A stretch of 64,000 nucleotides of DNA from Candidatus Magasanikiibacteriota bacterium (lineage in GTDB: Bacteria; Patescibacteriota; Patescibacteriia; Magasanikbacterales; 2-02-FULL-50-9b), in contig CAITMK010000014.1 in the NCBI GenBank assembly GCA_903893485.1, positions 66,144 to 130,143 on the forward strand. The letters are read 5' to 3'. The notes below the pieces were generated by a model, which saw only the letters and a list, made by a program, of their open reading frames with translations, did no database searches and had not been told where the DNA came from. The translations under genes and the position numbers were made by a program. Of the stretch, positions 1 through 64,000 are shown in pieces; the stretch's first letter is position 1, and each line of letters opens with the position of its first letter.

Positions 1-2928
1 CTTAGGAATGTTGATGTTCAAAGCACTGAAACGAGCATAAGCTGCTGAAACATCAGTCTGTGATGATACATCACCAGATGTAAGAGCTGCTACAGTACCA
101 ACAGTTGTATCGCCATCCATAAGACGGATGTTCTGAAGTAAACCAGTTGGTGATGTTGCTGCGTTTGACATGCCGAATGCTGTTGCAAGTTCAGATACGT
201 TCACATCTTCAGATTTACCAGCGGTAAGGCTGAATTTGAAGATTGGCTGTGAAGGAGCACCCATAACAACCTGCTGAGCAACTGGGGTGTCTGAGCTAAG
301 TGATGCAGTCAATGAACCTGCTGTTGCAAGGTCAACGTACTGTGCAGTGTTTGGGGTCATTGTTACAGTGCCACTCAAACCGGTAAGTGCGGTCTGGTAT
401 GAAACACCACTAGCAGTAACCTGAATAGCTACAGTTGGAGATGTAAATGCTGATACTGTTGAGAGTACGTCAGCAACTACGTTTACTACTTTCTGTTCAC
501 CTGCGCCCAAGGTAAGACCTGGAGTTGGGTTGATTGTGAAAGAGTAAGTTGAGTTTGGTCCGCCTGCTGCAATATTAGTTGCAAGCAAGTTGCCAGCTGC
601 ATCTGTCAAACGGATGTTTGCAAATGCAGTGTTCAATGCAGTGCCGTTGTCAGCAAGTGCAATTGAAGTAATCTTTGAACCTTCACCAGCGCCGCCAGTC
701 AAGATGAATGAAGCAATTTTTACATTGGTGTCATTCAAAACAGCTGTTGGCTCAGATGGTGAACCGTTTGCTACTGCTGCGTTAACCTGAATACTTGGCT
801 GACCAGTACGCAATGTTAACAAGTTACCAGAAACTGGTGAAACTGCAACAGTTGCGAGTGATACGTTACCCTGAGCTGCACCTGAAGTAATACCAACACG
901 GATAGTTTCCAAGCTGTAAGCGGTTGCATCGTTTAAGTCTGCAACAACTTCAAGTGTGCTTGGAGTACCAGGCTGTACAATAAAACTGTTAGTGAAGCTG
1001 TATAAGTTGTCACCACCATTTGCTGTCAAAGATGGAATAGAGTTACCAACCTGTACGCCATTAAGTAAGAGCTTAACGTTCTTCAAGATGAATGCTGATG
1101 ATGTTGAAACACCGTCAATGTTCAATGAAGATACTTTTACATTTTCACCTGCAGCTGTGAAGTTGAACTTCGCAAGGCTTACATTGGTACCGCCAAGAGC
1201 AGTGTTCAATGTTGCAGTGTCTGATGCAGTTGTAAGTGTCAAGGTACCATGGTTAATGGTTGATGCTGCGAGAGTCTGAACAGCAAACTGAGTTGTGTTC
1301 AATGCATATGTACCAACATACACTTTGTAGTTGAGGTCATAAGCTACAACATCTTCTGTGTTCTGAACGCTGAATGCAAAGTTGCGGTTTGTACCACCAA
1401 CGATGTCACCAACGATGTCAACAAATTTGCTCTGACCAGCCAAAATCTTCAAACCACCGTCTGCATTTGCAGCGCCAGTTGAATCTTTGCTGAAGTCAGC
1501 AACCAAAGTGTTGTCTGAAGACAATGATTTAGTTACGTCATACTGAACGCCACCAATCTGAACTTTCAAATTAGCAAGGTCTGATGAAGCAATTGAACCA
1601 ATTTCTGTGAACTTCATCTTTTTCAAGAGGATGTTCTGATCCTTTGCAACTACCTTAAAGGTACCGAAAGTGTAACCAATTTTACCTGCATCAACGTTAG
1701 TTGGTGTAAGTGGTGAAGAGGTTGCAAATTCAAGGCGACCAAGATCAGTTACAGCAGCAACAGAGAATGTTGCGCCAGCAGCTGAACCGGTAACTGAACC
1801 TGAAGAGTTAGTTGTGATGCCTGAAGCGTCAACAGTCCAGCTCTGGGTTGTACCAGTACCTGCACCTTTGTTTACGTCTTCAAGAACCCAGATTGAAACA
1901 GTCTGACCTGCTGGTACGGTGAAGAGACCTGCAGTGTTAAGGAATGTTGCAACGCCGAGTGAGAATGAGTTGTTCTTAGCGAGAACAGCACCATTAGCAT
2001 CTGCGAGGTACAAGTAGTCAACGTCAGCATCCTTTGAGATACCACCGCGAACTGCCTGAAGTTTTGTAACAACAACGTCAGCACCATTTGCAGTCAAGTT
2101 AACTTTCGTCATGCGAGCCAATTTCTGGCCGCCTTCTGAATCGATAACCATTGAGTTGCCTGCTGATGGTGAGTCTGAAGCCAATGAAACAGTCAATGAA
2201 CCAGTTGAAGCTGGAGCAGTTGTGCCACCTGTGGTCTGACCAGCAGATGAACCCTGTGATACATTAGCTACTTCTGTTGCACCGAGAGCTGCGCCCACAG
2301 TGTTTGAAAGGCTTGCTACAGTGATAGCATAAGCGCTGTTGAGCATGTTGCCCGACATTGCTGCTGCATCAACTGGACGTGCTACACCACCCTGGATGTA
2401 GTAGTATGTTGAGCCGTTCAAAAGAAGTGAACCGTCTGGGTATGAAGCGGTTGTAAGGTCAGCACCAATGCTGTAGTTGGTGAAAAATGCGTCTGACACA
2501 TCGTCAACGCGCTTTGCCCAATCTGCACCATAGAGAGCCTGAGCAACTGATTCACTGGTTACCCAGCGAAGTTTGCCACCTGGTTCAACTGCGTATACTT
2601 TTGGATCAGTTGTAATCTTTACGAGGCGTGTACCTGCGCGGAATACAACGTTACCAGCGAGCTGGTATGTCTGAAGTTCTGAAAGAGGCACGGTCTGAAC
2701 TGTTGAGAAGTTCTTGTACCATGTCTGGTAAGTTTTAAGGTTTGGGAATGTCCAACGCTTGCCACCTTGGTAGTAGTACACTGCGTCAAATTCTTTAGCC
2801 TTGATGAGTGAGCCGTCGGTAGCTGCTGCGTTAGCAGTAAGTGTACCAACAAGCATTGAAGCACCCATTGACCAGAGAATTGTCGAAGTGACAACCACTG
2901 ATGACAGTGTTTTCTTTGCGATATTCAT
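1..2928 (-). CDS. Large secreted cell-surface repeat protein; N-terminal 975 aa in window, remainder continues beyond window start
   Basis: Open minus-strand frame from ATG at about 2926-2928 to position 1 with no stop. It is not in the ORF track because it is edge-truncated. N-terminal hydrophobic signal-like segment (MNIAKKTLSSVVVTSTILWSMGASMLVGTLTANA). Remainder is Thr/Ser/Gly/Asn/Val-rich with recurring roughly 90-100 aa beta-sandwich-like modules typical of giant surface proteins. Confidence 0.6.
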   Translation of the reverse strand, partial: MNIAKKTLSSVVVTSTILWSMGASMLVGTLTANAAATDGSLIKAKEFDAVYYYQGGKRWTFPNLKTYQTWYKNFSTVQTVPLSELQTYQLAGNVVFRAGTRLVKITTDPKVYAVEPGGKLRWVTSESVAQALYGADWAKRVDDVSDAFFTNYSIGADLTTASYPDGSLLLNGSTYYYIQGGVARPVDAAAMSGNMLNSAYAITVASLSNTVGAALGATEVANVSQGSSAGQTTGGTTAPASTGSLTVSLASDSPSAGNSMVIDSEGGQKLARMTKVNLTANGADVVVTKLQAVRGGISKDADVDYLYLADANGAVLAKNNSFSLGVATFLNTAGLFTVPAGQTVSIWVLEDVNKGAGTGTTQSWTVDASGITTNSSGSVTGSAAGATFSVAAVTDLGRLEFATSSPLTPTNVDAGKIGYTFGTFKVVAKDQNILLKKMKFTEIGSIASSDLANLKVQIGGVQYDVTKSLSSDNTLVADFSKDSTGAANADGGLKILAGQSKFVDIVGDIVGGTNRNFAFSVQNTEDVVAYDLNYKVYVGTYALNTTQFAVQTLAASTINHGTLTLTTASDTATLNTALGGTNVSLAKFNFTAAGENVKVSSLNIDGVSTSSAFILKNVKLLLNGVQVGNSIPSLTANGGDNLYSFTNSFIVQPGTPSTLEVVADLNDATAYSLETIRVGITSGAAQGNVSLATVAVSPVSGNLLTLRTGQPSIQVNAAVANGSPSEPTAVLNDTNVKIASFILTGGAGEGSKITSIALADNGTALNTAFANIRLTDAAGNLLATNIAAGGPNSTYSFTINPTPGLTLGAGEQKVVNVVADVLSTVSAFTSPTVAIQVTASGVSYQTALTGLSGTVTMTPNTAQYVDLATAGSLTASLSSDTPVAQQVVMGAPSQPIFKFSLTAGKSEDVNVSELATAFGMSNAATSPTGLLQNIRLMDGDTTVGTVAALTSGDVSSQTDVSAAYARFSALNINIPK

Positions 2929-3115
2929 ATTAAGAATTTCTGTCTTGTATAGTTAGCCCTAATAAAATTTGCATTCTGCGCCGCGGGAACGGCTCGACAT
3001 TTCTATCATCCTGCAAGTATAGGATTTTTTGTACCCACTTCGCGCTGCATTAATTGCCGCGCGTTGTGAAGTACAAATTCCCTCCAGTATCTGTACTCCA
3101 CCTGGTTTTTATTTT

Positions 3116-4120
3116 TTATTGCCAGGCTTCCAAAGTGATTGGTGTTGCGGTATCCACCACATTCGGTGCTAATTCCGGTGGACGTTCCGGAAAGTTTTTT
3201 AAAATTGCATCTTGTTCTGAGGTGGTTGTGGTAACGACGGTTGCGTCTGACGAAACTTTGTTGCCAACATGAGCCGTGGTGGTAGAAAAAGTGGTTGAGG
3301 TGCTCGTAGGCAAAACAACTGGCGTTGAAGTTGCTGTAATCGCAGGAGTGCTTGTTGGCGCAGCGGCAATAGCCGGCGTTGAAGTTGCTGCAACCTGCGC
3401 ATTTGCTGCGTCAGTTTTTAATTGGTTAATTGCAACCAATACATCAGAAGATGCATCGGCTGAAGTAATATGTACCGCAGTAGAAGAAAGGTTTTGTTTC
3501 ATTTCGTCTGCTTTTGTTTCAATCACTTTTGCAACTGCAACCAAATCTGGCACCGATGAATTACTTTTTTGCGCTGCAACCAAACTATCGCTGGTTGATT
3601 GTACTTCGGTTTTTAATTGTTGTACTGCCGCTTCAACGCGCACTGATTTTGCTTTTTCATCGGTGGTTGGAGTTGCAACAATTTTTTGGACTTCTTCAAA
3701 ACGGCGATTGGTAAGTGTTACATGAAATTCTGCAGATGCAGTTTTGCCCTGCAACACGCTCACCACAGCAACTTGTGTTTGCTCTGAGGCAAGTTTAACA
3801 GGATACAAGGTATCGCCTGGCAAACTATTCAGTGATGCTGAAACGGTGGTGATCCAGCCGCCGATACCAACACCAAAACATAAAACGAAAATAACCGCTG
3901 GACGCACCACGGCGTACACGGTTTTTTGTGGCATAATAAAAGAAAGTGCAGTCCACACATGGGTTAAGGTAACGACACGACGTGGTGTTGCAGCATTGGT
4001 CTGTTCAATATGACGAAGCATGCGGCTACGGTTTTCCGCAACCCATTCTGGGCGCGGATTAAAATCCGTTGACGCATTCTTTACTTGGTTCATGAGTTGT
4101 TCGACCTGAATTTTTTTCAT
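3116..4120 (-). CDS. Putative anti-sigma factor, single-pass membrane protein
   Basis: Immediately downstream of the ECF sigma gene with a 2-nt gap. Cytoplasmic N-terminus, one TM segment (VYAVVRPAVIFVLCFGVGIGGWITTV), then a Ser/Thr/Ala-rich extracytoplasmic domain. The call rests on position and topology only. Confidence 0.45.
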   Translation of the reverse strand: MKKIQVEQLMNQVKNASTDFNPRPEWVAENRSRMLRHIEQTNAATPRRVVTLTHVWTALSFIMPQKTVYAVVRPAVIFVLCFGVGIGGWITTVSASLNSLPGDTLYPVKLASEQTQVAVVSVLQGKTASAEFHVTLTNRRFEEVQKIVATPTTDEKAKSVRVEAAVQQLKTEVQSTSDSLVAAQKSNSSVPDLVAVAKVIETKADEMKQNLSSTAVHITSADASSDVLVAINQLKTDAANAQVAATSTPAIAAAPTSTPAITATSTPVVLPTSTSTTFSTTTAHVGNKVSSDATVVTTTTSEQDAILKNFPERPPELAPNVVDTATPITLEAWQ

Positions 4121-4122
4121 AC

Positions 4123-4689
4123 TTATTTTTTTTCAAGAAGTCCTGCAAGTGTTTTGGTTGCCCGGTGCAAAAGCACGCGTACATGCACTTGCGTTTTTCC
4201 AATGATCTCCGCGATTTCAGAAACTGACAATTCTTCGATGTAGCGAAGCATGAGCACTTCGCGGTAATCAGCTTTCATTTGCTTCATGGCCGCCATTACT
4301 TCAGCCGCTTCCATTTTCATGTCCACAAGAAGCATTTGCTGGCCGTCGTCTGACCAACCGATGGTGTTTTCGCCGTCGTCTGACTCGATCGCTTCATCCA
4401 GCGAAATATGCATCTTGCGGCTACGGTAATGGTCGATGACCAGGTTACGCGCAATGCGATACACGAGCGATGGGAAACTGACCACGTCTCGACTTTCCAA
4501 AAGGTAGTGCCAGGTACGAAGGAAAACCTCAGAAGTGAGATCTTCGGCTTCTTCCCTGCCATTTACCTTATATGAAATGAACCGGAACACCCCAGCCACG
4601 TGGGCATCATATAGCTCAGCATACGCGGTAGCATCGCGTTTGGTCTGGATTCGATATAGGAGAACTTTTTCCTGTAATTTGCTACTCAT
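4123..4689 (-). CDS. ECF-type RNA polymerase sigma-70 family factor
   Basis: Sigma-70 region 2 (…VYRIARNLVIDHYRSRK) and region 4 HTH (LSVSEIAEIIGKTQVHVRVLLHRATKTL). 188 aa, typical ECF size. Confidence 0.85.
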   Translation of the reverse strand: MSSKLQEKVLLYRIQTKRDATAYAELYDAHVAGVFRFISYKVNGREEAEDLTSEVFLRTWHYLLESRDVVSFPSLVYRIARNLVIDHYRSRKMHISLDEAIESDDGENTIGWSDDGQQMLLVDMKMEAAEVMAAMKQMKADYREVLMLRYIEELSVSEIAEIIGKTQVHVRVLLHRATKTLAGLLEKK

Positions 4690-4793
4690 GTAATAAGACG
4701 TGGCTAAAGGGAAAGTGTTACAAAATTAAAGCGAAGTATAGCGCAATACCCCCAGAAAGTCAACGCGGTATTTGCTAGATTTGTGGGTAAATA

Positions 4794-4823
4794 TTGACAC
4801 ATTTGTATAGAGTAGTGTAGACT
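4794..4823 (+). promoter_or_regulatory. Candidate sigma-70-type promoter for the HTH gene (TTGACA, 18-nt spacer, TAGACT), in a divergent intergenic region shared with the sigma factor gene
   Basis: Perfect -35 TTGACA at 4794-4799 and a TAnnnT -10-like hexamer at 4818-4823, 10 nt before the ATG at 4834. Visual call only. Confidence 0.3.
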
Positions 4824-4833
4824 TTTAATCACT

Positions 4834-5205
4834 ATGTCCATGAACGAAGTTATCCGAATTTCTATTTCCGAAACTGCCCGGCTTTTTGGGCTCAACTCCC
4901 AAACCATCCGCCGTGCCATTAAAACCGGCGAATTGCCAGCAATTGTGGTTCAAGGCCGTTATAAGGTTGATTTTGAAACCGCGCTTAAGTGGTCTCAGAT
5001 CCACAGCACCACCAAAAACAAACTTTCTTCGCGTGGCATTGGTCAATTTGTTAACGAATGGCGTCCAACGATTAAACAAGCCGAACTTCCAACTCCAACG
5101 GAGCCAGAAGCGCCTGAAGAACCAACTGCCGAGGCAAAACCGAAAGCACCTCGCCGCAAATTAGGCCCGCGCACGGACATTTCGCAGCAAGCTCTGCCCT
5201 TCTAA
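4834..5205 (+). CDS. Excisionase-family helix-turn-helix DNA-binding protein
   Basis: N-terminal HTH resembling excisionase/MerR-type HTH_17 (ISETARLFGLNSQTIRRAIKTGELPAIVVQGRYKV). C-terminal Pro/Glu/Lys-rich tail. Divergent from the sigma gene. Confidence 0.6.
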   Translation: MSMNEVIRISISETARLFGLNSQTIRRAIKTGELPAIVVQGRYKVDFETALKWSQIHSTTKNKLSSRGIGQFVNEWRPTIKQAELPTPTEPEAPEEPTAEAKPKAPRRKLGPRTDISQQALPF

Positions 5206-6363
5206 CGAGCCGCACGTTTCAAGCGCCACGAGCGCCACATGATACCGCGCCGCGATTAATTCCCAACGATATTGTTCCTGGATGCGACGTGCATGTGCAA
5301 GCGCCACCGCGCGAACTTCTTCATAGTGCACCACATTACGTTCCAAATCGCGGCTCAGGCGATCTAAATCGCCAACCGTATTGTACACGTGCATCTCACC
5401 AAAAATTTCGCGATGCGCCGGAATGTTCGAAAGCACAAGCGGCACACCAAACGATGCAACTTCCAAAACCGCAAGCGGCATACCTTCTGAATACGAAGGC
5501 TGCGCGGCAACGCGCGCAAAACGCATTAATGTTTTCAGTGGTGCACCGGTTTGTACACCGGTAAAAATAATATCCGTGCGCCCTGCTGCCTGCTCACGCA
5601 AACTTTCAGCGTAATTATCACCGAGCGCCGCTTCACCAACTAATACTAATTTTAATTTTGCAAACTCTGGCTCTGTTCGTTTTTTTAAACGAATGAAACT
5701 TTCAATTAATTCATGCTGCGCCTTGTCTGGCATTAAACGGCCGACACATAAAATATATTCTTCTGGCTGCAAACCAAACGCGGCAAGTGTTTCGTGGCTA
5801 TCAGCTTCGCCTTCGGCAATTTCAAAAACACCGTTTGGCAGATACGTTGCAATGCGCCCCCATACTTCATACGAGTAGTCTTGCAAAAAACGACTCGTCA
5901 CAAAAACTTCATGCGCCGCATGCATGGCAATATATTCGCCAAACCAAAACGCGGCGCGTGCAATAAAATTCCATTTCGAAAGACGACGATCCAAACAGTG
6001 AAACGTTACGAGCACTTGCGTGCGCGGCGCAAAAACGCGCGGCATCCACGCCAAAAGCGCTGGACCAATACCCTGAAAATGAATAATATCCGCGCCAGTC
6101 CACATGGCATGGATCGTTGCAAAAAAAGTATGCGAAATGGTATCCAAATGCTTCGTATGAATCGATGGCACATGGACCAGATCGATACCTTGGTAATTTT
6201 CAACCAGGCCTTTGGTGTACCAGCGGCGACAATAGGCCGTCACGTGGTAACCAGAACGTACCATACGTACTGCCAATTCCTCGGTTGCACGTTCAACGCC
6301 ACCCCAGAGTGCCGGGATGCCTTTTTGGCCAATATAAGCGATTTTTTTGGAGTGTTTCTGCAT
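5161..6363 (-). CDS. Glycosyltransferase family 4 (GT-B fold)
   Basis: Glycos_transf_1-type C-terminal half including the EGMPLAVLEVASFGVPLV motif, with a GT4 N-terminal domain. 400 aa. Confidence 0.8.
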   Translation of the reverse strand: MQKHSKKIAYIGQKGIPALWGGVERATEELAVRMVRSGYHVTAYCRRWYTKGLVENYQGIDLVHVPSIHTKHLDTISHTFFATIHAMWTGADIIHFQGIGPALLAWMPRVFAPRTQVLVTFHCLDRRLSKWNFIARAAFWFGEYIAMHAAHEVFVTSRFLQDYSYEVWGRIATYLPNGVFEIAEGEADSHETLAAFGLQPEEYILCVGRLMPDKAQHELIESFIRLKKRTEPEFAKLKLVLVGEAALGDNYAESLREQAAGRTDIIFTGVQTGAPLKTLMRFARVAAQPSYSEGMPLAVLEVASFGVPLVLSNIPAHREIFGEMHVYNTVGDLDRLSRDLERNVVHYEEVRAVALAHARRIQEQYRWELIAARYHVALVALETCGSLEGQSLLRNVRARA

Positions 6364-6414
6364 AGGGCGTTCTGGTATCAGAACTGCCTATAATAGCAGA
6401 GATTAGCGATTTTG

Positions 6415-7581
6415 TCAATACTGAGCGCTGAGCACGCTCATAAGCTGTTCATAATACAATTCCGGGTCGCGTGTGGCCAAAACTATGCGACGAGCTTGCG
6501 CGCCAACATGCCGCGGCGGCGTTGCCAAAATTTTACTTAAAATTTCCGCTAATTTTTCTGAATCACCCGATGGGAATAGATAACCCGTTTCACCATTTAT
6601 GATTTGCTCTGGAATTCCACCAATTGCACTTGCCACCACAATCTTCCCGGCTGCCTGAGATTCCAAAACCACAAGAGAATCATTCTCATACCAAATTGAT
6701 GGCACCACAACCGCTGCCGCACCTCGTACGTATTCAATAACATCTTCTGGTGATTTATCACCAACAAACGCAACATTGGGCGGTCCTTTTTTTGGAACCG
6801 GCCCGTCACCAATAATTTGAAATTGCGCGTGTGGTAATTTTTCTGCGGCCGCACACAAAACCGCAATTCCTTTTTCTGGCACCAAGCGACCAATAAATAA
6901 AATATATGATCCATCAGCGGGCGCGGTTAAAATGCTATCCGCATCAACAGGATTTGGAATGTGCACAAATTTTTCTGTGCGCCATCCGCGAGCCACATGT
7001 TTTTCGATTACAAATTTACTTGGCGAAATTATTTGATTGATAAAATTAAATGCGCCGAGCCGACGATGCAATGTCCAACCAAACCATGCGCCAAAACTTT
7101 TGATAAAAGAATTTTGCACGCTGCAACTGATCACATCGTTAAATCCATACAGTGGCGCATTACCGCAAAGTTCATCAATATGATCATGCGAAAATAATTT
7201 CCAGTTCGGACAAATTAATTTATACGCATGCGCGGTAAAAATAATTTTTATATGATGACGACGCAACGTCCACAAAACCGTTGGGCCAAGTGCGTCAAAA
7301 ATGCCGTGAATGTGAACCACATCTGGTTTTGTTTTTTCAATCAGCGCCGATAATGCGCGGTCGACTTCGCGTGACCAAATGGCGCGCACACTTTTTTGTA
7401 AAAATGTTTTTGCATCGCTCACAAAGTATGGTGCAAATTCGGAAAATTTATTTTCTGGCGCGCGCGTTGAAAAATCAATTACGATATGACCGTGCGATTG
7501 TAAAAGTTCGCGCTGTAAAAAAAAGACGCGTTCAACGCCACCAACATCGTGGAAAAAATTATTGATGAGCAAGATGCGCAT
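6415..7581 (-). CDS. Glycosyltransferase family 4
   Basis: MRILLINNFFHDVGGVERV GT4 N-terminal domain plus a Glycos_transf_1 C-terminal domain. Start chosen at the internal Met (MRILL). Overlaps the upstream GT gene by about 23 nt. Confidence 0.8.
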   Translation of the reverse strand: MRILLINNFFHDVGGVERVFFLQRELLQSHGHIVIDFSTRAPENKFSEFAPYFVSDAKTFLQKSVRAIWSREVDRALSALIEKTKPDVVHIHGIFDALGPTVLWTLRRHHIKIIFTAHAYKLICPNWKLFSHDHIDELCGNAPLYGFNDVISCSVQNSFIKSFGAWFGWTLHRRLGAFNFINQIISPSKFVIEKHVARGWRTEKFVHIPNPVDADSILTAPADGSYILFIGRLVPEKGIAVLCAAAEKLPHAQFQIIGDGPVPKKGPPNVAFVGDKSPEDVIEYVRGAAAVVVPSIWYENDSLVVLESQAAGKIVVASAIGGIPEQIINGETGYLFPSGDSEKLAEILSKILATPPRHVGAQARRIVLATRDPELYYEQLMSVLSAQY

Positions 7582-8653
7582 ATACCCGTTCATAATCCGC
7601 GACCATCGCGCGAATATCAAAATCTTTTTGCGCTTTCACGCGCGCGGCCGCACCTAATTCACGCGCGGCCGCTTGGTTTTGCCACACGCGACGAATTGCA
7701 ACTTGCAGCGCATCGACATCTTCTACTGGCACCAACATACCGGTTACGCCATCATCAATTAATTCAGGAATACCGCCCACATTACTTGCAATTACCGTGC
7801 GACCCGCGGCCATGGCTTCCATAATTACCAAACCAATTCCCTCCCAACGCGACGACATGACCACTACATCCGACGCGGCCAAATACGGCGCCACATCCAT
7901 GTGCGTGCCCACAAAATGCACGCGATCATGCATGTGATTAATAATTGCCAAATCAACTAAACTATCTTTTGCAGAACCTTCGCCGACCAACGTTAATTCC
8001 CACGGCACATCACGCAAAGTTGATAATGCATTTAATAAAATGTCGTGTCCTTTTTGTGGCTCCAAACGGCCGATCGCTAAAAGTTGCATTACCTCACCAA
8101 AAGGCGCTGGCGGAATTTGCGCAAATCGCCCAGTCTCGACCGCATTGCGAATAACTGTAATTTTATCGGTCGGAAAATTTTCTTCTTCAACTAAAAATTT
8201 TTTTATGCCGTCGGAAGCCGCAACCACCGCGCTTGATCCGTACGACAAAACTTGCTTGATACGATGTTTTAATTCACCAATATCAACATCAGTATTTTGC
8301 TCCGAAAAAACTAAGTGTGGCACGCGATTTAATTTCGATGCGATCTCGCCCCACAAATGCCCGCCAAATAAATGTGTGTGTACAATGTCTGGCTCCAAAC
8401 GATTCAAAAGTGCGATTAATTCCACCAGCATCACGAGCCCCAATTCCGATGTTTTTTTAAGCGGATAATATGGCACGCCAAGTTCGCGAATGTCGGCTTC
8501 AAGCGGGCCGCCATCAACAATCGTAATTACCGCAAAATCAAACGCGTCGCGATTTCCATAGCGCACCAATTCCGTCAAAATGCGTTCCGCGCCGCCGAGC
8601 GCCAGCGTTGGAATAATATGCACTACTTTTAGTTTTCGAGTTGCGGTGTTCAT
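7559..8653 (-). CDS. Glycosyltransferase family 4
   Basis: KVVHIIPTLALGGAERIL N-terminal motif and Glycos_transf_1 C-terminal domain (EGIGLVIMEAMAAGRTVIASNVGGIPE). Start MNTATRK chosen, giving an ATGA overlap with the upstream gene stop. Confidence 0.8.
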   Translation of the reverse strand: MNTATRKLKVVHIIPTLALGGAERILTELVRYGNRDAFDFAVITIVDGGPLEADIRELGVPYYPLKKTSELGLVMLVELIALLNRLEPDIVHTHLFGGHLWGEIASKLNRVPHLVFSEQNTDVDIGELKHRIKQVLSYGSSAVVAASDGIKKFLVEEENFPTDKITVIRNAVETGRFAQIPPAPFGEVMQLLAIGRLEPQKGHDILLNALSTLRDVPWELTLVGEGSAKDSLVDLAIINHMHDRVHFVGTHMDVAPYLAASDVVVMSSRWEGIGLVIMEAMAAGRTVIASNVGGIPELIDDGVTGMLVPVEDVDALQVAIRRVWQNQAAARELGAAARVKAQKDFDIRAMVADYERVYAHLAHQ

Positions 8654-9996
8654 AGAAGAGAGGCCAGACAGAGCCCGACCAGGACCCACACTTTACCATC
8701 AAAATAGCCAGTGTTAAAGAGCTGATAGGCCCACAGAGAAATAAACGTAAAAAACCAAACGGCTTCGAATGCGCTGTGGCGACGCTTCCACAAACGCCAA
8801 CCCAAACTTATGAGCAACGCCAAAAACGCGATTGTGCCAAGCGCGCCGGTTTCTGCCATCACTTTTTGCAAAAATCCGTGCGCATCGAGCGGGTCGCCGT
8901 AATCTAATCGAAACGCGGCGGTCTCGCCAACTAATTGAATAAACGTACCCGGCCCCTGCCCGGTGAGCGGCGCGCGATTAAAATACGTAAGAGCAATGCC
9001 GGTTAAATCTGTACGCGTTGCATTGCTGCTGTCGGCCACGGCGGTGTTTTCGATCCACATGAAAAATAATGCGACCACGGCAACAACCGCCACAATTGCA
9101 ACGCGCCGGCGACCCGTATGTTTTCCAAAAAACCACAGCCAGCCCAAACCTTGCAGCGCCAAAACAATCCATGCAGCGCGCGAAAAAGTTAATGCCGAGA
9201 CAATTGCAATGAGTGCCGCTGCCCCGCCCCAGAAAATTTTTGCCGCGCGCGTTTTTTGTTCACTCGCCCACCACACTGCAAACGGAATGATCGCGGTCAA
9301 ACTTTCAGCGAGCACATTATGATTCGTGCCAAATGGAATGTATCCAAAAATTGCAAATGGTTCTGCGCGCGGAAACCCAATGGAGCTGGTCACAAAAATC
9401 GAAACCGCGCCCATGAGTGCGCCCGCCAAACATGCAATTTCATACGCAACCGCGGCATAAATAATTTCTGCTCGGCGATTTACAAATAATAAAATCGGCA
9501 ACACGAACGCCAGATACGTAAAAAGATATGGCCGAAAAAATGCTTTAAGCGATGTACCAAAATAAATGGGATCACCAAAATATACCGCAGCCGCAACCGC
9601 CGCAAACCAAAGCAAAAACCACGGCAAATGATTTTTGATGTGCGCGGGAAATATTTTTTTGTGATTAATGAAAAAAATTATTGGCGCGGCAACTAACAAA
9701 ATAATGGCGATAAAATCTACCACTGGCGCTTCGATGCCACCAAGATAAGGCACACGCGATAAACTTTGTTCACTTGCAAATGAAATTGCCAGCCCCGAAA
9801 GCGGTGCCGCCGCGGCAAGCGCATACACACCCCATACTGGCCGTGCAACGACCGCAATAAAAATTGCTAACAGCGCAAAAACAATTACCACGCCCGCCCA
9901 TGAAATATAAAAAGAGGCCGCAATGCTAAGCGCAATTGCAATTCCAAACCACGCTACCAATTCCCATGTGGCACGTTCAATGAGCTGCTGTTTCAT
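8650..9996 (-). CDS. O-antigen ligase/polymerase (Wzy/WaaL-like) polytopic membrane protein
   Basis: 448 aa with about 10-12 predicted TM helices. Wzy_C-like segment (LTFSRAAWIVLALQGLGWLWFF). Clustered with three GT4 genes. Confidence 0.6.
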   Translation of the reverse strand: MKQQLIERATWELVAWFGIAIALSIAASFYISWAGVVIVFALLAIFIAVVARPVWGVYALAAAAPLSGLAISFASEQSLSRVPYLGGIEAPVVDFIAIILLVAAPIIFFINHKKIFPAHIKNHLPWFLLWFAAVAAAVYFGDPIYFGTSLKAFFRPYLFTYLAFVLPILLFVNRRAEIIYAAVAYEIACLAGALMGAVSIFVTSSIGFPRAEPFAIFGYIPFGTNHNVLAESLTAIIPFAVWWASEQKTRAAKIFWGGAAALIAIVSALTFSRAAWIVLALQGLGWLWFFGKHTGRRRVAIVAVVAVVALFFMWIENTAVADSSNATRTDLTGIALTYFNRAPLTGQGPGTFIQLVGETAAFRLDYGDPLDAHGFLQKVMAETGALGTIAFLALLISLGWRLWKRRHSAFEAVWFFTFISLWAYQLFNTGYFDGKVWVLVGLCLASLL

Positions 9997-10023
9997 GCTG
10001 CCCAGTATACCAAAGTTGGGAAT

Positions 10024-10054
10024 ATAAAAAAACTCCTTCTGAGGAGTTTTTTTA
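10024..10054 (-). terminator. Rho-independent terminator after the coiled-coil gene
   Basis: Hairpin AACTCCT-TCTG-AGGAGTT flanked by A and T runs, 5 nt past the stop at 10059. Confidence 0.5.
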
Positions 10055-10058
10055 TTGC

Positions 10059-10373
10059 CTACTGTGCAAATCGCAACTCAGCAATTTGTTCGGCGCGTTT
10101 TAAATAGCCGACAATTTCATCGTGAAAATTGAGATTATCGTTGCGAAACAGTTGCATTTCTGTGGTTAGACGCTGCTCAACGTCTGTTAAGCGTAAATCA
10201 ATCGCTTCAATCCGTGCACTCAACCTTACTTCAACATCGTCGATTTTGGCAGTCAAATTAGTTTCAACTTCATCAATCCTTGCCGTTAACCGATCTTCGA
10301 CATCTAAAACCTGCTGCGTGGCTTGCACCGCAACCGCGCCAATCATTTCAATAATATCACCCTCCTTGATCAT
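10059..10373 (-). CDS. Small coiled-coil protein with four tandem 11-residue repeats
   Basis: LTARIDEVETN / LTAKIDDVEVR / LSARIEAIDLR / LTDVEQRLTTE, with a matching 33-nt periodicity in the DNA. Confidence 0.5.
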   Translation of the reverse strand: MIKEGDIIEMIGAVAVQATQQVLDVEDRLTARIDEVETNLTAKIDDVEVRLSARIEAIDLRLTDVEQRLTTEMQLFRNDNLNFHDEIVGYLKRAEQIAELRFAQ

Positions 10374-10493
10374 AATAAAAAAATATGAATAATTATTTGC
10401 ACTATACCAAACGAAAAATTTCTGTCAAATAAAAAAACGCCGACAGCTCCCGTGGGGAAACTGCCGGACATGGGGCTTTGCGCGGTCGCGTGA

Positions 10494-10988
10494 TTAGCCG
10501 CCCTGCGCCTCTGCACTGCGCCGGATGAGAACCGCCTCGGTTGGAGGCATCCGCATCTCTTCGAGCAGCCGTTGCAGCGACACGTGGTTGATGCAATTCC
10601 ATGTGCTGTAATGGATCGCCACAATGCCGTAGTCGCGCACGCTCTGCACGACCTCCGCGTTTTCATCGACGACGACATTGACTTCAAGCTCCTGGCACAG
10701 CACCGCCTTCTTGGAATCGTCATCGACCACATGGACATTGATGAGCGACGCGGCGAAACCGTCGAGCCAATACTTGAGCCACTCCTGCAAGAGATCGGCG
10801 TCGAGCTGCTCGCGCCCCGGCTTGGTGACGAAAACAAGGTTAACTTGATGTGAGCGCACGGCCCACATCAGTGTCTCGATCGCTTTTGGAAAAAACGGCA
10901 CTTTGCCGAATCCCCCGCGTTCGAATGCCTCGATTTGCGCGCCGTTAAACAGCGCCAAAGTATTTGCCACACCAAATGCAATTCGCAT
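10494..10988 (-). CDS. Hypothetical protein (GC-elevated segment)
   Basis: ORF with a GGAGGG Shine-Dalgarno 5 nt before the internal ATG (MRIAFGV…). No recognisable domain. GC is clearly higher than in flanking host genes. Confidence 0.5.
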   Translation of the reverse strand: MRIAFGVANTLALFNGAQIEAFERGGFGKVPFFPKAIETLMWAVRSHQVNLVFVTKPGREQLDADLLQEWLKYWLDGFAASLINVHVVDDDSKKAVLCQELEVNVVVDENAEVVQSVRDYGIVAIHYSTWNCINHVSLQRLLEEMRMPPTEAVLIRRSAEAQGG

Positions 10989-11145
10989 GACACCCTCCAT
11001 GAGTTGTGAAACTCGAGAAAAAAGCATACCACAAAATGGCCCGAAAGTCAAGGGTAATAGCTGCTTTTTTGTTCAAAATATAAAAATAAAAACAGGCAGC
11101 AACTTTTTGCAAAGTGCTGCCCGGAGCGAGGACGACGCGATCGCG

Positions 11146-11901
11146 CTAATCGTCATACGCTACAGAAACCTTGGTTGAACTGAACTGCGCCTCGCGCTTC
11201 ATGTCCAGGATAAAGTCCACTGCCTCGCCGTTGCTGCGATACGAAAGCTCGGACTGGTTGCAATCTGCCACCGCGCGCAAACCATTTTGCACGGTCGTGC
11301 GCACCAGCAGGTTGGCATCCTTGGAATACTGGCCGTCGTTGATAACCTTCACACGGACCGTGGCGCCACGCTTGCCAAACACGCGGATCAGCGTTTCCGC
11401 GCCATCGTACGGACCTTTGGTAATTTGCCGCGGGCACATGTAATTGAGCACGTGCGGCGCATTATCCTTCGTCCATTCTGAGCGTGGAATCACCTGCGGA
11501 ATTTGCAACTCCGCAGACTTTTCGGACAAATGGAATGGCGCCCGCTCCGCATATTCCAGAAATTTCTCGAACGCGACATCTTGCGTCGCCGTGTCGGTTG
11601 GCGAGCATGCCATTTGCGCCGCCGTGCCGCCGTTGAACAGCTGCAATTCGCAGTACACGTCGTGGATCTGTTCTGCAGACGAGGCGGCCTCTGGAAGTCC
11701 AACCGCCACGGATGTCACCGCTTCAATTGCAGGCGTCGGGTCCGACGGCACAATGTTCGCGATGAGTTCCTGGCGATACACGATGCACGCAATGAGAACC
11801 GCCAACGCCGCAGAAATAAGCAGCGCGCGATCAACCTGCCGCGCGTTCCAAAACGACCGTCCGATTTCACTTACCGGAATTCCTTTTGGGAATTTTTTCA
11901 T
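11146..11901 (-). CDS. Hypothetical N-terminally membrane-anchored protein (GC-elevated segment)
   Basis: 251 aa, one N-terminal TM segment (ALLISAALAVLIACIVY). No recognisable domain. Confidence 0.55.
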   Translation of the reverse strand: MKKFPKGIPVSEIGRSFWNARQVDRALLISAALAVLIACIVYRQELIANIVPSDPTPAIEAVTSVAVGLPEAASSAEQIHDVYCELQLFNGGTAAQMACSPTDTATQDVAFEKFLEYAERAPFHLSEKSAELQIPQVIPRSEWTKDNAPHVLNYMCPRQITKGPYDGAETLIRVFGKRGATVRVKVINDGQYSKDANLLVRTTVQNGLRAVADCNQSELSYRSNGEAVDFILDMKREAQFSSTKVSVAYDD

Positions 11902-11929
11902 GAGTCCTCCAACTCGGTGAGGGGGAAAG

Positions 11930-12370
11930 TTACCCGGGCACCATACCGGATTTTGGGGGTTTTGTCAATGGTGAGAGGGCCAAAAACTTTTGCATTTCGA
12001 TACAGACTTTTTCGTAGAGATTTTTTTCTGAGACGCGGATTGCGCAGAGACGCTGCGTGGCCCAAAGACGGAATTGCATGCCACGAACTGCCCGGAAATT
12101 CCGGACAGTTGGATTTCGCTCTAATTCACCCTCTTCGTACAGTTTCTGAACATGTTCAGAAACAGTGCGTTTATCTTTTTGAAAAAGATCGACCATTTGC
12201 ATAAGACTCAAACACACCGTTTCGTCCTGCAAACGCACCTGAACCTGCAGCGATCCATCGGCAGCTTCGTATAAAATAATTTGGTTTTGATGTTCCCCGC
12301 CCTGAGACAACATATTTTTAAAATTAAAATGGCATGCAAAAACTATGCCCGAACAAAAACCGAATGTCAA
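11930..12370 (-). pseudogene. RhuM-family (virulence-protein RhuM-like) gene remnant, internally deleted and C-terminally truncated
   Basis: N-terminus matches the RhuM family pattern (IILYEAADGSLQVQVRLQDETVCLSLMQMVDLFQKDKRTVSEHVQKLYEEGELE … NFR-AVRGMQFRLWATQRL). About 30 aa of the conserved middle (YNLD…GYRV) are missing, and the ORF ends about 200 aa early. Confidence 0.55.
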
Positions 12371-12547
12371 GAGTGGTTATGCACTTTTTGTGCACAGAAA
12401 ATTCCGTGAAATAAAAAAACACCACACCGCTTGAGCATCCTGGGTAGGATTGCAGCAAGCAATGTGGCGTCACTCAACTCGTTGTGTGAGTGTGACCCTT
12501 TCGGATCATTGCAGAGTCGCCGTTACTGAGGCGCTACTGCGTTGGAA

Positions 12548-14464
12548 CTACTGCGGCGTGAACGTGAACTTCGCGGTGCCCTTCACGTAGCCGTTCAGGT
12601 TCTTCGGGCCAGAGATGCCGTCGAACCAGAGGCGCTGATTGGGCTGACCCGTGCCGCTGAAGCTGATCGCCGTCTGACCGCCTTGCAGGCAATCCGACGC
12701 CGTCATTTCCTTCGGCAAATCCGGCCCGCAATTGACGGTCTGCTGCAGCATCATGAGGATGCTGGTGGAAGGCGAAACCGTCTTGTCCGGCGCAATCGTG
12801 ACCGAGACCTTCACGCTTTGCGGCGCGCTGATCACGTACACTTGCTCCGGGCCAGTCGCGCCCGAAACCGTCATGCCGTCCGCGCACGTCCATTTGTCCA
12901 CCGTTTGCTTTCCGGCGGGCGCAGTGGTCGTGTCGACGTTTTTGCTAATGACGAGCGTGCCGCTGCCCGTGTAAGTAACGTAGACCACGTCGCTGCACAC
13001 ATCGCACGCGCCGCCTTCGTCGATCTGCAAGTTGCAGTTGTCGTCGAAGCCGTTGCAGACCTCCGGCGCATTCGGGTGGACGCTCGCCTTCGAGTCGTCG
13101 CAGTCCGTGTCGTCAAGGATCCACTTGCCCACGGGCGCGCATGCCAGCGTCGTCACGGCCGCGTTGCCGTAGCCGTCGCCATCGCCGTCCCAGTAAAGCG
13201 TCAACTTCACGCCCTCGTCGATCTGCTTGTCGCAGTTGTCGTCGAGGCCGTTGCAAACCTCCTTGGCGCCCGGGTAGATGGCGGCGTTGGTGTCGTCGCA
13301 GTCCGTCGAGTCGCTCACGTAGCCGGCCGGAGCCGAGCACGCTTGCTTGGTGCTGCTGAGGTTGCCGAACTTGTCGCCATCCGTGTCGGCGTAGTAGGTC
13401 GTCTGAACGCCCTCGTCGATCTGCTTGTCGCAGTTGTCGTCGAGGCCGTTGCAAACCTCCTTGGCGCCCGGGTAGATGGCGGCGTTGGTGTCGTCGCAGT
13501 CCGTCTTGCTCGTGACCTTGAAGTTCGCGTCTGCCGAGCACTGGCACGAACCGCTACCGGCGCCGTAAGTGTCACCGTCCACATCAGCGTAGAACCAGGT
13601 GCAGTTGAGCACGTTGCCTGCCGGATCGACGCTGCCATCGCAGTTGTCATCGACGCCCACCGTACTGCAATCGTCCATGATGCCCGGGTGAATCTTGGGA
13701 TCCAGGTCGTTGCAGTCATCGGAACTGGTCACGTAGTTGAGCGGCTCGGTGCAGCCCATCTTCGTGCTCGAGGAAAGGCCATGACCGTCGCCGTCGCCGT
13801 CGAAATAGAACGTCGTCTGGACGCCGTTGTCGATGACGGTGTCGCAGTCATTGTCCTTGCCGTCGCACGTTTCCTTGACCGGCAGACCCTGCGTGCACGT
13901 CGGATTGGGGTCCAGCGTGCCGTCCGGTTTGCATGCCAAAGCGTCGCAGGCGCATTCGCCGACGCCCACTTTGGTGCCCGGAAAGCTCGCCTTCGGCGGC
14001 GTCATGCACAAGAAGCGCGTGATGCCGTCGGTGGTTTCCAGCGGCACGGGAACCGAGTCCACGCACTTGCTGTTGGTCGAGGCCGCCACCGCCGCATCGC
14101 AGCCGCCGGACGAAGTGCTGAACGACGCGTCGTCGAGACCCAGCGGCGAAGCCGAGCAATCGAACGCCATCGCATCGAAGTTGTACGGGCAATCCGGCGC
14201 GAGCACGCACTTCTGGATGCTCTTGTTCCACGCCCACTTGGTGCGGTGAATCGGATCATCGGGCAGCGCGTCGCACAGCGTCTGGCTGATGGCCAGCTTG
14301 GCCGTGAGCGCGAACGATTGCGAGCCGAACGTCGCCGTCGGCGCTTGGGGCGCGGTTTTCACCGCATCGAGCACCGCAGAACCGCTCTGCGGTGCGGTCG
14401 GACCGGCACAGCCGATCAGACTTGCCAGCGCACAAAGCGCCAGCAAAGGGTTGAACTTCTTCAT
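12548..14464 (-). CDS. Secreted lipoprotein with tandem MopE-like putative metal-binding Cys/Asp repeats (C-x-GxDDNCDxxIDEG … DGDGxG)
   Basis: Signal peptide with lipobox LIGC. At least 5 repeats of the MopE-type motif (DCDDTNAAIYPGAKEVCNGLDDNCDKQIDEGV). GC about 60-65% with GC3-rich codons. 638 aa. Confidence 0.8.
   Translation of the reverse strand: MKKFNPLLALCALASLIGCAGPTAPQSGSAVLDAVKTAPQAPTATFGSQSFALTAKLAISQTLCDALPDDPIHRTKWAWNKSIQKCVLAPDCPYNFDAMAFDCSASPLGLDDASFSTSSGGCDAAVAASTNSKCVDSVPVPLETTDGITRFLCMTPPKASFPGTKVGVGECACDALACKPDGTLDPNPTCTQGLPVKETCDGKDNDCDTVIDNGVQTTFYFDGDGDGHGLSSSTKMGCTEPLNYVTSSDDCNDLDPKIHPGIMDDCSTVGVDDNCDGSVDPAGNVLNCTWFYADVDGDTYGAGSGSCQCSADANFKVTSKTDCDDTNAAIYPGAKEVCNGLDDNCDKQIDEGVQTTYYADTDGDKFGNLSSTKQACSAPAGYVSDSTDCDDTNAAIYPGAKEVCNGLDDNCDKQIDEGVKLTLYWDGDGDGYGNAAVTTLACAPVGKWILDDTDCDDSKASVHPNAPEVCNGFDDNCNLQIDEGGACDVCSDVVYVTYTGSGTLVISKNVDTTTAPAGKQTVDKWTCADGMTVSGATGPEQVYVISAPQSVKVSVTIAPDKTVSPSTSILMMLQQTVNCGPDLPKEMTASDCLQGGQTAISFSGTGQPNQRLWFDGISGPKNLNGYVKGTAKFTFTPQ
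13209..13505. repeat. Intragenic direct repeat: two identical 99-bp copies (13209-13307 and 13407-13505) with a 198-bp period
   Basis: Exact identity by direct comparison of the two stretches. They encode an identical 33-aa MopE-like motif twice. Confidence 0.85.
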
Positions 14465-14708
14465 CTTTGAAATCTCCTGTCAAAAAACACGATCGCTCTT
14501 TCGAGCCTCCCTCCCCACCGCGCACTCGCGCAGTAGGTAATTGTCGGCGCCGGGATAAAACGCCTGACGAATTCATCTCCTTATTGATGTCGTCAGGATT
14601 TTCATCTTTTAAAAAATAGGACCCCGGCAGCAGCAGCGTTCTTGCCACTGCTACCGGGTGAATCATTTCTCGTCTGATTCAGACGTTGCGCGGCTCGTTG
14701 GCCTGCGC

Positions 14709-16398
14709 TTACTTCTTGAACTTGGCGCACCAATCCACGACACCGCCTGGACCAAACATGTCCGGCAAAGCGATGTTGCTCTCGATGTCAAAGTCACCGG
14801 GACCCAGATCCACGAGCGGCACCAAAGCGCCGAGCGGATCTTGTACCGTCATGTACGGACCGCCAATCGCGTAGTGATCCTTGCCCTTGTTGAGCATGGA
14901 ATACGCGGTGCCGCCAAATTCGATCGGCGGAGTACCCTTGGCCGCGCCGACGTCGTACGCGTCACAAAACAGCTGCGCCGAGATCTTCACTTCGGGCGAG
15001 ATGCCCGAGATGTAGTTCGGAGCACCCGCCAGCTTGAAGTAGCCCCAGCTATTCCCGATAGTGGTCAGGATCATAGCATACGGCGCCGGCGCGTACAAGC
15101 CCATGATGTCCGAGCTTTCGCCCGTGCTCATCGTGAAAAACAGCGGCGTCCATTCACAGCCAACCTGCGAGTCGCAGGTGTCCAACGTCCAGTACTTCTG
15201 GTCGTTGCACTTGGCGGTGACCGTTGCGAAGGACCACGGAACAAACTGGCAGCCCAGCAGCGGCAGGCACGAATCGTCGGTGCACTTGTCGCCATCATCG
15301 CACGTCACGACCGTACCCTTGCAGGCAGCGGTCTTGTCGCAGATGTCGCCGTCTGTGCACAGATTGCCGTCCGTGCACGACTTGCCCACAATGGGCAGGT
15401 GCTTGAACACGCCGGTCTGCGGATCACACTTGGCGTCCTCCGTGCATTCGTTGCCGTCGTCCTCGAGCTTGGCCTCCGACAAGCACTTGCGCAGATCCGT
15501 ATCGCACGTCACCTGGATGCACAGATTGCCTTTGAATTGCGGCTGCGCGAGGCAGTCCGCATCCGTGTTGCAATCGTACGCCGGCAAACCTTCACAGGTG
15601 CCGGCCGTGCAAACGTCATTCTCCGTCGCCGGATTCCCGTCGTCGCACTTGCTGCCATCCTTCAGCTCCGCGGTCTGGCAGCCCAGCTTGGCGTCGCAGG
15701 AATCGGTCGTGCACGGGTTGCCGTCGTCGCACTTCAGGGTCGAACCTTTGCATGCGCCGACCGCACAAGTATCCGCTGTCGTGCATACGTTCCCGTCATC
15801 ACACGCCGCCGTGTTGTTCGCGTAGACGCAGCCCTTGGCTTTGTCGCACGAGTCATCGGTGCATGCGTTGCCGTCGTTGCAGGGCAACGTCGCGCCTTCG
15901 CACGAACCCGCCTTGCAGCTGTCGCCGGTGGTGCAGGCATCGCCGTCGTCGCACACGATTGCCGTGGCGATTGGTGACGCGACGCACTTGCCGAGCTTGG
16001 CATCACAGCTGCTGACGACGCACGGGTTGCTATTGTCGCAAACCACGGACACGCCCTTGCAGTAGCCAACGCCATCGCAGGCGTCGCCGGTGGTGCACGC
16101 GAGCTTGTCGTCGCACGCCGTGCCTTCCTTGGGATACGTCGCGCCTTTCGGCCGAACGCATTGCCCGGAAACGCACGTGAACTGGACATCGCATGTGGTC
16201 TTGTTCAGCGGCGCGCAATCCGGATTCGTTTCGCACAGCACGATTTGTGCCACAGAAACGTCCGGCGCGGGCGCCTGAACATCGACCTGAACGCTGCCGG
16301 CGTCCTCGGTGGGCGCGCTACCGCCCGAACCAGCTGCCTGCGTACAGCCCGCGACAATCGCGAACGGCACGCAGAGTTTGATCAAACGCGTGAACATG
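14709..16398 (-). CDS. Secreted lipoprotein with about 12 or more Myxococcota-type cysteine-rich disulfide repeats (C-x-DGN-x-CT-x-D-x-C)
   Basis: Probable start MFTRLIKLCVPFAIVAGC (lipobox VAGC). Repeats such as CDDGDACTTGDSC, CNDGNACTDDSC, CDDGNVCTTADTC, CDDGNPCTTDSC. C-terminal roughly 170 aa is non-repetitive. GC-rich. Confidence 0.8.
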
Positions 16399-16573
16399 AT
16401 AAACCTCCGAAACAAGTTGAGACACTGTTGGCACACAAGAAAAAGAGCCGAGGAGCAACCGCGAGAAATAACCGTGAGGAATCTCCCCGCAGATCAACCC
16501 CCGACGCCAAAGAATTTGGAGAGGGAGCGACATATGAGAGTATCACAATCCCGCAACAATGTCAAGCCTCTAA

Positions 16574-16628
16574 AATAAAAAAAGACCCCCGAAACCAACC
16601 GCGCGTGATGCGTTGTTGGTCCGGGGAG
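16574..16628 (-). terminator. Candidate rho-independent terminator downstream of the third island lipoprotein
   Basis: Imperfect GC-rich hairpin (CCCCGGACCAAC…GTTGGTTTCGGGG) followed on the minus strand by a T run of at least 8. Confidence 0.45.
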
Positions 16629-16679
16629 TCGGTTGTGGTATTGGGCGCCGGTCGGCGATGCAATACGAGGGGGTGACCG

Positions 16680-18032
16680 CTAGAAGAAGCGATCGAGGAT
16701 GCGGTAGGCGTCGCACGTAAGTGTGCCGAACATCGCCGTCTTGCCCGTACCGGCCGGCAACGTACCGTTGCTGATCGTGTACTGGTTCGGGACGATGTAG
16801 TCGACCGTCGTCACGTTGTTCGGGCCCGTGGTAAGGACCTGAAACGCGTGATTCGTGCCGACTTTCTTGGTTGCCGACGTGCAGCTTGAGCCGATGTAGC
16901 CGGGCGAGAAGTCGCCGGCCGCCCACTTGATGTAGAAGCCCGCGCCGTTCGCGCTGCTGTTCACCTTGCTGCACCACTTGTTGCTCACGCCGACCTGGGT
17001 CATGTTGAGCGAGTCGCCGTCCAAGGACCAGATGCCGCCGTACACGAACTCGCCGTTCACGGAAACGATCTGATCATCGGCCTGCACGCACACTTTGTAC
17101 TGGCCGCCGCTTTGCGCCGGCGTTCCGGTGTGCGAACACGTGATCTTGCTGGTGTCCGTGGTGGGCGTGGTCGTGCCGGTGCACTGGTCGAGCGTCGCGG
17201 CGTTGGCGTCATCGCAGAGGAAATCCGCGCTGACGGTGGGGTCAGTGGTCGGCGCGCAGCCGATCTGAATCCCGTTTTGCCACTGGCACATGCCTTTCAG
17301 CATGGCCTGCTTCTGGACGCCTTTCGCGCTGCAGTAGTACGTCGGCGAACCGTCGCACAAGCTGGGATCCGAGCAAGCGAACACGCCATTCAGCGCGTTG
17401 CACGCGCCGGTGAGCGAGTTGCAGACCTGGCCCGCCGGGCAGCTGTTTTGCGTGCAGCTTTGCGGCGCCGTGTTGGGAGTGTTGGTGCACTTGAAGGTGT
17501 TCCAATCCCCCGTGCACGAATCAGTCGTGCTCGGATCGTTGTCGCTGCAGCTGTAGGGCTGCGACGGCTGATTCGAGTCGTACTCGCAGTACTGCCCCGC
17601 GCCCGTGCCGAAGCACATGCCCGTGAAAAAGTACTGCGTGGCCACGCCGGCATCACAATGACGCGACGTCAGCTGACAGGTGACCCCGTCGCAGACGTGC
17701 GCCACTTTGTTGGGATCCACCTGCGGCACCGAGCACACGCCCGTGTCGCAAATCTGGTTCCCGGTGCACGTGCCGCACGAGCCGCCGCAGCCATCGCTGC
17801 CGCAGTCGTGCGTGCCGCACTTGGGCGTGCACGCGTCGGCCGAAGCCGTCGCGTCCGTGCCGTTGCTGGTGTCCGAGTTGCTCGCATCCGCCGCCGCGCA
17901 GCTGGCGCAGTCCGTGGACAAACCCACAATGGGCTGGTCGGCAGGCTGGTCGACCGGGATGGCGCAGCCGGTGAAACCGGTGGCGCAGACCAACGCACAC
18001 GCGATGGCCAGAAACTTCTTGACGTTCAACAT
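16680..18032 (-). CDS. Secreted Cys-rich lipoprotein (CGxxDCGxDGCGGSCGTC motif) with a C-terminal beta-rich lectin-like domain
   Basis: Start MLNVKKFLAIACALVCATGFTGC (lipobox FTGC). Many Cys in the N-terminal two thirds. C-terminal roughly 170 aa is Gly/Ser/Asn-rich and predicted beta-rich. Confidence 0.75.
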   Translation of the reverse strand: MLNVKKFLAIACALVCATGFTGCAIPVDQPADQPIVGLSTDCASCAAADASNSDTSNGTDATASADACTPKCGTHDCGSDGCGGSCGTCTGNQICDTGVCSVPQVDPNKVAHVCDGVTCQLTSRHCDAGVATQYFFTGMCFGTGAGQYCEYDSNQPSQPYSCSDNDPSTTDSCTGDWNTFKCTNTPNTAPQSCTQNSCPAGQVCNSLTGACNALNGVFACSDPSLCDGSPTYYCSAKGVQKQAMLKGMCQWQNGIQIGCAPTTDPTVSADFLCDDANAATLDQCTGTTTPTTDTSKITCSHTGTPAQSGGQYKVCVQADDQIVSVNGEFVYGGIWSLDGDSLNMTQVGVSNKWCSKVNSSANGAGFYIKWAAGDFSPGYIGSSCTSATKKVGTNHAFQVLTTGPNNVTTVDYIVPNQYTISNGTLPAGTGKTAMFGTLTCDAYRILDRFF

Positions 18033-18283
18033 GACAGACTCCTCAAGCAATAAGGCCGATTAGGCCGTGGGTGAAAAACAAACTGACACTGGAAAGGAAC
18101 GCAGAACTTCTGTGCGACGAATTACGTCGTAAACAAAAGCACTGAGTTCGCCTGACAAGCTGCGTGTTATGAAGGAGGGAGCATAACAGCTACTCGTCAG
18201 ACGAACTCAGCGCTCATGGCTTTTGTTGTCCGGGATGCTATTATCAGATGCTTTATATTAGTTGTCAAGAAACGTCCTGTGGA

Positions 18284-18340
18284 AAAAAATCTCCGGGGTG
18301 GTCGACAAGCGTTATTGCTTGCCGACCACCCCTTCGTTGT
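18284..18340 (-). terminator. Rho-independent terminator after the OMP gene
   Basis: Perfect 10-bp stem GGGGTGGTCG / CGACCACCCC followed on the minus strand by GGAGATTTTTTT. Confidence 0.5.
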
Positions 18341-18363
18341 TGCTCTTGCCGCCGGTTAGGTGA

Positions 18364-19335
18364 CTAGAAGCCGTACTGGATCCCGAACGTGACGCCGAGC
18401 ACCGGATCGAACTTGACGCCGTGGTCCAGGTTGCCCCGGAGGTCAAACGCGAAATTCGACTTGCCCATGAAAATCTCCGCACCCAGCGCCCCGCCGAACC
18501 GGTTTTCCGTCACATTGTGACTGAACCCGTTTTCAGCGATGCTGACCGCGTGGAAGCCGGCGTAGATCGCAAATTCGCGATGAAAATCGATCTTGGCCGC
18601 TGCCAGGTAATCGATCTCCGCGTGATTGTCGCCGCCGAAGGCCATGCGCACATCGAACTTGCCGTCCAGCCACTGGTGGCCGAACGATTCGATGCCGAGG
18701 CCAAAGCCACCGATGCCCGTCTGGTTCACGCCGCCGAAACCGGCGAGGATGAACTTCCACGAGGACGGCACGTTGGCGATCGGATTGACCCGGGGCGCCT
18801 GCGGCACGTACTGCTGCGGTTGCGGCTGCGGCGTGACCAGTTCCTTCCGGAGCTGCTTGAGCCCCGTCCACGCCGCCTGGGCGATGACCAAAGCCTCGCG
18901 AGCTTCGGACGCCGTCTGCAGCGTGTTGACCAGGATGCCGGCCTGCCGCGCCCGCATCAGCCGCAACGCGACGTCGTCGTCGTGATACTTGATCACTTCG
19001 ACGATGCGCGTGGCGGACACCACGCAACGGGGGTTGCGGAGCTGATCGTGAATCTTCTCGAGGGCGCTCACGCGCACGACGAGAGACGTGATCAGCTGCT
19101 GCGACAACCCGTTCGCACTCGCCTGCCCAGCCATCTGCTGGATCGTGGCGTTGCGCTCGGTCTTGGCCATGTCGGTCAACGTATCGACCGCTTTCGCCGC
19201 CTCCGCCCGCATCTCCGGAGAGAGCGGGCGATCGTCCGGCGCAGCGGGCGCCAAATTGACCTGCTGCGCAAACGCAGCCGGGGCCGAGACACAGAACATC
19301 AAGGTCGCCATCGCGACCGTCATCAACTTCTTCAT
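18364..19335 (-). CDS. Outer-membrane beta-barrel protein (signal peptide, C-terminal …GIQYGF)
   Basis: Cleavable signal (…SAPAAFAQQ). C-terminal about 150 aa show alternating hydrophobic beta-strand pattern ending in an aromatic-x-F terminus typical of BAM substrates. Confidence 0.65.
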   Translation of the reverse strand: MKKLMTVAMATLMFCVSAPAAFAQQVNLAPAAPDDRPLSPEMRAEAAKAVDTLTDMAKTERNATIQQMAGQASANGLSQQLITSLVVRVSALEKIHDQLRNPRCVVSATRIVEVIKYHDDDVALRLMRARQAGILVNTLQTASEAREALVIAQAAWTGLKQLRKELVTPQPQPQQYVPQAPRVNPIANVPSSWKFILAGFGGVNQTGIGGFGLGIESFGHQWLDGKFDVRMAFGGDNHAEIDYLAAAKIDFHREFAIYAGFHAVSIAENGFSHNVTENRFGGALGAEIFMGKSNFAFDLRGNLDHGVKFDPVLGVTFGIQYGF

Positions 19336-19588
19336 GACGAACTCCTACACAGTAAAGTGACCGCGAGGGCCACGAAAGAAACTACCAGTGAAAAGGGCGC
19401 GTGCTAAGTATCCGATCGGACACCTACCACTTCTGCTTTTGAGAGCATATCTGTACTGCCTAAAGCAACACGGACATGATCTTAAAATAATCGTCCTGGG
19501 GAGCGAAATCGTGGATTCGGCGGTTGCCTTATCACACTTCTTCGCTCCCCAAGGAGTTTGCGCCCCAGTCACTTAGGGGCATTTGGCG

Positions 19589-20275
19589 CTACGGCTGCCG
19601 CAGGAAGCCGTTCGCGCGCGCCTCGCCGTCGGCCCGCGCGCTCGCATACGCCTGATTCAGCGTGCGCAGCTCGCGGCACTGTGCCGGCGTCGGGTGCGGC
19701 TCGCCGTAGATCTGGCAGTCGCCGTCGCTCCGGGCAGCGCCGCGCTTGTCTTCGGACTTCGTGTGCGCTTTCGGGGCGGCGGGCTCGATCTTGATGACCT
19801 CGCCGTCGTCCTTCTTGTCGCCCGCGTCGTCGGACTTCACGTGTGCCTTGGCCTTGGCTTTCGCCTTGGCCGCCCACTCGCCCTTCCAGTTCTCCGTCGC
19901 GCCCTTGGTGGCGTCGTGGAGGCCCTTGGCGCCCAGGCAGTCCTGGTACGCAGCGCCGCACTTCGCGTTGGCCGCGTTGGCGAGTTCTTGCGCGCGCGCC
20001 TGGCAGATCTTGCCGCTCTCGCCGCAGTTGATGAACTCATGCGCCAAGATGTGCGCGACGAGATTCTTGCAGCTCGTCTGCACCTCCTCGCACGTCGAGG
20101 CCGTCGTCGGCGCCGGCACCGCAACCACCGCCGGCTTCGGCGGATCGTCGGTCGGCACTTTCACCGGGTCGACCTGCTTGGGGCAGTCCTTGCCGCAGGT
20201 CACCGTGGTGGTGCCGCACGCAGCAGCCGTCATCGCGACCAAAACCAGAACGCCAGAAACAAAAAGCTTCTTCAT
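19589..20275 (-). CDS. Secreted lipoprotein, hypothetical
   Basis: Signal plus lipobox (LVAMTAAAC). Cys pairs in the N-terminal half and a Lys/Ala/Asp-rich C-terminal half. GC-rich. Confidence 0.6.
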   Translation of the reverse strand: MKKLFVSGVLVLVAMTAAACGTTTVTCGKDCPKQVDPVKVPTDDPPKPAVVAVPAPTTASTCEEVQTSCKNLVAHILAHEFINCGESGKICQARAQELANAANAKCGAAYQDCLGAKGLHDATKGATENWKGEWAAKAKAKAKAHVKSDDAGDKKDDGEVIKIEPAAPKAHTKSEDKRGAARSDGDCQIYGEPHPTPAQCRELRTLNQAYASARADGEARANGFLRQP

Positions 20276-20545
20276 TGCTTGTGCCTCCCCAATCGGTTAC
20301 TACCGTGGGATCAGTTGACCTTCCAACAATACGAACACCCCAGTGGTGACGCACGTTGTCCAGCCAAATTCAGAAAACAAACTATTCTACCAACTAATTG
20401 TACGGAACTGGAACTGTTGCCCCACGAGATAGGCTTGTGGCCGTCTCAATGTGACTTAATACAATATCACACTTTCCTGGAAAAGTCAAGGGGGTGGGGG
20501 CCATTTAGACCCTCACCCCCAAGAAATGCAAAAAATTATTAAAAA

Positions 20546-21148
20546 TTAGCCAAAAATGCCGTGTTTATGGTGCGCCAAACTATAAATAAAGCTAACCGCT
20601 CCACCAAGCAGGAATCCTGCCACTGCAATTGCCAAAAAATTAGGCTTCTGTGGATACTGCGACGCAACTGGCGAATCAATAAGCCGGTAATCTGCCGCAT
20701 TAACCGCAAAGTCATTGCCCGTTCCACCCAGCACACCCGCAACCGTGCTCGCAATCGCAACGGCCTGCGCCTTATTGGTATGATACGCGGTAATTCCTAA
20801 AATGCCGGTATTATAGGTAACACTCGCATCAATGGTCTGAGACCAAAGCTTGCGGCGCTGCAGTTCGTCTGTTGGAAAATACGAAACATCAATCCCCGAC
20901 CCTGGCACGGCAATTACACGAGAAAAAAATTGACTCGTACCAACAACTTCCGCCAAATTTTGTGCGATACGCTCAGCCGCCTTGCTGCTGGTGTAAGGAT
21001 CAACTCCCGGCGTTGCGCGCGGTGTAATAAGTAATCGAGCTTCAGCGCCATACTTAAGTGGAAAAACCACCAACGCCACGAGACATGCAACAACGGCAAC
21101 CGCCAATCCGCTGCCGACTGACGTGTACAAAGAACGAGCGTAATTCAT
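20546..21148 (-). CDS. Putative polysaccharide chain-length determinant (Wzz/CpsC-like) bitopic membrane protein
   Basis: 201 aa from MNYARS. N-terminal TM and C-terminal TM flank a roughly 130-aa extracytoplasmic domain. The call is by topology and size only. Confidence 0.4.
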   Translation of the reverse strand: MNYARSLYTSVGSGLAVAVVACLVALVVFPLKYGAEARLLITPRATPGVDPYTSSKAAERIAQNLAEVVGTSQFFSRVIAVPGSGIDVSYFPTDELQRRKLWSQTIDASVTYNTGILGITAYHTNKAQAVAIASTVAGVLGGTGNDFAVNAADYRLIDSPVASQYPQKPNFLAIAVAGFLLGGAVSFIYSLAHHKHGIFG

Positions 21149-21149
21149 A

Positions 21150-22208
21150 TTATTGAAGATGAGAAATTTTTGTAGTGAGTGGAACCGCGAGATCAATTGA
21201 TTTTCCGCCGCGCAGTACCGTAACGTGAAGCGTTCCGTCTGCAACCGCTGCCTGCACCAAAGGAAACAATTCGGTATCACCTTCAATGGATGATCCGCCA
21301 ATTGAGGTAATTATATCATCATCTTTCAAATCTGACGCGCCACGAGTTGGACGAAGTGTTTGAACTAAAAATCCTTGGGTGCTTGTGGTTGACTCAAATA
21401 CAAATGGTGAACGAATTGAATTTGCAACTCGCACCGGCAAACTTGCGCGCGTAATGGTGCCCGCCGTAAACACTGATTGAAAAATTGGTTTAACGGCGCT
21501 CGTTGGAATAATTACCAATCGATTATTTTGTGTTGTTGCAAAACCAACTAGTGTGCCCCGCACGGTGATCACCGGAGCGCCATCAGCACTGTGCGGCACA
21601 ATTGATTCAACCACGGCGCCGGCAAACGAAAGTGTATCCGCATATTCGTACGGGCATTTATCCGCAACACAAAGTGAAGTGTCTTGCAGTGTCACGGGCA
21701 ACGCGGTATCAGGCAACACCACAATCAGGCGTGAACCGCGCGCCATGTCTGCTAAATTTTCTTCGTCTAAAATATGTAAATTTTGCGCGTGCGTTTTAAT
21801 GAATGCCAAATTGGTTGCACCGTCGACGATTGTTTTTTCGATGGGCAAACTACCAACGCCGCGTACTAATAATTTTTTTCCGCGCACCGCACGTGCGTCC
21901 GCAATAAACCAACCGTCTGAGGTAATTGCAGTTGCATATGTTGCATCAGCCGCGCCCACCACCGAAGCCACACTTTGCGTTGCTTCCATTACCCGTGTTT
22001 CATCGATGCCATCAGGAGCCTGCTCAATACGCGTTTCATATTTTGTAGTCGCGGTGCTGCCATAACTGGCATACAATAAACTCGCCACAAAACCACTGAG
22101 CGCGCCAATTAAAATCATGGCAACAAAATAACCCGTTGCTGGATGTAACGTTTGTACATTTGTATCTTCTGAAGGAATATGTGGTGCGGTAGGTGTCATA
22201 GGAACCAA
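21150..22208 (-). CDS. Membrane-anchored PDZ-domain protein
   Basis: N-terminal TM. C-terminal PDZ-like segment (DIITSIGGSSIEGDTELFPLVQAAVADGTLHVTVLRGGKSIDL). Confidence 0.5.
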   Translation of the reverse strand: MVPMTPTAPHIPSEDTNVQTLHPATGYFVAMILIGALSGFVASLLYASYGSTATTKYETRIEQAPDGIDETRVMEATQSVASVVGAADATYATAITSDGWFIADARAVRGKKLLVRGVGSLPIEKTIVDGATNLAFIKTHAQNLHILDEENLADMARGSRLIVVLPDTALPVTLQDTSLCVADKCPYEYADTLSFAGAVVESIVPHSADGAPVITVRGTLVGFATTQNNRLVIIPTSAVKPIFQSVFTAGTITRASLPVRVANSIRSPFVFESTTSTQGFLVQTLRPTRGASDLKDDDIITSIGGSSIEGDTELFPLVQAAVADGTLHVTVLRGGKSIDLAVPLTTKISHLQ

Positions 22209-22750
22209 CTAAATAATGAAACGCAAAATACAATTACGATTACAAAAATACTTGCGGTAATGATAAGACGTTTTGTGGAGTTGCCCGCGGTAATGCCATG
22301 CACAAGCGTTGCCAAAAAAGCGAACGCTGCCGCGGCCAATGCGCCACGACCAAAAAAACTTGCGGATCCAAACAAAAGAACTAAACACCAGATAGTCCAA
22401 AGCGCACCAAAAACAATTCGGGTGGTAAAATCTTTTTCAAAAAGAAAAATAAATCCGATACAAACAATAGTGGTGATAAGTGCGACTGACCAAACAGGCA
22501 TTAATTGAAGTGCGCTACAGCCATACGCAAGTGAAATCCATTCCCACGCCGCAAAAGAAAAAAGTGCGGTGCGAAGCGTTGGAAATTTTTCGGTGAGTTC
22601 GAGGCGACGCGTGACTTCGTAACCAATTGTTAGTACAAGCGCGGCAACCGCAAGCACCCACACCAATGATGACGCATCAAAAAGAAGCGCGAGCAATGCG
22701 GCGCCGATAATCGTTAAAATTTGTGCATTATATTGTACCCAGAATTTCAT
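22196..22750 (-). CDS. Hypothetical polytopic membrane protein
   Basis: About 6 TM helices. Start taken at MKFWVQY. Confidence 0.45.
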   Translation of the reverse strand: MKFWVQYNAQILTIIGAALLALLFDASSLVWVLAVAALVLTIGYEVTRRLELTEKFPTLRTALFSFAAWEWISLAYGCSALQLMPVWSVALITTIVCIGFIFLFEKDFTTRIVFGALWTIWCLVLLFGSASFFGRGALAAAAFAFLATLVHGITAGNSTKRLIITASIFVIVIVFCVSLFSWFL

Positions 22751-22751
22751 A

Positions 22752-23147
22752 TTAACGAGCGGTATTGAACAGTTGGTAATCTTGCACCGCGGTTGCAGCA
22801 CCAGAAACATCATCTTTATCGAGTGCAATAACCCATGCGAGATGACGATCTTTTAGCACGGCAGGCACATAAAGCGCAAGTGCACGCTTTTTTGCTTCAG
22901 CAGCTGAAATCTGTTTTGCCGCATATGCATTTTCTATGGCAAGCGAGTTTTGAATATAAGAATCGATAAGCGATTTTTGTTTTTCGTATTCCCCTGCAGT
23001 CGGTGAAATTTTTGCAATTTCAGCAGCGCGTGTACTTTGTGGCAAATGATTAAACCAAACTACCATAAGCGCGGCGATCGCGGTAACCGCCAAACCAACT
23101 CCACACAAAACAATTATTGGCGCGTGACTTTTGTGATGAAATTTCAT
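22752..23147 (-). CDS. Hypothetical membrane-anchored protein
   Basis: Start MKFHHKSH (ATGA overlap with the upstream stop). One TM then an Ala/Lys-rich domain. Confidence 0.45.
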   Translation of the reverse strand: MKFHHKSHAPIIVLCGVGLAVTAIAALMVVWFNHLPQSTRAAEIAKISPTAGEYEKQKSLIDSYIQNSLAIENAYAAKQISAAEAKKRALALYVPAVLKDRHLAWVIALDKDDVSGAATAVQDYQLFNTAR

Positions 23148-24190
23148 AGCGGTTTTTCTTCGATGATTTCGGTTGCTTTTTCGCCGATAAATGTTTCGCC
23201 AACCGCCATAATAATGCACGCGAGCGGCACACCAAGCAAAACACCGAGCGCACCAAACAAAGTGACACAAACCAAAATCGAAATCATGGACATGATGGAA
23301 TCAACACCCGTTGCACGCTCCATGATTTTTGGAACAATCAAATTATTTTCGAGTTGTTGGATAATGTAATACGCAAGTGCGGTAATAATTGCAGCCAATG
23401 GCGAAACCGTAAGCGCAAAAAATATACCGAACAAACCCGAAAGTGCTGGGCCCACATACGGAATAAATTCGAGCAAAAACGCGAGCGACGCAAGCGCAAA
23501 TGCATATGGCACACCAATCAGCAGCAGCGAAAAATACACCATGACGCCAATCACAAACGACAAAATAATTTGTCCACGTGCCCATCCTCCAAGGCGGCGC
23601 TGAATATTTTGAAACAAACGTGCGGTGGGTGTTGCAAAACGCGGTGGCATGCAAAGTGCGAGCAACTTTTTCATTTTAAAATCATCAACCACCATGTAAA
23701 ACGCAAACACCATGATGAGCACGATTACGCCAACCGCAACAAAAATACCTTGCACCGTTGAAAGCAAGCTGCTGACAGTTAAAAACAAACCGTTTTTTAA
23801 TTCCGCGGCAATCGATGCAATATTTGCCTGAAGCGCATCGCGCAGCATGATACTTTTATCTGGCGGCAACAACACAATCGCTTTGTCCCAAAGCGAAGAA
23901 AAATTTTGCACGATGCTGGTAATTTCACTAAGCAAAACCGGCACCAACAAATACCCAACTCCCGCGAGCAAAATAAGGCCGAAAAAATAGACGCCCAAAA
24001 TAGTAATGGTGCGTGGCAAATAAAATTTCTGCGCCCATTTTGCAATTGGATGCAAAACCGTTGCCAAAATGAATGAAACAAACAAGATAAGAAGCACATT
24101 ACGCGCTTCGTAAATAATGTAACATCCAAGCACCACAAGCACCGCGCGAAGCATGGTTTCGGTGGGGATCGAAAAGGGCTGATTTGCCAT
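23144..24190 (-). CDS. AI-2E family (PerM/UPF0118) transporter
   Basis: 8 TM helices. Family-typical segment LEFIPYVGPALSGLFGIFFAL … IIQQLENNLIVPKIM. Confidence 0.75.
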   Translation of the reverse strand: MANQPFSIPTETMLRAVLVVLGCYIIYEARNVLLILFVSFILATVLHPIAKWAQKFYLPRTITILGVYFFGLILLAGVGYLLVPVLLSEITSIVQNFSSLWDKAIVLLPPDKSIMLRDALQANIASIAAELKNGLFLTVSSLLSTVQGIFVAVGVIVLIMVFAFYMVVDDFKMKKLLALCMPPRFATPTARLFQNIQRRLGGWARGQIILSFVIGVMVYFSLLLIGVPYAFALASLAFLLEFIPYVGPALSGLFGIFFALTVSPLAAIITALAYYIIQQLENNLIVPKIMERATGVDSIMSMISILVCVTLFGALGVLLGVPLACIIMAVGETFIGEKATEIIEEKPL

Positions 24191-24238
24191 AACCGTTGAA
24201 AAAATATTTGGTTCAAGTATACTAGGTTTATCTAAAGT

Positions 24239-24691
24239 ATGCCAACTCTTGCAGAAAACAAATTTGCGCGCCGTGAATACGACGTTTTAGACGAGGTCGA
24301 AGCCGGTCTCGAATTGTTAGGCGTGGAAGTAAAACCAGTGCGCGCCGGCCAAATGAAGCTCAAAGGTTCGTTTGTAAAAATCGTTGGCGGCAACTTGGTT
24401 TTACTGAATGCGTTTATTCCCAAATATACGAAGGCCACCGGCGGCGTTGCTGAAAAATACGATCCGTACCGCACCCGCGCGCTGCTGGTTCACAAAAAAG
24501 AATTGAAAAAGATTTTTGACATGGTTGAGCAGCGCGGCGGCACCATCATTCCCCTTTCGGTGTATACGCGTGGCCGTTTGATTAAAATTAAAGTTGCCGT
24601 GGCACGTGGCCGCAAAATGCACGAGAAAAAAGAAATCTTAAAACAAAAAGATATTGCGCGCGATGCAGAGCGCGAAGCTAAACGTTATTAA
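24239..24691 (+). CDS. smpB: SsrA-binding protein SmpB
   Basis: ENKFARREYDVLDEVEAGLELLGVEVKPVRAGQMKLKGSFVKIVGGNLVLLNAFIPKY matches the SmpB core. 150 aa with a basic C-terminal tail. Confidence 0.85.
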   Translation: MPTLAENKFARREYDVLDEVEAGLELLGVEVKPVRAGQMKLKGSFVKIVGGNLVLLNAFIPKYTKATGGVAEKYDPYRTRALLVHKKELKKIFDMVEQRGGTIIPLSVYTRGRLIKIKVAVARGRKMHEKKEILKQKDIARDAEREAKRY

Positions 24692-24692
24692 T

Positions 24693-25130
24693 ATGACAAA
24701 AAAATGGGATGATACAATCGAGATTACCGGACTCGAGAGCAAACGAATCAAATACGCGTCCGATTACGAAGCACTTATTGACGTGATTAAAAATATTCCA
24801 CAAGTATCCGAAGAAGAAGCGGCCAAATGGAATGAACCCGCATACACCGGCCGTCAAATAGAAATTATGATTATTGAAGTTAAAGAAGGCCGCCGCTCCC
24901 CTAAAAACACGCCGCGCGCATATGGACTTCAAGAAGCGCTTCAAAAATTAGCGTTCATGTATCCAACAACTCAAAGTCATACTCCTAGCGAATTAATCGC
25001 GCGCGAAATTTCAGCCATGGAGCCGACTGTACAAATTCCAAGACCAGATGAACAACGCAAACCAATTCCAAGAAATCCAAGTTTAGCAGCAACCATTGAA
25101 ATTGATCCACGGAACCCTTCGGAAAATTAA
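24693..25130 (+). CDS. Hypothetical protein
   Basis: ORF starting MTKKWDD, 2 nt after the smpB stop. No domain recognised. Confidence 0.4.
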   Translation: MTKKWDDTIEITGLESKRIKYASDYEALIDVIKNIPQVSEEEAAKWNEPAYTGRQIEIMIIEVKEGRRSPKNTPRAYGLQEALQKLAFMYPTTQSHTPSELIAREISAMEPTVQIPRPDEQRKPIPRNPSLAATIEIDPRNPSEN

Positions 25131-25687
25131 ATTTCGATTATTGCATCTTGATACACGTACACAATTTTCGTATTTAAATATTTTTTTACCAATTCATTTT
25201 CTTTTGGATACGTGTGGCCGTGAAATAAATACCCGGGATTCATCTCTTCAATGTACGTGGCAAGGGCGCGATACCCGGTATGCGCAATATCGGTTTGGTC
25301 GTCATTCACGCCAAGCGGCGGGCAGTGTGCAAGTATTACATCAACGCGAGGAAAATTTTTAAGCAGCGCATCAGCTTCTTCTTGCGTGTACATTTTTGCA
25401 TATGCCGATTCTTTGTAGCGCACACAGCCTTCAAATCCGCCAAAGGTAATTCCCTTGTGAGTGAACGTATTAAGATGCATGTTGGTAATACCGAGACCAT
25501 CAAAATAATTTCCCGAGCAGTGATTTCCGTACACGCCGAGTTTTGGAATGTTTGTGATCATGTCGAGACCGCGCAAATCTTGAGATTCTAGGTCGCCAAG
25601 CGTGACAATAAGGTCAACCGGAGTTTCTGCGATAATGTCGCGAATAAGGCGGCGTGGTGGACGATCGGCGATGGCGAGGATGCGCAT
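25127..25687 (-). CDS. Metallophosphoesterase (calcineurin-like, YfcE-type)
   Basis: MRILAIADRP…VTLGDL…GNHC metal-binding motifs. 186 aa. Confidence 0.75.
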   Translation of the reverse strand: MRILAIADRPPRRLIRDIIAETPVDLIVTLGDLESQDLRGLDMITNIPKLGVYGNHCSGNYFDGLGITNMHLNTFTHKGITFGGFEGCVRYKESAYAKMYTQEEADALLKNFPRVDVILAHCPPLGVNDDQTDIAHTGYRALATYIEEMNPGYLFHGHTYPKENELVKKYLNTKIVYVYQDAIIEI

Positions 25688-25688
25688 A

Positions 25689-25997
25689 TTATAGGGGGCT
25701 ACGTGCCGGAAATGGCGTGAGGTTTTTTAATTCGTTGGCTTTTGCGGAATTGATGACGCGTTTATCAGCGAGCGTTTCGATAACTTCATCGACCTTTTCA
25801 TCCTCTTTTCTGAGCGAACCGTTCAATTCACCCTTATATTCGCGGTCTTTCTTATCAATGTAATCGCGAAGCTCGCTATTAGATTTAGCAATCATAAGCT
25901 CTGCATCGGCTTTTGTGAGCATGTTTTGCGCAATAAATTGCAACAATTCCGTACTTTCCTGCGTGGTAAATGTTTGGCCTTCGCCCTCCTGCGGCAT
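25689..25997 (-). CDS. Hypothetical protein
   Basis: 102-aa charged, helical ORF adjacent to the upstream gene. Confidence 0.4.
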   Translation of the reverse strand: MPQEGEGQTFTTQESTELLQFIAQNMLTKADAELMIAKSNSELRDYIDKKDREYKGELNGSLRKEDEKVDEVIETLADKRVINSAKANELKNLTPFPARSPL

Positions 25998-26075
25998 AGG
26001 ATAAAAATTTAAGAATTAATATCTGCGTTATATCAAAAAATATACGTGCTCGAAAGAGGGTGTCAAGGGTTCGAT

Positions 26076-26540
26076 TTAGGCGCCAAAAATCTTCTGCTCC
26101 CAATTCGCAATTTTCGTATCGTGCGAAGCTAGTATTTCAATCATTTTATTTTTTATTTCTTTGTATTCGCTCTGCACCTCATCAATTGTTTTGTTACCAA
26201 CCAAAACGGCAATGTTCGCCTCGATATAAAAATTATATTTGAGTCTGGTCGCAGAAAAATTAATGTCATCAAATACGAGTTCAGACATTAATGATCTTAA
26301 TTTAGCTGCGTCGATTTCTGCGGCCTTATACTGTGCATATGCTTTTTCCCATGCGCTGAAATTTAAATCTTTTTTTAGTGATGCACTCTGATATTCATTT
26401 CGAGCCGCCACCACTGTTTGTGTATCAAAGGCAAGATAATATTTCAGAGCATCTTCATCTTTTTTCTCGATAATTATTACTAACTTTTTTAGAATTAAAA
26501 AAAGAATTACCGTGATGACCAAAAGAAATAAATAAGGCAT
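26076..26540 (-). CDS. Hypothetical membrane-anchored protein
   Basis: N-terminal TM (MPYLFLLVITVILFLIL), remainder helical. Confidence 0.45.
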   Translation of the reverse strand: MPYLFLLVITVILFLILKKLVIIIEKKDEDALKYYLAFDTQTVVAARNEYQSASLKKDLNFSAWEKAYAQYKAAEIDAAKLRSLMSELVFDDINFSATRLKYNFYIEANIAVLVGNKTIDEVQSEYKEIKNKMIEILASHDTKIANWEQKIFGA

Positions 26541-26543
26541 ATA

Positions 26544-27338
26544 TTATGTTAGTTGCTCTAAATTTGAAGTTGAAAATGATCCATTTGCCATGCCTGACAA
26601 TTGACGCAGCGCAGAGAGTAATGATTCTTGAAGCGGAGAAATAATTGCAGTGAATTTATTTTGTAGATCTTCACATTGTTGATCTGAATCTTCACCAAGG
26701 TTATAGCGCGCATTCTGTTCCTTACTAAACGTATCTGCTATCTCCTCACGAAGTGATTCTATGTGGGCCACCAATTTCTGCGCTGATTCCGCTTTTTGCT
26801 CAATGCCAAATGCATCACCGAGTGGCGTTTTCGCCTCCAGCGCTCTTTGGATGGCGCGAGCTTCGGTGGCGCCACCTGTAAATTGCTCATGCGCTGACTG
26901 CAACGCACTTGCAAGTGTTGCGAAATTTTCCGCAAGCGAATTAAAGCGAATGTTGCGTTGGTTATTCGCAAGCGCAAGATCTTCTGATTCCGATGCAAGT
27001 TGTTTCACGTAGCCGTAAAAATTTTCAAGCTCGCCTATTTCACGCTCAAGCATTGTCGGTTCTTGCGAACTCATCACGGATTGCGCTTCCAAAGAAGTGC
27101 CCGATTCTACGACAGGTTCTGACATATCAAGCGCATCGAGCCGTTCTTTTAATGCTTCGCTGCGTTCGAACCGCGCTTCAGTGCGAGATAATTCCGGTTG
27201 TACAGGAATACTTTCAACTGCAGCCTCAACAGTTTTTGGTACTCTCTTTTCAAACCGTGGGATAAATTTCGGATCCGACATAGATTGACAAACGGAGATT
27301 TTTCTGATATTCTGAGTATACGGTTTTTTCTTTGACAA
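26544..27338 (-). CDS. Hypothetical coiled-coil protein
   Basis: 264 aa rich in Glu/Leu/Ala/Ser. No domain recognised. Confidence 0.45.
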   Translation of the reverse strand: MSKKKPYTQNIRKISVCQSMSDPKFIPRFEKRVPKTVEAAVESIPVQPELSRTEARFERSEALKERLDALDMSEPVVESGTSLEAQSVMSSQEPTMLEREIGELENFYGYVKQLASESEDLALANNQRNIRFNSLAENFATLASALQSAHEQFTGGATEARAIQRALEAKTPLGDAFGIEQKAESAQKLVAHIESLREEIADTFSKEQNARYNLGEDSDQQCEDLQNKFTAIISPLQESLLSALRQLSGMANGSFSTSNLEQLT

Positions 27339-27355
27339 TTCAATAATTCTTCTTT

Positions 27356-27755
27356 GGGGATGACAGGCTTCGAGAAGAAAAAGAAGGCTCTAACGGGCGT
27401 GTCGGGAATGTACTGCTTCTCGCAAAACGCAGTACAAATCCAAGTGCAAACATCTTTGCACGTGCAAAAGCGACGATTGCTAACGCATTCGCTCCAACTT
27501 TTGTACCAGCATTCGCTTAATTGCCAATGCCATCGAACCAGACGTTCACGGTCCGGTATTCGGTGTTATTAAACAGTGAAGTAGAAACTCCGAGCGCTGC
27601 AAGTCGCGCGTAGTTCCGAAATCAATACTTGTCTTGTGCATTGGCTTGTTTGTCCAATTGATGGCCGCGCATAAGTAAAAATTAACTGGACTACACACGT
27701 AGGCCGCGAGTATCCTTTTTCTTTGACCCGGGTTCAATTCCCGGCATCTCCACCA
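27356..27755 (+). ncRNA. ssrA: tmRNA (transfer-messenger RNA)
   Basis: 5' GGGGATGACAGGCTTCGAG pairs with 3' CATCTCC-A-CCA to form an acceptor stem with a G3-U70 wobble (alanine identity). T-arm CCGGG-TTCAATT-CCCGG. Internal tag ORF …GCT AAC GCA TTC GCT CCA ACT TTT GTA CCA GCA TTC GCT TAA. About 400 nt. smpB lies 2.7 kb upstream. Confidence 0.85.
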
Positions 27756-27903
27756 CTGAATTTTATTTTTTTGTTTGTTTCGGAGACGTGTCAGTTTGGC
27801 CAGCGCCAAACTGCACTTACTCTCGGCGCGCCATTTTTGCCTTCGGCAAAAAAACCGGCTGGCGCGCCTGCGAGATACTCCTCTACAAACAAAAAAATAA
27901 AAT

Positions 27904-28452
27904 TTGCCTATCCTTATCACCTACTTCGTCCACGGCACCACTTTGGACAATGAACAAGAAATTTCATCCGGCTGGTCAGACGCAGAGCTTTCCGCACTCG
28001 GCATTGAACAATCACACAAATTAAAAAATCTCACCGCCGATAAAACTTTCGACGCAATTTTTTGTTCGGACTTACAGCGCGCTATCGACACGGCACACAT
28101 CGCATTTGGCGATGGCCCCGCGCCCATCATCCACGACGCACGCCTGCGCGAATGCAACTACGGTACCTACAACGGCCAGCCCTCTGAAATCGTGGAACCG
28201 CTCCAAGAAAAAATGATCACCGAAAAATTCCCTGACGGTGAAAGTTACGAAGACGTCGGACATCGCATCTCGGATTTTTTACAATTCCTAAAACAAAACT
28301 ACGAAGGAAAACATATCGCGATCGTCGCGCACAAAGCGCCGCAGCTTGCGCTCGACGTATTACTCACCAGCAAAACCTGGGGCCAAGCATTCACAGAGGA
28401 TTGGCGAAAAATAAAAGCGTGGAAACCCGGTTGGGAATATCAACTTCTGTAA
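27904..28452 (+). CDS. Histidine phosphatase superfamily (phosphoglycerate-mutase-like) protein, with non-canonical VHG in place of RHG
   Basis: ITYFVHGTTLDNE … AIVAHKAPQLAL resemble the RHGxT and second-His motifs of branch-1 histidine phosphatases, but Arg is replaced by Val. Confidence 0.5.
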   Translation: MPILITYFVHGTTLDNEQEISSGWSDAELSALGIEQSHKLKNLTADKTFDAIFCSDLQRAIDTAHIAFGDGPAPIIHDARLRECNYGTYNGQPSEIVEPLQEKMITEKFPDGESYEDVGHRISDFLQFLKQNYEGKHIAIVAHKAPQLALDVLLTSKTWGQAFTEDWRKIKAWKPGWEYQLL

Positions 28453-28554
28453 AAAATTTGTGGATAAAAAAACACGCCCACCCGCCCCGCCATTACAGCA
28501 AGACAAGGTGAACGTCGTAACATGCGTTTCATTGCTGCATGTCAGAGCACATAG

Positions 28555-29175
28555 CTATAGTGAGGAGCGCCGCCAAAACTGCACCTGACCGCGCTCCTGT
28601 AAGAACCGCATGAATTCATCGCTGTGCGGCTCGTTCGACAACTCGTAACCCAGATCGCCAAAAATCGATGGTCCGCTGGGGCAAACGAGAGGCGCCGGTG
28701 CGTAACCTTTGACGAGGCTCGTGAACGTGTTGAATTCGATTGTTACCAGCCCGTCGCAAACAGCAAATTTCACATTACCGCTCAATCCGCCGGACTCATC
28801 CTTTTGAATTCTGCCCACTTCAAGTTCGGGCGGCCGCAGAGCTACAATCACGTGACGCATGTCACCTGCAGTCATACTAGCGATGACGACTTTCCCGCCG
28901 ACCGACGCGGACCGCAGCGCACGCTGCAGCACGTTGAAGCCGACCACCTCGTTCACGCGCGCCAGTTCAGCGCTTCCCCCGAGTTGCTGAACGGTCCGTA
29001 CGGCCTCTCGCGCAGATCGACGTTCGCGCAGTGTACGCCACAACTTACTTATACCAAGTGGATTTAGAAAATAGTTCTGGAAAAACATCGAGATCGGCGT
29101 CGTGAATTCGATAAACCAAAATCGCAACGCTAGCCGCTGCTCATCACCAAGGATCGTTTTAAGCCATCGCCACAT
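28555..29175 (-). CDS. Hypothetical protein (GC-elevated block)
   Basis: 206-aa ORF with clearly higher GC than the neighbours. No domain recognised. Confidence 0.45.
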   Translation of the reverse strand: MWRWLKTILGDEQRLALRFWFIEFTTPISMFFQNYFLNPLGISKLWRTLRERRSAREAVRTVQQLGGSAELARVNEVVGFNVLQRALRSASVGGKVVIASMTAGDMRHVIVALRPPELEVGRIQKDESGGLSGNVKFAVCDGLVTIEFNTFTSLVKGYAPAPLVCPSGPSIFGDLGYELSNEPHSDEFMRFLQERGQVQFWRRSSL

Positions 29176-29445
29176 GAGATTCTCCTTGCAAATTCAGAAA
29201 AAACATACCATCTTTTTACAAAGATGTCAACCTTGACAAAATCAATTTTCAATGCTTAAATACGAACGGCGTAATCAACGCTCACAACAAACAGACATTC
29301 GCTCTCACAGGAGATCCCAATGGCAAAGAAGAAAGCGCAGGGTCGCAAGCCCTGCATTCCGGTCAACGTCAGCTTTGACCGCAAACTGTCGCTGAAAGAA
29401 TAGGCCGCCATTTTCAGCCTCCCGCACACGCCAACGACCGAAAAG

Positions 29446-29661
29446 GTGGTGCGTGCGCTGTTCGTTGCCAATGGCGACGGCTACGCGCGCGAAATTCTGG
29501 ACGGCACGTGGAGTCGTGCGATGCAGCTCAACCGGCTGCTCATCAAGCACGGCTTGCCGTACCGCGTGCGGAGCTACCCGCTTTCGGAACTGGAGGCTCG
29601 CAAGCGCTACGACGGCTACGCGATTTCACAAGAAGGGCTCACGCTCGGCATTGTCATGTGA
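29446..29661 (+). CDS. Hypothetical small protein; in frame with the upstream 27-codon ORF (29320-29403) across a single TAG
   Basis: The ORF MAKKKAQGRKPCIPVNVSFDRKLSLKE-TAG is in the same frame as MVRALFVANGDGYAREILDG…. 29446-29320 = 126. Confidence 0.3.
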   Translation: MVRALFVANGDGYAREILDGTWSRAMQLNRLLIKHGLPYRVRSYPLSELEARKRYDGYAISQEGLTLGIVM

Positions 29662-29689
29662 ATCACCAACAAACCCAATGGAGGGCATC

Positions 29690-30319
29690 ATGCCGAAACT
29701 CGAAAAAATTCTCGGGGCGGCGGTGCCGCTCCTGACACTCGGCGCTTCGGTGCCACTGCTCATTGGCGGATGGCAACATCCGATCGAAATCAATTTGGCC
29801 GCGTACACGCTGTGGATCATGCTGGCAGCAATGCTCGCATACTCTATGTGGGCGCAGCACCAACCAACGTGGCGCATGATGCTTGGCTTTTTGCTCGGCA
29901 ACGTGAGCATGGTGACGCTTGGGCTGGTACGCGGCGGATACACATTCAACCTCGGCACATCTGAACTCATCGTGCTGTTCGGCATGGTACTCACCGTGGT
30001 CGTGTGGCTCACGGCTAGGCAAATCACCAGCTCAAGCAACCCGCGCATCCTGCTTTTGGGCGGAGTCACGATCGACGTGATCACCTACTACCCGCTGTTC
30101 AAGCAGTACCTCATGCAACACGAACCACCAACGGCGTGGATGAAGCTCGGCTGGTGCATGCAACTCACGGGCATAACGATTAACCTGTTCGTCGTGGAAC
30201 GCATTGTGCAAAAAATTCGGTATCACGAAAAGTCTTTGCCGAAGATTCTCGAAGAGTCGGCATTTTCGCTCGAGTGCTGCATTTTCATCTCGATGCTTCT
30301 GTGGCTGATCAACACGTAA
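29690..30319 (+). CDS. Hypothetical polytopic membrane protein
   Basis: Start MPKLEKILGAAVPLL. About 6 TM helices. Confidence 0.5.
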   Translation: MPKLEKILGAAVPLLTLGASVPLLIGGWQHPIEINLAAYTLWIMLAAMLAYSMWAQHQPTWRMMLGFLLGNVSMVTLGLVRGGYTFNLGTSELIVLFGMVLTVVVWLTARQITSSSNPRILLLGGVTIDVITYYPLFKQYLMQHEPPTAWMKLGWCMQLTGITINLFVVERIVQKIRYHEKSLPKILEESAFSLECCIFISMLLWLINT

Positions 30320-30391
30320 CAACCGCGTGCGGCGCACCGCAACAAACCCAATCTCACGGCTCGCAAAGCGTGGGGGCGGGTCTTTTTTTAT

Positions 30392-30449
30392 AAAAAAATC
30401 CCGCACCGCGAGTCACCAATTTCTGTGACATCCAAGCGGTGCGGGATTA
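30392..30449 (-). terminator. Rho-independent terminator (12-bp stem ATCCCGCACCGC / GCGGTGCGGGAT) downstream of the 30464-30865 gene
   Basis: Perfect 12-bp inverted repeat with a T run of at least 7 on the minus strand. An A run on the plus side could also serve the convergent plus-strand gene. Confidence 0.4.
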
Positions 30450-30463
30450 AAATTTCTAACGAC

Positions 30464-30865
30464 CTACGAAACCAATGCGCACGGATGCAGCGTGAACCAA
30501 AACGTCAAATCCTTTTTCAGGTTCGCCACGAACTCCACGATGAATGCTTCCAGAAAAGCGTAATTCCGCGGCGTCCGCTCCTTTGGCAACGCCTGCTCAA
30601 ACCGCTCGCTCAGCATGCAAATCAGCACGAACTTTGCCGTGTCCATGTTCGGCTGTACGAGCACCAACGGGTAGTTGAAGCCCTGTTCAACGTAACTCAT
30701 CAGGGTTTCCGTGTCCAAATCCTTCGGGCGCTCGATAGCATATACCTCCATCTGCCGTTCAAGCGCCTGGGGCACGGACGAGTACGCATGTGCCAGCGTC
30801 AACACTTCCTTCAAATAACCTTCCAGTTCCGCTTCGATCACTCGAGCCGTATCTGCGTGTGACAT
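30464..30865 (-). CDS. Hypothetical protein (GC-elevated block)
   Basis: Start MSHADTARV. 133 aa, no domain recognised. Confidence 0.45.
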   Translation of the reverse strand: MSHADTARVIEAELEGYLKEVLTLAHAYSSVPQALERQMEVYAIERPKDLDTETLMSYVEQGFNYPLVLVQPNMDTAKFVLICMLSERFEQALPKERTPRNYAFLEAFIVEFVANLKKDLTFWFTLHPCALVS

Positions 30866-31014
30866 AAATCCTACCTCGCGTGCCGGTCCGTTGGCTCGCA
30901 GCCACAATCTTATTTCAAAAAATCAGATTTAGCAAAAAATGTCAATATAAAAATAGGCAGCAGATGAGTCGCATCTACTGCCCAGATTGTCCTCCCGCGT
31001 TCGCGATTAGGCAA

Positions 31015-31860
31015 TCACTTTCCAAGCCACCGAATCCAATCGCGCAGCTTGCCTGTTGGTTTCACGCTCATAAGTCGCGTGCCATTGTTCCACGGCCATG
31101 CATGCACCACGCATGCCAGCGCTTCGCGATGAAAAGCACCCGGCCCACGCCCCAGTTGATGCTCTGCCAGCCCACTGACCGTGAGCAAATGCGCAACCGC
31201 CGTGTTTGGAACCACGCGAAGCGCCCGATCAAGCAGTTCGCGCGACGCATAATAGCAACCCATGGCATCTTGCATGCCCACGAGTCGCTCTTCATACATC
31301 GTTGGCTGAAGCCGCTGCCGCCGCCATTCGCGCACCAAGTTTTTGTGGTGAAGCAGATACGGTTCGGCATGCGGACCTAGGCGTGTTTGCCACAGCGGCT
31401 CCGCCATGATTTCGGCATGCGTCAGCGGCGTACCACTAAACGCCAAATCGCTGCGCCGCCACACTGCCTGCAAATCCAACACGGTCACCTTGCCGTAAAA
31501 GCCGTTTTCCAAGCGATGAAAATCCGCCGCCGAAATACGACCTCCGTACGTACGACCATGTGTGCACGTGCGATCGTGTGAATACGTCTCCAAAATTCCG
31601 GCGTACGTTGCAAGCGGGCCCACGCCATGCGCCACAATTACAATGGGGTTGCCCGCACGACTCAGTCCAACGTACTCCGCGGACAGCGTCGTGCAAAATC
31701 GTTCCCAAAAATCGTGACCCAGATTTGTGTGCAGCCGTGCGTCGATCACATCTGACACCGTAGCAATATGTCCTTGAGGTCCGCCACGCGTTTCTGCCTC
31801 CAAAAAAACTCGATCAAACTTTTCGCCATCGAAATGGAGTCCAAATTGATTTGCGCTCAT
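31015..31860 (-). CDS. Hypothetical protein (GC-elevated block)
   Basis: Start MSANQFG. 281 aa, no confident domain. Confidence 0.5.
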   Translation of the reverse strand: MSANQFGLHFDGEKFDRVFLEAETRGGPQGHIATVSDVIDARLHTNLGHDFWERFCTTLSAEYVGLSRAGNPIVIVAHGVGPLATYAGILETYSHDRTCTHGRTYGGRISAADFHRLENGFYGKVTVLDLQAVWRRSDLAFSGTPLTHAEIMAEPLWQTRLGPHAEPYLLHHKNLVREWRRQRLQPTMYEERLVGMQDAMGCYYASRELLDRALRVVPNTAVAHLLTVSGLAEHQLGRGPGAFHREALACVVHAWPWNNGTRLMSVKPTGKLRDWIRWLGK

Positions 31861-31954
31861 GTTCCCCTCCGAGATGAATGCCTTTTGCAAGCCTAACAAA
31901 ATGGCACGTGCTTGTCTAGCGTTTTTTATATATAATGAATCGAATTCAAAATAT

Positions 31955-32875
31955 ATGCCATGGTTTCTTGTTGTAATGCTTGCGGCGCTTTGTTGGAGTA
32001 TCGCTGTTCACACTGATAAATTTGTTTTGTCGCGATACTTTAAAGCAAGTGGGCCTGGTGGCTACATGCTATTTTCCACACTCGTACAACTGTGTGCAGT
32101 TGCAGCAATCATCGCAACACACCCAACTTTTTTTAATGTACCGCGCGCGCACATCGCAGGACTCGCGATAAGCGGCATCACCTACATCATCGCGATGCTC
32201 ATCTATTTGTGGGCCATGACCAAAGAAGAAGCAACGCGTGTCTCAATTATTTTTCAGACAATCCCCGTATTTTCATTCGTGCTCGAATATTTTTTTCTGC
32301 ACACTATTTTTTCGCGCAATCAAATCATTGGCGGCATTATTATTTTATGTGGTGCACTTCTTATCTCCATCGATAGCGCACATTCAAGCGCAAAAAAAAT
32401 TCACATTAAATATTCCGTGCTTGGTGCGATGCTTGGCGCATCAATTTTACTTGCCATTCAATGGATCGTATTCAAACAAAGCGCAATCGCTGGTGAATAT
32501 TGGCTCAGCGTTGGCTGGCAATATATGGGTTGTTTATTTGCCGGTGCATGTCTTTTTATTTTTGTTCGTCCATTTCGCAAAGATTTTTTTCATGTATTCA
32601 AAGCAAATGGTCCCGCGGTGCTCGCGCTGAATGTTGCAAACGATATTATTAATGAATCCGGTAATCGCTTGATGAGTTATGCGGTAATGTTTACTCCCGT
32701 CACTCTCGCGCAGCTCGCCAACGGTTTTCAAGCGGTGTTTGTTTTTCTTATCGGTATATCTCTTACAAAATTTTTTCCATCGATCTCGAAGGAGTCAATG
32801 ACCAAAAAAGATCTTATTCAAAAAATTACTGCGATCTCGATTATGCTTTTTGGTGCGTGGGTACTGGGTTGGTAA
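31955..32875 (+). CDS. EamA/DMT-superfamily transporter
   Basis: Start MPWFLVVMLAALCW. 10 TM helices in two 5-TM halves typical of EamA. Confidence 0.65.
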   Translation: MPWFLVVMLAALCWSIAVHTDKFVLSRYFKASGPGGYMLFSTLVQLCAVAAIIATHPTFFNVPRAHIAGLAISGITYIIAMLIYLWAMTKEEATRVSIIFQTIPVFSFVLEYFFLHTIFSRNQIIGGIIILCGALLISIDSAHSSAKKIHIKYSVLGAMLGASILLAIQWIVFKQSAIAGEYWLSVGWQYMGCLFAGACLFIFVRPFRKDFFHVFKANGPAVLALNVANDIINESGNRLMSYAVMFTPVTLAQLANGFQAVFVFLIGISLTKFFPSISKESMTKKDLIQKITAISIMLFGAWVLGW

Positions 32876-34744
32876 TTATTTTTTAACTCGCCGAAATAAT
32901 CTCGCGGAATTTAGCAGTGGGAAAAAATCTGTCGCGAAATTATAAAACGCCGCAAGCGCCGGACCAACAAACCCCGTAAATACCAACGCGAATCCAAAAA
33001 TATTTGAGACGGCCCAGATGATAACATCAAGATGAATCACGGACATTGTTTTCCGACTCAGTGCAATAATTTCTGGCACGCGCGCTAAATTATCCGTTAA
33101 AATCACTACGTCCGCCGCTTCAACGGCAACGGCAGTGCCTCCGGTACCCATGGCAATACCAATTGCCGCGCGCGAAAGCGCTGGTGCATCGTTCACTCCA
33201 TCACCGATCATTGCAACCGTTGATCCGTCAGCACCAAACGCAGCGACCTCACGCATTTTATCTTCTGGTTTCATGTTGGCATGTACGCTGGTAATCCCAA
33301 GCGCTTTTGCAATTCGATTTGCAGAAACTTCGTTGTCACCGGTGAGCATGGCAATTTCAGAAATACCAAGGGCGCGCAGCGCTGTGATACTTTTGTGCGC
33401 TTCAGCACGTGGGACATCTGCCAAAAATCCATAGCCGTAAAATTTACCATCTTCAAAAACCAAAAAAACACTGTTCCCTTCTTTTTCTTGGGCCGCAGCA
33501 ATATCCGCAGAAATTTTCGTGGGCACTGTCACGTGCGCTGCCAATGCAGCATCAGTATTTCCCACCACAATTTTTTTTCCTTCATACATGCAAGTAACTC
33601 CCGCGCCTTTCAAAATTTCAAATTTTTCAGGTTCACCAAATTGTTTTACATGTAGCGCCGCTTCAGCAACCAATGCGCGCCCCGCAGGATGCTCAGAATA
33701 TTTTTCAGCTGCACCAACAGCGCGCCAAAATTTTTCTAAAGAAATCTCTGGCATAATGACGGCGCATTTCACCGACAAATGTCCGTGTGTTAATGTGCCC
33801 GTCTTGTCGATTACTATTTTTTGCACGCGGCTGAGCGCCACAATGCGCTGGCCACCCTTGATAATCACACCACGCTGCGCGGCGCGACCAATGGCGCCAG
33901 CCATGGCAAGCGGAATCGCAACCGCCATGTCATCAGCGCAGGCCACCAAAAAAATTGCCGTGGTCATGGTTGCACTGCGCGTAAAATAATATGTGCCCGC
34001 ACCAATTGCCAAAACAATCGGCAAAAAAATCGTTGCAAATTTATCCGCAATTTTTTCCGTTTCAGATTTATTTGCAGCTGCATCAGTAATGAGCGCGGCA
34101 ATGCGTTCAAAAGTTGAATCTTTTGAAATATGCAGTGCACGAATTTTTATAACCCCCGCTTCATTAACCGTACCACTTGAAACCAATGAATGAATTTCCT
34201 TTTTTACCAACGCAGATTCACCGGTCACCGCGGCTTCATTAATATGCGCTTCACCAAAAATTACCACGCCATCAACCGGGATACGATCGCCGCTACGCAC
34301 CACCACGGTATCGCCCACCACCACATCCGTTACTGAAATTTTTGTTTCGACGCCCGCCGCACCACGTTCCACCGACGCAATTAATGGTTTTTGTTTTAAT
34401 AATAATTCGACGGCACGATGCGCGCGCGATTCGGTACTCCAATCAAGTAAATCCGCACAGGTAAACATGAGCACAATAAATGCCGCGGATTGCGGATCTC
34501 CCAAAAAAAATGCAGCGGCAAGTGCAAACGTATTAAATGTATCAATGGTAATTTTTCTTTTAATCGTTGCCTGAAATGTGCGCGCCAAAAGTGGTAATGA
34601 TCCTGCGGCAGAAATCGTGAGTAACATGAGTCCCGCCGCGGGCATAAAAAAATGTACAACCAAAGCCGCGGCCAGAGCGCTGATAATAATCCATTCACGG
34701 CGTGGCGAAGAAAAAAAGGTGCGAAGGTGCTTCATACGAAGCAT
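32876..34744 (-). CDS. P-type ATPase, P1B-like core lacking the N-terminal metal-binding domain; TM6 shows ACADD in place of the canonical CPC
   Basis: TGES (actuator domain), DKTGTLT (phosphorylation), TGDN and GDGVNDAPAL (P/N domains). 622 aa. The segment VACADDMAVAIPLA aligns where P1B pumps carry xCPCxL. Confidence 0.85.
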   Translation of the reverse strand: MLRMKHLRTFFSSPRREWIIISALAAALVVHFFMPAAGLMLLTISAAGSLPLLARTFQATIKRKITIDTFNTFALAAAFFLGDPQSAAFIVLMFTCADLLDWSTESRAHRAVELLLKQKPLIASVERGAAGVETKISVTDVVVGDTVVVRSGDRIPVDGVVIFGEAHINEAAVTGESALVKKEIHSLVSSGTVNEAGVIKIRALHISKDSTFERIAALITDAAANKSETEKIADKFATIFLPIVLAIGAGTYYFTRSATMTTAIFLVACADDMAVAIPLAMAGAIGRAAQRGVIIKGGQRIVALSRVQKIVIDKTGTLTHGHLSVKCAVIMPEISLEKFWRAVGAAEKYSEHPAGRALVAEAALHVKQFGEPEKFEILKGAGVTCMYEGKKIVVGNTDAALAAHVTVPTKISADIAAAQEKEGNSVFLVFEDGKFYGYGFLADVPRAEAHKSITALRALGISEIAMLTGDNEVSANRIAKALGITSVHANMKPEDKMREVAAFGADGSTVAMIGDGVNDAPALSRAAIGIAMGTGGTAVAVEAADVVILTDNLARVPEIIALSRKTMSVIHLDVIIWAVSNIFGFALVFTGFVGPALAAFYNFATDFFPLLNSARLFRRVKK

Positions 34745-34895
34745 AGTATACCGTGAGACGCAAAAAAATGCAGCTGTTCGTAAATAATATCTATATTTTA
34801 TGTATCAAACGCAACTGATGGCGGTTTTTTCGCTAAAATTATACGTTTATTATAAATTTGAACCAAATTGACAATACCTTGCGTATATATAATAT

Positions 34896-35672
34896 ATGAA
34901 AAAACTCTCAATTATCACCACAAGCTCAGTAGTTGTTGCGTCAATTTTAGGCGCCGTGCCAGCATTTGCTGCAACCAACCCAGCACATGGCCGCCCCACT
35001 ATGCAACCACACAAAATTCAAATGAAAAAAACGGACACTAAAAATCAAAATCACCCTTTTTTTGGTAAAGTCACGGCCGTTTCAGGCACCTCTATTACTA
35101 TGACCACACTTAGCCCAACATCAACCGCATATACTATCGATGCCAGCCGTGCAAAATTCATGAAAAATGAAAAAACTGCTGGCGCAATCACTGATATTGC
35201 TGTTGGTAATTTAATTGGCGTGCAAGGCACCTCATCGGGTACTAACATTGCAGCAAACGCAATTATGATTAATGGTGGTGGTCCTGAAAATACGAACGGC
35301 GCTGTTGGTCGTGGCATTGCCGGCAAAGTAACCTCGATTTCTGGAAATACCTTTACCATCGATTCAACTCCATTTCATGGTCGTGGAATGCGCGGCGCCG
35401 CAACATCAACACCAGTAACACCGCCAGCCCCAGTCTCATATACGGTAACTGCTGATGCAAATACGGTATACACTAAAGATGGTCAGCCAGCTACCATCAA
35501 TGACGTAACCACCACATCATTGATCATGGTTCGTGGCACCACTGATCCGGTTGCACACACAATTGCCGCAACAAATGTGATGATCAACACACACATTCCA
35601 ACCGCATCATCTGCACCGCTCGCAAAAAAATCTTTGCTCGGCCGGGTACTCGGCTTTTTCCACAAAAAATAA
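34896..35672 (+). CDS. Secreted repeat protein (DUF5666-like beta repeats)
   Basis: Signal peptide (…AVPAFAATNP). Three repeats of the GKVTxxSGxxxT…YT pattern. Confidence 0.55.
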   Translation: MKKLSIITTSSVVVASILGAVPAFAATNPAHGRPTMQPHKIQMKKTDTKNQNHPFFGKVTAVSGTSITMTTLSPTSTAYTIDASRAKFMKNEKTAGAITDIAVGNLIGVQGTSSGTNIAANAIMINGGGPENTNGAVGRGIAGKVTSISGNTFTIDSTPFHGRGMRGAATSTPVTPPAPVSYTVTADANTVYTKDGQPATINDVTTTSLIMVRGTTDPVAHTIAATNVMINTHIPTASSAPLAKKSLLGRVLGFFHKK

Positions 35673-35685
35673 TTTGTTGGAACAT

Positions 35686-35718
35686 AAAAAATCCCCGCTT
35701 CGCGCGGGGATTTTTTAT
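35686..35718. terminator. Bidirectional rho-independent terminator between convergent genes
   Basis: AAAAAATCCCCGC-TTCG-GCGGGGATTTTTT, with A and T runs on both sides. Confidence 0.5.
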
Positions 35719-36521
35719 TTCTTCAAATTAATTGCTTCGATGCACATGAACAACGGAATTTCCAAACGCGCTTTATTTTCCGCGCCAGCACGTGGACCAC
35801 TTGTTGCAGGACGATGTGATACCCATTCTTCGAGTCGCGTCACTGCAAAACCAGCCTTGCCCAAATGTTTAAAATATAATTGCAATGGACGATGAAACGA
35901 AACCGTTTGCACCGACGGATCGCTGCCCGGATGCATATCAATTTGATTTTTGCGTTCCGTTAAATACGCGTCAACGCGGCGATACTGCACATGTTTTTTT
36001 TCATCCCATTCCCAACTCGAAAATTTTGGCACGCGAAATGTGGGATGATTTAATACAAATAAAATTCTGCCGCCCGGCGCAAGCACGCGTGCTGCCTCGG
36101 CCATAACTGGCGAGACACGTTCGATATTTTGCAACGCCAATACAATTGTCACCACATCAACTGAGTTATCCGGCACAAATGAACAATCGTCCGCGGGCGA
36201 TACATGATATACAATTTCAGGCACAGAATTTTTCTTTGCAATTGCAATTAATTCTGGCGCGATATCTGATGCAATAATCTGCGCACCAGCGGCCGCAAAT
36301 CGGCGCGAAAAATATCCTTGCCCGCATGCTAAATCTAAAATTTTCATTCCTGGTTTTGGCGCGACCAATCGTTCCAAGTTTGGTGCCAATACTTTTTCCT
36401 GAAAGGTATCTGGATTATTTTCTAAAAGTTCATCGTACCAAGGCGCAACCGCACCCCACGATGTCGATTTTTCGTGCGCCGGTTTTTTTACCACTTTGCG
36501 CGGATTAAATGCTGGTCTCAT
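35715..36521 (-). CDS. Class I SAM-dependent methyltransferase
   Basis: Motif [30 protein letters not shown] and downstream Rossmann-fold pattern. Confidence 0.75.
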
Positions 36522-37456
36522 ACGACTTTTTTAAAATACGCAATTGTTTTAACCAAGCCTTCGTCAACCATCACCTTTGGTTCCCATCCCAGCATTTTTT
36601 TAGCAACCGAAATATCTGGCTTGCGACGTTTTGGATCATCACCCGGCAACGCGCGAAATGTAATCGCTGATTTTGAACTCGTCAGCTTCACCACTTTTTC
36701 CGCAAGCTGTTTCATGGTGAATTCATTTGGATTGCCCATATTCACCGGCCCTGTAACGCGCGCCTTTTCCATAAACAACATCATGCCGCGCACCAAATCA
36801 TCAACGTATTGAAAGCTGCGCGTTTGATCGCCCGCACCATAAATGGTAATTGGCGCGCCGCGAAGCGCTTGCACGATAAAATTCGAAACCACGCGACCGT
36901 CATTCACGGCCATGCGTGGGCCATAGGTATTAAAAATTCGCACCACGCGAATCTCAACTTTTTTTTCGCGATGATAATCAAAACATAATGTTTCTGCGGC
37001 GCGTTTGCCTTCATCGTAACATGCGCGAATGCCAATTGGATTTACATTTCCCCAATACGTTTCGCGTTGTGGATGTTCAAGTGGATCACCATAAATTTCT
37101 GACGTGCTTGCCTGCAATACGCGCGCACCAGTTTTTTGTGCCAACTTTAACATGTTATGCATTCCTAAAAAACTCGTTTCAATGGTTGCCACCGGATCTT
37201 TTTGATAATTCACAGGCGACGCCGGACATGCCAAATTATAAATGCGTGTAAATTTTATTTTTGTAACAAATGGTTCACGCACATCGTGTTTAATGAAAGT
37301 AAAATTTTTATTTTTCAAACACGTTACAATATTTTTTTTACTTCCACAAAATAAATTATCAACGCACACGACGGTGTGGCCCGCGGTGAGCAGCGCCTCG
37401 CACAAATGCGAACCGATAAATCCCGCACCACCAGTTACTAAAATTGTTTGTTTCAT
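36518..37456 (-). CDS. UDP-glucuronate decarboxylase (UDP-xylose synthase), NAD-dependent epimerase/dehydratase family
   Basis: [99 protein letters not shown]. Near-collinear with UXS enzymes. Confidence 0.85.
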
Positions 37457-38088
37457 ACTTTGTTAGAAAAAACTTTTTTGATTCCCGCAATAAGGAGTGC
37501 GCGATCATTTTTGTCGCGAAGAACGTGAATCACCCCTGGTAAAAATGATAAAACTAAAATTGCCAAAACAATTCTGCCGATATATGTTTCAATTCCCGGA
37601 ATCGATGCGCCGGCCCAGTAGCCAATATATGGAAGACCAACCGCCCAAATCGCCGCGCCCAAAATATTATATGCTAAAAATTTTCGATACTTCATGTGGC
37701 CCACACCCGCAATAGTTGGTGCAAACGTACGCACCACCGGCAAAAAGCGCGCCAAAGTAACGGCCTTGCCACCATGCTTCACATAAAAATTATGTGCGCG
37801 ATCCGCATGGCGTTTGTTAAAAAACAAAGATTTTTCGCGATTAAAAATTTTAGGGCCAATTTGGCGACCCAAACTGTATCCAACTGAATCCCCCGCAACC
37901 GCAGCGATAAAAACAAGTACTGCGAGCAAATGTATATTAATGTACCCTTGCGATGCCAAAAAGCCCGCGGTGAATAATAAACTATCGCCCGGCAAAAAGA
38001 ATCCCACCAAAAGGCCGGATTCAGCGAACACAATTCCCGCGACACCAATATAGCCCGCGGTTTTGATAAATGAAGTGACGTCAAACAT
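37453..38088 (-). CDS. DedA/SNARE-associated family membrane protein
   Basis: [40 protein letters not shown] DedA signature. 211 aa. Confidence 0.7.
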
Positions 38089-38143
38089 GCTGACATGGTA
38101 ACGGATTTTTTGAGTTTATACAAGTATAAACAAGGTGATTTTG

Positions 38144-39505
38144 TCAACCTCGATCCGTTGCTTCAAAATATTTTTCAATAACTGATTCGGCGACAGATAA
38201 AAATCGTTCAGCGCCTTGCATCGCGACTGGATCACGGCGCGTAATTTTTTGCGAATCAAATAAAGCATTGCGCGCTCGTCCGCCGTTTGCAATTCTATTT
38301 TTTTGTTTCCAACTTTTCAGCGCCGCGGTTGGATCACCTCCTTCGTAATACACAATTTTCGACGGTCGCAGTTCAGGGTGCTGCGCAAAATACTGCTCCC
38401 AATATTCGCGCGACGAAATAGTTTTATCAGCAAGCAACAATTCGCCGTCATTCATTTCGGGATTTTTTTCTGCATCGACCAAATATCGAGAGCCGGTATG
38501 CGGATCAACCCGCGCGTCTGCCGGAATAAAAACCACACCAGCATCTACATTAATCCCGCGATTTTCCTGATCCCACACCCACAGATCATTCCAATAACCA
38601 CCACCAGAATCGGCAAGACCGCCCGAATGATGATACGCGGTTGCAATAAACATGGCCGGAAATACAAAAAATATTTCATTGCCCTGCTCCGCGCCATAAT
38701 AGCTATCCGCAACTTCGTTTGCAGCAAAATGCACCGAATTGATATCAGAATATACACCCGGCTTTCCTTGTCCTTCTGGATTCACCACGTTTTGCACCCA
38801 GCTAAACGCGGCCTCTTTTGTTGTCAATCCAATATCTTTTATTTCTGAAACAATCGCCGCCTCTTTCATTTCTTGAGTTACCGCTCTACCAACCACCGAT
38901 TGCAGACGACCCGCCCGCATTGTTTGTTCAAACCCATTATAAAATCCACCGGCCCCACTGTGATGCGAAATTCTGTCGCGCACACCCTGACGCGTCACAT
39001 GCGTCACGAGCTCACCCGGAAACCGGCGCAGCAGCAGCGCGTAATCTTCAATAGAAAGTTTAGCAAGATATTCTTCGGAAAAATATTTTTTAATGTCTGC
39101 CTCAGCATAAGGCGTTAATTCCCAACGCTCCATCACCGCGGCTTCATGCTGTGCAAACTGCTCATCAACATGCTCTCGAACTTCTTTTATATAGGTTGCA
39201 ATTTGTTCATCAAGCAATTCCAATGCTGAAGCATCATATCCATGCATCTCAACCAAAAAATCATATTCATCGGATAGCCCCTGAATTCCTTCCATTTTTC
39301 CAGTCAATTCTTTCATCCGCATTTCTCGTTCACGCATTTTTTGCGTTACATCGGCTCGCTCTTCAATTGCCCGCCGCTTACCATGAAGCGCAAGTCGTAC
39401 AGCCTCAGCATCTTTAATTCTATGAACATGTCGCGGTTTCCCTTGTTCGGTTTGACCCAAATACGGATCGGTTTCGGTTATAAAATTTGGCCAAACCTTT
39501 TTCAT
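38144..39505 (-). CDS. Hypothetical protein (453 aa)
   Basis: Long ORF, N-terminal coiled-coil-like region. No domain recognised. Confidence 0.55.
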   Translation of the reverse strand: MKKVWPNFITETDPYLGQTEQGKPRHVHRIKDAEAVRLALHGKRRAIEERADVTQKMREREMRMKELTGKMEGIQGLSDEYDFLVEMHGYDASALELLDEQIATYIKEVREHVDEQFAQHEAAVMERWELTPYAEADIKKYFSEEYLAKLSIEDYALLLRRFPGELVTHVTRQGVRDRISHHSGAGGFYNGFEQTMRAGRLQSVVGRAVTQEMKEAAIVSEIKDIGLTTKEAAFSWVQNVVNPEGQGKPGVYSDINSVHFAANEVADSYYGAEQGNEIFFVFPAMFIATAYHHSGGLADSGGGYWNDLWVWDQENRGINVDAGVVFIPADARVDPHTGSRYLVDAEKNPEMNDGELLLADKTISSREYWEQYFAQHPELRPSKIVYYEGGDPTAALKSWKQKNRIANGGRARNALFDSQKITRRDPVAMQGAERFLSVAESVIEKYFEATDRG

Positions 39506-39570
39506 AGAAACAGTATATCACGCGTCAAACCTTGCAATATATGCGCGAATACATTATACTCTCCCCATCT

Positions 39571-40119
39571 ATGCGTATTGCTCGAAAGCGCTTCAAACCA
39601 GAAGTACAAAAAATCAAAATTCGTTACAACGAAGGTATTCGCGTACCCATGGTTCGCGTTATCGATGAAGCCGGCGCTCACGTGGGCACCATGACCACCC
39701 AGGAAGCAACTGCTCTGGCTTTGGAACGCGGCCTTGATTTAATCGAAATCAACCCAAACGCCGATCCACCGGTGGTAAAAATCACGGAATACGGCCAGTT
39801 TAAATATCAGAAAGACAAAGAAGAACGCCTCCAGAAAAAGAAACAGAAAGAATCGGAAGTCAAAGGCGTGCGTCTTTCCCTGCGTATCGGCGAGCATGAT
39901 CGCGAAATGCGCATGAATCAAGCTAAAAAGTTCCTTGAAGATGGCAATAAGGTTAAGGTGGAAATCATTCTCCGCGGCCGTGAACGCCAGTTTGTAACCG
40001 GCGCGTTTGCCGTCATGGACAAGTTTATTAACGAAATGCGCGCCGCAATGCCGGTACGTGTGGAACAGCCGGTCAGCAAGCAGGAAAACAAGGTTACGGT
40101 ACTGCTGGTTAAGGAATAA
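39571..40119 (+). CDS. infC: Translation initiation factor IF-3
   Basis: IRVPMVRVIDEAGAHVGTMTTQEATALALERGLDLIEINPNADPPVVKITEYGQFKY … VKVEIILRGRERQFVTGAFAVMDKFINEM. The start is uncertain: the track ORF begins at a TTG at 39532, and IF-3 often uses non-ATG starts. The ATG at 39571 was chosen. Confidence 0.85.
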   Translation: MRIARKRFKPEVQKIKIRYNEGIRVPMVRVIDEAGAHVGTMTTQEATALALERGLDLIEINPNADPPVVKITEYGQFKYQKDKEERLQKKKQKESEVKGVRLSLRIGEHDREMRMNQAKKFLEDGNKVKVEIILRGRERQFVTGAFAVMDKFINEMRAAMPVRVEQPVSKQENKVTVLLVKE

Positions 40120-40192
40120 GCAGTAATACACAGGCCGCCCTTGACGAAAATACGCATAAACTGTTATAATCTGCACACTTAAATTTGGCACT

Positions 40193-40387
40193 ATGGGGAA
40201 GCTCAAAACGAAAAAATCTATTGCGAAACGCTTCCGCGTGACACGCAACGACAAAGTGATTCACCGTGCAAGCGGCCAGGGTCATTTCAATGGTCGCGAA
40301 TCTGGCAATACCACCCGTGAAAAACGCACGGACAAGGTTTTAGCTAAGACGCACACAAAATTAATCATCCGTAGCATCAGTAAATAA
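40193..40387 (+). CDS. rpmI: 50S ribosomal protein L35
   Basis: 64-aa basic protein, MGKLKTKKSIAKRFRVT…, directly between infC and rplT. Confidence 0.75.
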   Translation: MGKLKTKKSIAKRFRVTRNDKVIHRASGQGHFNGRESGNTTREKRTDKVLAKTHTKLIIRSISK

Positions 40388-40388
40388 T

Positions 40389-40805
40389 ATGGCACGCGTA
40401 AAACGAGGTACAATTCGCGCAAAAAAGCGCTCAGCCATTTTGAAAAACACCAAGGGTTACATGTGGGGTCGCAAAAACCGCATCCGCATGGCTAAAGAAG
40501 CTATCTTGCACTCAGGTGTGCAGTCTTTTCAGGCTCGCCGCAAGAAAAAGGGTGTTGCACGCGCAGCATGGCACATCCAAATCAATGCAGCCGTACGTCC
40601 ATTTGGCACCAACTATTCCAAGTTCATGGATGCTTTGAAAAAGGCAAACATCACCTTGAACCGCAAAATGCTTGCTGAATTGGGTATTAACCACCCAGAT
40701 GTATTTGCAGCAATCGTAAAGAAAGTTGTGGTTCCAACAGAACCAAAAGCCCCTAAAGCTGCAAAAGCTCCAAAGGCAAAAAAAGTAGCGAAAGCAAAAG
40801 CATAA
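40389..40805 (+). CDS. rplT: 50S ribosomal protein L20 with Lys/Ala/Pro-rich C-terminal extension
   Basis: MARVKRGTIRAKKRSAILKNTKGYMWGRKNRIRMAKEAILHSGVQSFQARRKKK… Canonical L20 plus a tail …KAPKAAKAPKAKKVAKAKA. Confidence 0.9.
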   Translation: MARVKRGTIRAKKRSAILKNTKGYMWGRKNRIRMAKEAILHSGVQSFQARRKKKGVARAAWHIQINAAVRPFGTNYSKFMDALKKANITLNRKMLAELGINHPDVFAAIVKKVVVPTEPKAPKAAKAPKAKKVAKAKA

Positions 40806-40842
40806 TCTCAACCGAGGTGGCGCGCGCTGGCCACCTCGATAT

Positions 40843-40919
40843 GGACTGGTAGCTCAGCTGGTTAGAGCGTCCGCCTGTCACGCGGAAGGTCGAGGGTCCG
40901 AGTCCCTTCCAGTCCGCCA
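40843..40919 (+). tRNA. tRNA-Asp (GTC)
   Basis: Acceptor GGACTGG/CCAGTCC, anticodon loop CTGTCAC, T-arm GAGGG-TCCGAGT-CCCTT, encoded CCA. 77 nt. Confidence 0.9.
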
Positions 40920-40920
40920 T

Positions 40921-40953
40921 AAAAAATACCACCTCATGAGGTGGTATTTTTTA
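40921..40953 (+). terminator. Rho-independent terminator after tRNA-Asp
   Basis: AAAAAATACCACCTC-ATG-GAGGTGGTATTTTTT. Perfect 10-bp stem. Confidence 0.7.
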
Positions 40954-41221
40954 TGTCTGATTCGAAGTAAGGGACTCGGAGGGCGAGCACGCAACCGAGC
41001 GTGCGCAGGTTGCATCGTGCGAGCCCAGGCCCGAAGGAGCGACATGGTTCGCGACTGAGGCGAGTCCCGCCACCACTCTCACAACTACCATATAAAATGT
41101 TTAACATTTTAATTTCAAATTGTTACACATTTTTTCTGCAATAAAAAAACACCCATCTCTCACCGCGAAATTCTGCGGATAAAGAGACGGGTGGTGGAAT
41201 ACGCTCACGCGCAAACCACTG

Positions 41222-41821
41222 TTATTCGGGGATGTTTTCCAAGTGCCAGTCGATGCTGCCATCATCAACTTCTTCCCCACCCGGAATCAGCATGGTGTAA
41301 TGGTAGTCCTGAGTGCTGACGAATCCATGCTCAACCACATTGTCAGGAATGAAAATCGGAGTGAGGCGAACGCGCACATCACACTGATCCGCATTGCAAA
41401 CCACAAGCAGCAGCGCGGCGTGCGTGCGATCGTTGCGATTGATCCATCGTTGCACTGGGGTGAGCACGTCACCATCCTGGTACAACCACGTCCTGCCGTC
41501 CTCGCTGGTTGTGCCGTGAGCAAACAAAACACCGATGCCCGAACGCTGCGTGCGTTCACCCCGAAGACGGACGTACTCCAAAAACTTTGGATCGATCTTC
41601 CGAACAAACATCTGGTGAATGTCTCGATCCAAGTAATCTTCAACGCTCTGTGATCGCTCAGTCGGCGAAGACTCTTTGCCAAGCATTTTCTGCACCGCTC
41701 CCACAAACTGCAGATCCTGCGGGCGCGGTGGCGTCGCAATTTCAAGCCGGCGCTCTGCTTCAATATCGCTGCTCACATGAACAAAAAACCCGGGGAATTC
41801 CTTACTTTCAACAACACGCAT
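41222..41821 (-). CDS. Hypothetical protein (GC-elevated)
   Basis: 199-aa ORF, no domain recognised. Confidence 0.5.
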   Translation of the reverse strand: MRVVESKEFPGFFVHVSSDIEAERRLEIATPPRPQDLQFVGAVQKMLGKESSPTERSQSVEDYLDRDIHQMFVRKIDPKFLEYVRLRGERTQRSGIGVLFAHGTTSEDGRTWLYQDGDVLTPVQRWINRNDRTHAALLLVVCNADQCDVRVRLTPIFIPDNVVEHGFVSTQDYHYTMLIPGGEEVDDGSIDWHLENIPE

Positions 41822-42011
41822 GTGCCCTCCTGTGTTAAACGTTGTCAGAGCGAGAGTTGATTGAAATTCAATCTAGCAAAAAGACGGACTTTTGTCAACC
41901 GTGGTATTCAACAAATACGCCGTCTTCTCTTCAATAAAAAAATCGCACCCACCCCTCACATCGTCATTAAGTTCATGATGGAAAGAGGGATGGGCACCGC
42001 GTCGCTTGCGA

Positions 42012-42791
42012 TCACGGGTAGGCTTGGACAAATTCAGCGATCAATTGGTCCAAGTGCGGAAGTAGTACGGCTCGCACCTCCTGATCCGCGCATTCTTCGT
42101 ACTTCGCAATCTGCACAGCAAGTTCAGTGAGCTTTTCGAGTCGCTGCACTTCAAAGGTCTGATCAATCAGCGCCTCTTCGCGCGCAGCGATTGCCGCCTG
42201 ACGTGCCACGACGATCTCCAGCGACGCAGACAGCGTCGACTTGCGATCATCGAACGCACGCTGCAGCTCGGCCGTGAGCTCCTCTGGCAAGCCAGAGATG
42301 TTGCGCTCATGCGACGCGGACAGCTCAATCAGCTGAGTCTGCAGACGGGCCTGCTTCGACTGCAGAGCCGCTGACTCATTCCGGAGGCTCGCGAGCTCGA
42401 CACTGCGCCGCTTTGCACGCCCTGCGGTGTCGCTAAGATGCGCGACCACCTCCTTGTGTGCAGGCGCGCGGCGCATGAAGTACAACCGAGCACGCGAAAG
42501 GCTGTCTGTCGCCCACGCGACCAGCCCCAAAGTAAGCGCCACCAAAGTAAAGGCGCTAAACAGACCGCCAATCCAGTGGGTCTCGGTCCCGTTGCACACG
42601 TCATTCCCTGAATGATAGTTCTGATAGCAATCAGGCACCTCATCCAGAAACATGTGCTTGATCACGTCCCACGCGTATGGTTGGATCCACACCATGGCCA
42701 AAAGAGCTGCGATAGCCCCAGTGACGATCCACACACCTTTGAGTGGGAACCAAACAACTGCTTTCTCGCGAATTTTAAGGTACATTTGCAA
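42012..42791 (-). CDS. Hypothetical membrane protein with coiled-coil domain
   Basis: Two N-terminal TM helices, then a long helical region (…LQTQLIELSASHERNISGLPEELTAELQRAFDD…). Confidence 0.5.
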   Translation of the reverse strand: MQMYLKIREKAVVWFPLKGVWIVTGAIAALLAMVWIQPYAWDVIKHMFLDEVPDCYQNYHSGNDVCNGTETHWIGGLFSAFTLVALTLGLVAWATDSLSRARLYFMRRAPAHKEVVAHLSDTAGRAKRRSVELASLRNESAALQSKQARLQTQLIELSASHERNISGLPEELTAELQRAFDDRKSTLSASLEIVVARQAAIAAREEALIDQTFEVQRLEKLTELAVQIAKYEECADQEVRAVLLPHLDQLIAEFVQAYP

Positions 42792-43008
42792 CTCCTACAA
42801 AAATCGACTCAGTCAGAAGTGCGACGCGTCGTGCGCCCCCTCTCTCGCAATTACCCGTTCAGTGGGCTCGACTGGATGTGCTTTTTTAGCACAACAAAGC
42901 AATATAACACAAAAAACAAGATTTGTCAATCCTATATCAATCGCTATCTGACCGAAACGTATTGGTACAACGCCATTCACCCGTGCTACAATTACACAAT
43001 AATACGTT

Positions 43009-43467
43009 ATGTATTTTTACAATTTGTTAGACTTCGTTGGTCTGTTTTTGTTCTTAAGTGGCTTTGTGATCGGCCTCGGCGCAGTAACCGTTATTGATAT
43101 CCATGGTTTTTTAGGACGCACATCTTCATACTGGACGGAAGCAACGACGCGAACTCATAAAGTAACCAAGCCGCTCATCTGGGTTGGTATTATCCTTGCT
43201 ACTATTGGCGGTCTTATTTTTTATCGCACCGCATCATTCAATGGTATCCCGCGCATTCACGCATTTCTTGCACTCGTACTCATCTGCAACGGATATTTCC
43301 TTTCGTTTAAAGTCAGTCCATATATGCTCGAGCGCGAACAGCGAGGCGACGCTGGCAAACTACTTCCTGCATCATGGCAACGTAAGATTGTGGTTAGTCT
43401 TATTGTATCTGACATTGGCTGGTGGGGTGGACTTGCACTGCTTGTTATGTACCTCATCCGACGATAA
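43009..43467 (+). CDS. Hypothetical 4-TM membrane protein
   Basis: 152 aa, four hydrophobic helices. Confidence 0.5.
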   Translation: MYFYNLLDFVGLFLFLSGFVIGLGAVTVIDIHGFLGRTSSYWTEATTRTHKVTKPLIWVGIILATIGGLIFYRTASFNGIPRIHAFLALVLICNGYFLSFKVSPYMLEREQRGDAGKLLPASWQRKIVVSLIVSDIGWWGGLALLVMYLIRR

Positions 43468-43472
43468 GATTA

Positions 43473-43997
43473 ATGAAGCGTATGAAAAAAATCGTAATCG
43501 TTAACGACAAAATGCAGCGCGGGTATCGATACGAACTCACCGCGCCCATTGGTAAACAATTTGATCCAGCCTTTAAACCGAAGCTTACACCAAAACAAAT
43601 GCTTGCGCTCGGTATCTTTGGGGGTGTATACATGCGCGACTGCATCAAAGAATTTCCAAAAGATTGGTTTCCCCGTGCAAAATTTCAGAAAAAAGAATTG
43701 CACATACCTGACGCACACATTAATTATTTTCAGGTGAACGCAAGCCAGCCGCTGTCTGTATGGAAAAAGAAAGGTTGGATATACCGCGATGACCCACGAG
43801 GATGGTTCCAGTGGTACTGCCGTTATTACATGGGTCGACGCTTACCTCTTGAAGACTTGCGCCAAATCAAACGGTGGAAAGCTATTGTGCGTCATGTTGC
43901 GCAGCTCAAAAAACATTGCGCCATAGGTGACAGAGCATGCCGACCAGTTCAACGCCAAGCGCTCTTGCACTGGGCATACGACAGCAGAAAATTATAA
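43473..43997 (+). CDS. Conserved hypothetical protein (GWFQWYCRYYMGRR…RQIKRW motif)
   Basis: 175-aa soluble basic protein. The motif recalls a DUF family seen in bacteria and large viruses, but I cannot assign it confidently. Confidence 0.5.
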   Translation: MKRMKKIVIVNDKMQRGYRYELTAPIGKQFDPAFKPKLTPKQMLALGIFGGVYMRDCIKEFPKDWFPRAKFQKKELHIPDAHINYFQVNASQPLSVWKKKGWIYRDDPRGWFQWYCRYYMGRRLPLEDLRQIKRWKAIVRHVAQLKKHCAIGDRACRPVQRQALLHWAYDSRKL

Positions 43998-44122
43998 ACT
44001 AACTAAACTACAAACTTATTTCTTCCAATAGCATGTTGGTTTTTTTATCGAACTGCATGCACCAATCCGCGTTATTCCTTCGTATACTATACAAGTTATA
44101 TATTAATTTTATACATACTAAT

Positions 44123-44548
44123 ATGAAGGTCAAATCCTTTATTGCATTATCGGTCATCGCACCAACCTTACTCATGTCAACAGTTGCATTTGCCGCCACT
44201 ACCCCAACGTCTGCTCCAAGCGCAAAACATGAGCGTGCAGAAACGGCAGCCACCAAAAAAACAGAAAATACCACATTAAACGCAGCGATTGCTGCGGCAA
44301 AGGCTACCTATAAATCTTCAATTACTGCAGCTGATCAAGCATATGCTGCCGCAACAACAGATGCAAAAACTACCTATACAGCCGCAACAAAGTCTGCAAA
44401 TAAAGACAAGGCAGCAATTGCTGCAGCTAAAGCAGCTCGCACGGCAACACTCACCCAGGCTAAAGCTACCCGTAAAGCTGCGCACGATGCGGCTACTGCA
44501 GCTCTTAAGCAAGCTAAGGCTGCTGCAAAAACAGCATCAGCTCAGTAA
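44123..44548 (+). CDS. Small secreted Ala/Thr/Lys-rich low-complexity protein
   Basis: Start MKVKSFIALSVIAPTLLMSTVAFAATT (signal peptide). Mature part is Ala/Thr/Lys-rich. Confidence 0.5.
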   Translation: MKVKSFIALSVIAPTLLMSTVAFAATTPTSAPSAKHERAETAATKKTENTTLNAAIAAAKATYKSSITAADQAYAAATTDAKTTYTAATKSANKDKAAIAAAKAARTATLTQAKATRKAAHDAATAALKQAKAAAKTASAQ

Positions 44549-44566
44549 ATTTAATTAAATAAGTTT

Positions 44567-44597
44567 TAAAAATACCCCGTCACTGGGGTATTTTTAA
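44567..44597 (+). terminator. Rho-independent terminator
   Basis: AAAAATACCCCG-TCAC-TGGGGTATTTTT. Confidence 0.55.
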
Positions 44598-44791
44598 ATT
44601 CTTTGAATAAAAAAATCGCACCCACCCTGTTGCCGTTACAGCATTGGATTGGGTGCGGCGCATTCACTCGAATGTACCACCTTCCTGCAATTGTTAAGTT
44701 GGGTGCCCAGAAACCCGATTTTCTGCTGGACCAAACAAGATACCATAAAAAATGGCGTGTATCAATCATGTCGACGTTATTAAAATAAATT

Positions 44792-44820
44792 AAAAAATCC
44801 ACCCTTCCGAGTGGATTTTT
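44792..44820. terminator. Bidirectional terminator between convergent genes
   Basis: AAAAAATCCAC…GTGGATTTTT hairpin with A and T runs on both sides, 20 nt past the stop of the giant minus-strand gene. Confidence 0.55.
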
Positions 44821-44839
44821 GAAATACTGCCCTGAATTT

Positions 44840-47800
44840 TCACTTCTTGGTAGCGTTTATGACTTTTCGAGTATAGTCATAGAAGTTCCTAGTTCCTTTT
44901 TTCAATTTCAGTGGCTTCAAAATAAGCGCTGCGTTTGCTTCCTGAAATTTCGTGATCGCTTTAGCAGTTGCCTGACTAAAACGCGTCGTCTCATTTCCTG
45001 GCGACCCAGGACCAGACTTTGCCACAACAAATCCATTTGTGTTCAAGAATTTTTGCAGCTCTTTTACATCAGCACCTGTTGCACCAATTTTCAGATTACG
45101 CGTAAATACATACGTATTTTTTATTGATTGAGCTTCAGAAACCGCGGTTTTGTCGAGTAACGATTTTACATCAAGCACCGCATTATTCTGCTTTAAATCA
45201 GTAAGTGCAATCGAAATGTCTGGGATTTTATCGTTATCAAGGTCAACTGAAACCAACTTCGCAAGTTTGAGTGTAAAAATTTGCGGAGTAGATTCAACAC
45301 GAATTGTTACCGTACCAGCTGCATAATCGATTGACACAATCGTAATGTGATGCGTTTGATCTGTGTATGTCTGACTCACGGGCGCGATAACCGTAGTCTG
45401 TACGCTCGCCGCGCCAGCTACAACTGCCGGAGGTGCGCCCGCCGCATCAACATGAACTAATGATTGCGTTTCGCCCGCCGCAACAGGGGCTGCAGGAGGA
45501 GGAGTTACTGATTGGACTGGCGGCTGAACTGGCGGAAGAGTCGTCGCTGGTGTTTGTACCGGAGTATCAGAATGTGAATCATTAGAATGCTCAGCCGGAG
45601 TTGGAGTTGGGCTTGGAGTACTAATTGCATTCCCACTGCCCCCACTACTGCTACCGCCGCCACCAACCTGACAAGGATTAGTTGTAACCGTTTGATCTCC
45701 ACTATAAACCGTACCTCCCAAATAAGTTGCGCGAGCACGATAATGATAAAGCGTATTACACTGAAGCCCTGTTAATGTCGTCGAAAACGAATTAGAGGAA
45801 AATCCATCTTCTTTTGTTTCATTTGTAGTCATTCCGTAACTATCCGTTAAACCATAGTCAAAACCGCGAGCCGTTGCGAGCGAATCATCAAGAGGATTGA
45901 AATTACCCACAACAACCACGTAACCATTCCAAACGCCGGGAGAACTCGATGCGGTAACGGTCGCGCTAAGCGAATTCGTAATTACCAGTTGCAGCAAATC
46001 AGTATTAAGGGAATGATGAATGCCTTGCGGCGCATTCACATACGTACCCCAATTAATTGCACGAGTATTATAAGTGCTCTGATATGCATTATGATCCGCA
46101 TCAGTTGGATAATTTTCAGTTTCTGTGTGATACGGATATTGCGTCATCTCGTTAAACGGTAATGGCGCTATCGTATCACCCGTTGGGTTGTGATATGACT
46201 TGTGGAAATCCCATGTTTTGTACAAGAAGTCTCGGGTTGTGCCTGGTGCTTGTACTGGCACATGATATTTGAGTGCTAATTCGTCACCCTGCGTTGCAAT
46301 AACAAATTTGTTATCAACATCCGTCACCAATGGCAACACATCACCATAACGCGTTGCATTTCCCGAAACCGGATTACCACCACCAACTGTTTTTGCGAGG
46401 CGGTCGTACACCGGCTGTGAAATTTGCATAAGCGGATCTTCAGGATCAGCACTTGTTAGTTCTGAAACACCGCGAAAATGCAAATCGGCATAATATGGCG
46501 CAAGGTTTGTTACCGTAACTGCCTGATCAGGACTCGTATCAACCGCCATCCAATTAATTACCCAGCGAAGCAAATTATTTGATGACCAAATACGAATTTC
46601 GTTGTCCTTGATATTCAGGCCAGACAAATCAATAACCTTTGTATCCATGCCATACGTGTTGGAATAGTTACGCGTACTTGTTGCCGTTCCGATACGCGTA
46701 CTATTAAACGGATCGTATTGCGCAGGAACATTCACAAAGACACCGCTTGAGTTTTTGTACTGTAATTTGTCTGAGCCGGTCCCACCACTTTGCGGACCTT
46801 CTTTGCCGCGTTTAATGACTAATTTCAAATGCGCTGGTGTTGATGTTGCATTTGATAATTTAATCGTTACATACGTTGGAATTTCTGTTTTTGAACTATG
46901 CCACGACAAATGATCATCATTTGCAATAAGCGATGTCACATCGATTCCATCTTGGTCTACAACTCTTACTGGCGCAGGAGCAGTCTTACTAATCGTATGA
47001 ATCTGTCGGTTGTTTCGATAATCTGGAAATACATCAACACTCGGATCATGATCAATTACCTGCAGTGCGGCCTGATCATAGTAGTTGACTTCATTCAACT
47101 CGAACGAAGTTTTGACATCATAATATGTTTCATCGCCTATAGTACGAGGTATGAGTTCACCGTGCGGAATTTTTACGTATGATTCAGGATTTGGAAATGC
47201 CATGGCCTTATAAAACGGCGTCGCTTTCCATTGATTTAAGTCACCACCAGAACCAAGCGTCGATGCACTCGAGGCATCAATGATGAAATTATATTTTGAC
47301 CCGTCATATGTCCACACAAACGGACATGAAGATGACAAGCCGTAGAGCATGCTATATTCATCGCTTGTGGTAATATTTCCTTCAGCATTAATTGAACGTA
47401 CACGATAATACCAACGAGAGCCCGATGTATCCTCGAACGTTGCACCAGCGTCCGCAGAGGCCCAGATATCCCCACCCCATGCGCCGATCAGTAATGTGCT
47501 ACCATCAGACGATGCAGCGGTCGACATCCAACATCCACTCAGCGTTGAATGCAATACCCATGTGACACCACCATCAGTTGAGGTATACATATTACCACAA
47601 TCCACACCCACGATAATTTTTTGGCCATCCGCAGAAACTGAAACGGTTTGCCAACCTGAATACCCAGGACCCGATTGCGCGATCCATGTAGCCCCGCCAT
47701 CGGTAGAAATATTTACAGTGTTAATATTCGAACCTACGGTAACCAATACATTTCCAGTTGCATCTGACGAAATAGCTTGCCAGTTTCCATAGCCCGATGC

Positions 47801-50668
47801 ATTGCCTTGCGTTGACCAATCCGTACCACCATTTGAGGTTGTGTAGACATATCCATTGTCCATGGTAGCAGCGACCTTATTTCCAGCAGCATTCATAGCG
47901 ATGCCTGTCCAATACTGTGTACCTGCGTTATCCTGACGCGTCCATACCCACGCACCATCTGTTTTGGTAGCAAGCCATATATAGCCGTAATCAGAGGCCG
48001 CAGCAATTTTTGTGCCATCACTATTCATTGTGATGCCCTGCCATCCAGCCGTACCTGGATCGGTTTGCTGCGTCCATACCCATGAGCCATCAATCAAATC
48101 CCCAGTCCAAATTGAGCTATTTGTTGCAGCAGCTACCACGTGATCGCCAGCGGTATCTTCGGCAACCGCACGCCAACAATTGCTGCCAGGATCATTTTGT
48201 AGTGTCCATGTCCACACACCATCGGTCTTAACACCAAGATACAAACTGTTACACCAATTTGCAGCAATTGCACGGTCACCTGCACCGTCAACTGCTAATC
48301 CATACCACAGCTTTCCGTTTGTATTATTCAGCGCTGGAGTAAGTGCATGCTGAGTTTCCATGTTGCTATCTGCAAGATGGTTTGCGTAATCATCCCAACT
48401 CGCATGCGAGATTGTGTCATACGCAATCATACTTGTTGATGAAGCATCGGTTGTCCACTGAATTGGAAGCAAGCCGCCATTTGCACCAACATTGGTAATC
48501 GTTACCGGACTGAAACTACTATCCGCCTGCGCTAATACCCACGAAGCTCCATCACCATCCTTGTACTGCGTGCCAGTCTTGTCTCCCGATAGCGTACAAT
48601 CCGTACCGCAATGCGCGGATCCAAGATGTTCCCACGCTGATGACAAAAAATTCCAAATCGAAATTGAAACTTGCTTGCCGTCTGGCACCGCACCATGACC
48701 CTGCCAATTAACCGTAAACTTTGGCTGGGTAATTCCCGTAAAATCCGTCGTAAATTTAAATACCTGAGAATCGAAACCGTTATCAATCTGAGAAAGTGCC
48801 GTGGTTAAATACGAACCATCGTGTGCGAGAATTGGATCGAATGAGCCAAACGCACTTCCTGGTTCTTCCGGTGTGGTACTCGCATTTGCGCTTTCATACG
48901 CAGCCACTGCGTTTGAGGTTATATTTGTTGGCGCATACGAAAAATTTAGAATTGCACTACCGTTATTTTCATAATATTCAACTGTAATAGTATGATCGCC
49001 CGCAGATAATGTTTCAACTTGAGTATCTGGACTCCATGGCGCATCACCACGATTTTGCCAACCATCCATTATGAGTGCCCCGTCAAGATACACTTTTGCA
49101 CCGTCATCGCTATCATCCTGAAACAAATAATCACCCGCATCAAAATGCGTCGTCTTACTAAATCGAGCAAGAAAGCCGTCGTTATTAATACCATTGCCCG
49201 GCGAACCATTTGCCCAATTAAATGCAATCACACGAGAGTTTGCGATATATGTCGGTGCAGTGGTTGGAAACTGAGGTCTGCTTGATGCGCCAGTTGGCAC
49301 ATTCCAATATTCAGCCAAATAGGAATCAGAATTCCCCCTCTCAAGTGGCCATAGATACGCAACATATGAATCATCAACGCCGCTAAAATAATAAATTTGA
49401 TCAACAGACGAAAAATATGTTTCCCCATCTAGATAACCGGGTTTTGTAAAATTAAATGCGATATTTGATCCATCAGAGCAGGAAGCAGCGTCGGGCGGCA
49501 TACCCACAACTTGCCCGTTTACATCCGTGGTGCCAAACTCTGTCCACGAACCATTGCAAAGCACTTTTACGTCCGCGCCGGAAATTGGTGTGCTGGTTGA
49601 GCTCAGCAAATTAAATTGCACATGGCCAAGCGCTGGACCGGAATTGTTTGCGTTCCATGTGGCGCCAGCATCGGAAGAGTTATAAAAATCGCCATATCTT
49701 TTCGCCGCAAGCCACATGTCACCATTTGTGTTAACCGCAACCGCGCCCCAATCAGCTGAGCCAGATGCATTATCATGGCTCGACCACGTTGCTCCACCAT
49801 TTTCTGATGTATACACATAACCACTATCGCCGGTCGAGAATCCATCGACAATATATTTATTTCCAGCGGAATTCACCGCAACAGAATTCCAATAGTGTGC
49901 CCCCAGATCAGTCATCGGTGTCCAATTCTGCCCCGCATCAGACGAAAGAAAAACATAGCCATATCCATACTCATCAGCTATCAAATTATTTCCACTCGCA
50001 TCAGATGCGATATTTTCCCAATTATGCGTGGTGTTCGTACCACTATTATTTGTCCAGGTGGCGCCATAATCTAATGAGGTATACACGTATCCATTATTTT
50101 GGTCAGTGGCAAATAATTTATCACCGAGGGCGTTTGAAGCAACTGAATACCAATAATGAATACCTACGGTCTTACGATCAGTCCATGTAGCACCATAGTC
50201 TGTCGAGGTCCATAAATCGCCAAGATTTTCTGACACAATAAGTTTGTCGCCCGCAGCATTTGAGGCGATCATATGTGCATTATGCGATCCTGTTATTGTT
50301 TGTCTTGTCCAGGTAAGGCCCGAGTCCGCGGAGACAAATACATGCCCTGATCCCTGTTCCAAAGCTGCAAAATGTGTGCCATCCCCAGATGATGCAATTG
50401 AAATCCAGCATCGATAACCCGCATTCGTACGTGCGGTCCATGTCGCACCACTATCGGTCGAGGTATAAAGATATCCACACCATGAACCCGCAATTACTTT
50501 AGTTCCGTCTGCTGAAGCCGCAAAGGTATTCCAGCTGTATGCTGCACCCGATGCAAGTACACGAGGGGTGTGCGAAAATAAAAAAACTGTAATTGCGAGC
50601 GCACATACTCCAATTACAGAAACCGCACAGAATAAAATTTTTTGTTTAAGGGTTTGCGGATGGGACAT
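44840..50668 (-). CDS. Giant cell-surface protein (1942 aa): N-terminal anchor, Asp-box (BNR) beta-propeller repeats, PA14-like domain, more Asp-box repeats, FN3-like domain, Pro/Thr-rich linker, C-terminal peptidoglycan-binding (PG_binding_1-like) domain
   Basis: At least 11 Asp-box motifs (YTSTDSGATWT, FVSADSGLTWT, WTSTDYGATWT, YTSLDYGATWT, YTTSNGGTDWS, YTSTDGGVTWV…). PA14-like segment (DAGDYLFQDDSDDGAKVYLDGALIMDGW…GDHTITVEYYENNGSAILNFSY). Linker TPSPTPTPAE…PPVQPPVQSVTPPPAAP. C-terminal LKIGATGADVKELQKFLNTNGF…TRFSQATAKAITKFQEANAL. Confidence 0.85.
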   Translation of the reverse strand: MSHPQTLKQKILFCAVSVIGVCALAITVFLFSHTPRVLASGAAYSWNTFAASADGTKVIAGSWCGYLYTSTDSGATWTARTNAGYRCWISIASSGDGTHFAALEQGSGHVFVSADSGLTWTRQTITGSHNAHMIASNAAGDKLIVSENLGDLWTSTDYGATWTDRKTVGIHYWYSVASNALGDKLFATDQNNGYVYTSLDYGATWTNNSGTNTTHNWENIASDASGNNLIADEYGYGYVFLSSDAGQNWTPMTDLGAHYWNSVAVNSAGNKYIVDGFSTGDSGYVYTSENGGATWSSHDNASGSADWGAVAVNTNGDMWLAAKRYGDFYNSSDAGATWNANNSGPALGHVQFNLLSSTSTPISGADVKVLCNGSWTEFGTTDVNGQVVGMPPDAASCSDGSNIAFNFTKPGYLDGETYFSSVDQIYYFSGVDDSYVAYLWPLERGNSDSYLAEYWNVPTGASSRPQFPTTAPTYIANSRVIAFNWANGSPGNGINNDGFLARFSKTTHFDAGDYLFQDDSDDGAKVYLDGALIMDGWQNRGDAPWSPDTQVETLSAGDHTITVEYYENNGSAILNFSYAPTNITSNAVAAYESANASTTPEEPGSAFGSFDPILAHDGSYLTTALSQIDNGFDSQVFKFTTDFTGITQPKFTVNWQGHGAVPDGKQVSISIWNFLSSAWEHLGSAHCGTDCTLSGDKTGTQYKDGDGASWVLAQADSSFSPVTITNVGANGGLLPIQWTTDASSTSMIAYDTISHASWDDYANHLADSNMETQHALTPALNNTNGKLWYGLAVDGAGDRAIAANWCNSLYLGVKTDGVWTWTLQNDPGSNCWRAVAEDTAGDHVVAAATNSSIWTGDLIDGSWVWTQQTDPGTAGWQGITMNSDGTKIAAASDYGYIWLATKTDGAWVWTRQDNAGTQYWTGIAMNAAGNKVAATMDNGYVYTTSNGGTDWSTQGNASGYGNWQAISSDATGNVLVTVGSNINTVNISTDGGATWIAQSGPGYSGWQTVSVSADGQKIIVGVDCGNMYTSTDGGVTWVLHSTLSGCWMSTAASSDGSTLLIGAWGGDIWASADAGATFEDTSGSRWYYRVRSINAEGNITTSDEYSMLYGLSSSCPFVWTYDGSKYNFIIDASSASTLGSGGDLNQWKATPFYKAMAFPNPESYVKIPHGELIPRTIGDETYYDVKTSFELNEVNYYDQAALQVIDHDPSVDVFPDYRNNRQIHTISKTAPAPVRVVDQDGIDVTSLIANDDHLSWHSSKTEIPTYVTIKLSNATSTPAHLKLVIKRGKEGPQSGGTGSDKLQYKNSSGVFVNVPAQYDPFNSTRIGTATSTRNYSNTYGMDTKVIDLSGLNIKDNEIRIWSSNNLLRWVINWMAVDTSPDQAVTVTNLAPYYADLHFRGVSELTSADPEDPLMQISQPVYDRLAKTVGGGNPVSGNATRYGDVLPLVTDVDNKFVIATQGDELALKYHVPVQAPGTTRDFLYKTWDFHKSYHNPTGDTIAPLPFNEMTQYPYHTETENYPTDADHNAYQSTYNTRAINWGTYVNAPQGIHHSLNTDLLQLVITNSLSATVTASSSPGVWNGYVVVVGNFNPLDDSLATARGFDYGLTDSYGMTTNETKEDGFSSNSFSTTLTGLQCNTLYHYRARATYLGGTVYSGDQTVTTNPCQVGGGGSSSGGSGNAISTPSPTPTPAEHSNDSHSDTPVQTPATTLPPVQPPVQSVTPPPAAPVAAGETQSLVHVDAAGAPPAVVAGAASVQTTVIAPVSQTYTDQTHHITIVSIDYAAGTVTIRVESTPQIFTLKLAKLVSVDLDNDKIPDISIALTDLKQNNAVLDVKSLLDKTAVSEAQSIKNTYVFTRNLKIGATGADVKELQKFLNTNGFVVAKSGPGSPGNETTRFSQATAKAITKFQEANAALILKPLKLKKGTRNFYDYTRKVINATKK

Positions 50669-50782
50669 AGGATAGGTACGAAGTAAAACTTAATTGCCAA
50701 TTATTATATCAAAAAAAATGCTCGTCGCCTATGACGAGCGCAAAACTCTTAATAAAAAGAAGATCTAAAATTTGCAACAGCT

Positions 50783-51079
50783 CTATTTAATCAAAAATTT
50801 CTTGCCATACAAAGACATCGCGTCAATGATTTTAGCTAATTTAGAGCCTTGTTTTGTAATACGATAAAATGAGTCTTTTTTTAAAAGAATACCTTCTGCT
50901 TCCAAATTCTTAAGTTTGCTCGTTAACGTGCGTGTACTGATACCGGACAACGAAGATTCGAGCTCAGTAAAACGCATTTTGCCGCGTAGCAAGTCGCGAA
51001 TAATAAGCATGGTCCACCGATCGGACAATAAACTGGCAACACGCGCCACGGGACATTCTGATGGTTCATGAGATGACAT
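50783..51079 (-). CDS. HxlR-family winged-helix transcriptional regulator
   Basis: CPVARVASLLSDRWTMLIIRDLLRGKMRFTELESSLSGISTRTLTSKLKNLEAEGIL matches the HxlR/DUF24 pattern. Confidence 0.75.
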   Translation of the reverse strand: MSSHEPSECPVARVASLLSDRWTMLIIRDLLRGKMRFTELESSLSGISTRTLTSKLKNLEAEGILLKKDSFYRITKQGSKLAKIIDAMSLYGKKFLIK

Positions 51080-51175
51080 GACAAAAGCATAGCATTTTGG
51101 CTTTACTTTGTAAAGGCTTTACAAAGTAAAGTAACTACGCTACACTGTTTCTATTCACTCAATAACTTCTCTTCT

Positions 51176-51700
51176 ATGAGCACATGGACCATTGACGGCG
51201 CACATTCAGAAATCGCCTTTAAAATCAAGCATCTCGTAATTTCAACGGTACGCGGCACGTTCAAAAAATTTAGCGGCGTCGGTATTGCCGCAGATGACAC
51301 CTTTGAAAATGCGGCAATCAACTTTACCGCCGAAACTGCGAGTATTGAAACAAATAACGAAGGTCGTGATGAGCATTTACGTGGCGCTGATTTTTTTGAT
51401 TCCGCAATCCACCCTACCATTAATTTTGTTTCAACTTCATTTACAAAAAAAGATGGAAATCTTTTTGAACTAGTTGGTGATCTGACCATGAAGGGTGTTA
51501 CCAAATCAGTTTCACTCACAACTGAATTTAATGGCATCGGCAAAAATATGGGTGGCCAACGTTTTGCAAGTTTTAATCTTTCTGGAACTCTTAATCGTAA
51601 CGATTTTGGACTTACCTGGAATTCAATTCTTGAAATGGGCGGCCTTGCGCTCAGCGAGGAGCTTGTTTTGGAAATGACCATCGAAGCAATCGAAGAATAA
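51176..51700 (+). CDS. YceI-family (polyisoprenoid-binding) protein
   Basis: WTIDGAHSEIAFKIKHLVISTVRGTFKKFSG…NNEGRDEHLRGADFFD YceI-like domain. Divergent from the HxlR gene. Confidence 0.8.
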   Translation: MSTWTIDGAHSEIAFKIKHLVISTVRGTFKKFSGVGIAADDTFENAAINFTAETASIETNNEGRDEHLRGADFFDSAIHPTINFVSTSFTKKDGNLFELVGDLTMKGVTKSVSLTTEFNGIGKNMGGQRFASFNLSGTLNRNDFGLTWNSILEMGGLALSEELVLEMTIEAIEE

Positions 51701-51712
51701 AAATCAGAAAAT

Positions 51713-51742
51713 AAAAAAACCTCCCAATCGGGAGGTTTTTTT
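51713..51742 (+). terminator. Rho-independent terminator after the YceI gene
   Basis: AAAAAAACCTCCC-AATC-GGGAGGTTTTTTT. Confidence 0.6.
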
Positions 51743-51914
51743 ATTTTCGTTTTTTCTTTTGTCCTCCACGAACCTGCGGCTCATGTGGCTGCGGAATATT
51801 TTGCACTAACACTTTTTTAGTTGCCAACCGTCCGCTCGGTCGACCAATAATTTTTTTACCTGCGCTCATATAATAATTTTATACGGTCATCATAGCTTGA
51901 CATGAATCTACATG

Positions 51915-52172
51915 TCAATCATTGGTGATGTCTTTTCCATTTTCATTTACGACCTGGATAATTCCTACTGGGCAACATTGCGCGGCATATTTATTATCTT
52001 CAATTTCGATGTCCGCAATCTCGGCAACAAATACATCATTTTTTTGCACGGCGCGTTTTAAACACGCTTTGCCGTCTTCTGCATTCATTTCCCAGTTCCC
52101 TGGCGATGTTTCAACGCATGATCCGCATCCAATACATGCATCACGAAAATGAATTATTTTGCATTTGCTCAT
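51915..52172 (-). CDS. Small 4Fe-4S ferredoxin-like protein
   Basis: CIGCGSC…C cluster-binding pattern plus a distal CCP. 85 aa. 4-nt overlap with the upstream U32 gene. Confidence 0.6.
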   Translation of the reverse strand: MSKCKIIHFRDACIGCGSCVETSPGNWEMNAEDGKACLKRAVQKNDVFVAEIADIEIEDNKYAAQCCPVGIIQVVNENGKDITND

Positions 52173-53410
52173 ACAATGCGTTCGCGAATCACAAACAACT
52201 TATCGTTCACACGCACGCGCTCCGGCAATAAAATAGAAATCACATCTCCTTTTTTTGCAATCTGTGCCGGCTTATCATTTACAAATAAACTTTCGAGTTT
52301 TAGTTTTACCATGCCCGTGTTATCTCCGACAATTAATAGTTCTTCACCAACTTGCAAATCTCCCGAATCCAAAATAAATTCACCAACACTTTTTTGTGAG
52401 AAAAAATTAGTCACACGTCCAATCTGTACATTGTGCGTCTGCGTGTGCGAGCCGTATTCACCACTCCATTCACCCAATTCTTTTCCTAAATAATATCCGC
52501 CGTGCCAAAACCCGCGGTTATATACCGTCTCCAATTCCTTCACCCAGGCATCACATTTTTCTTTGGTATAAGTTCCCTGCTCAACCGCATCAGCGGCCTC
52601 ACGATAACATTTCGTTACCGTGTACACATAATCAACGGAACGGCCGCGGCCTTCAAGTTTTAAAACGCTCACACCTGCATCAAGCAACTGATCTACAAAT
52701 TGAATCGTACACAAATCTTTTGGCGACATCACATATTTATTATCGATCACCAATTCTTCGTTTGTTTCTTCATCAATCACGCGATAGGCGCGGCGGCAAT
52801 TTTGTGTGCACGCGCCACGATTTGCCGATGCATTATTTGTTGCCAAACTCATGTAGCACTTACCAGAAATCGCAACACACAGTGCGCCGTGCGCAAAAAT
52901 TTCGATTTGTACGAGCTGGCCATTTGGCCCCACTACTTTATCGCGCGCAATACCATCAACAATCGCTTTAATTTGTTTCAACGTTAACTCACGCGCCAAA
53001 ACAACCACGTCCGCAAACTTTGCAAAAAATTTAACTGCTTCCAAATTACTAACATTTTGCTGTGTTGAAATATGAATCTCCATGCCAATTGACGATGCAT
53101 ATTGCAGCGCTGCAATATCACACGCAATAATCGCCGTTACCCCTGCAGATTTTGCGGTGTCACAAATTTTCTTCATGAGCGTAATGTCATGATCGTACAA
53201 AATGGTGTTCACTGTAAGATACGATTTCACGCCCGCGGCTTTTGCAATTTCCACGATTTTTGGCAAATCAGTAACCTTAAAATTATTGGTGGAGCGCGCA
53301 CGCATATTAAGCTGCTCCACGCCAAAATATACGGAGTTCGCTCCAGCTTTAATGGCGGTTTGTAACGCGGCAAACGAGCCGGCTGGTGACATGATTTCGA
53401 TCTTGCTCAT
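52169..53410 (-). CDS. Peptidase U32 family protein (PrtC/YhbU/RlhA-like)
   Basis: Start MSKIEIMSPAGSFAALQTAIKAGANSVYFG…, a typical U32 N-terminus. Cys cluster near the middle. 413 aa. Confidence 0.8.
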   Translation of the reverse strand: MSKIEIMSPAGSFAALQTAIKAGANSVYFGVEQLNMRARSTNNFKVTDLPKIVEIAKAAGVKSYLTVNTILYDHDITLMKKICDTAKSAGVTAIIACDIAALQYASSIGMEIHISTQQNVSNLEAVKFFAKFADVVVLARELTLKQIKAIVDGIARDKVVGPNGQLVQIEIFAHGALCVAISGKCYMSLATNNASANRGACTQNCRRAYRVIDEETNEELVIDNKYVMSPKDLCTIQFVDQLLDAGVSVLKLEGRGRSVDYVYTVTKCYREAADAVEQGTYTKEKCDAWVKELETVYNRGFWHGGYYLGKELGEWSGEYGSHTQTHNVQIGRVTNFFSQKSVGEFILDSGDLQVGEELLIVGDNTGMVKLKLESLFVNDKPAQIAKKGDVISILLPERVRVNDKLFVIRERIV

Positions 53411-53510
53411 GGCCAAAAGATTAGTCCTTTTTTTGAAAATTGTCAATGAATAAAAACGGCGCGCAAACCCTGTGCCGTCTGGCATTGAGTTTGCGCGCGT
53501 AACAGCCTGC

Positions 53511-54119
53511 TTAGGGGCGAAGACAAACGCCCAAGATCGCGAACGCTGCCGCCGAAACGATCATGGTCGCCACGTTAACCCGGTCGAGCCACGGCCCATT
53601 TTGGTACCAAGGCAACTTCAGGAGCCGCAAGGGATGCGAGCCCAGAAAGATTACGAGCCACAGTCCGCTGCCCATGAGCACCAAATCGTGCACGGACCGG
53701 CCAGACGTTGCCGACGAGTAGAAAAGCAGCACCACCGTGATCACCGCACCCATGAACAGTGCGTGCATCCAGCCCGACAACGTTACGCGATGGTGCATGA
53801 CGTGCGCTTCGAACGCAGGGCTTTTGGCATACCACAACTGCGCAATCAAGCCGAGTGTGATTCCTGCCGTACCTGCGCGCCAGATGTTGTAGTTACTCCA
53901 CTGAGCATGGTACGTCCCGATGATGTACCCCATGAGCGGCGAGATGACGAGTAGGTCGCCCCACATTGCCAAATGTGCGTTCCACGGAATGCTGCGCGCC
54001 ACGTGATGGCGGTCCAACATTTGCCGCCACGAGAATGTACCTTCGATGTAAGAAAACAACCCGCCCCACATACACACCACAAAGAAACCGACTGCCCACA
54101 AAATTCCAACACTGTTCAT
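53511..54119 (-). CDS. Hypothetical polytopic membrane protein (GC-elevated)
   Basis: 202 aa, about 6 TM helices, His-rich loops. Confidence 0.5.
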   Translation of the reverse strand: MNSVGILWAVGFFVVCMWGGLFSYIEGTFSWRQMLDRHHVARSIPWNAHLAMWGDLLVISPLMGYIIGTYHAQWSNYNIWRAGTAGITLGLIAQLWYAKSPAFEAHVMHHRVTLSGWMHALFMGAVITVVLLFYSSATSGRSVHDLVLMGSGLWLVIFLGSHPLRLLKLPWYQNGPWLDRVNVATMIVSAAAFAILGVCLRP

Positions 54120-54271
54120 GATCCCCTCCCTGCAGCTATTCGCCGCGACATTGTAATTATGTTGGCAGAAAAACCTGAAAATGTCAACACCAAACTAGAC
54201 CAATCGTATAAAGTTATCCCCTAAAATAATACTAAAGATAGCGATGCCTGCTATACTCAACTTACTTAATT

Positions 54272-55870
54272 TTGTACCTTAAAAATATGCAGGGATTCAA
54301 TAGAATCTTGGGAAGCGCCACGACACTTTTATTCGTGTTAAGCTTTGCAGGACCCACAACCTTATTCGCCGCAAATCCACCACCACTCGGATATTCGATT
54401 ACCTATGGTATTCTTGCGAACACTTATACCAACACCACACTTGGAACAACAGTGGCTGGCGATATTGGTTACACAACTGCTCCAGCAATTGTGGCGGCTG
54501 GCGTTCACAACAATCTTGGCTCCGAAGCGCCGTATGCTGCGGCTGGAGCAGATCAAGGCACTGCATTAGCAAATTTAAATTCACAACCCTGTACTTTCAC
54601 TTTTGCACCAGGAGCAATTGATCTTTCAACAGATACAACTCACGGAACAATTGCCACATATGGCCCGGGTGTATATTGCAGTACCGGCGCAATGGATGTT
54701 GGCGGCCCTATTTCACTTAACGGCGCTGGCACCTATATTTTTAGACCAAGCGGCGCACTTACTTCAACAACCGGTTCTGTAATTTCATTATCTGGCGCGT
54801 CTGCTTGTAATGTATTTTGGACACCAGGAGGCGCAACATCATTGGCAACAAATACTACTTTTGTTGGTACTGATATTGATGTCGCTGGCATAACCGTTGG
54901 ATCAACTGTAACTTGGGTTGGCCAAGCATTAGCATTTGGAGGAACCATTAGCACTGACGCAGATACCATCAGCGTTCCAAACTGTACAGTTGTACCAAAA
55001 GCACCGATCGTTGGACAAGGTGGAGGTTACACAACACCAACCGCAGCCGTTGTACCACCACTTATTCATATTACAAAAATTCCAGACCCACTTTTATTAA
55101 CCGCTGGACCTGGATTAGTAACATACAATTACACGGTAACCAATGTTGGTCTTGTGCCAATGAGTAATATTACCGTCATCGACAATAAATGCAGCGCGGT
55201 TACCCTGTTATCTGGCGATTCAAATCTTGATTCAAAACTTGATGTTGGAGAAATTTGGAAATATCGTTGTGCCATGACGCTTTCCGAAACAACAACGAAT
55301 ACAGTTACCGCAACGGGGCAAGCAAGCGGTCTAACTGCAACCGATATCGCAGAATCAACGGTTGCTGTGAGCGCACCACTTCCTCCACCACTTATTGACC
55401 TTATCAAAATTCCAGACCCACTGGTACTTCCATCGACTGGTGGTGTAGTAAAATATACCTACACCGTTACCAATCCTGGCGTCACACCACTTAGCAACGT
55501 TTCGGTGGTTGATGATAAATGTATTCCCGTAAGCGGACCAAGTGGTGACACAAACAATAATAATTTGTTAGACATGAACGAGACGTGGACATATACGTGC
55601 AGCTCAGTGTTACACGAAACCACCGCTAACGTCGGCACTGCTACCGGGAGCGCCAATGGTATGTCAGCTCAGCATTCTTCAATTGCGCTCGTTGTTGTAA
55701 ATGCACCCGCACTAACAATAAAAACGCCAACCTCAACAGTTCCAAAATTACCAAACACGGGTGTTAACCAAAACAATAATTTCTTGCAAATTTGTTTTGG
55801 CCTTGTGGGATTATTTGCACTTTTAGCAGCGTTCTTTAAAGGCAAAGAAATTCTTGCATCGCGCCGCTAA
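54272..55870 (+). CDS. LPXTG-anchored surface protein: N-terminal ice-binding-like (DUF3494) domain plus two DUF11/CARDB-like repeats
   Basis: Signal peptide. LGYSITYGILANTYTNTTLGTTVAGDIGYTTAPA… resembles the DUF3494 N-terminus. Two roughly 100-aa repeats (IPDPL…YxYTVTNxG…). C-terminal LPNTG plus hydrophobic stretch plus KGKEILASRR. Confidence 0.75.
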   Translation: MYLKNMQGFNRILGSATTLLFVLSFAGPTTLFAANPPPLGYSITYGILANTYTNTTLGTTVAGDIGYTTAPAIVAAGVHNNLGSEAPYAAAGADQGTALANLNSQPCTFTFAPGAIDLSTDTTHGTIATYGPGVYCSTGAMDVGGPISLNGAGTYIFRPSGALTSTTGSVISLSGASACNVFWTPGGATSLATNTTFVGTDIDVAGITVGSTVTWVGQALAFGGTISTDADTISVPNCTVVPKAPIVGQGGGYTTPTAAVVPPLIHITKIPDPLLLTAGPGLVTYNYTVTNVGLVPMSNITVIDNKCSAVTLLSGDSNLDSKLDVGEIWKYRCAMTLSETTTNTVTATGQASGLTATDIAESTVAVSAPLPPPLIDLIKIPDPLVLPSTGGVVKYTYTVTNPGVTPLSNVSVVDDKCIPVSGPSGDTNNNNLLDMNETWTYTCSSVLHETTANVGTATGSANGMSAQHSSIALVVVNAPALTIKTPTSTVPKLPNTGVNQNNNFLQICFGLVGLFALLAAFFKGKEILASRR

Positions 55871-55882
55871 TCGAAAAACATT

Positions 55883-56479
55883 TTGTCCGCAAAAATTCTA
55901 AAATTTGGAATTCTTGGAGTAATCGTAGTTGGTTCTGTAGGCATGTATTTTCAAAATGCCTATGGCACCTCTTCGTATTCAATCGAATTCGCACCCTCGC
56001 TAGAAAATAATGCTGCCCTACCCGCCATTCATATTGGTGCGCCACAACGAATCCAAATTCCAGAAATTGCGCTTGATGCGGTAATCGAAAGCGTTGCTTT
56101 AACAGCAGACGGATCAATGGACGTACCAAAAGATCCTCTCAATGCCGGCTGGTATTCGCTTGGACCCCGACCAGGAGAAATCGGAAGTGCAGTTATCGAT
56201 GGTCATGTAAACTGGATACACAACAGTGTCGCTGTTTTTACAGATCTTCACAAAATAATATCAGGAGACACCATAATCATATCTGACGATACTGGCGCAC
56301 AAACAAAATTTAGCGTTCGCAAAACAGAACTCTACAACGCCGCAGAAAATGCAGCGGATATTTTTACATCAACAGATAATAAATCTCATTTAAATTTGAT
56401 CACCTGCGACGGAGAATGGGATAAAGTTGCGCGCCAATATAAACAAAGATTTATTGTCTTTGCAGACAAAGTTGATTAA
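55883..56479 (+). CDS. Sortase family transpeptidase
   Basis: N-terminal TM, catalytic His (VIDGHVNW), TLxTC active-site motif (LNLITCDGEWD). 12 nt downstream of the LPXTG gene. Confidence 0.75.
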   Translation: MSAKILKFGILGVIVVGSVGMYFQNAYGTSSYSIEFAPSLENNAALPAIHIGAPQRIQIPEIALDAVIESVALTADGSMDVPKDPLNAGWYSLGPRPGEIGSAVIDGHVNWIHNSVAVFTDLHKIISGDTIIISDDTGAQTKFSVRKTELYNAAENAADIFTSTDNKSHLNLITCDGEWDKVARQYKQRFIVFADKVD

Positions 56480-56487
56480 ATAGCGCG

Positions 56488-56790
56488 TTAAAATGTTTTG
56501 TCTAAAAGCTCAGCAAGTTTCTTTTTGGCGCTAATTGTAAACACAATTTTTTCTTCATCGCTACGCGCAGCCATCACTTGATTTATCTTTTCAAGATCGC
56601 CAGCCTGCATTGCCACGGCTAATTCTTTTGCATTTTCATCGCCTATCGTTTTCACGTATTCGCTCAAGCCAAATAACACAGCCAATTCAAAAGCGCCCAT
56701 GAGATACTTTTCAGTTTCTTCTTCGCTAATTCCCTGCGCTAATAATTTTTCGCGACCTTCCGCCAACTGATGTACAAAAATAGTAAGCAT
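56488..56790 (-). CDS. Hypothetical protein
   Basis: 100-aa helical acidic ORF. Confidence 0.4.
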   Translation of the reverse strand: MLTIFVHQLAEGREKLLAQGISEEETEKYLMGAFELAVLFGLSEYVKTIGDENAKELAVAMQAGDLEKINQVMAARSDEEKIVFTISAKKKLAELLDKTF

Positions 56791-56795
56791 ATAAA

Positions 56796-57164
56796 TTAGG
56801 AAATTCCTTCATCACGTGGCAAGCTCGGAATGTGTGTATTTTTGATACCCCGCACAGCATCACGGATTTTTTCAACGCCGTCTTTTACCGTTGTGATCAA
56901 AAAACCCGACGACATGGCCGCAACAAACCCAACCAAGGCTGCCGCATACGGCGCATCGTAGTAAGCTAAACCACCCGCAATAGCGGGCAAGGCAAGTCCT
57001 TCAACGATATGGTGCATGCCTTTATACATCTGCGCCGCAGTTTCGTTATGAATTAAAAGCTCTCTTTTTTCATCTTCCATTTCTCGATTCATTCTACGCA
57101 TTGGCGATTCGCGATGCAATTCTCGAGGCAATGGTAAGTCTTTTGGCAATGCAAGTTCGGCCAT
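56796..57164 (-). CDS. Hypothetical membrane protein
   Basis: 122 aa, central hydrophobic hairpin (LALPAIAGGLAYYDAPYAAALVGFVAAMSSGFLI). Confidence 0.4.
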   Translation of the reverse strand: MAELALPKDLPLPRELHRESPMRRMNREMEDEKRELLIHNETAAQMYKGMHHIVEGLALPAIAGGLAYYDAPYAAALVGFVAAMSSGFLITTVKDGVEKIRDAVRGIKNTHIPSLPRDEGIS

Positions 57165-57252
57165 ATAAAAATATTATGGAATTAGTATATCACACCGTGC
57201 GGGCATGGCTCTGGCACAGCACGCCCATTTACTGCTAAAATAGCCCTGCTCT

Positions 57253-58629
57253 ATGCACGAATATTCTGCGGCGGCAGAGATAGATTTTATTACTTCGACC
57301 CAGATACAGCGTCTTTTAAAATTTCAAAAAAAAATAGCGTCCTTGCACATTCCACTTGATACAAAAAACCTCGTGCAGGCGCAAACAAAAAATTTATTGG
57401 CGCTGTGTAAAAATGCAACACCTGACGCAGCTCGGACTTTGCAGGGCCAAGTCGCTGCGCTACTCGCCAGTGTTGATTGGCAATCCCCTTCTTTTTTGCA
57501 TTCAACGTATGCCGAAGCAGGTACCCAAGAAGGCCGAATCGTGGGCACGGTTAATGATTACAAGCGCGATCAACATTTTGACGCGGTTGATTATGAATCA
57601 GCATTTCGATCTCAATATATTGACGCCCCGCTACGCCTGCCGCCCGCGGTTTTTTTAACCAATAGCGGCATGGCCGCATTTTCGACGATTATTTCGTGTC
57701 TGCATATGGACGGCGCCGCAAACGGGCCAATCCTGGCGGGCAACGCCTGCTACTTTCAGGAAAAGCGAGTGCTTGAAAATTTTTTTCCAAAAACACTTCA
57801 CTTTGCTGACGAAACAAATAGTGAAAATTTTTTAGCCGCGGTTGAAAAATTGCAACCCGCGGTGATTTTTCTAGATACACTCTGCAATACCGAAAACATT
57901 GAGATGCCTGATTTAAAAAAATTAATTCCTGCAATTGCAAAAATAATTACGCGCACTACAACACTCGTGCTCGATAATACCGGACTCGGGCCCACCTATC
58001 AGCCGCTTGCCGATATGCCCGCGATTCCCGGCAAATTACGTCTTGTGGTATACGAAAGCTTACTGAAATATCATCAATTTGGTTTCGATCGCATCTCAGC
58101 GGGCATCATGTGGACACCAGGATTAACACCGATAAAATTATTTGCGCGTCGCATGGATTTAGGCACCAATATTTCAGATACTGCGGCGCTTTCACTCCCA
58201 GTTCCAAATCGCAAACTGCTCGAAGCTCGGATGATACAAATTGGCAGTAACGCCCGTTTCTTGGCGCATGAATTAGAAAATTTTATAAGCACGCGTAAAA
58301 CAAAATTTACTGGCGTTTCCTACCCAGGACTTACACCAGCTCAAGAAAAAACTTTTTACGGTGGATGTCTCGTGCTTCGCGGTGCGGCAAAAAAACCAGA
58401 CGTCGCCTTGTATAATCGATTCATTGCCACCGTTATTACCGAAGCAAAAAAGCAACATATCCCCCTTATTGCCGGCTCCAGTTTTGGATTCAACACTACC
58501 CGAATTTACCTCACCGCGCTGCGTGCAGACACCATAACACGCCCATTCTTACGCATTTCTGCCGGAACTGAGTCGCCAACACAAATCAAAGCGCTTGCAG
58601 AAATCTTCAAAAAAGCACTTGGCCATTGA
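57253..58629 (+). CDS. PLP-dependent enzyme of the Cys/Met-metabolism (cystathionine gamma-synthase / beta-lyase-like) fold, with roughly 100-aa N-terminal extension
   Basis: TNSGMAAFSTIISCL and YESLLKYHQFG resemble the TSSGMAA… and S-x-TKYxxGH (PLP-Lys) motifs of that family. Assignment is tentative. Confidence 0.5.
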   Translation: MHEYSAAAEIDFITSTQIQRLLKFQKKIASLHIPLDTKNLVQAQTKNLLALCKNATPDAARTLQGQVAALLASVDWQSPSFLHSTYAEAGTQEGRIVGTVNDYKRDQHFDAVDYESAFRSQYIDAPLRLPPAVFLTNSGMAAFSTIISCLHMDGAANGPILAGNACYFQEKRVLENFFPKTLHFADETNSENFLAAVEKLQPAVIFLDTLCNTENIEMPDLKKLIPAIAKIITRTTTLVLDNTGLGPTYQPLADMPAIPGKLRLVVYESLLKYHQFGFDRISAGIMWTPGLTPIKLFARRMDLGTNISDTAALSLPVPNRKLLEARMIQIGSNARFLAHELENFISTRKTKFTGVSYPGLTPAQEKTFYGGCLVLRGAAKKPDVALYNRFIATVITEAKKQHIPLIAGSSFGFNTTRIYLTALRADTITRPFLRISAGTESPTQIKALAEIFKKALGH

Positions 58630-58698
58630 CAGAAAAGCGAAATTCTGCTACACTAGGCATCAATACGGTCGACTCTCAATCAAAACAAGCTTTCCAAT

Positions 58699-58902
58699 AT
58701 GACAGGTTCTATCAAGTCCCTTCCACCAGGCAAAGAGTTCGGCTTCATCAGCCAATCAAACGGCGACAAAGACGTGTTTTTCCACACATCTGAAGTTGTT
58801 GCTCCACTCGCATTCGCAGACCTCAAAATCGGCGATACAGTGACTTTTGAGCTTCAGGATTCTCCAAAGGGTCCTAAGGCAACTCAGGTTGCTCGCGCAT
58901 AA
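58699..58902 (+). CDS. Cold-shock protein (CspA family)
   Basis: GSIKSLPPGKEFGFISQSNGDKDVFFHTSEV…GDTVTFELQDSPKGPKATQV cold-shock domain. 67 aa. Confidence 0.85.
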   Translation: MTGSIKSLPPGKEFGFISQSNGDKDVFFHTSEVVAPLAFADLKIGDTVTFELQDSPKGPKATQVARA

Positions 58903-58917
58903 TTGCACGACATCCCA

Positions 58918-58945
58918 AACAGCCGCCCTTCGGGGCGGTTTTTTG
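58918..58945 (+). terminator. Rho-independent terminator after the csp gene
   Basis: AAACAGCCGCCC-TTCG-GGGCGGTTTTTT. Confidence 0.65.
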
Positions 58946-59034
58946 TTTGCATCAAAATTGACTAATGGCAGTAAATAGCGTAAAAAAGGTAAAGGGCAGC
59001 CGCCCACATATCCGAAAACCCAGCAAGGAGATCT

Positions 59035-59814
59035 TTGATGAAATCGCACAATATTCTGCCCACGGGCTATCAGAGCCTACGGGAATTTTGGCGCGCGAGC
59101 GCCCTTCATACGGCAACGTGTGGTGCTCTTACCGATTTCGAAATCTGGAGCGTCAAGCGCCATCTGGACAACCACCAGACGTGCGTGGACTTTCAATGCC
59201 CGGTCATGAAAATCGATAAGTGGCTACTGCTACTTGATGCGTTCATTTTTGTTGGCTGCTCCGCGATTGGATTCGTAATCATTTCAGGATGGCTCCTGAT
59301 CGGATTGCCGATTGCAGGGATCAGCTTTTACGTCAGGGGGAAACTGATTCAAAGCCAACTGGCATACCATCGTAGTCAAGAAGCAGCACCACCCGGCAAC
59401 ATGGATACGATCCGCGCGCGAGGATTCGTGCAATGGGATATCCAGCAGATGCAAACCCACTGGGCATCAGTGCAAGCGTGGCACCGCGATGTGGAGCAAG
59501 ACCCGCTCAATCAGGCCAAGCTGCTAACGCATTCTGAGGACTTTACGGGGGTCGTAGAGGCCTATTTGAACCATCAGCGCGGTAAAGCCATTGCAGCCGA
59601 CTTCAACAGCCTGTACGAGCTGCACCTGGCTACCGTGAATTTGTACCAAAAATACACCACGGCCGCAGATCAGGCCGTGGCGAGCCGACAAAAGCTGGGC
59701 GAATTGGCTCCCGGTATTCATCTGAAAATGGTTGCGGTGCAAGTGGGCGCCATGCGTACAACACTGCGTCAGATGCGAGCAATCGCAAATCTGCCAATCA
59801 ACACATCCTTGTAA
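59035..59814 (+). CDS. Hypothetical membrane protein (GC-elevated)
   Basis: 259 aa. Two TM helices around residues 60-100, C-terminal helical domain. Confidence 0.5.
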   Translation: MMKSHNILPTGYQSLREFWRASALHTATCGALTDFEIWSVKRHLDNHQTCVDFQCPVMKIDKWLLLLDAFIFVGCSAIGFVIISGWLLIGLPIAGISFYVRGKLIQSQLAYHRSQEAAPPGNMDTIRARGFVQWDIQQMQTHWASVQAWHRDVEQDPLNQAKLLTHSEDFTGVVEAYLNHQRGKAIAADFNSLYELHLATVNLYQKYTTAADQAVASRQKLGELAPGIHLKMVAVQVGAMRTTLRQMRAIANLPINTSL

Positions 59815-59944
59815 CAATATTCTCGGGGTTTGGTCAAAAGCCGAGCTCCGAGGATTTATTTTTTTAAGCCACAAAGACCTCTTGCGTAATTAGAAATAAT
59901 TTGATACAATTTGGCGGTAAAATTGAATAGGCGTGGAGAGGTGG

Positions 59945-60034
59945 CCGAGTGGTTTAAGGCAACGGTCTTGAAAACCGTCATAGGTGAAAGCTTATCGAGA
60001 GTTCGAATCTCTCCCTCTCCGCCAGGACAATTTC
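59945..60034 (+). tRNA. tRNA-Ser (TGA)
   Basis: Acceptor GGAGAGG/CCTCTCC, anticodon loop CTTGAAA, long variable arm, T-arm GAGTTCGAATCTC, encoded CCA. 90 nt. Confidence 0.9.
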
Positions 60035-60195
60035 TTATCGAGCGACTCACTTTCTTGGCTAAAATTAGCCAAATAATTGAGCCATCAATGAGGCCTTGTC
60101 CGAGCAATATAAAACGACCCCATTTGGGGTCGTTTTATATTTACAACATCCTAACGCGAGAACGAATACTGTGCACGTTTAGTAATGTACACCGA

Positions 60196-63100
60196 TTACG
60201 CCCCAAGCGTATCCAAAGGCTTCCGTGGTGCTGAACGCAGATGCCGTGCCTGAGCACGAAGCACCTCGAGTTTCAAATTATCATCTGAAATAATATCTCC
60301 TCGAATTGTCGTGAATTTACCAGGCTCGCCCGCAAACTCCTTGCTTGCCATTTTTGCAAACGCCTCCACCATATCTTCGGGAGGTTTGTTACCCTGATTC
60401 AGGTATTTCTTTGAAAGAATAAAAACTCGATGAGTATTCGTACCAAGTTTTTTAAACATTTTCTTTGCTCGCTGAAGATCTTCTTTTGTGTCTATGATAA
60501 CCGCGCCTTCTGGTAATCCAAGCTTTTTTTCGCGAGAATCATCATTTGGCGGACCACTTTCACCCCCTTTCGGTGGGCGTGGCTCTGATGATGGAGTTTC
60601 CATTGCACCACGCGCCCATTCAGGTGTTACCAAAATCGGATCAATCCAGCCCGCGCCCGCGCCATTCAGATTTTTTACAACTGTTGTTGTATCTTCAATC
60701 GCGTGAATAATCGCGCCACCCGGACCATGACCAACACCTGTTGCAAGCGTATCATATCCTGCGGTACCACCACGTCGAAACACCGCTTCTGCAGCAAATT
60801 TAAGTTTACCGGCTTTGTTAATTAAAATATCGTGCAATGGATCTGACTTATCGATGACTAATTCTCCATGCTCATCTAATGGGATATCTACGCCCATAAC
60901 ATGCACCTTGAAGTTGCTTGCAACATCTTTTAGATTGCCGCCTCTTACCGCAGCGCGCAAATCTGCAAATTTATTATCATGCGTTCCGTCCGTATTTTTT
61001 GCACCATGCTTCATCATTTGTTGAAGCATTTTCTTCATAGAAAGCACGGTTTTACCAACACGATGTCTCAATTCAAGCTGCTGCTCCTTACCATCAAATT
61101 TAAACGTTTCATTGTTATGGTAATCGGCTCGAGCTCCTGGCGCATGTCCAAAACGATTTTCCATGTATGCTTTTATGCCCGCGTTATTCAGATGATGTGT
61201 AACAACTGCGTGATCCACAACTGTTTGAACCGCGTCTACTTTTACAATGCCGGCGTGAACAAGCGCTGCGTGCAATGCGCCCACATCATGACCCTGAAAA
61301 ACTTTGGAAAGCGGAAGACCCCAATTGTCAACAAGCATCCCCATCCCCTTATCGTTTGTTATAAACTGAACGTGATCTGGGAGCTGCACATGCGATCCAT
61401 CTGGAAGAGTAATGTTGTGAATTTGAGAAGTTATTTCGCTGCCACCCAAAAATGTTTTCACAATATGTTCTGACCCACTGTGAATCCAGTTTGAAAGAGA
61501 ATTCATTGAGCCACTGAGTCCATCATTATACAAACTACTGCCGGCATTAATCACCGAGCGCATCAGCACACCACCCGCGATACCAATAACAGAGCCGCCA
61601 ACAACTGCCTTTACCGTTTCCCAACGTTTGAAGCTTTTAAATTCATCATCTTGTTTTGCGACAGCTGCGAGTGTACCCTCTTCCATATGTCGCATATCTT
61701 CCGCGAAGATCTCTGCATTACCCGCTTCGGCTTGAATACGTTTTAATTCCGCACGAATTTTATTAAGCGAAAAAAGTTTTGTATTTCTTGCACCTTCTTC
61801 TGCATCAACCGCAAACATATCGATATGATTTGTGCGTTCGATTTTTTCTTTTGCCATGATTTGGCTTATGTTTGTGCGCTGCTCAGGTGTTAGCCGTGCG
61901 CCATTACACGTTTGCAAATATGCAATTACTTCACCGGCCTGCATGATCTCATCTCGATATCCAAGGCTGCGAATTTTTTCGGCGCGGTCACCACCTGCAT
62001 GTTTACCCAGTGCTTCTCGGCGCATTTCAAGACCGCGATCGCGTCTTAATTCTGCTGAACGGCGTGCACCGGCAAAACCACCGCCCATAAGTGCAGCGGC
62101 TGCTACTGGCGCTCCCGCCAACAATGATGAGCCTCTGACGCCCACACCAATACCCATTCTCACAGCAAAATTGGCAAGCGCACTAGTTGCAGCACCCGCA
62201 AAAATAGGACTCGTTAACCGTCCAAGAATTGGAAGCGACTGAATACGGTTTACAACATTATCTACAAACGATTTTGATCCATCAGGAAATCGATTTGCGA
62301 TATCACGTTCCTTTCGACCAAGCTGCACATCAACTGCCATGGTGCCACGAACAAACTTTGCGATAGCTTCTTTATTTTCTGCTCCATGTTCGGCAGCAGC
62401 TTCTTGAATTGAACGCTGAATTTCTGACTTATATTCTTCTGCGTATTTAAAAAGATTTGTTGCGTACAGTGCACCCTGATCATTTGCCGCCACAGGTCCC
62501 TTCGAAAATGTGCGGCCCTTAAGATAAGTTTGCACGATACGTACATCAACTTCTCTGTCGAATTCAGCACGCGTTCGAATCTCTCCTTGTGCGTAGCGCA
62601 TCATAATCGATGCAACTTCTTGGTTGATTTGTTCATTGTTTTCAATTTTTTCGCCTTTTTCGTGTTCTTGAACAAGACCCTGATCGTACGCTTTAAATAC
62701 TTCATCTAAATACTTTTCCGAGTCACCCAAACTTCCAGGCGTAATTACAACATCACTTTTGTGGATCAAGTGCGCTTCAATGGTTGCCATCAAATTACGA
62801 TTCTGAATAATTGCGGATTTTGCTTCCTGAAAAAATTTCTCTCGCTGACCACTTCCACCCGCACGTGCCAAGAACCGCTTAAAAAAACCATTCTTTTTAG
62901 TATCATTCAAATATTCATTCTCTTTTTCTTCAGCAACACGCTGCGCAAGCTGATTCACAAGCGGCGTCACATCATTCACACCCATTTCAAATTTCATGGA
63001 TGGAAGACGAGCGGGGCGTTTTACGTCATCAGTCACCTCGTTCAAGTTTTTTACACGCATGTAATCTTCAAGCGTAAACCGCGGATCCTCTTTATATGAC

Positions 63101-63216
63101 ACATGAAGCGCGTCACGAATTCGCGCTGATAATTCCGCGTCAGTTTCGTCAGATGCAGCATCACGACCATAGGTGGCGTCGGTGATTTCAAATTTTTTGA
63201 AAGGTTCTTTTGGCAT
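60196..63216 (-). CDS. Giant hypothetical protein (1006 aa) with two internal Gly-rich TM regions separating three soluble regions
   Basis: Long uninterrupted ORF. TM/Gly-zipper segments (ILGRLTSPIFAGAATSALANFAVRMGIGVGV…AGAPVAAAALMGGGFAG and AVVGGSVIGIAGGVLM). No recognisable catalytic motif. Confidence 0.7.
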   Translation of the reverse strand: MPKEPFKKFEITDATYGRDAASDETDAELSARIRDALHVSYKEDPRFTLEDYMRVKNLNEVTDDVKRPARLPSMKFEMGVNDVTPLVNQLAQRVAEEKENEYLNDTKKNGFFKRFLARAGGSGQREKFFQEAKSAIIQNRNLMATIEAHLIHKSDVVITPGSLGDSEKYLDEVFKAYDQGLVQEHEKGEKIENNEQINQEVASIMMRYAQGEIRTRAEFDREVDVRIVQTYLKGRTFSKGPVAANDQGALYATNLFKYAEEYKSEIQRSIQEAAAEHGAENKEAIAKFVRGTMAVDVQLGRKERDIANRFPDGSKSFVDNVVNRIQSLPILGRLTSPIFAGAATSALANFAVRMGIGVGVRGSSLLAGAPVAAAALMGGGFAGARRSAELRRDRGLEMRREALGKHAGGDRAEKIRSLGYRDEIMQAGEVIAYLQTCNGARLTPEQRTNISQIMAKEKIERTNHIDMFAVDAEEGARNTKLFSLNKIRAELKRIQAEAGNAEIFAEDMRHMEEGTLAAVAKQDDEFKSFKRWETVKAVVGGSVIGIAGGVLMRSVINAGSSLYNDGLSGSMNSLSNWIHSGSEHIVKTFLGGSEITSQIHNITLPDGSHVQLPDHVQFITNDKGMGMLVDNWGLPLSKVFQGHDVGALHAALVHAGIVKVDAVQTVVDHAVVTHHLNNAGIKAYMENRFGHAPGARADYHNNETFKFDGKEQQLELRHRVGKTVLSMKKMLQQMMKHGAKNTDGTHDNKFADLRAAVRGGNLKDVASNFKVHVMGVDIPLDEHGELVIDKSDPLHDILINKAGKLKFAAEAVFRRGGTAGYDTLATGVGHGPGGAIIHAIEDTTTVVKNLNGAGAGWIDPILVTPEWARGAMETPSSEPRPPKGGESGPPNDDSREKKLGLPEGAVIIDTKEDLQRAKKMFKKLGTNTHRVFILSKKYLNQGNKPPEDMVEAFAKMASKEFAGEPGKFTTIRGDIISDDNLKLEVLRAQARHLRSAPRKPLDTLGA

Positions 63217-63220
63217 ACTA

Positions 63221-63601
63221 CTAAGCTAAACTTGATAAAAATGTATCCTTGAAATCGAGGAGCGATTGCGCTACCACATCCGAGCTATTCAATACAGCGC
63301 CCTGCAAAAAAAGCGAGATCTGGCTCTCTGGCGCACCCGATGTAGCCAGCTGTTCGAATTCTGCCAATCTTTCGTCCGACAACTTTGCGAGCAAGTCAAG
63401 AAAAATTTGATGTTGAACGCGACCAAACAATTCCGTGATCATTGAAGTGCGCAGCTCAGCATTTGTCGGCTGAATCCCAGCTTCGATAAGCAAGCGTTCG
63501 AGATACAAACGCACATCGTCTGGAATGAGAACGCCATTTTCATCTGTCATGGCAGTAACTGTCATAGGTAAAGAAAATAAATTGTATGTAGTATACACCA
63601 A
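63221..63601 (-). CDS. Hypothetical small acidic protein, immediately upstream (4-nt gap) of the giant gene
   Basis: 126-aa ORF, or about 110 aa from MTVTAMTDENG. Helical and acidic. No domain recognised. Confidence 0.45.
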   Translation of the reverse strand: MVYTTYNLFSLPMTVTAMTDENGVLIPDDVRLYLERLLIEAGIQPTNAELRTSMITELFGRVQHQIFLDLLAKLSDERLAEFEQLATSGAPESQISLFLQGAVLNSSDVVAQSLLDFKDTFLSSLA

Positions 63602-63656
63602 AAATCAAAAATCTCAAAAAGAATCCACTTATTTTTTTGATAATTCTTTAACCATT

Positions 63657-64000
63657 CTACAAACGCTCAGTGTAATTACGAATTGCCCCCATAAAAAGTT
63701 CCCCAAATTGAGAAAGCTTTAAATTACCAACGCCATTAATTTGCAAAAAAGCAGCCGGCGTTTGCGGCAATTGCGCAGCCATCTCCTGAAGCGCTTTGTC
63801 GCCAAACACAATATATGGTGGAACGCCAAGTCGTGAAGCTTCGCTCGTTCGAATAGCACGAAGTTCCTCAAACAACATCTTATCAAAAGCAACAGCCCCC
63901 ACCGAAGCAGCTATTTTTTTTGCTTTTGAAATCACTTTAATTTCAAGTGGTGCATGCGGCGCGCACACATCACAATTTCCACAATTCACCACATCCGAAT
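63657..64000 (-). CDS. recQ: ATP-dependent DNA helicase RecQ, C-terminal part (gene continues beyond window end)
   Basis: Zn-binding CGNCDVC followed by an HRDC-like domain (LFEELRAIRTSEASRLGVPPYIVFGDKALQEMA…INGVGNLKLSQFGELFMGAIR). The frame is open to the window edge. Confidence 0.7.
   Translation of the reverse strand, partial: SDVVNCGNCDVCAPHAPLEIKVISKAKKIAASVGAVAFDKMLFEELRAIRTSEASRLGVPPYIVFGDKALQEMAAQLPQTPAAFLQINGVGNLKLSQFGELFMGAIRNYTERL

Follow-up and report, generated by a model that had tools for sequence, protein, structure and literature searches.

[quoted passage not shown] The SseF-SscB pair is an example of this design. [quoted passage not shown] The small acidic Pfam family DUF5663 (PF18908) is uncharacterised and was not mentioned in the literature searched. 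Glycine zippers are a typical feature of membrane helices that oligomerise, and occur in oligomeric channels and toxins such as MscS/MscL and VacA. The cytoplasm is the usual site of action of nucleotide-sugar GT-A enzymes and of PP2C.

Here we describe a gene pair from a window of 64,000 nucleotides (the whole stretch of DNA analysed). The pair combines a DUF5663-type gene with the gene of a giant protein, an obligate pairing which is observed here. One Gly/Ala-rich helix of the giant protein bears a conserved GxxxGxxxG motif. The likeness of the protein to MscS/MscL and VacA is restricted to this motif, with no homology and no sign of a pore. The pair cannot be assigned to a system of any known type, and we make no claim of a new mechanism.

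Gene Arrangement at the Locus

The following features were located at the pair:

60111..60136, no strand assigned: perfect 11-bp hairpin AAAACGACCCC-aaat-GGGGTCGTTTT between the large gene and a convergent tRNA-Ser gene, read from the sequence
60196..63216, minus strand: large gene, 1006 aa, ATG start, based on the ORF list and homologues
63217..63220, minus strand: 4-nt spacer from the stop codon TAG of the small gene (63221-63223) to the ATG of the large gene (63216), read from the sequence
63221..63550, minus strand: small acidic partner gene, divergent DUF5663, 109 aa from the ATG at 63550
63590..63617, minus strand: promoter-like site TTGAGA-16 nt-TATACT in the spacer between recQ and the small gene, 10 of 12 consensus matches

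An earlier sequence-only reading had proposed a 1006-aa gene with a small acidic upstream partner next to recQ. Both ORFs were confirmed at the positions given there. An HRDC domain was detected by domain search in the ORF 63657-63992 upstream of the small gene, and contig L001 of the same strain carries a complete RecQ at this position. The proposed 4-nt gap between the two genes was also correct. The proposed length of 126 aa for the small protein applies only to the longest ORF (63221-63601, minus strand), which needs a TTG start at 63601. Public gene calls use either the ATG at 63550 (109 aa, P0001) or the ATG at 63565 (114 aa, P0132). A start at 63550 is more likely than one at 63601.

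The two genes form an operon. Both are real genes, because the large one has 129 homologues and the small one a syntenic orthologue in every related locus. The promoter-like site is weak evidence only for a promoter; nine such sites were seen in the region and 7.3 are expected by chance. The hairpin at 60111..60136 is a likely two-way terminator and is absent from the list produced by the consensus scan. Twelve differences were found within the strain, nearly all of them in recQ and two in the large gene at the contig end. The window and its closest loci have no housekeeping gene in common. A second DUF5663-like pair considered at 56488-57164 turned out to be unrelated.

The Small Partner Is a DUF5663-Type Protein

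The small protein aligned with nearly the whole DUF5663 profile (positions 1-83 of 84) at 14.6 bits and an E value of 0.051, below the gathering score of 23.7 bits. Seven of the ten aligned syntenic orthologues matched DUF5663, the best one with 2.4e-8. A hidden Markov model built from these ten partners, the window copy included, detected the partners at five further loci (L012-L017) with E values of 3e-36 to 2e-17, and adjacent genes at other loci carry precomputed PF18908 matches. Judged by these profile matches, the small partner is a divergent DUF5663 protein. It shares with the family the size of about 100-120 aa and the acidic character. The net charge is -10 for the window copy, as the acidic partner of the earlier reading would demand, and ranges from -1 to -12 across the loci. 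A sequence and profile search of the PDB with DUF5663 gave no match.

In all 20 distinct loci that could be evaluated, a DUF5663 gene adjoins the large gene, either upstream or downstream, which bears out the suspicion of a genuine partner pair. The small gene usually lies upstream, and the gap is often shorter than 25 nt or the genes overlap. DUF5663 is the sole neighbour common to all family loci. Fusions of DUF5663 with the large protein of the Rosetta-stone type were absent among 129 representatives.

A Giant-Protein Family of the Patescibacteria

An exhaustive HMMER search revealed 129 relatives of the large protein, 51 of them with E values below 1e-30. Most are 1200-2300 aa long, with a median of 1487 aa among the 113 representatives of at least 900 aa; the window protein with its 1006 aa is among the shortest members. 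In a word-indexed homologue search no relatives were obtained for the large protein, whose 90% cluster is represented by a truncated copy of 432 aa from contig L001. Public annotations of family members read hypothetical, glycosyltransferase or PP2C. All loci with names belong to metagenome-assembled genomes of Patescibacteria, and the gene pair is restricted to Patescibacteria (CPR) as far as sampled. It is kept in every related genome examined of this group of ultra-small bacteria, the conservation which the sequence-only reading had wished to see checked. A pattern-limited genome scan gave nine matches, each from a separate assembly. The flanks of the family loci consist of housekeeping genes such as recQ, thrS, gyrB, rplA, smpB and infC.

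Searches of both window proteins against Pfam, NCBIfam, PHROGs and PADLOC yielded nothing significant. In agreement with the earlier reading, no enzymatic family matched the large protein in these collections. Sequence and profile searches of the PDB with the large protein and its family found no match. Foldseek was run with the full-length AlphaFold model against the PDB and the viral BFVD (best E values 0.019 and 0.14, not significant) and with the model of residues 590-865 against the PDB (best E value 0.38, no known fold). The statement that nothing is assignable thus stands for characterised families and folds, and the system is an uncharacterised one in that neither gene fits any of these. 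It does not stand in full, since the small partner belongs to the catalogued family DUF5663 and the large protein to a large family of the Patescibacteria.

The large size, the Gly-rich hydrophobic helices, the variable C-terminus and the small adjacent gene would agree with a toxin-immunity pair of the polymorphic type, or with a tape-measure protein left over from a phage together with its chaperone. A single weak PHROG match of the large protein to a 'head fiber protein' (E value 0.0067) points in the same direction. However, no known toxin, secretion or PADLOC domain was detected, and we regard this explanation as barely conceivable. A toxin-immunity pair was rejected on the basis of the gene order, the conserved and usually upstream DUF5663 partner and the lack of trafficking or toxin domains. 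On the 3' side of the large gene only the terminator hairpin and the convergent tRNA-Ser were seen, and no small gene on the same strand. An immunity role of the partner, one of the functions suggested earlier, is unlikely, as the partner is conserved rather than variable, usually lies upstream, and nothing immunity-like follows the large gene. The tape-measure or prophage candidate was also rejected: the large protein has no relatives in IMG/VR, among GenBank phages or on plasmids, and there is no phage gene among 143 neighbours of the family loci.

Domain Organization of the Large Protein

Alignment of the family and the AlphaFold model divided the window protein into the following parts (fractions refer to full-length representatives or relatives that carry the part):

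63016..63216, minus strand: residues 1-67, N-terminal leader, pLDDT 35-58, coverage 0.02-0.10
62227..63015, minus strand: residues 68-330, conserved alpha/beta N-domain, pLDDT 80-92, 110/113
62062..62226, minus strand: residues 331-385, Gly/Ala-rich two-helix hydrophobic hairpin of marginal hydrophobicity, 113/113
61624..62061, minus strand: residues 386-531, strongly basic helix, then a helical domain, pLDDT 84-95, 112/113
61543..61623, minus strand: residues 532-558, glycine-zipper helix G541-xxx-G545-xxx-G549, 112/113
60667..61422, minus strand: residues 599-850, beta-rich domain, pLDDT 74.9, 85/113
60199..60666, minus strand: residues 851-1006, Pro-rich linker and C-terminal tail, 0/113 relatives covering residues 900-1006

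The family core of about 500 aa comprises the N-domain, the Gly/Ala-rich helical hairpin, the basic helix with its helical domain and the GxxxGxxxG helix. Among 113 full-length representatives the N-core was present in 110, the hairpin in 113, the loop in 112 and the zipper helix in 112. The window protein contains all of these elements, including the DRGxExRR signature of the basic helix.

The leader (residues 1-67) is poorly conserved, modelled with low confidence and free of a signal peptide; in relatives the N-terminal extensions are Glu/Lys-rich. The N-domain is marked by the motifs AEEK, NxNLxAxIEA, EKGE, YAxNLF and LDIxLGxKxRD. The hairpin runs from a conserved N-P motif, represented by S336-P337 in the window protein, to R385. 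The adjacent basic helix, RRSAELRRDRGLEMRREALG, is accompanied by a mean of 6.1 K+R per 20 residues across the family, and D393, R394, G395, L396, E397, R399, R400 and G404 are invariant in the seven closest sequences. The zipper glycines G545 and G549 show a conservation of 0.82 and 0.81, respectively. The beta-rich domain contains the motifs D(W/Y)H(D/N)N...F(D/E)GKE and an NxDGxxDxKF loop. The last approximately 107 residues (900-1006) end in a basic stretch and have no counterpart in any relative. Residues 851-1006 occupy the place where relatives bear GT2-like or PP2C domains.

Catalytic Modules in Relatives

About a quarter of the relatives (approximately 32 of 129) end in a GT2-like domain, and four of 129 in a PP2C domain. 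The GT2-like domain has invariant DAD, ED and RR motifs and matches PF13632/PF13641 of Pfam; some of these relatives are labelled 'glycosyltransferase' by NCBI. The DxD-type (DAD) and ED motifs and the matches to the GT-A fold models PF13632/PF13641/PF00535 relate it to GT2 enzymes, with most matches below the gathering score. Unlike in any characterised GT2 architecture, the domain caps a non-enzymatic body of about 1000 aa. A PDB sequence and profile search with the GT domain of the relatives gave no match. The window protein carries neither a GT-A domain with a DxD motif (Pfam and GT-domain profile) nor a PP2C domain (Pfam). The GT2-like domain might have been encoded separately at another place in the window, but this was rejected, as the GT-domain profile detected no such copy in the 64 kb. 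Stand-alone GT2/GT1, rmlC-like or Wzz genes are found near the pair in several loci.

Are the Hydrophobic Helices Membrane Anchors?

The sequence-only reading had described two Gly-zipper-like transmembrane segments. Two hydrophobic blocks are indeed present, the Gly/Ala-rich two-helix hairpin (residues ~334-384) and a single GxxxGxxxG helix (residues ~536-556); both are of marginal hydrophobicity. On an additive Hessa-type scale with approximate values, which ignores position effects so that scores are indicative only, the best 19-mers of the window protein scored +4.1 and +4.3. On the same indicative scale the family medians were +3.4 and +4.9, none of about 120 relatives fell below 0, and control anchors from neighbouring genes of the window ranged from -1.2 to +2.3. 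The helices of the window protein therefore fall short of the insertion energy of about 0 or below that is expected of a multi-pass membrane protein. Throughout the family they appear to be weaker than ordinary membrane anchors, as far as these indicative scores go.

No hydrophobic segment intervenes between the zipper helix and the GT2-like or PP2C domains. Consequently, the C-terminal half would reside in one compartment with enzymes that are normally cytoplasmic. The three soluble regions separated by transmembrane segments, as proposed earlier, probably do not alternate across the membrane. Marginal helices, and catalytic domains that lie beyond them with no further hydrophobic segment, cast doubt on the picture of a multi-pass protein with an ectodomain.

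That picture would make the protein a membrane-spanning receptor or envelope scaffold. With the N-domain and the loop inside and the membrane crossed by the hairpin and the third helix, residues 560-1006 would be exposed on the surface as an ectodomain for sensing or binding an external target, and DUF5663 would serve as a cytoplasmic signalling partner. The K+R counts (6.1 behind the hairpin, 4.9 and 1.7 on the N- and C-terminal side of the third helix, respectively) form a positive-inside pattern and are consistent with this topology. So are the beta-rich, less conserved C-terminal domain with its NxDGxxD loop, the glycine zipper as a general hallmark of oligomeric membrane helices, and the genes for a sortase and an LPXTG-type (LPNTG) surface protein near the pair in the window. 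However, the GT2-like (32) and PP2C (4) domains of relatives would then fall outside the cell, and a helix with predicted favourable insertion was found in none of the approximately 120 relatives. We therefore consider a receptor of this kind quite unlikely.

An Exported Effector as Alternative

Alternatively, the pair might encode a Patescibacteria-specific, exported membrane-inserting effector or translocator, with DUF5663 as the chaperone that shields the hydrophobic helices of the giant protein. Export would proceed perhaps via the relaxase-less chromosomal T4SS of Patescibacteria, the glycine-rich helices would insert into the host-cell membrane, and in relatives the GT2-like or PP2C domains would thereby reach the cytoplasm of the host. 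The helices are systematically just below the hydrophobicity of normal anchors. The large gene is closely linked to that of a small acidic partner, its product lacks a signal peptide, and the C-terminal catalytic modules differ among relatives. The last 30 residues are basic family-wide, with a mean net charge of +3.5 compared to a background of -0.4 ± 2.8, but basic C-termini are common in many proteins. Only 3 of the 21 locus groups, all from Buchananbacteria, have arrays of VirB2-like pilin genes next to the pair.

Measured against the effector-chaperone criteria of PMC6110835, the locus offers helices of moderate hydrophobicity as well as a neighbouring small, chaperone-like gene with an acidic product; this is an analogy only. 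Effectors of the SseF-SscB type likewise have few moderately hydrophobic helices, an adjacent small acidic partner and no signal peptide (PMC6110835). This likeness is one of design only. The pair described here shows no sequence or fold similarity to that type, no secretion system is encoded at the locus, and the core-genome location is conserved.

Foldseek gave weak alignments of the long helices and the hydrophobic hairpin with the alpha-pore-forming toxins AhlB/SmhB (ClyA family), which were not significant (E values 0.4-1.7, probability about 0.1, rmsd above 22 A). The housekeeping neighbourhoods, the single match per assembly and the well-conserved core are unlike typical effector repertoires. 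A crude check found no VirB4-like Walker-A ORF among the large ORFs of the window, and no T4SS gene was seen there; a secretion signal or system is so far conjectural. Taken together, we judge an exported effector to be unlikely. Between the membrane-inserting toxin and the envelope scaffold of the sequence-only reading, the scaffold is ranked first.

A Cytoplasmic-Face Scaffold as Preferred Explanation

Our preferred explanation, held tentatively, is a hairpin-anchored scaffold at the cytoplasmic face of the membrane which is tied to envelope glycan work and has DUF5663 as an obligate subunit. The giant protein would reside wholly on the cytoplasmic side. The Gly/Ala hairpin and the glycine-zipper helix would hold it at the membrane, or dipped into it, possibly as an oligomer. 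The N-domain and the basic helical domain would form a platform, which in relatives would bear its own C-terminal catalytic module, GT2-like or PP2C. These modules would point to making or regulating cell-envelope glycans, and the window copy would represent a minimal, non-catalytic version. The acidic surface of DUF5663 would plausibly dock on the basic helix beside the hairpin.

The lack of a signal peptide, the Glu/Lys-rich N-terminal extensions, the housekeeping flanks and the absence of phage or plasmid copies support such a scaffold. Further support comes from the invariant family layout, the constantly adjacent acidic DUF5663 partner together with the basic helix after the hairpin, the GT2-like and PP2C domains of relatives with no intervening hydrophobic segment, the weak hydrophobicity of the helices, the single match per assembly and the stand-alone glycan genes near several loci. 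Several observations count against it. No homology or fold match backs any specific function, and both the GT and the PP2C domain are missing from the window copy. Only a minority of loci has glycan genes as neighbours, possibly owing to common descent. The distribution of K+R around the zipper helix (4.9 before, 1.7 after) would agree with a helix that truly spans the membrane and leaves the C-terminus outside. Calcium-binding loops, to which the NxDGxxD loop bears a resemblance, are common in extracellular domains. Exported membrane-inserting effectors, too, are marked by marginal hydrophobicity and a small acidic partner (PMC6110835).

Conclusion

Patescibacteria account for a large part of bacterial diversity, yet the majority of their conserved proteins lack an assigned function. 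Two 'hypothetical' genes now constitute one defined and testable module, in which DUF5663 and a giant protein are strictly co-inherited. The module is characterised by a conserved core for which neither a characterised relative nor a similar solved structure was detected, unusual sub-threshold hydrophobic helices and lineage-specific glycosyltransferase or phosphatase modules. DUF5663 thereby gains its first functional context, be it a glycan platform or a host-directed effector. The pair is a concrete target for the few Patescibacteria that are genetically tractable or available in co-culture. If the effector explanation were true, the pair would be a core molecular tool of the epibiotic lifestyle.

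Locus Structure of the Gene Pair

The ORF list of the window contains both the large gene and the small gene in front of it that the sequence-only reading had described. The features of the locus are the following:

60196-63216, minus strand: big gene, 1006-aa ORF with an ATG start
63221-63601, minus strand: small gene (longest ORF), directly upstream of the big gene
59935-60024, convergent with the big gene, on its downstream side: tRNA-Ser(TGA)
~60111-60136, between the big gene and tRNA-Ser: perfect 11-bp A-tract/T-tract hairpin, read from the sequence

The junction of the two genes reads ...GCT TAG tagt ATG CCA..., which corresponds to 4 nt between stop and start. As had been claimed, the partner is acidic (net charge -10); the big protein is near neutral. 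The proposed partner length of 126 aa holds only if a TTG start is taken. Public calls of the identical sequence use an ATG at 63550 (109 aa, P0001) or at 63565 (114 aa, P0132), and the alignment of orthologues speaks for a short N-terminus. Of the adjoining recQ, upstream of the small gene, the window contains the end with the HRDC domain; the full-length helicase is found on contig L001 of the same strain. The hairpin looks like a two-way terminator by its sequence; it is not among the sites of a consensus terminator scan. A promoter-like site is located in the spacer between recQ and the small gene, such sites being no commoner here than in shuffled sequence. With a 4-nt junction between them, recQ upstream and the hairpin and convergent tRNA-Ser downstream, the two genes appear to form a bicistronic unit of their own.

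The DUF5663 Partner

The small protein aligned with the whole Pfam profile DUF5663 at a sub-threshold E-value of 0.051. At nine genome loci recovered through the family alignment a gene of 100-121 aa always adjoins the big gene, upstream in eight cases and downstream in one. These syntenic small proteins align to the window copy, and DUF5663 was matched in 7/10 (best E-value 2.4e-8). A small gene also lies beside each of five distant family members; four of these neighbours have precomputed DUF5663 matches, and that of the fifth (P0014) was recognised by the partner HMM. In the case of P0113 (loci L016/L017) the partner gene follows the big gene, with an overlap of 11 nt. Twelve metagenome loci were added and near-identical loci were collapsed, resulting in 21 distinct locus groups. 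One DUF5663 gene is adjacent in 20 of these; in the 21st (L020) the contig is cut within the big gene, at the end where the nearest relatives carry the partner. The relatives thus display the co-occurrence on which the sequence-only reading had made the idea of a pair depend. All DUF5663 partners are acidic. No locus examined held a second DUF5663 copy, and no family representative was a fusion of DUF5663 with the big protein. By way of its orthologues the small gene is classed as a divergent DUF5663 gene, the Pfam threshold not being reached directly. DUF5663 or PF18908 was not mentioned in the literature searched.

Additional ORFs accompany the pair at some loci. At two Buchananbacteria loci an ORF of ~60 aa, coiled-coil-like by eye, lies between the DUF5663 gene and the big gene (L006:3922-4104, L007:2999-3184). 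At one Magasanikbacteria locus an 80-aa ORF directly precedes the big gene (L009:1440-1682), with DUF5663 downstream. These ORFs may represent a third component in those lineages. The window itself contains another tight pair on the minus strand (56488-57164), encoding a 122-aa protein with a hydrophobic helix and, 5 nt later, a 100-aa acidic protein. Pfam matched neither, and the 100-aa protein was rejected as a DUF5663 relative (hhalign probability 1.5%).

An Unnamed Protein Family in Patescibacteria

Searches of Pfam, NCBIfam, PHROGs, PADLOC and PDB sequences gave no match for the big protein, in line with the earlier impression that it carries no recognisable enzymatic motif. A word-indexed homologue search also returned no relatives. 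It missed the family because the 90% cluster representative of the big protein is a 432-aa truncated copy from the short metagenome contig L001. The underlying TAT-to-TAA change at codon 433 (L001:3850-3942, corresponding to window ~61880-61970) lies ~40 nt from the contig end, and reflects either an error at the end of the assembly or an allele that is truncated.

Scanned exhaustively with HMMER, 1.84 billion cluster representatives yielded 129 relatives with E<1e-3, 51 of them with E<1e-30. The big protein is therefore no orphan; the earlier verdict that nothing was assignable stands for the curated libraries. Most relatives comprise 1200-2300 aa (median 1487 aa for the 113 representatives of at least 900 aa), and the window protein is among the shortest. 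Public records call them "hypothetical protein," "PP2C family phosphatase" or "glycosyltransferase." The big gene is a member of an unnamed family annotated solely through accessory domains, and its core has no detectable characterised relatives.

Named host contigs belong to Candidatus Magasanikbacteria (inside the NCBI Patescibacteria group), Candidatus Buchananbacteria, "Patescibacteria group" MAGs and two bins labelled Gammaproteobacteria. The latter (L005, CAYGDX010000001.1; L011, CAYXJO010000004.1), both titled "uncultured Gammaproteobacteria bacterium," carry the pair, one of them on a 469-kb contig beside gyrB-like and rplK/rplA-like genes (by eye). All other named hosts are Patescibacteria, and the two bins are probably mislabelled. 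Searches of IMG/VR contigs, GenBank phages and PLSDB plasmids yielded no relatives. The two-gene module is vertically inherited and, wherever the organism is named, was found on Patescibacteria contigs only.

Domain Anatomy and Membrane Topology

The conserved core spans approximately residues 68-570 of the query. The elements of the family, counted where applicable among 113 full-length representatives, are:

Alpha/beta N-domain: 110/113
Gly/Ala-rich two-helix hairpin, starting at a conserved N-P motif (S336-P337 in the window protein): 113/113
Very basic helix directly after the hairpin: mean of 6.1 K+R per 20 residues
Helical domain after the basic helix: 112/113
Zipper helix with conserved G541xxxG545xxxG549: 112/113
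Beta-rich domain, ~599-850, with the motifs D(W/Y)H(D/N)N...F(D/E)GKE and an NxDGxxDxKF loop: 85/113

The DRGLExRR...G motif of the basic helix is invariant in the seven closest sequences. Residues 900-1006 of the window protein (the last ~107) have a counterpart in no relative. Family-wide the last 30 residues (977-1006 in the window protein) are basic with any type of C-terminal domain (mean net charge +3.5; random 30-residue windows of the same proteins, -0.4 ± 2.8; 129 representatives).

Pfam analysis of 30 members detected PP2C in four and GT2 models in three. An iterative search within the family revealed a homologous C-terminal domain of ~320 aa in 32/129 members, with invariant DAD, ED and RR motifs. 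Among 14 members scanned, this domain matched PF13632 in ten and PF13641 in six (best 9.8e-7), and two proteins containing it are named "glycosyltransferase" by NCBI. The GT2-like domain is absent from the window protein, and its profile found no separate copy in the rest of the window.

Among the members with a GT or PP2C domain that were examined, the stretch from the zipper helix to the enzyme domain contains no additional hydrophobic segment. GT-A enzymes require nucleotide sugars, and the substrates of PP2C are phosphoproteins. Since no such segment intervenes, the entire C-terminal half, including the supposed ectodomain (residues ~560-1006), most simply lies in a cytoplasm. The weak hydrophobicity of the helices agrees with this placement. 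By an approximate additive scale of the Hessa type, the best 19-mers of the window protein score +4.1 and +4.3 and the family medians are +3.4 and +4.9, with 0 of ~120 under zero; comparison anchors from neighbouring genes of the window range from -1.2 to +2.3. In the contrary direction, K+R falls from 4.9 before the zipper helix to 1.7 after it, as would fit a real span. Of the two Gly-zipper-like TM segments described earlier, counterparts are present in the Gly-rich hairpin and the GxxxGxxxG helix; that they make a multi-TM protein with an ectodomain is, on balance, less probable. A bitopic receptor or scaffold of that kind, ranked third, clashes with the fused cytoplasmic-type enzymes of the relatives and is improbable.

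Genomic Neighbourhoods and Possible Function

The neighbourhood survey covered 143 neighbouring proteins from 19 locus groups. No neighbour other than DUF5663 was conserved across loci. Housekeeping genes recur (rplA, smpB, infC, thrS), and gyrB and secE/nusG flank some loci (by eye from translations). Wzz chain-length determinants occur in 4-5 locus groups, and stand-alone GT2 or GT1 genes and an rmlC-like gene (dTDP_sugar_isom) in three of the looked-up loci. VirB2-like T4SS pilins (nine proteins) are confined to three Buchananbacteria groups. There the pair has as neighbours a gene for a solute-binding lipoprotein and pilin arrays, each made up of two to five "T4SS_pilin" (PF18895) genes:

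L006:10106-12740, L007:265-1227, L008:80-1095 and L027:716-3095: pilin arrays

Several further ORFs were observed in the window. A 532-aa surface protein (54272-56479) with Ice_binding-like, DUF11 and DUF7507 domains, an LPNTG motif and a C-terminal anchor is directly followed by a sortase gene, a classic monoderm surface-anchoring pair. The second giant protein of the window (44840-50668, 1942 aa; PA14, BNR/Sortilin-like and peptidoglycan-binding domains) is probably extracellular. At 12542-14470 and 14658-16436, very long ORFs (~640 aa, and 440-575 aa) are paired on opposite strands and overlap almost fully; the minus-strand products start like lipoproteins or secreted proteins, and the antisense ORFs probably arose as an artefact of composition. 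At 5161-9996 and 36518-37456, 50 kb away from the pair, a cluster of glycosyltransferase-like ORFs was recognised by eye from translations alone, along with an ORF for a multi-pass membrane protein and another that resembles a UDP-sugar epimerase/decarboxylase and has a GxxGxxG N-terminus.

A toxin-immunity pair and a tape-measure protein are all but excluded. In second place, and seemingly unlikely, comes an effector that is exported and inserts into membranes, DUF5663 being its chaperone. For T3SS/T4SS substrates that have transmembrane domains, the solution described is moderately hydrophobic helices shielded by a chaperone (PMC6110835), a design that the helices of the big protein and its small partner resemble. 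The unusually basic C-termini of the family (+3.5 versus -0.4) and the C-terminal enzyme modules that differ between relatives would also suit an effector. Chromosomal relaxase-less T4SS with pilin arrays are widespread in Patescibacteria (PMC12102498), and such arrays flank the pair in the three groups. However, the pair resides in housekeeping contexts, the genome-scan matches come from one assembly each, all different, and no T4SS gene was seen within the 64-kb window.

Our tentative first choice is a platform on the cytoplasmic face that would be linked to the making of envelope glycans or to the control of that process, with DUF5663 as obligate subunit. The hairpin and zipper helices, sub-threshold as they are, would keep the platform at the membrane, perhaps in oligomeric form, and the acidic DUF5663 subunit would be seated on the basic helix beside the hairpin. 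The glycan link draws on the GT2-like fusion, which looks ancestral, on the fusions to PP2C and on the Wzz/GT genes that adjoin the pair now and then. In this view the copy in the window is a minimal form without catalytic activity. Some chance, if a modest one, is left to functions other than those weighed here.

The likeness of the pair to effector-chaperone pairs, and of the big protein to glycine-zipper channels and alpha-pore-forming toxins, is an analogy of design and not membership. We rate the pair as fitting no known kind of system and as new in that limited sense. One more dark Patescibacteria family will not astonish a specialist, but strict pairing, sub-threshold helices and modular enzyme tails make it a well-defined, testable family.
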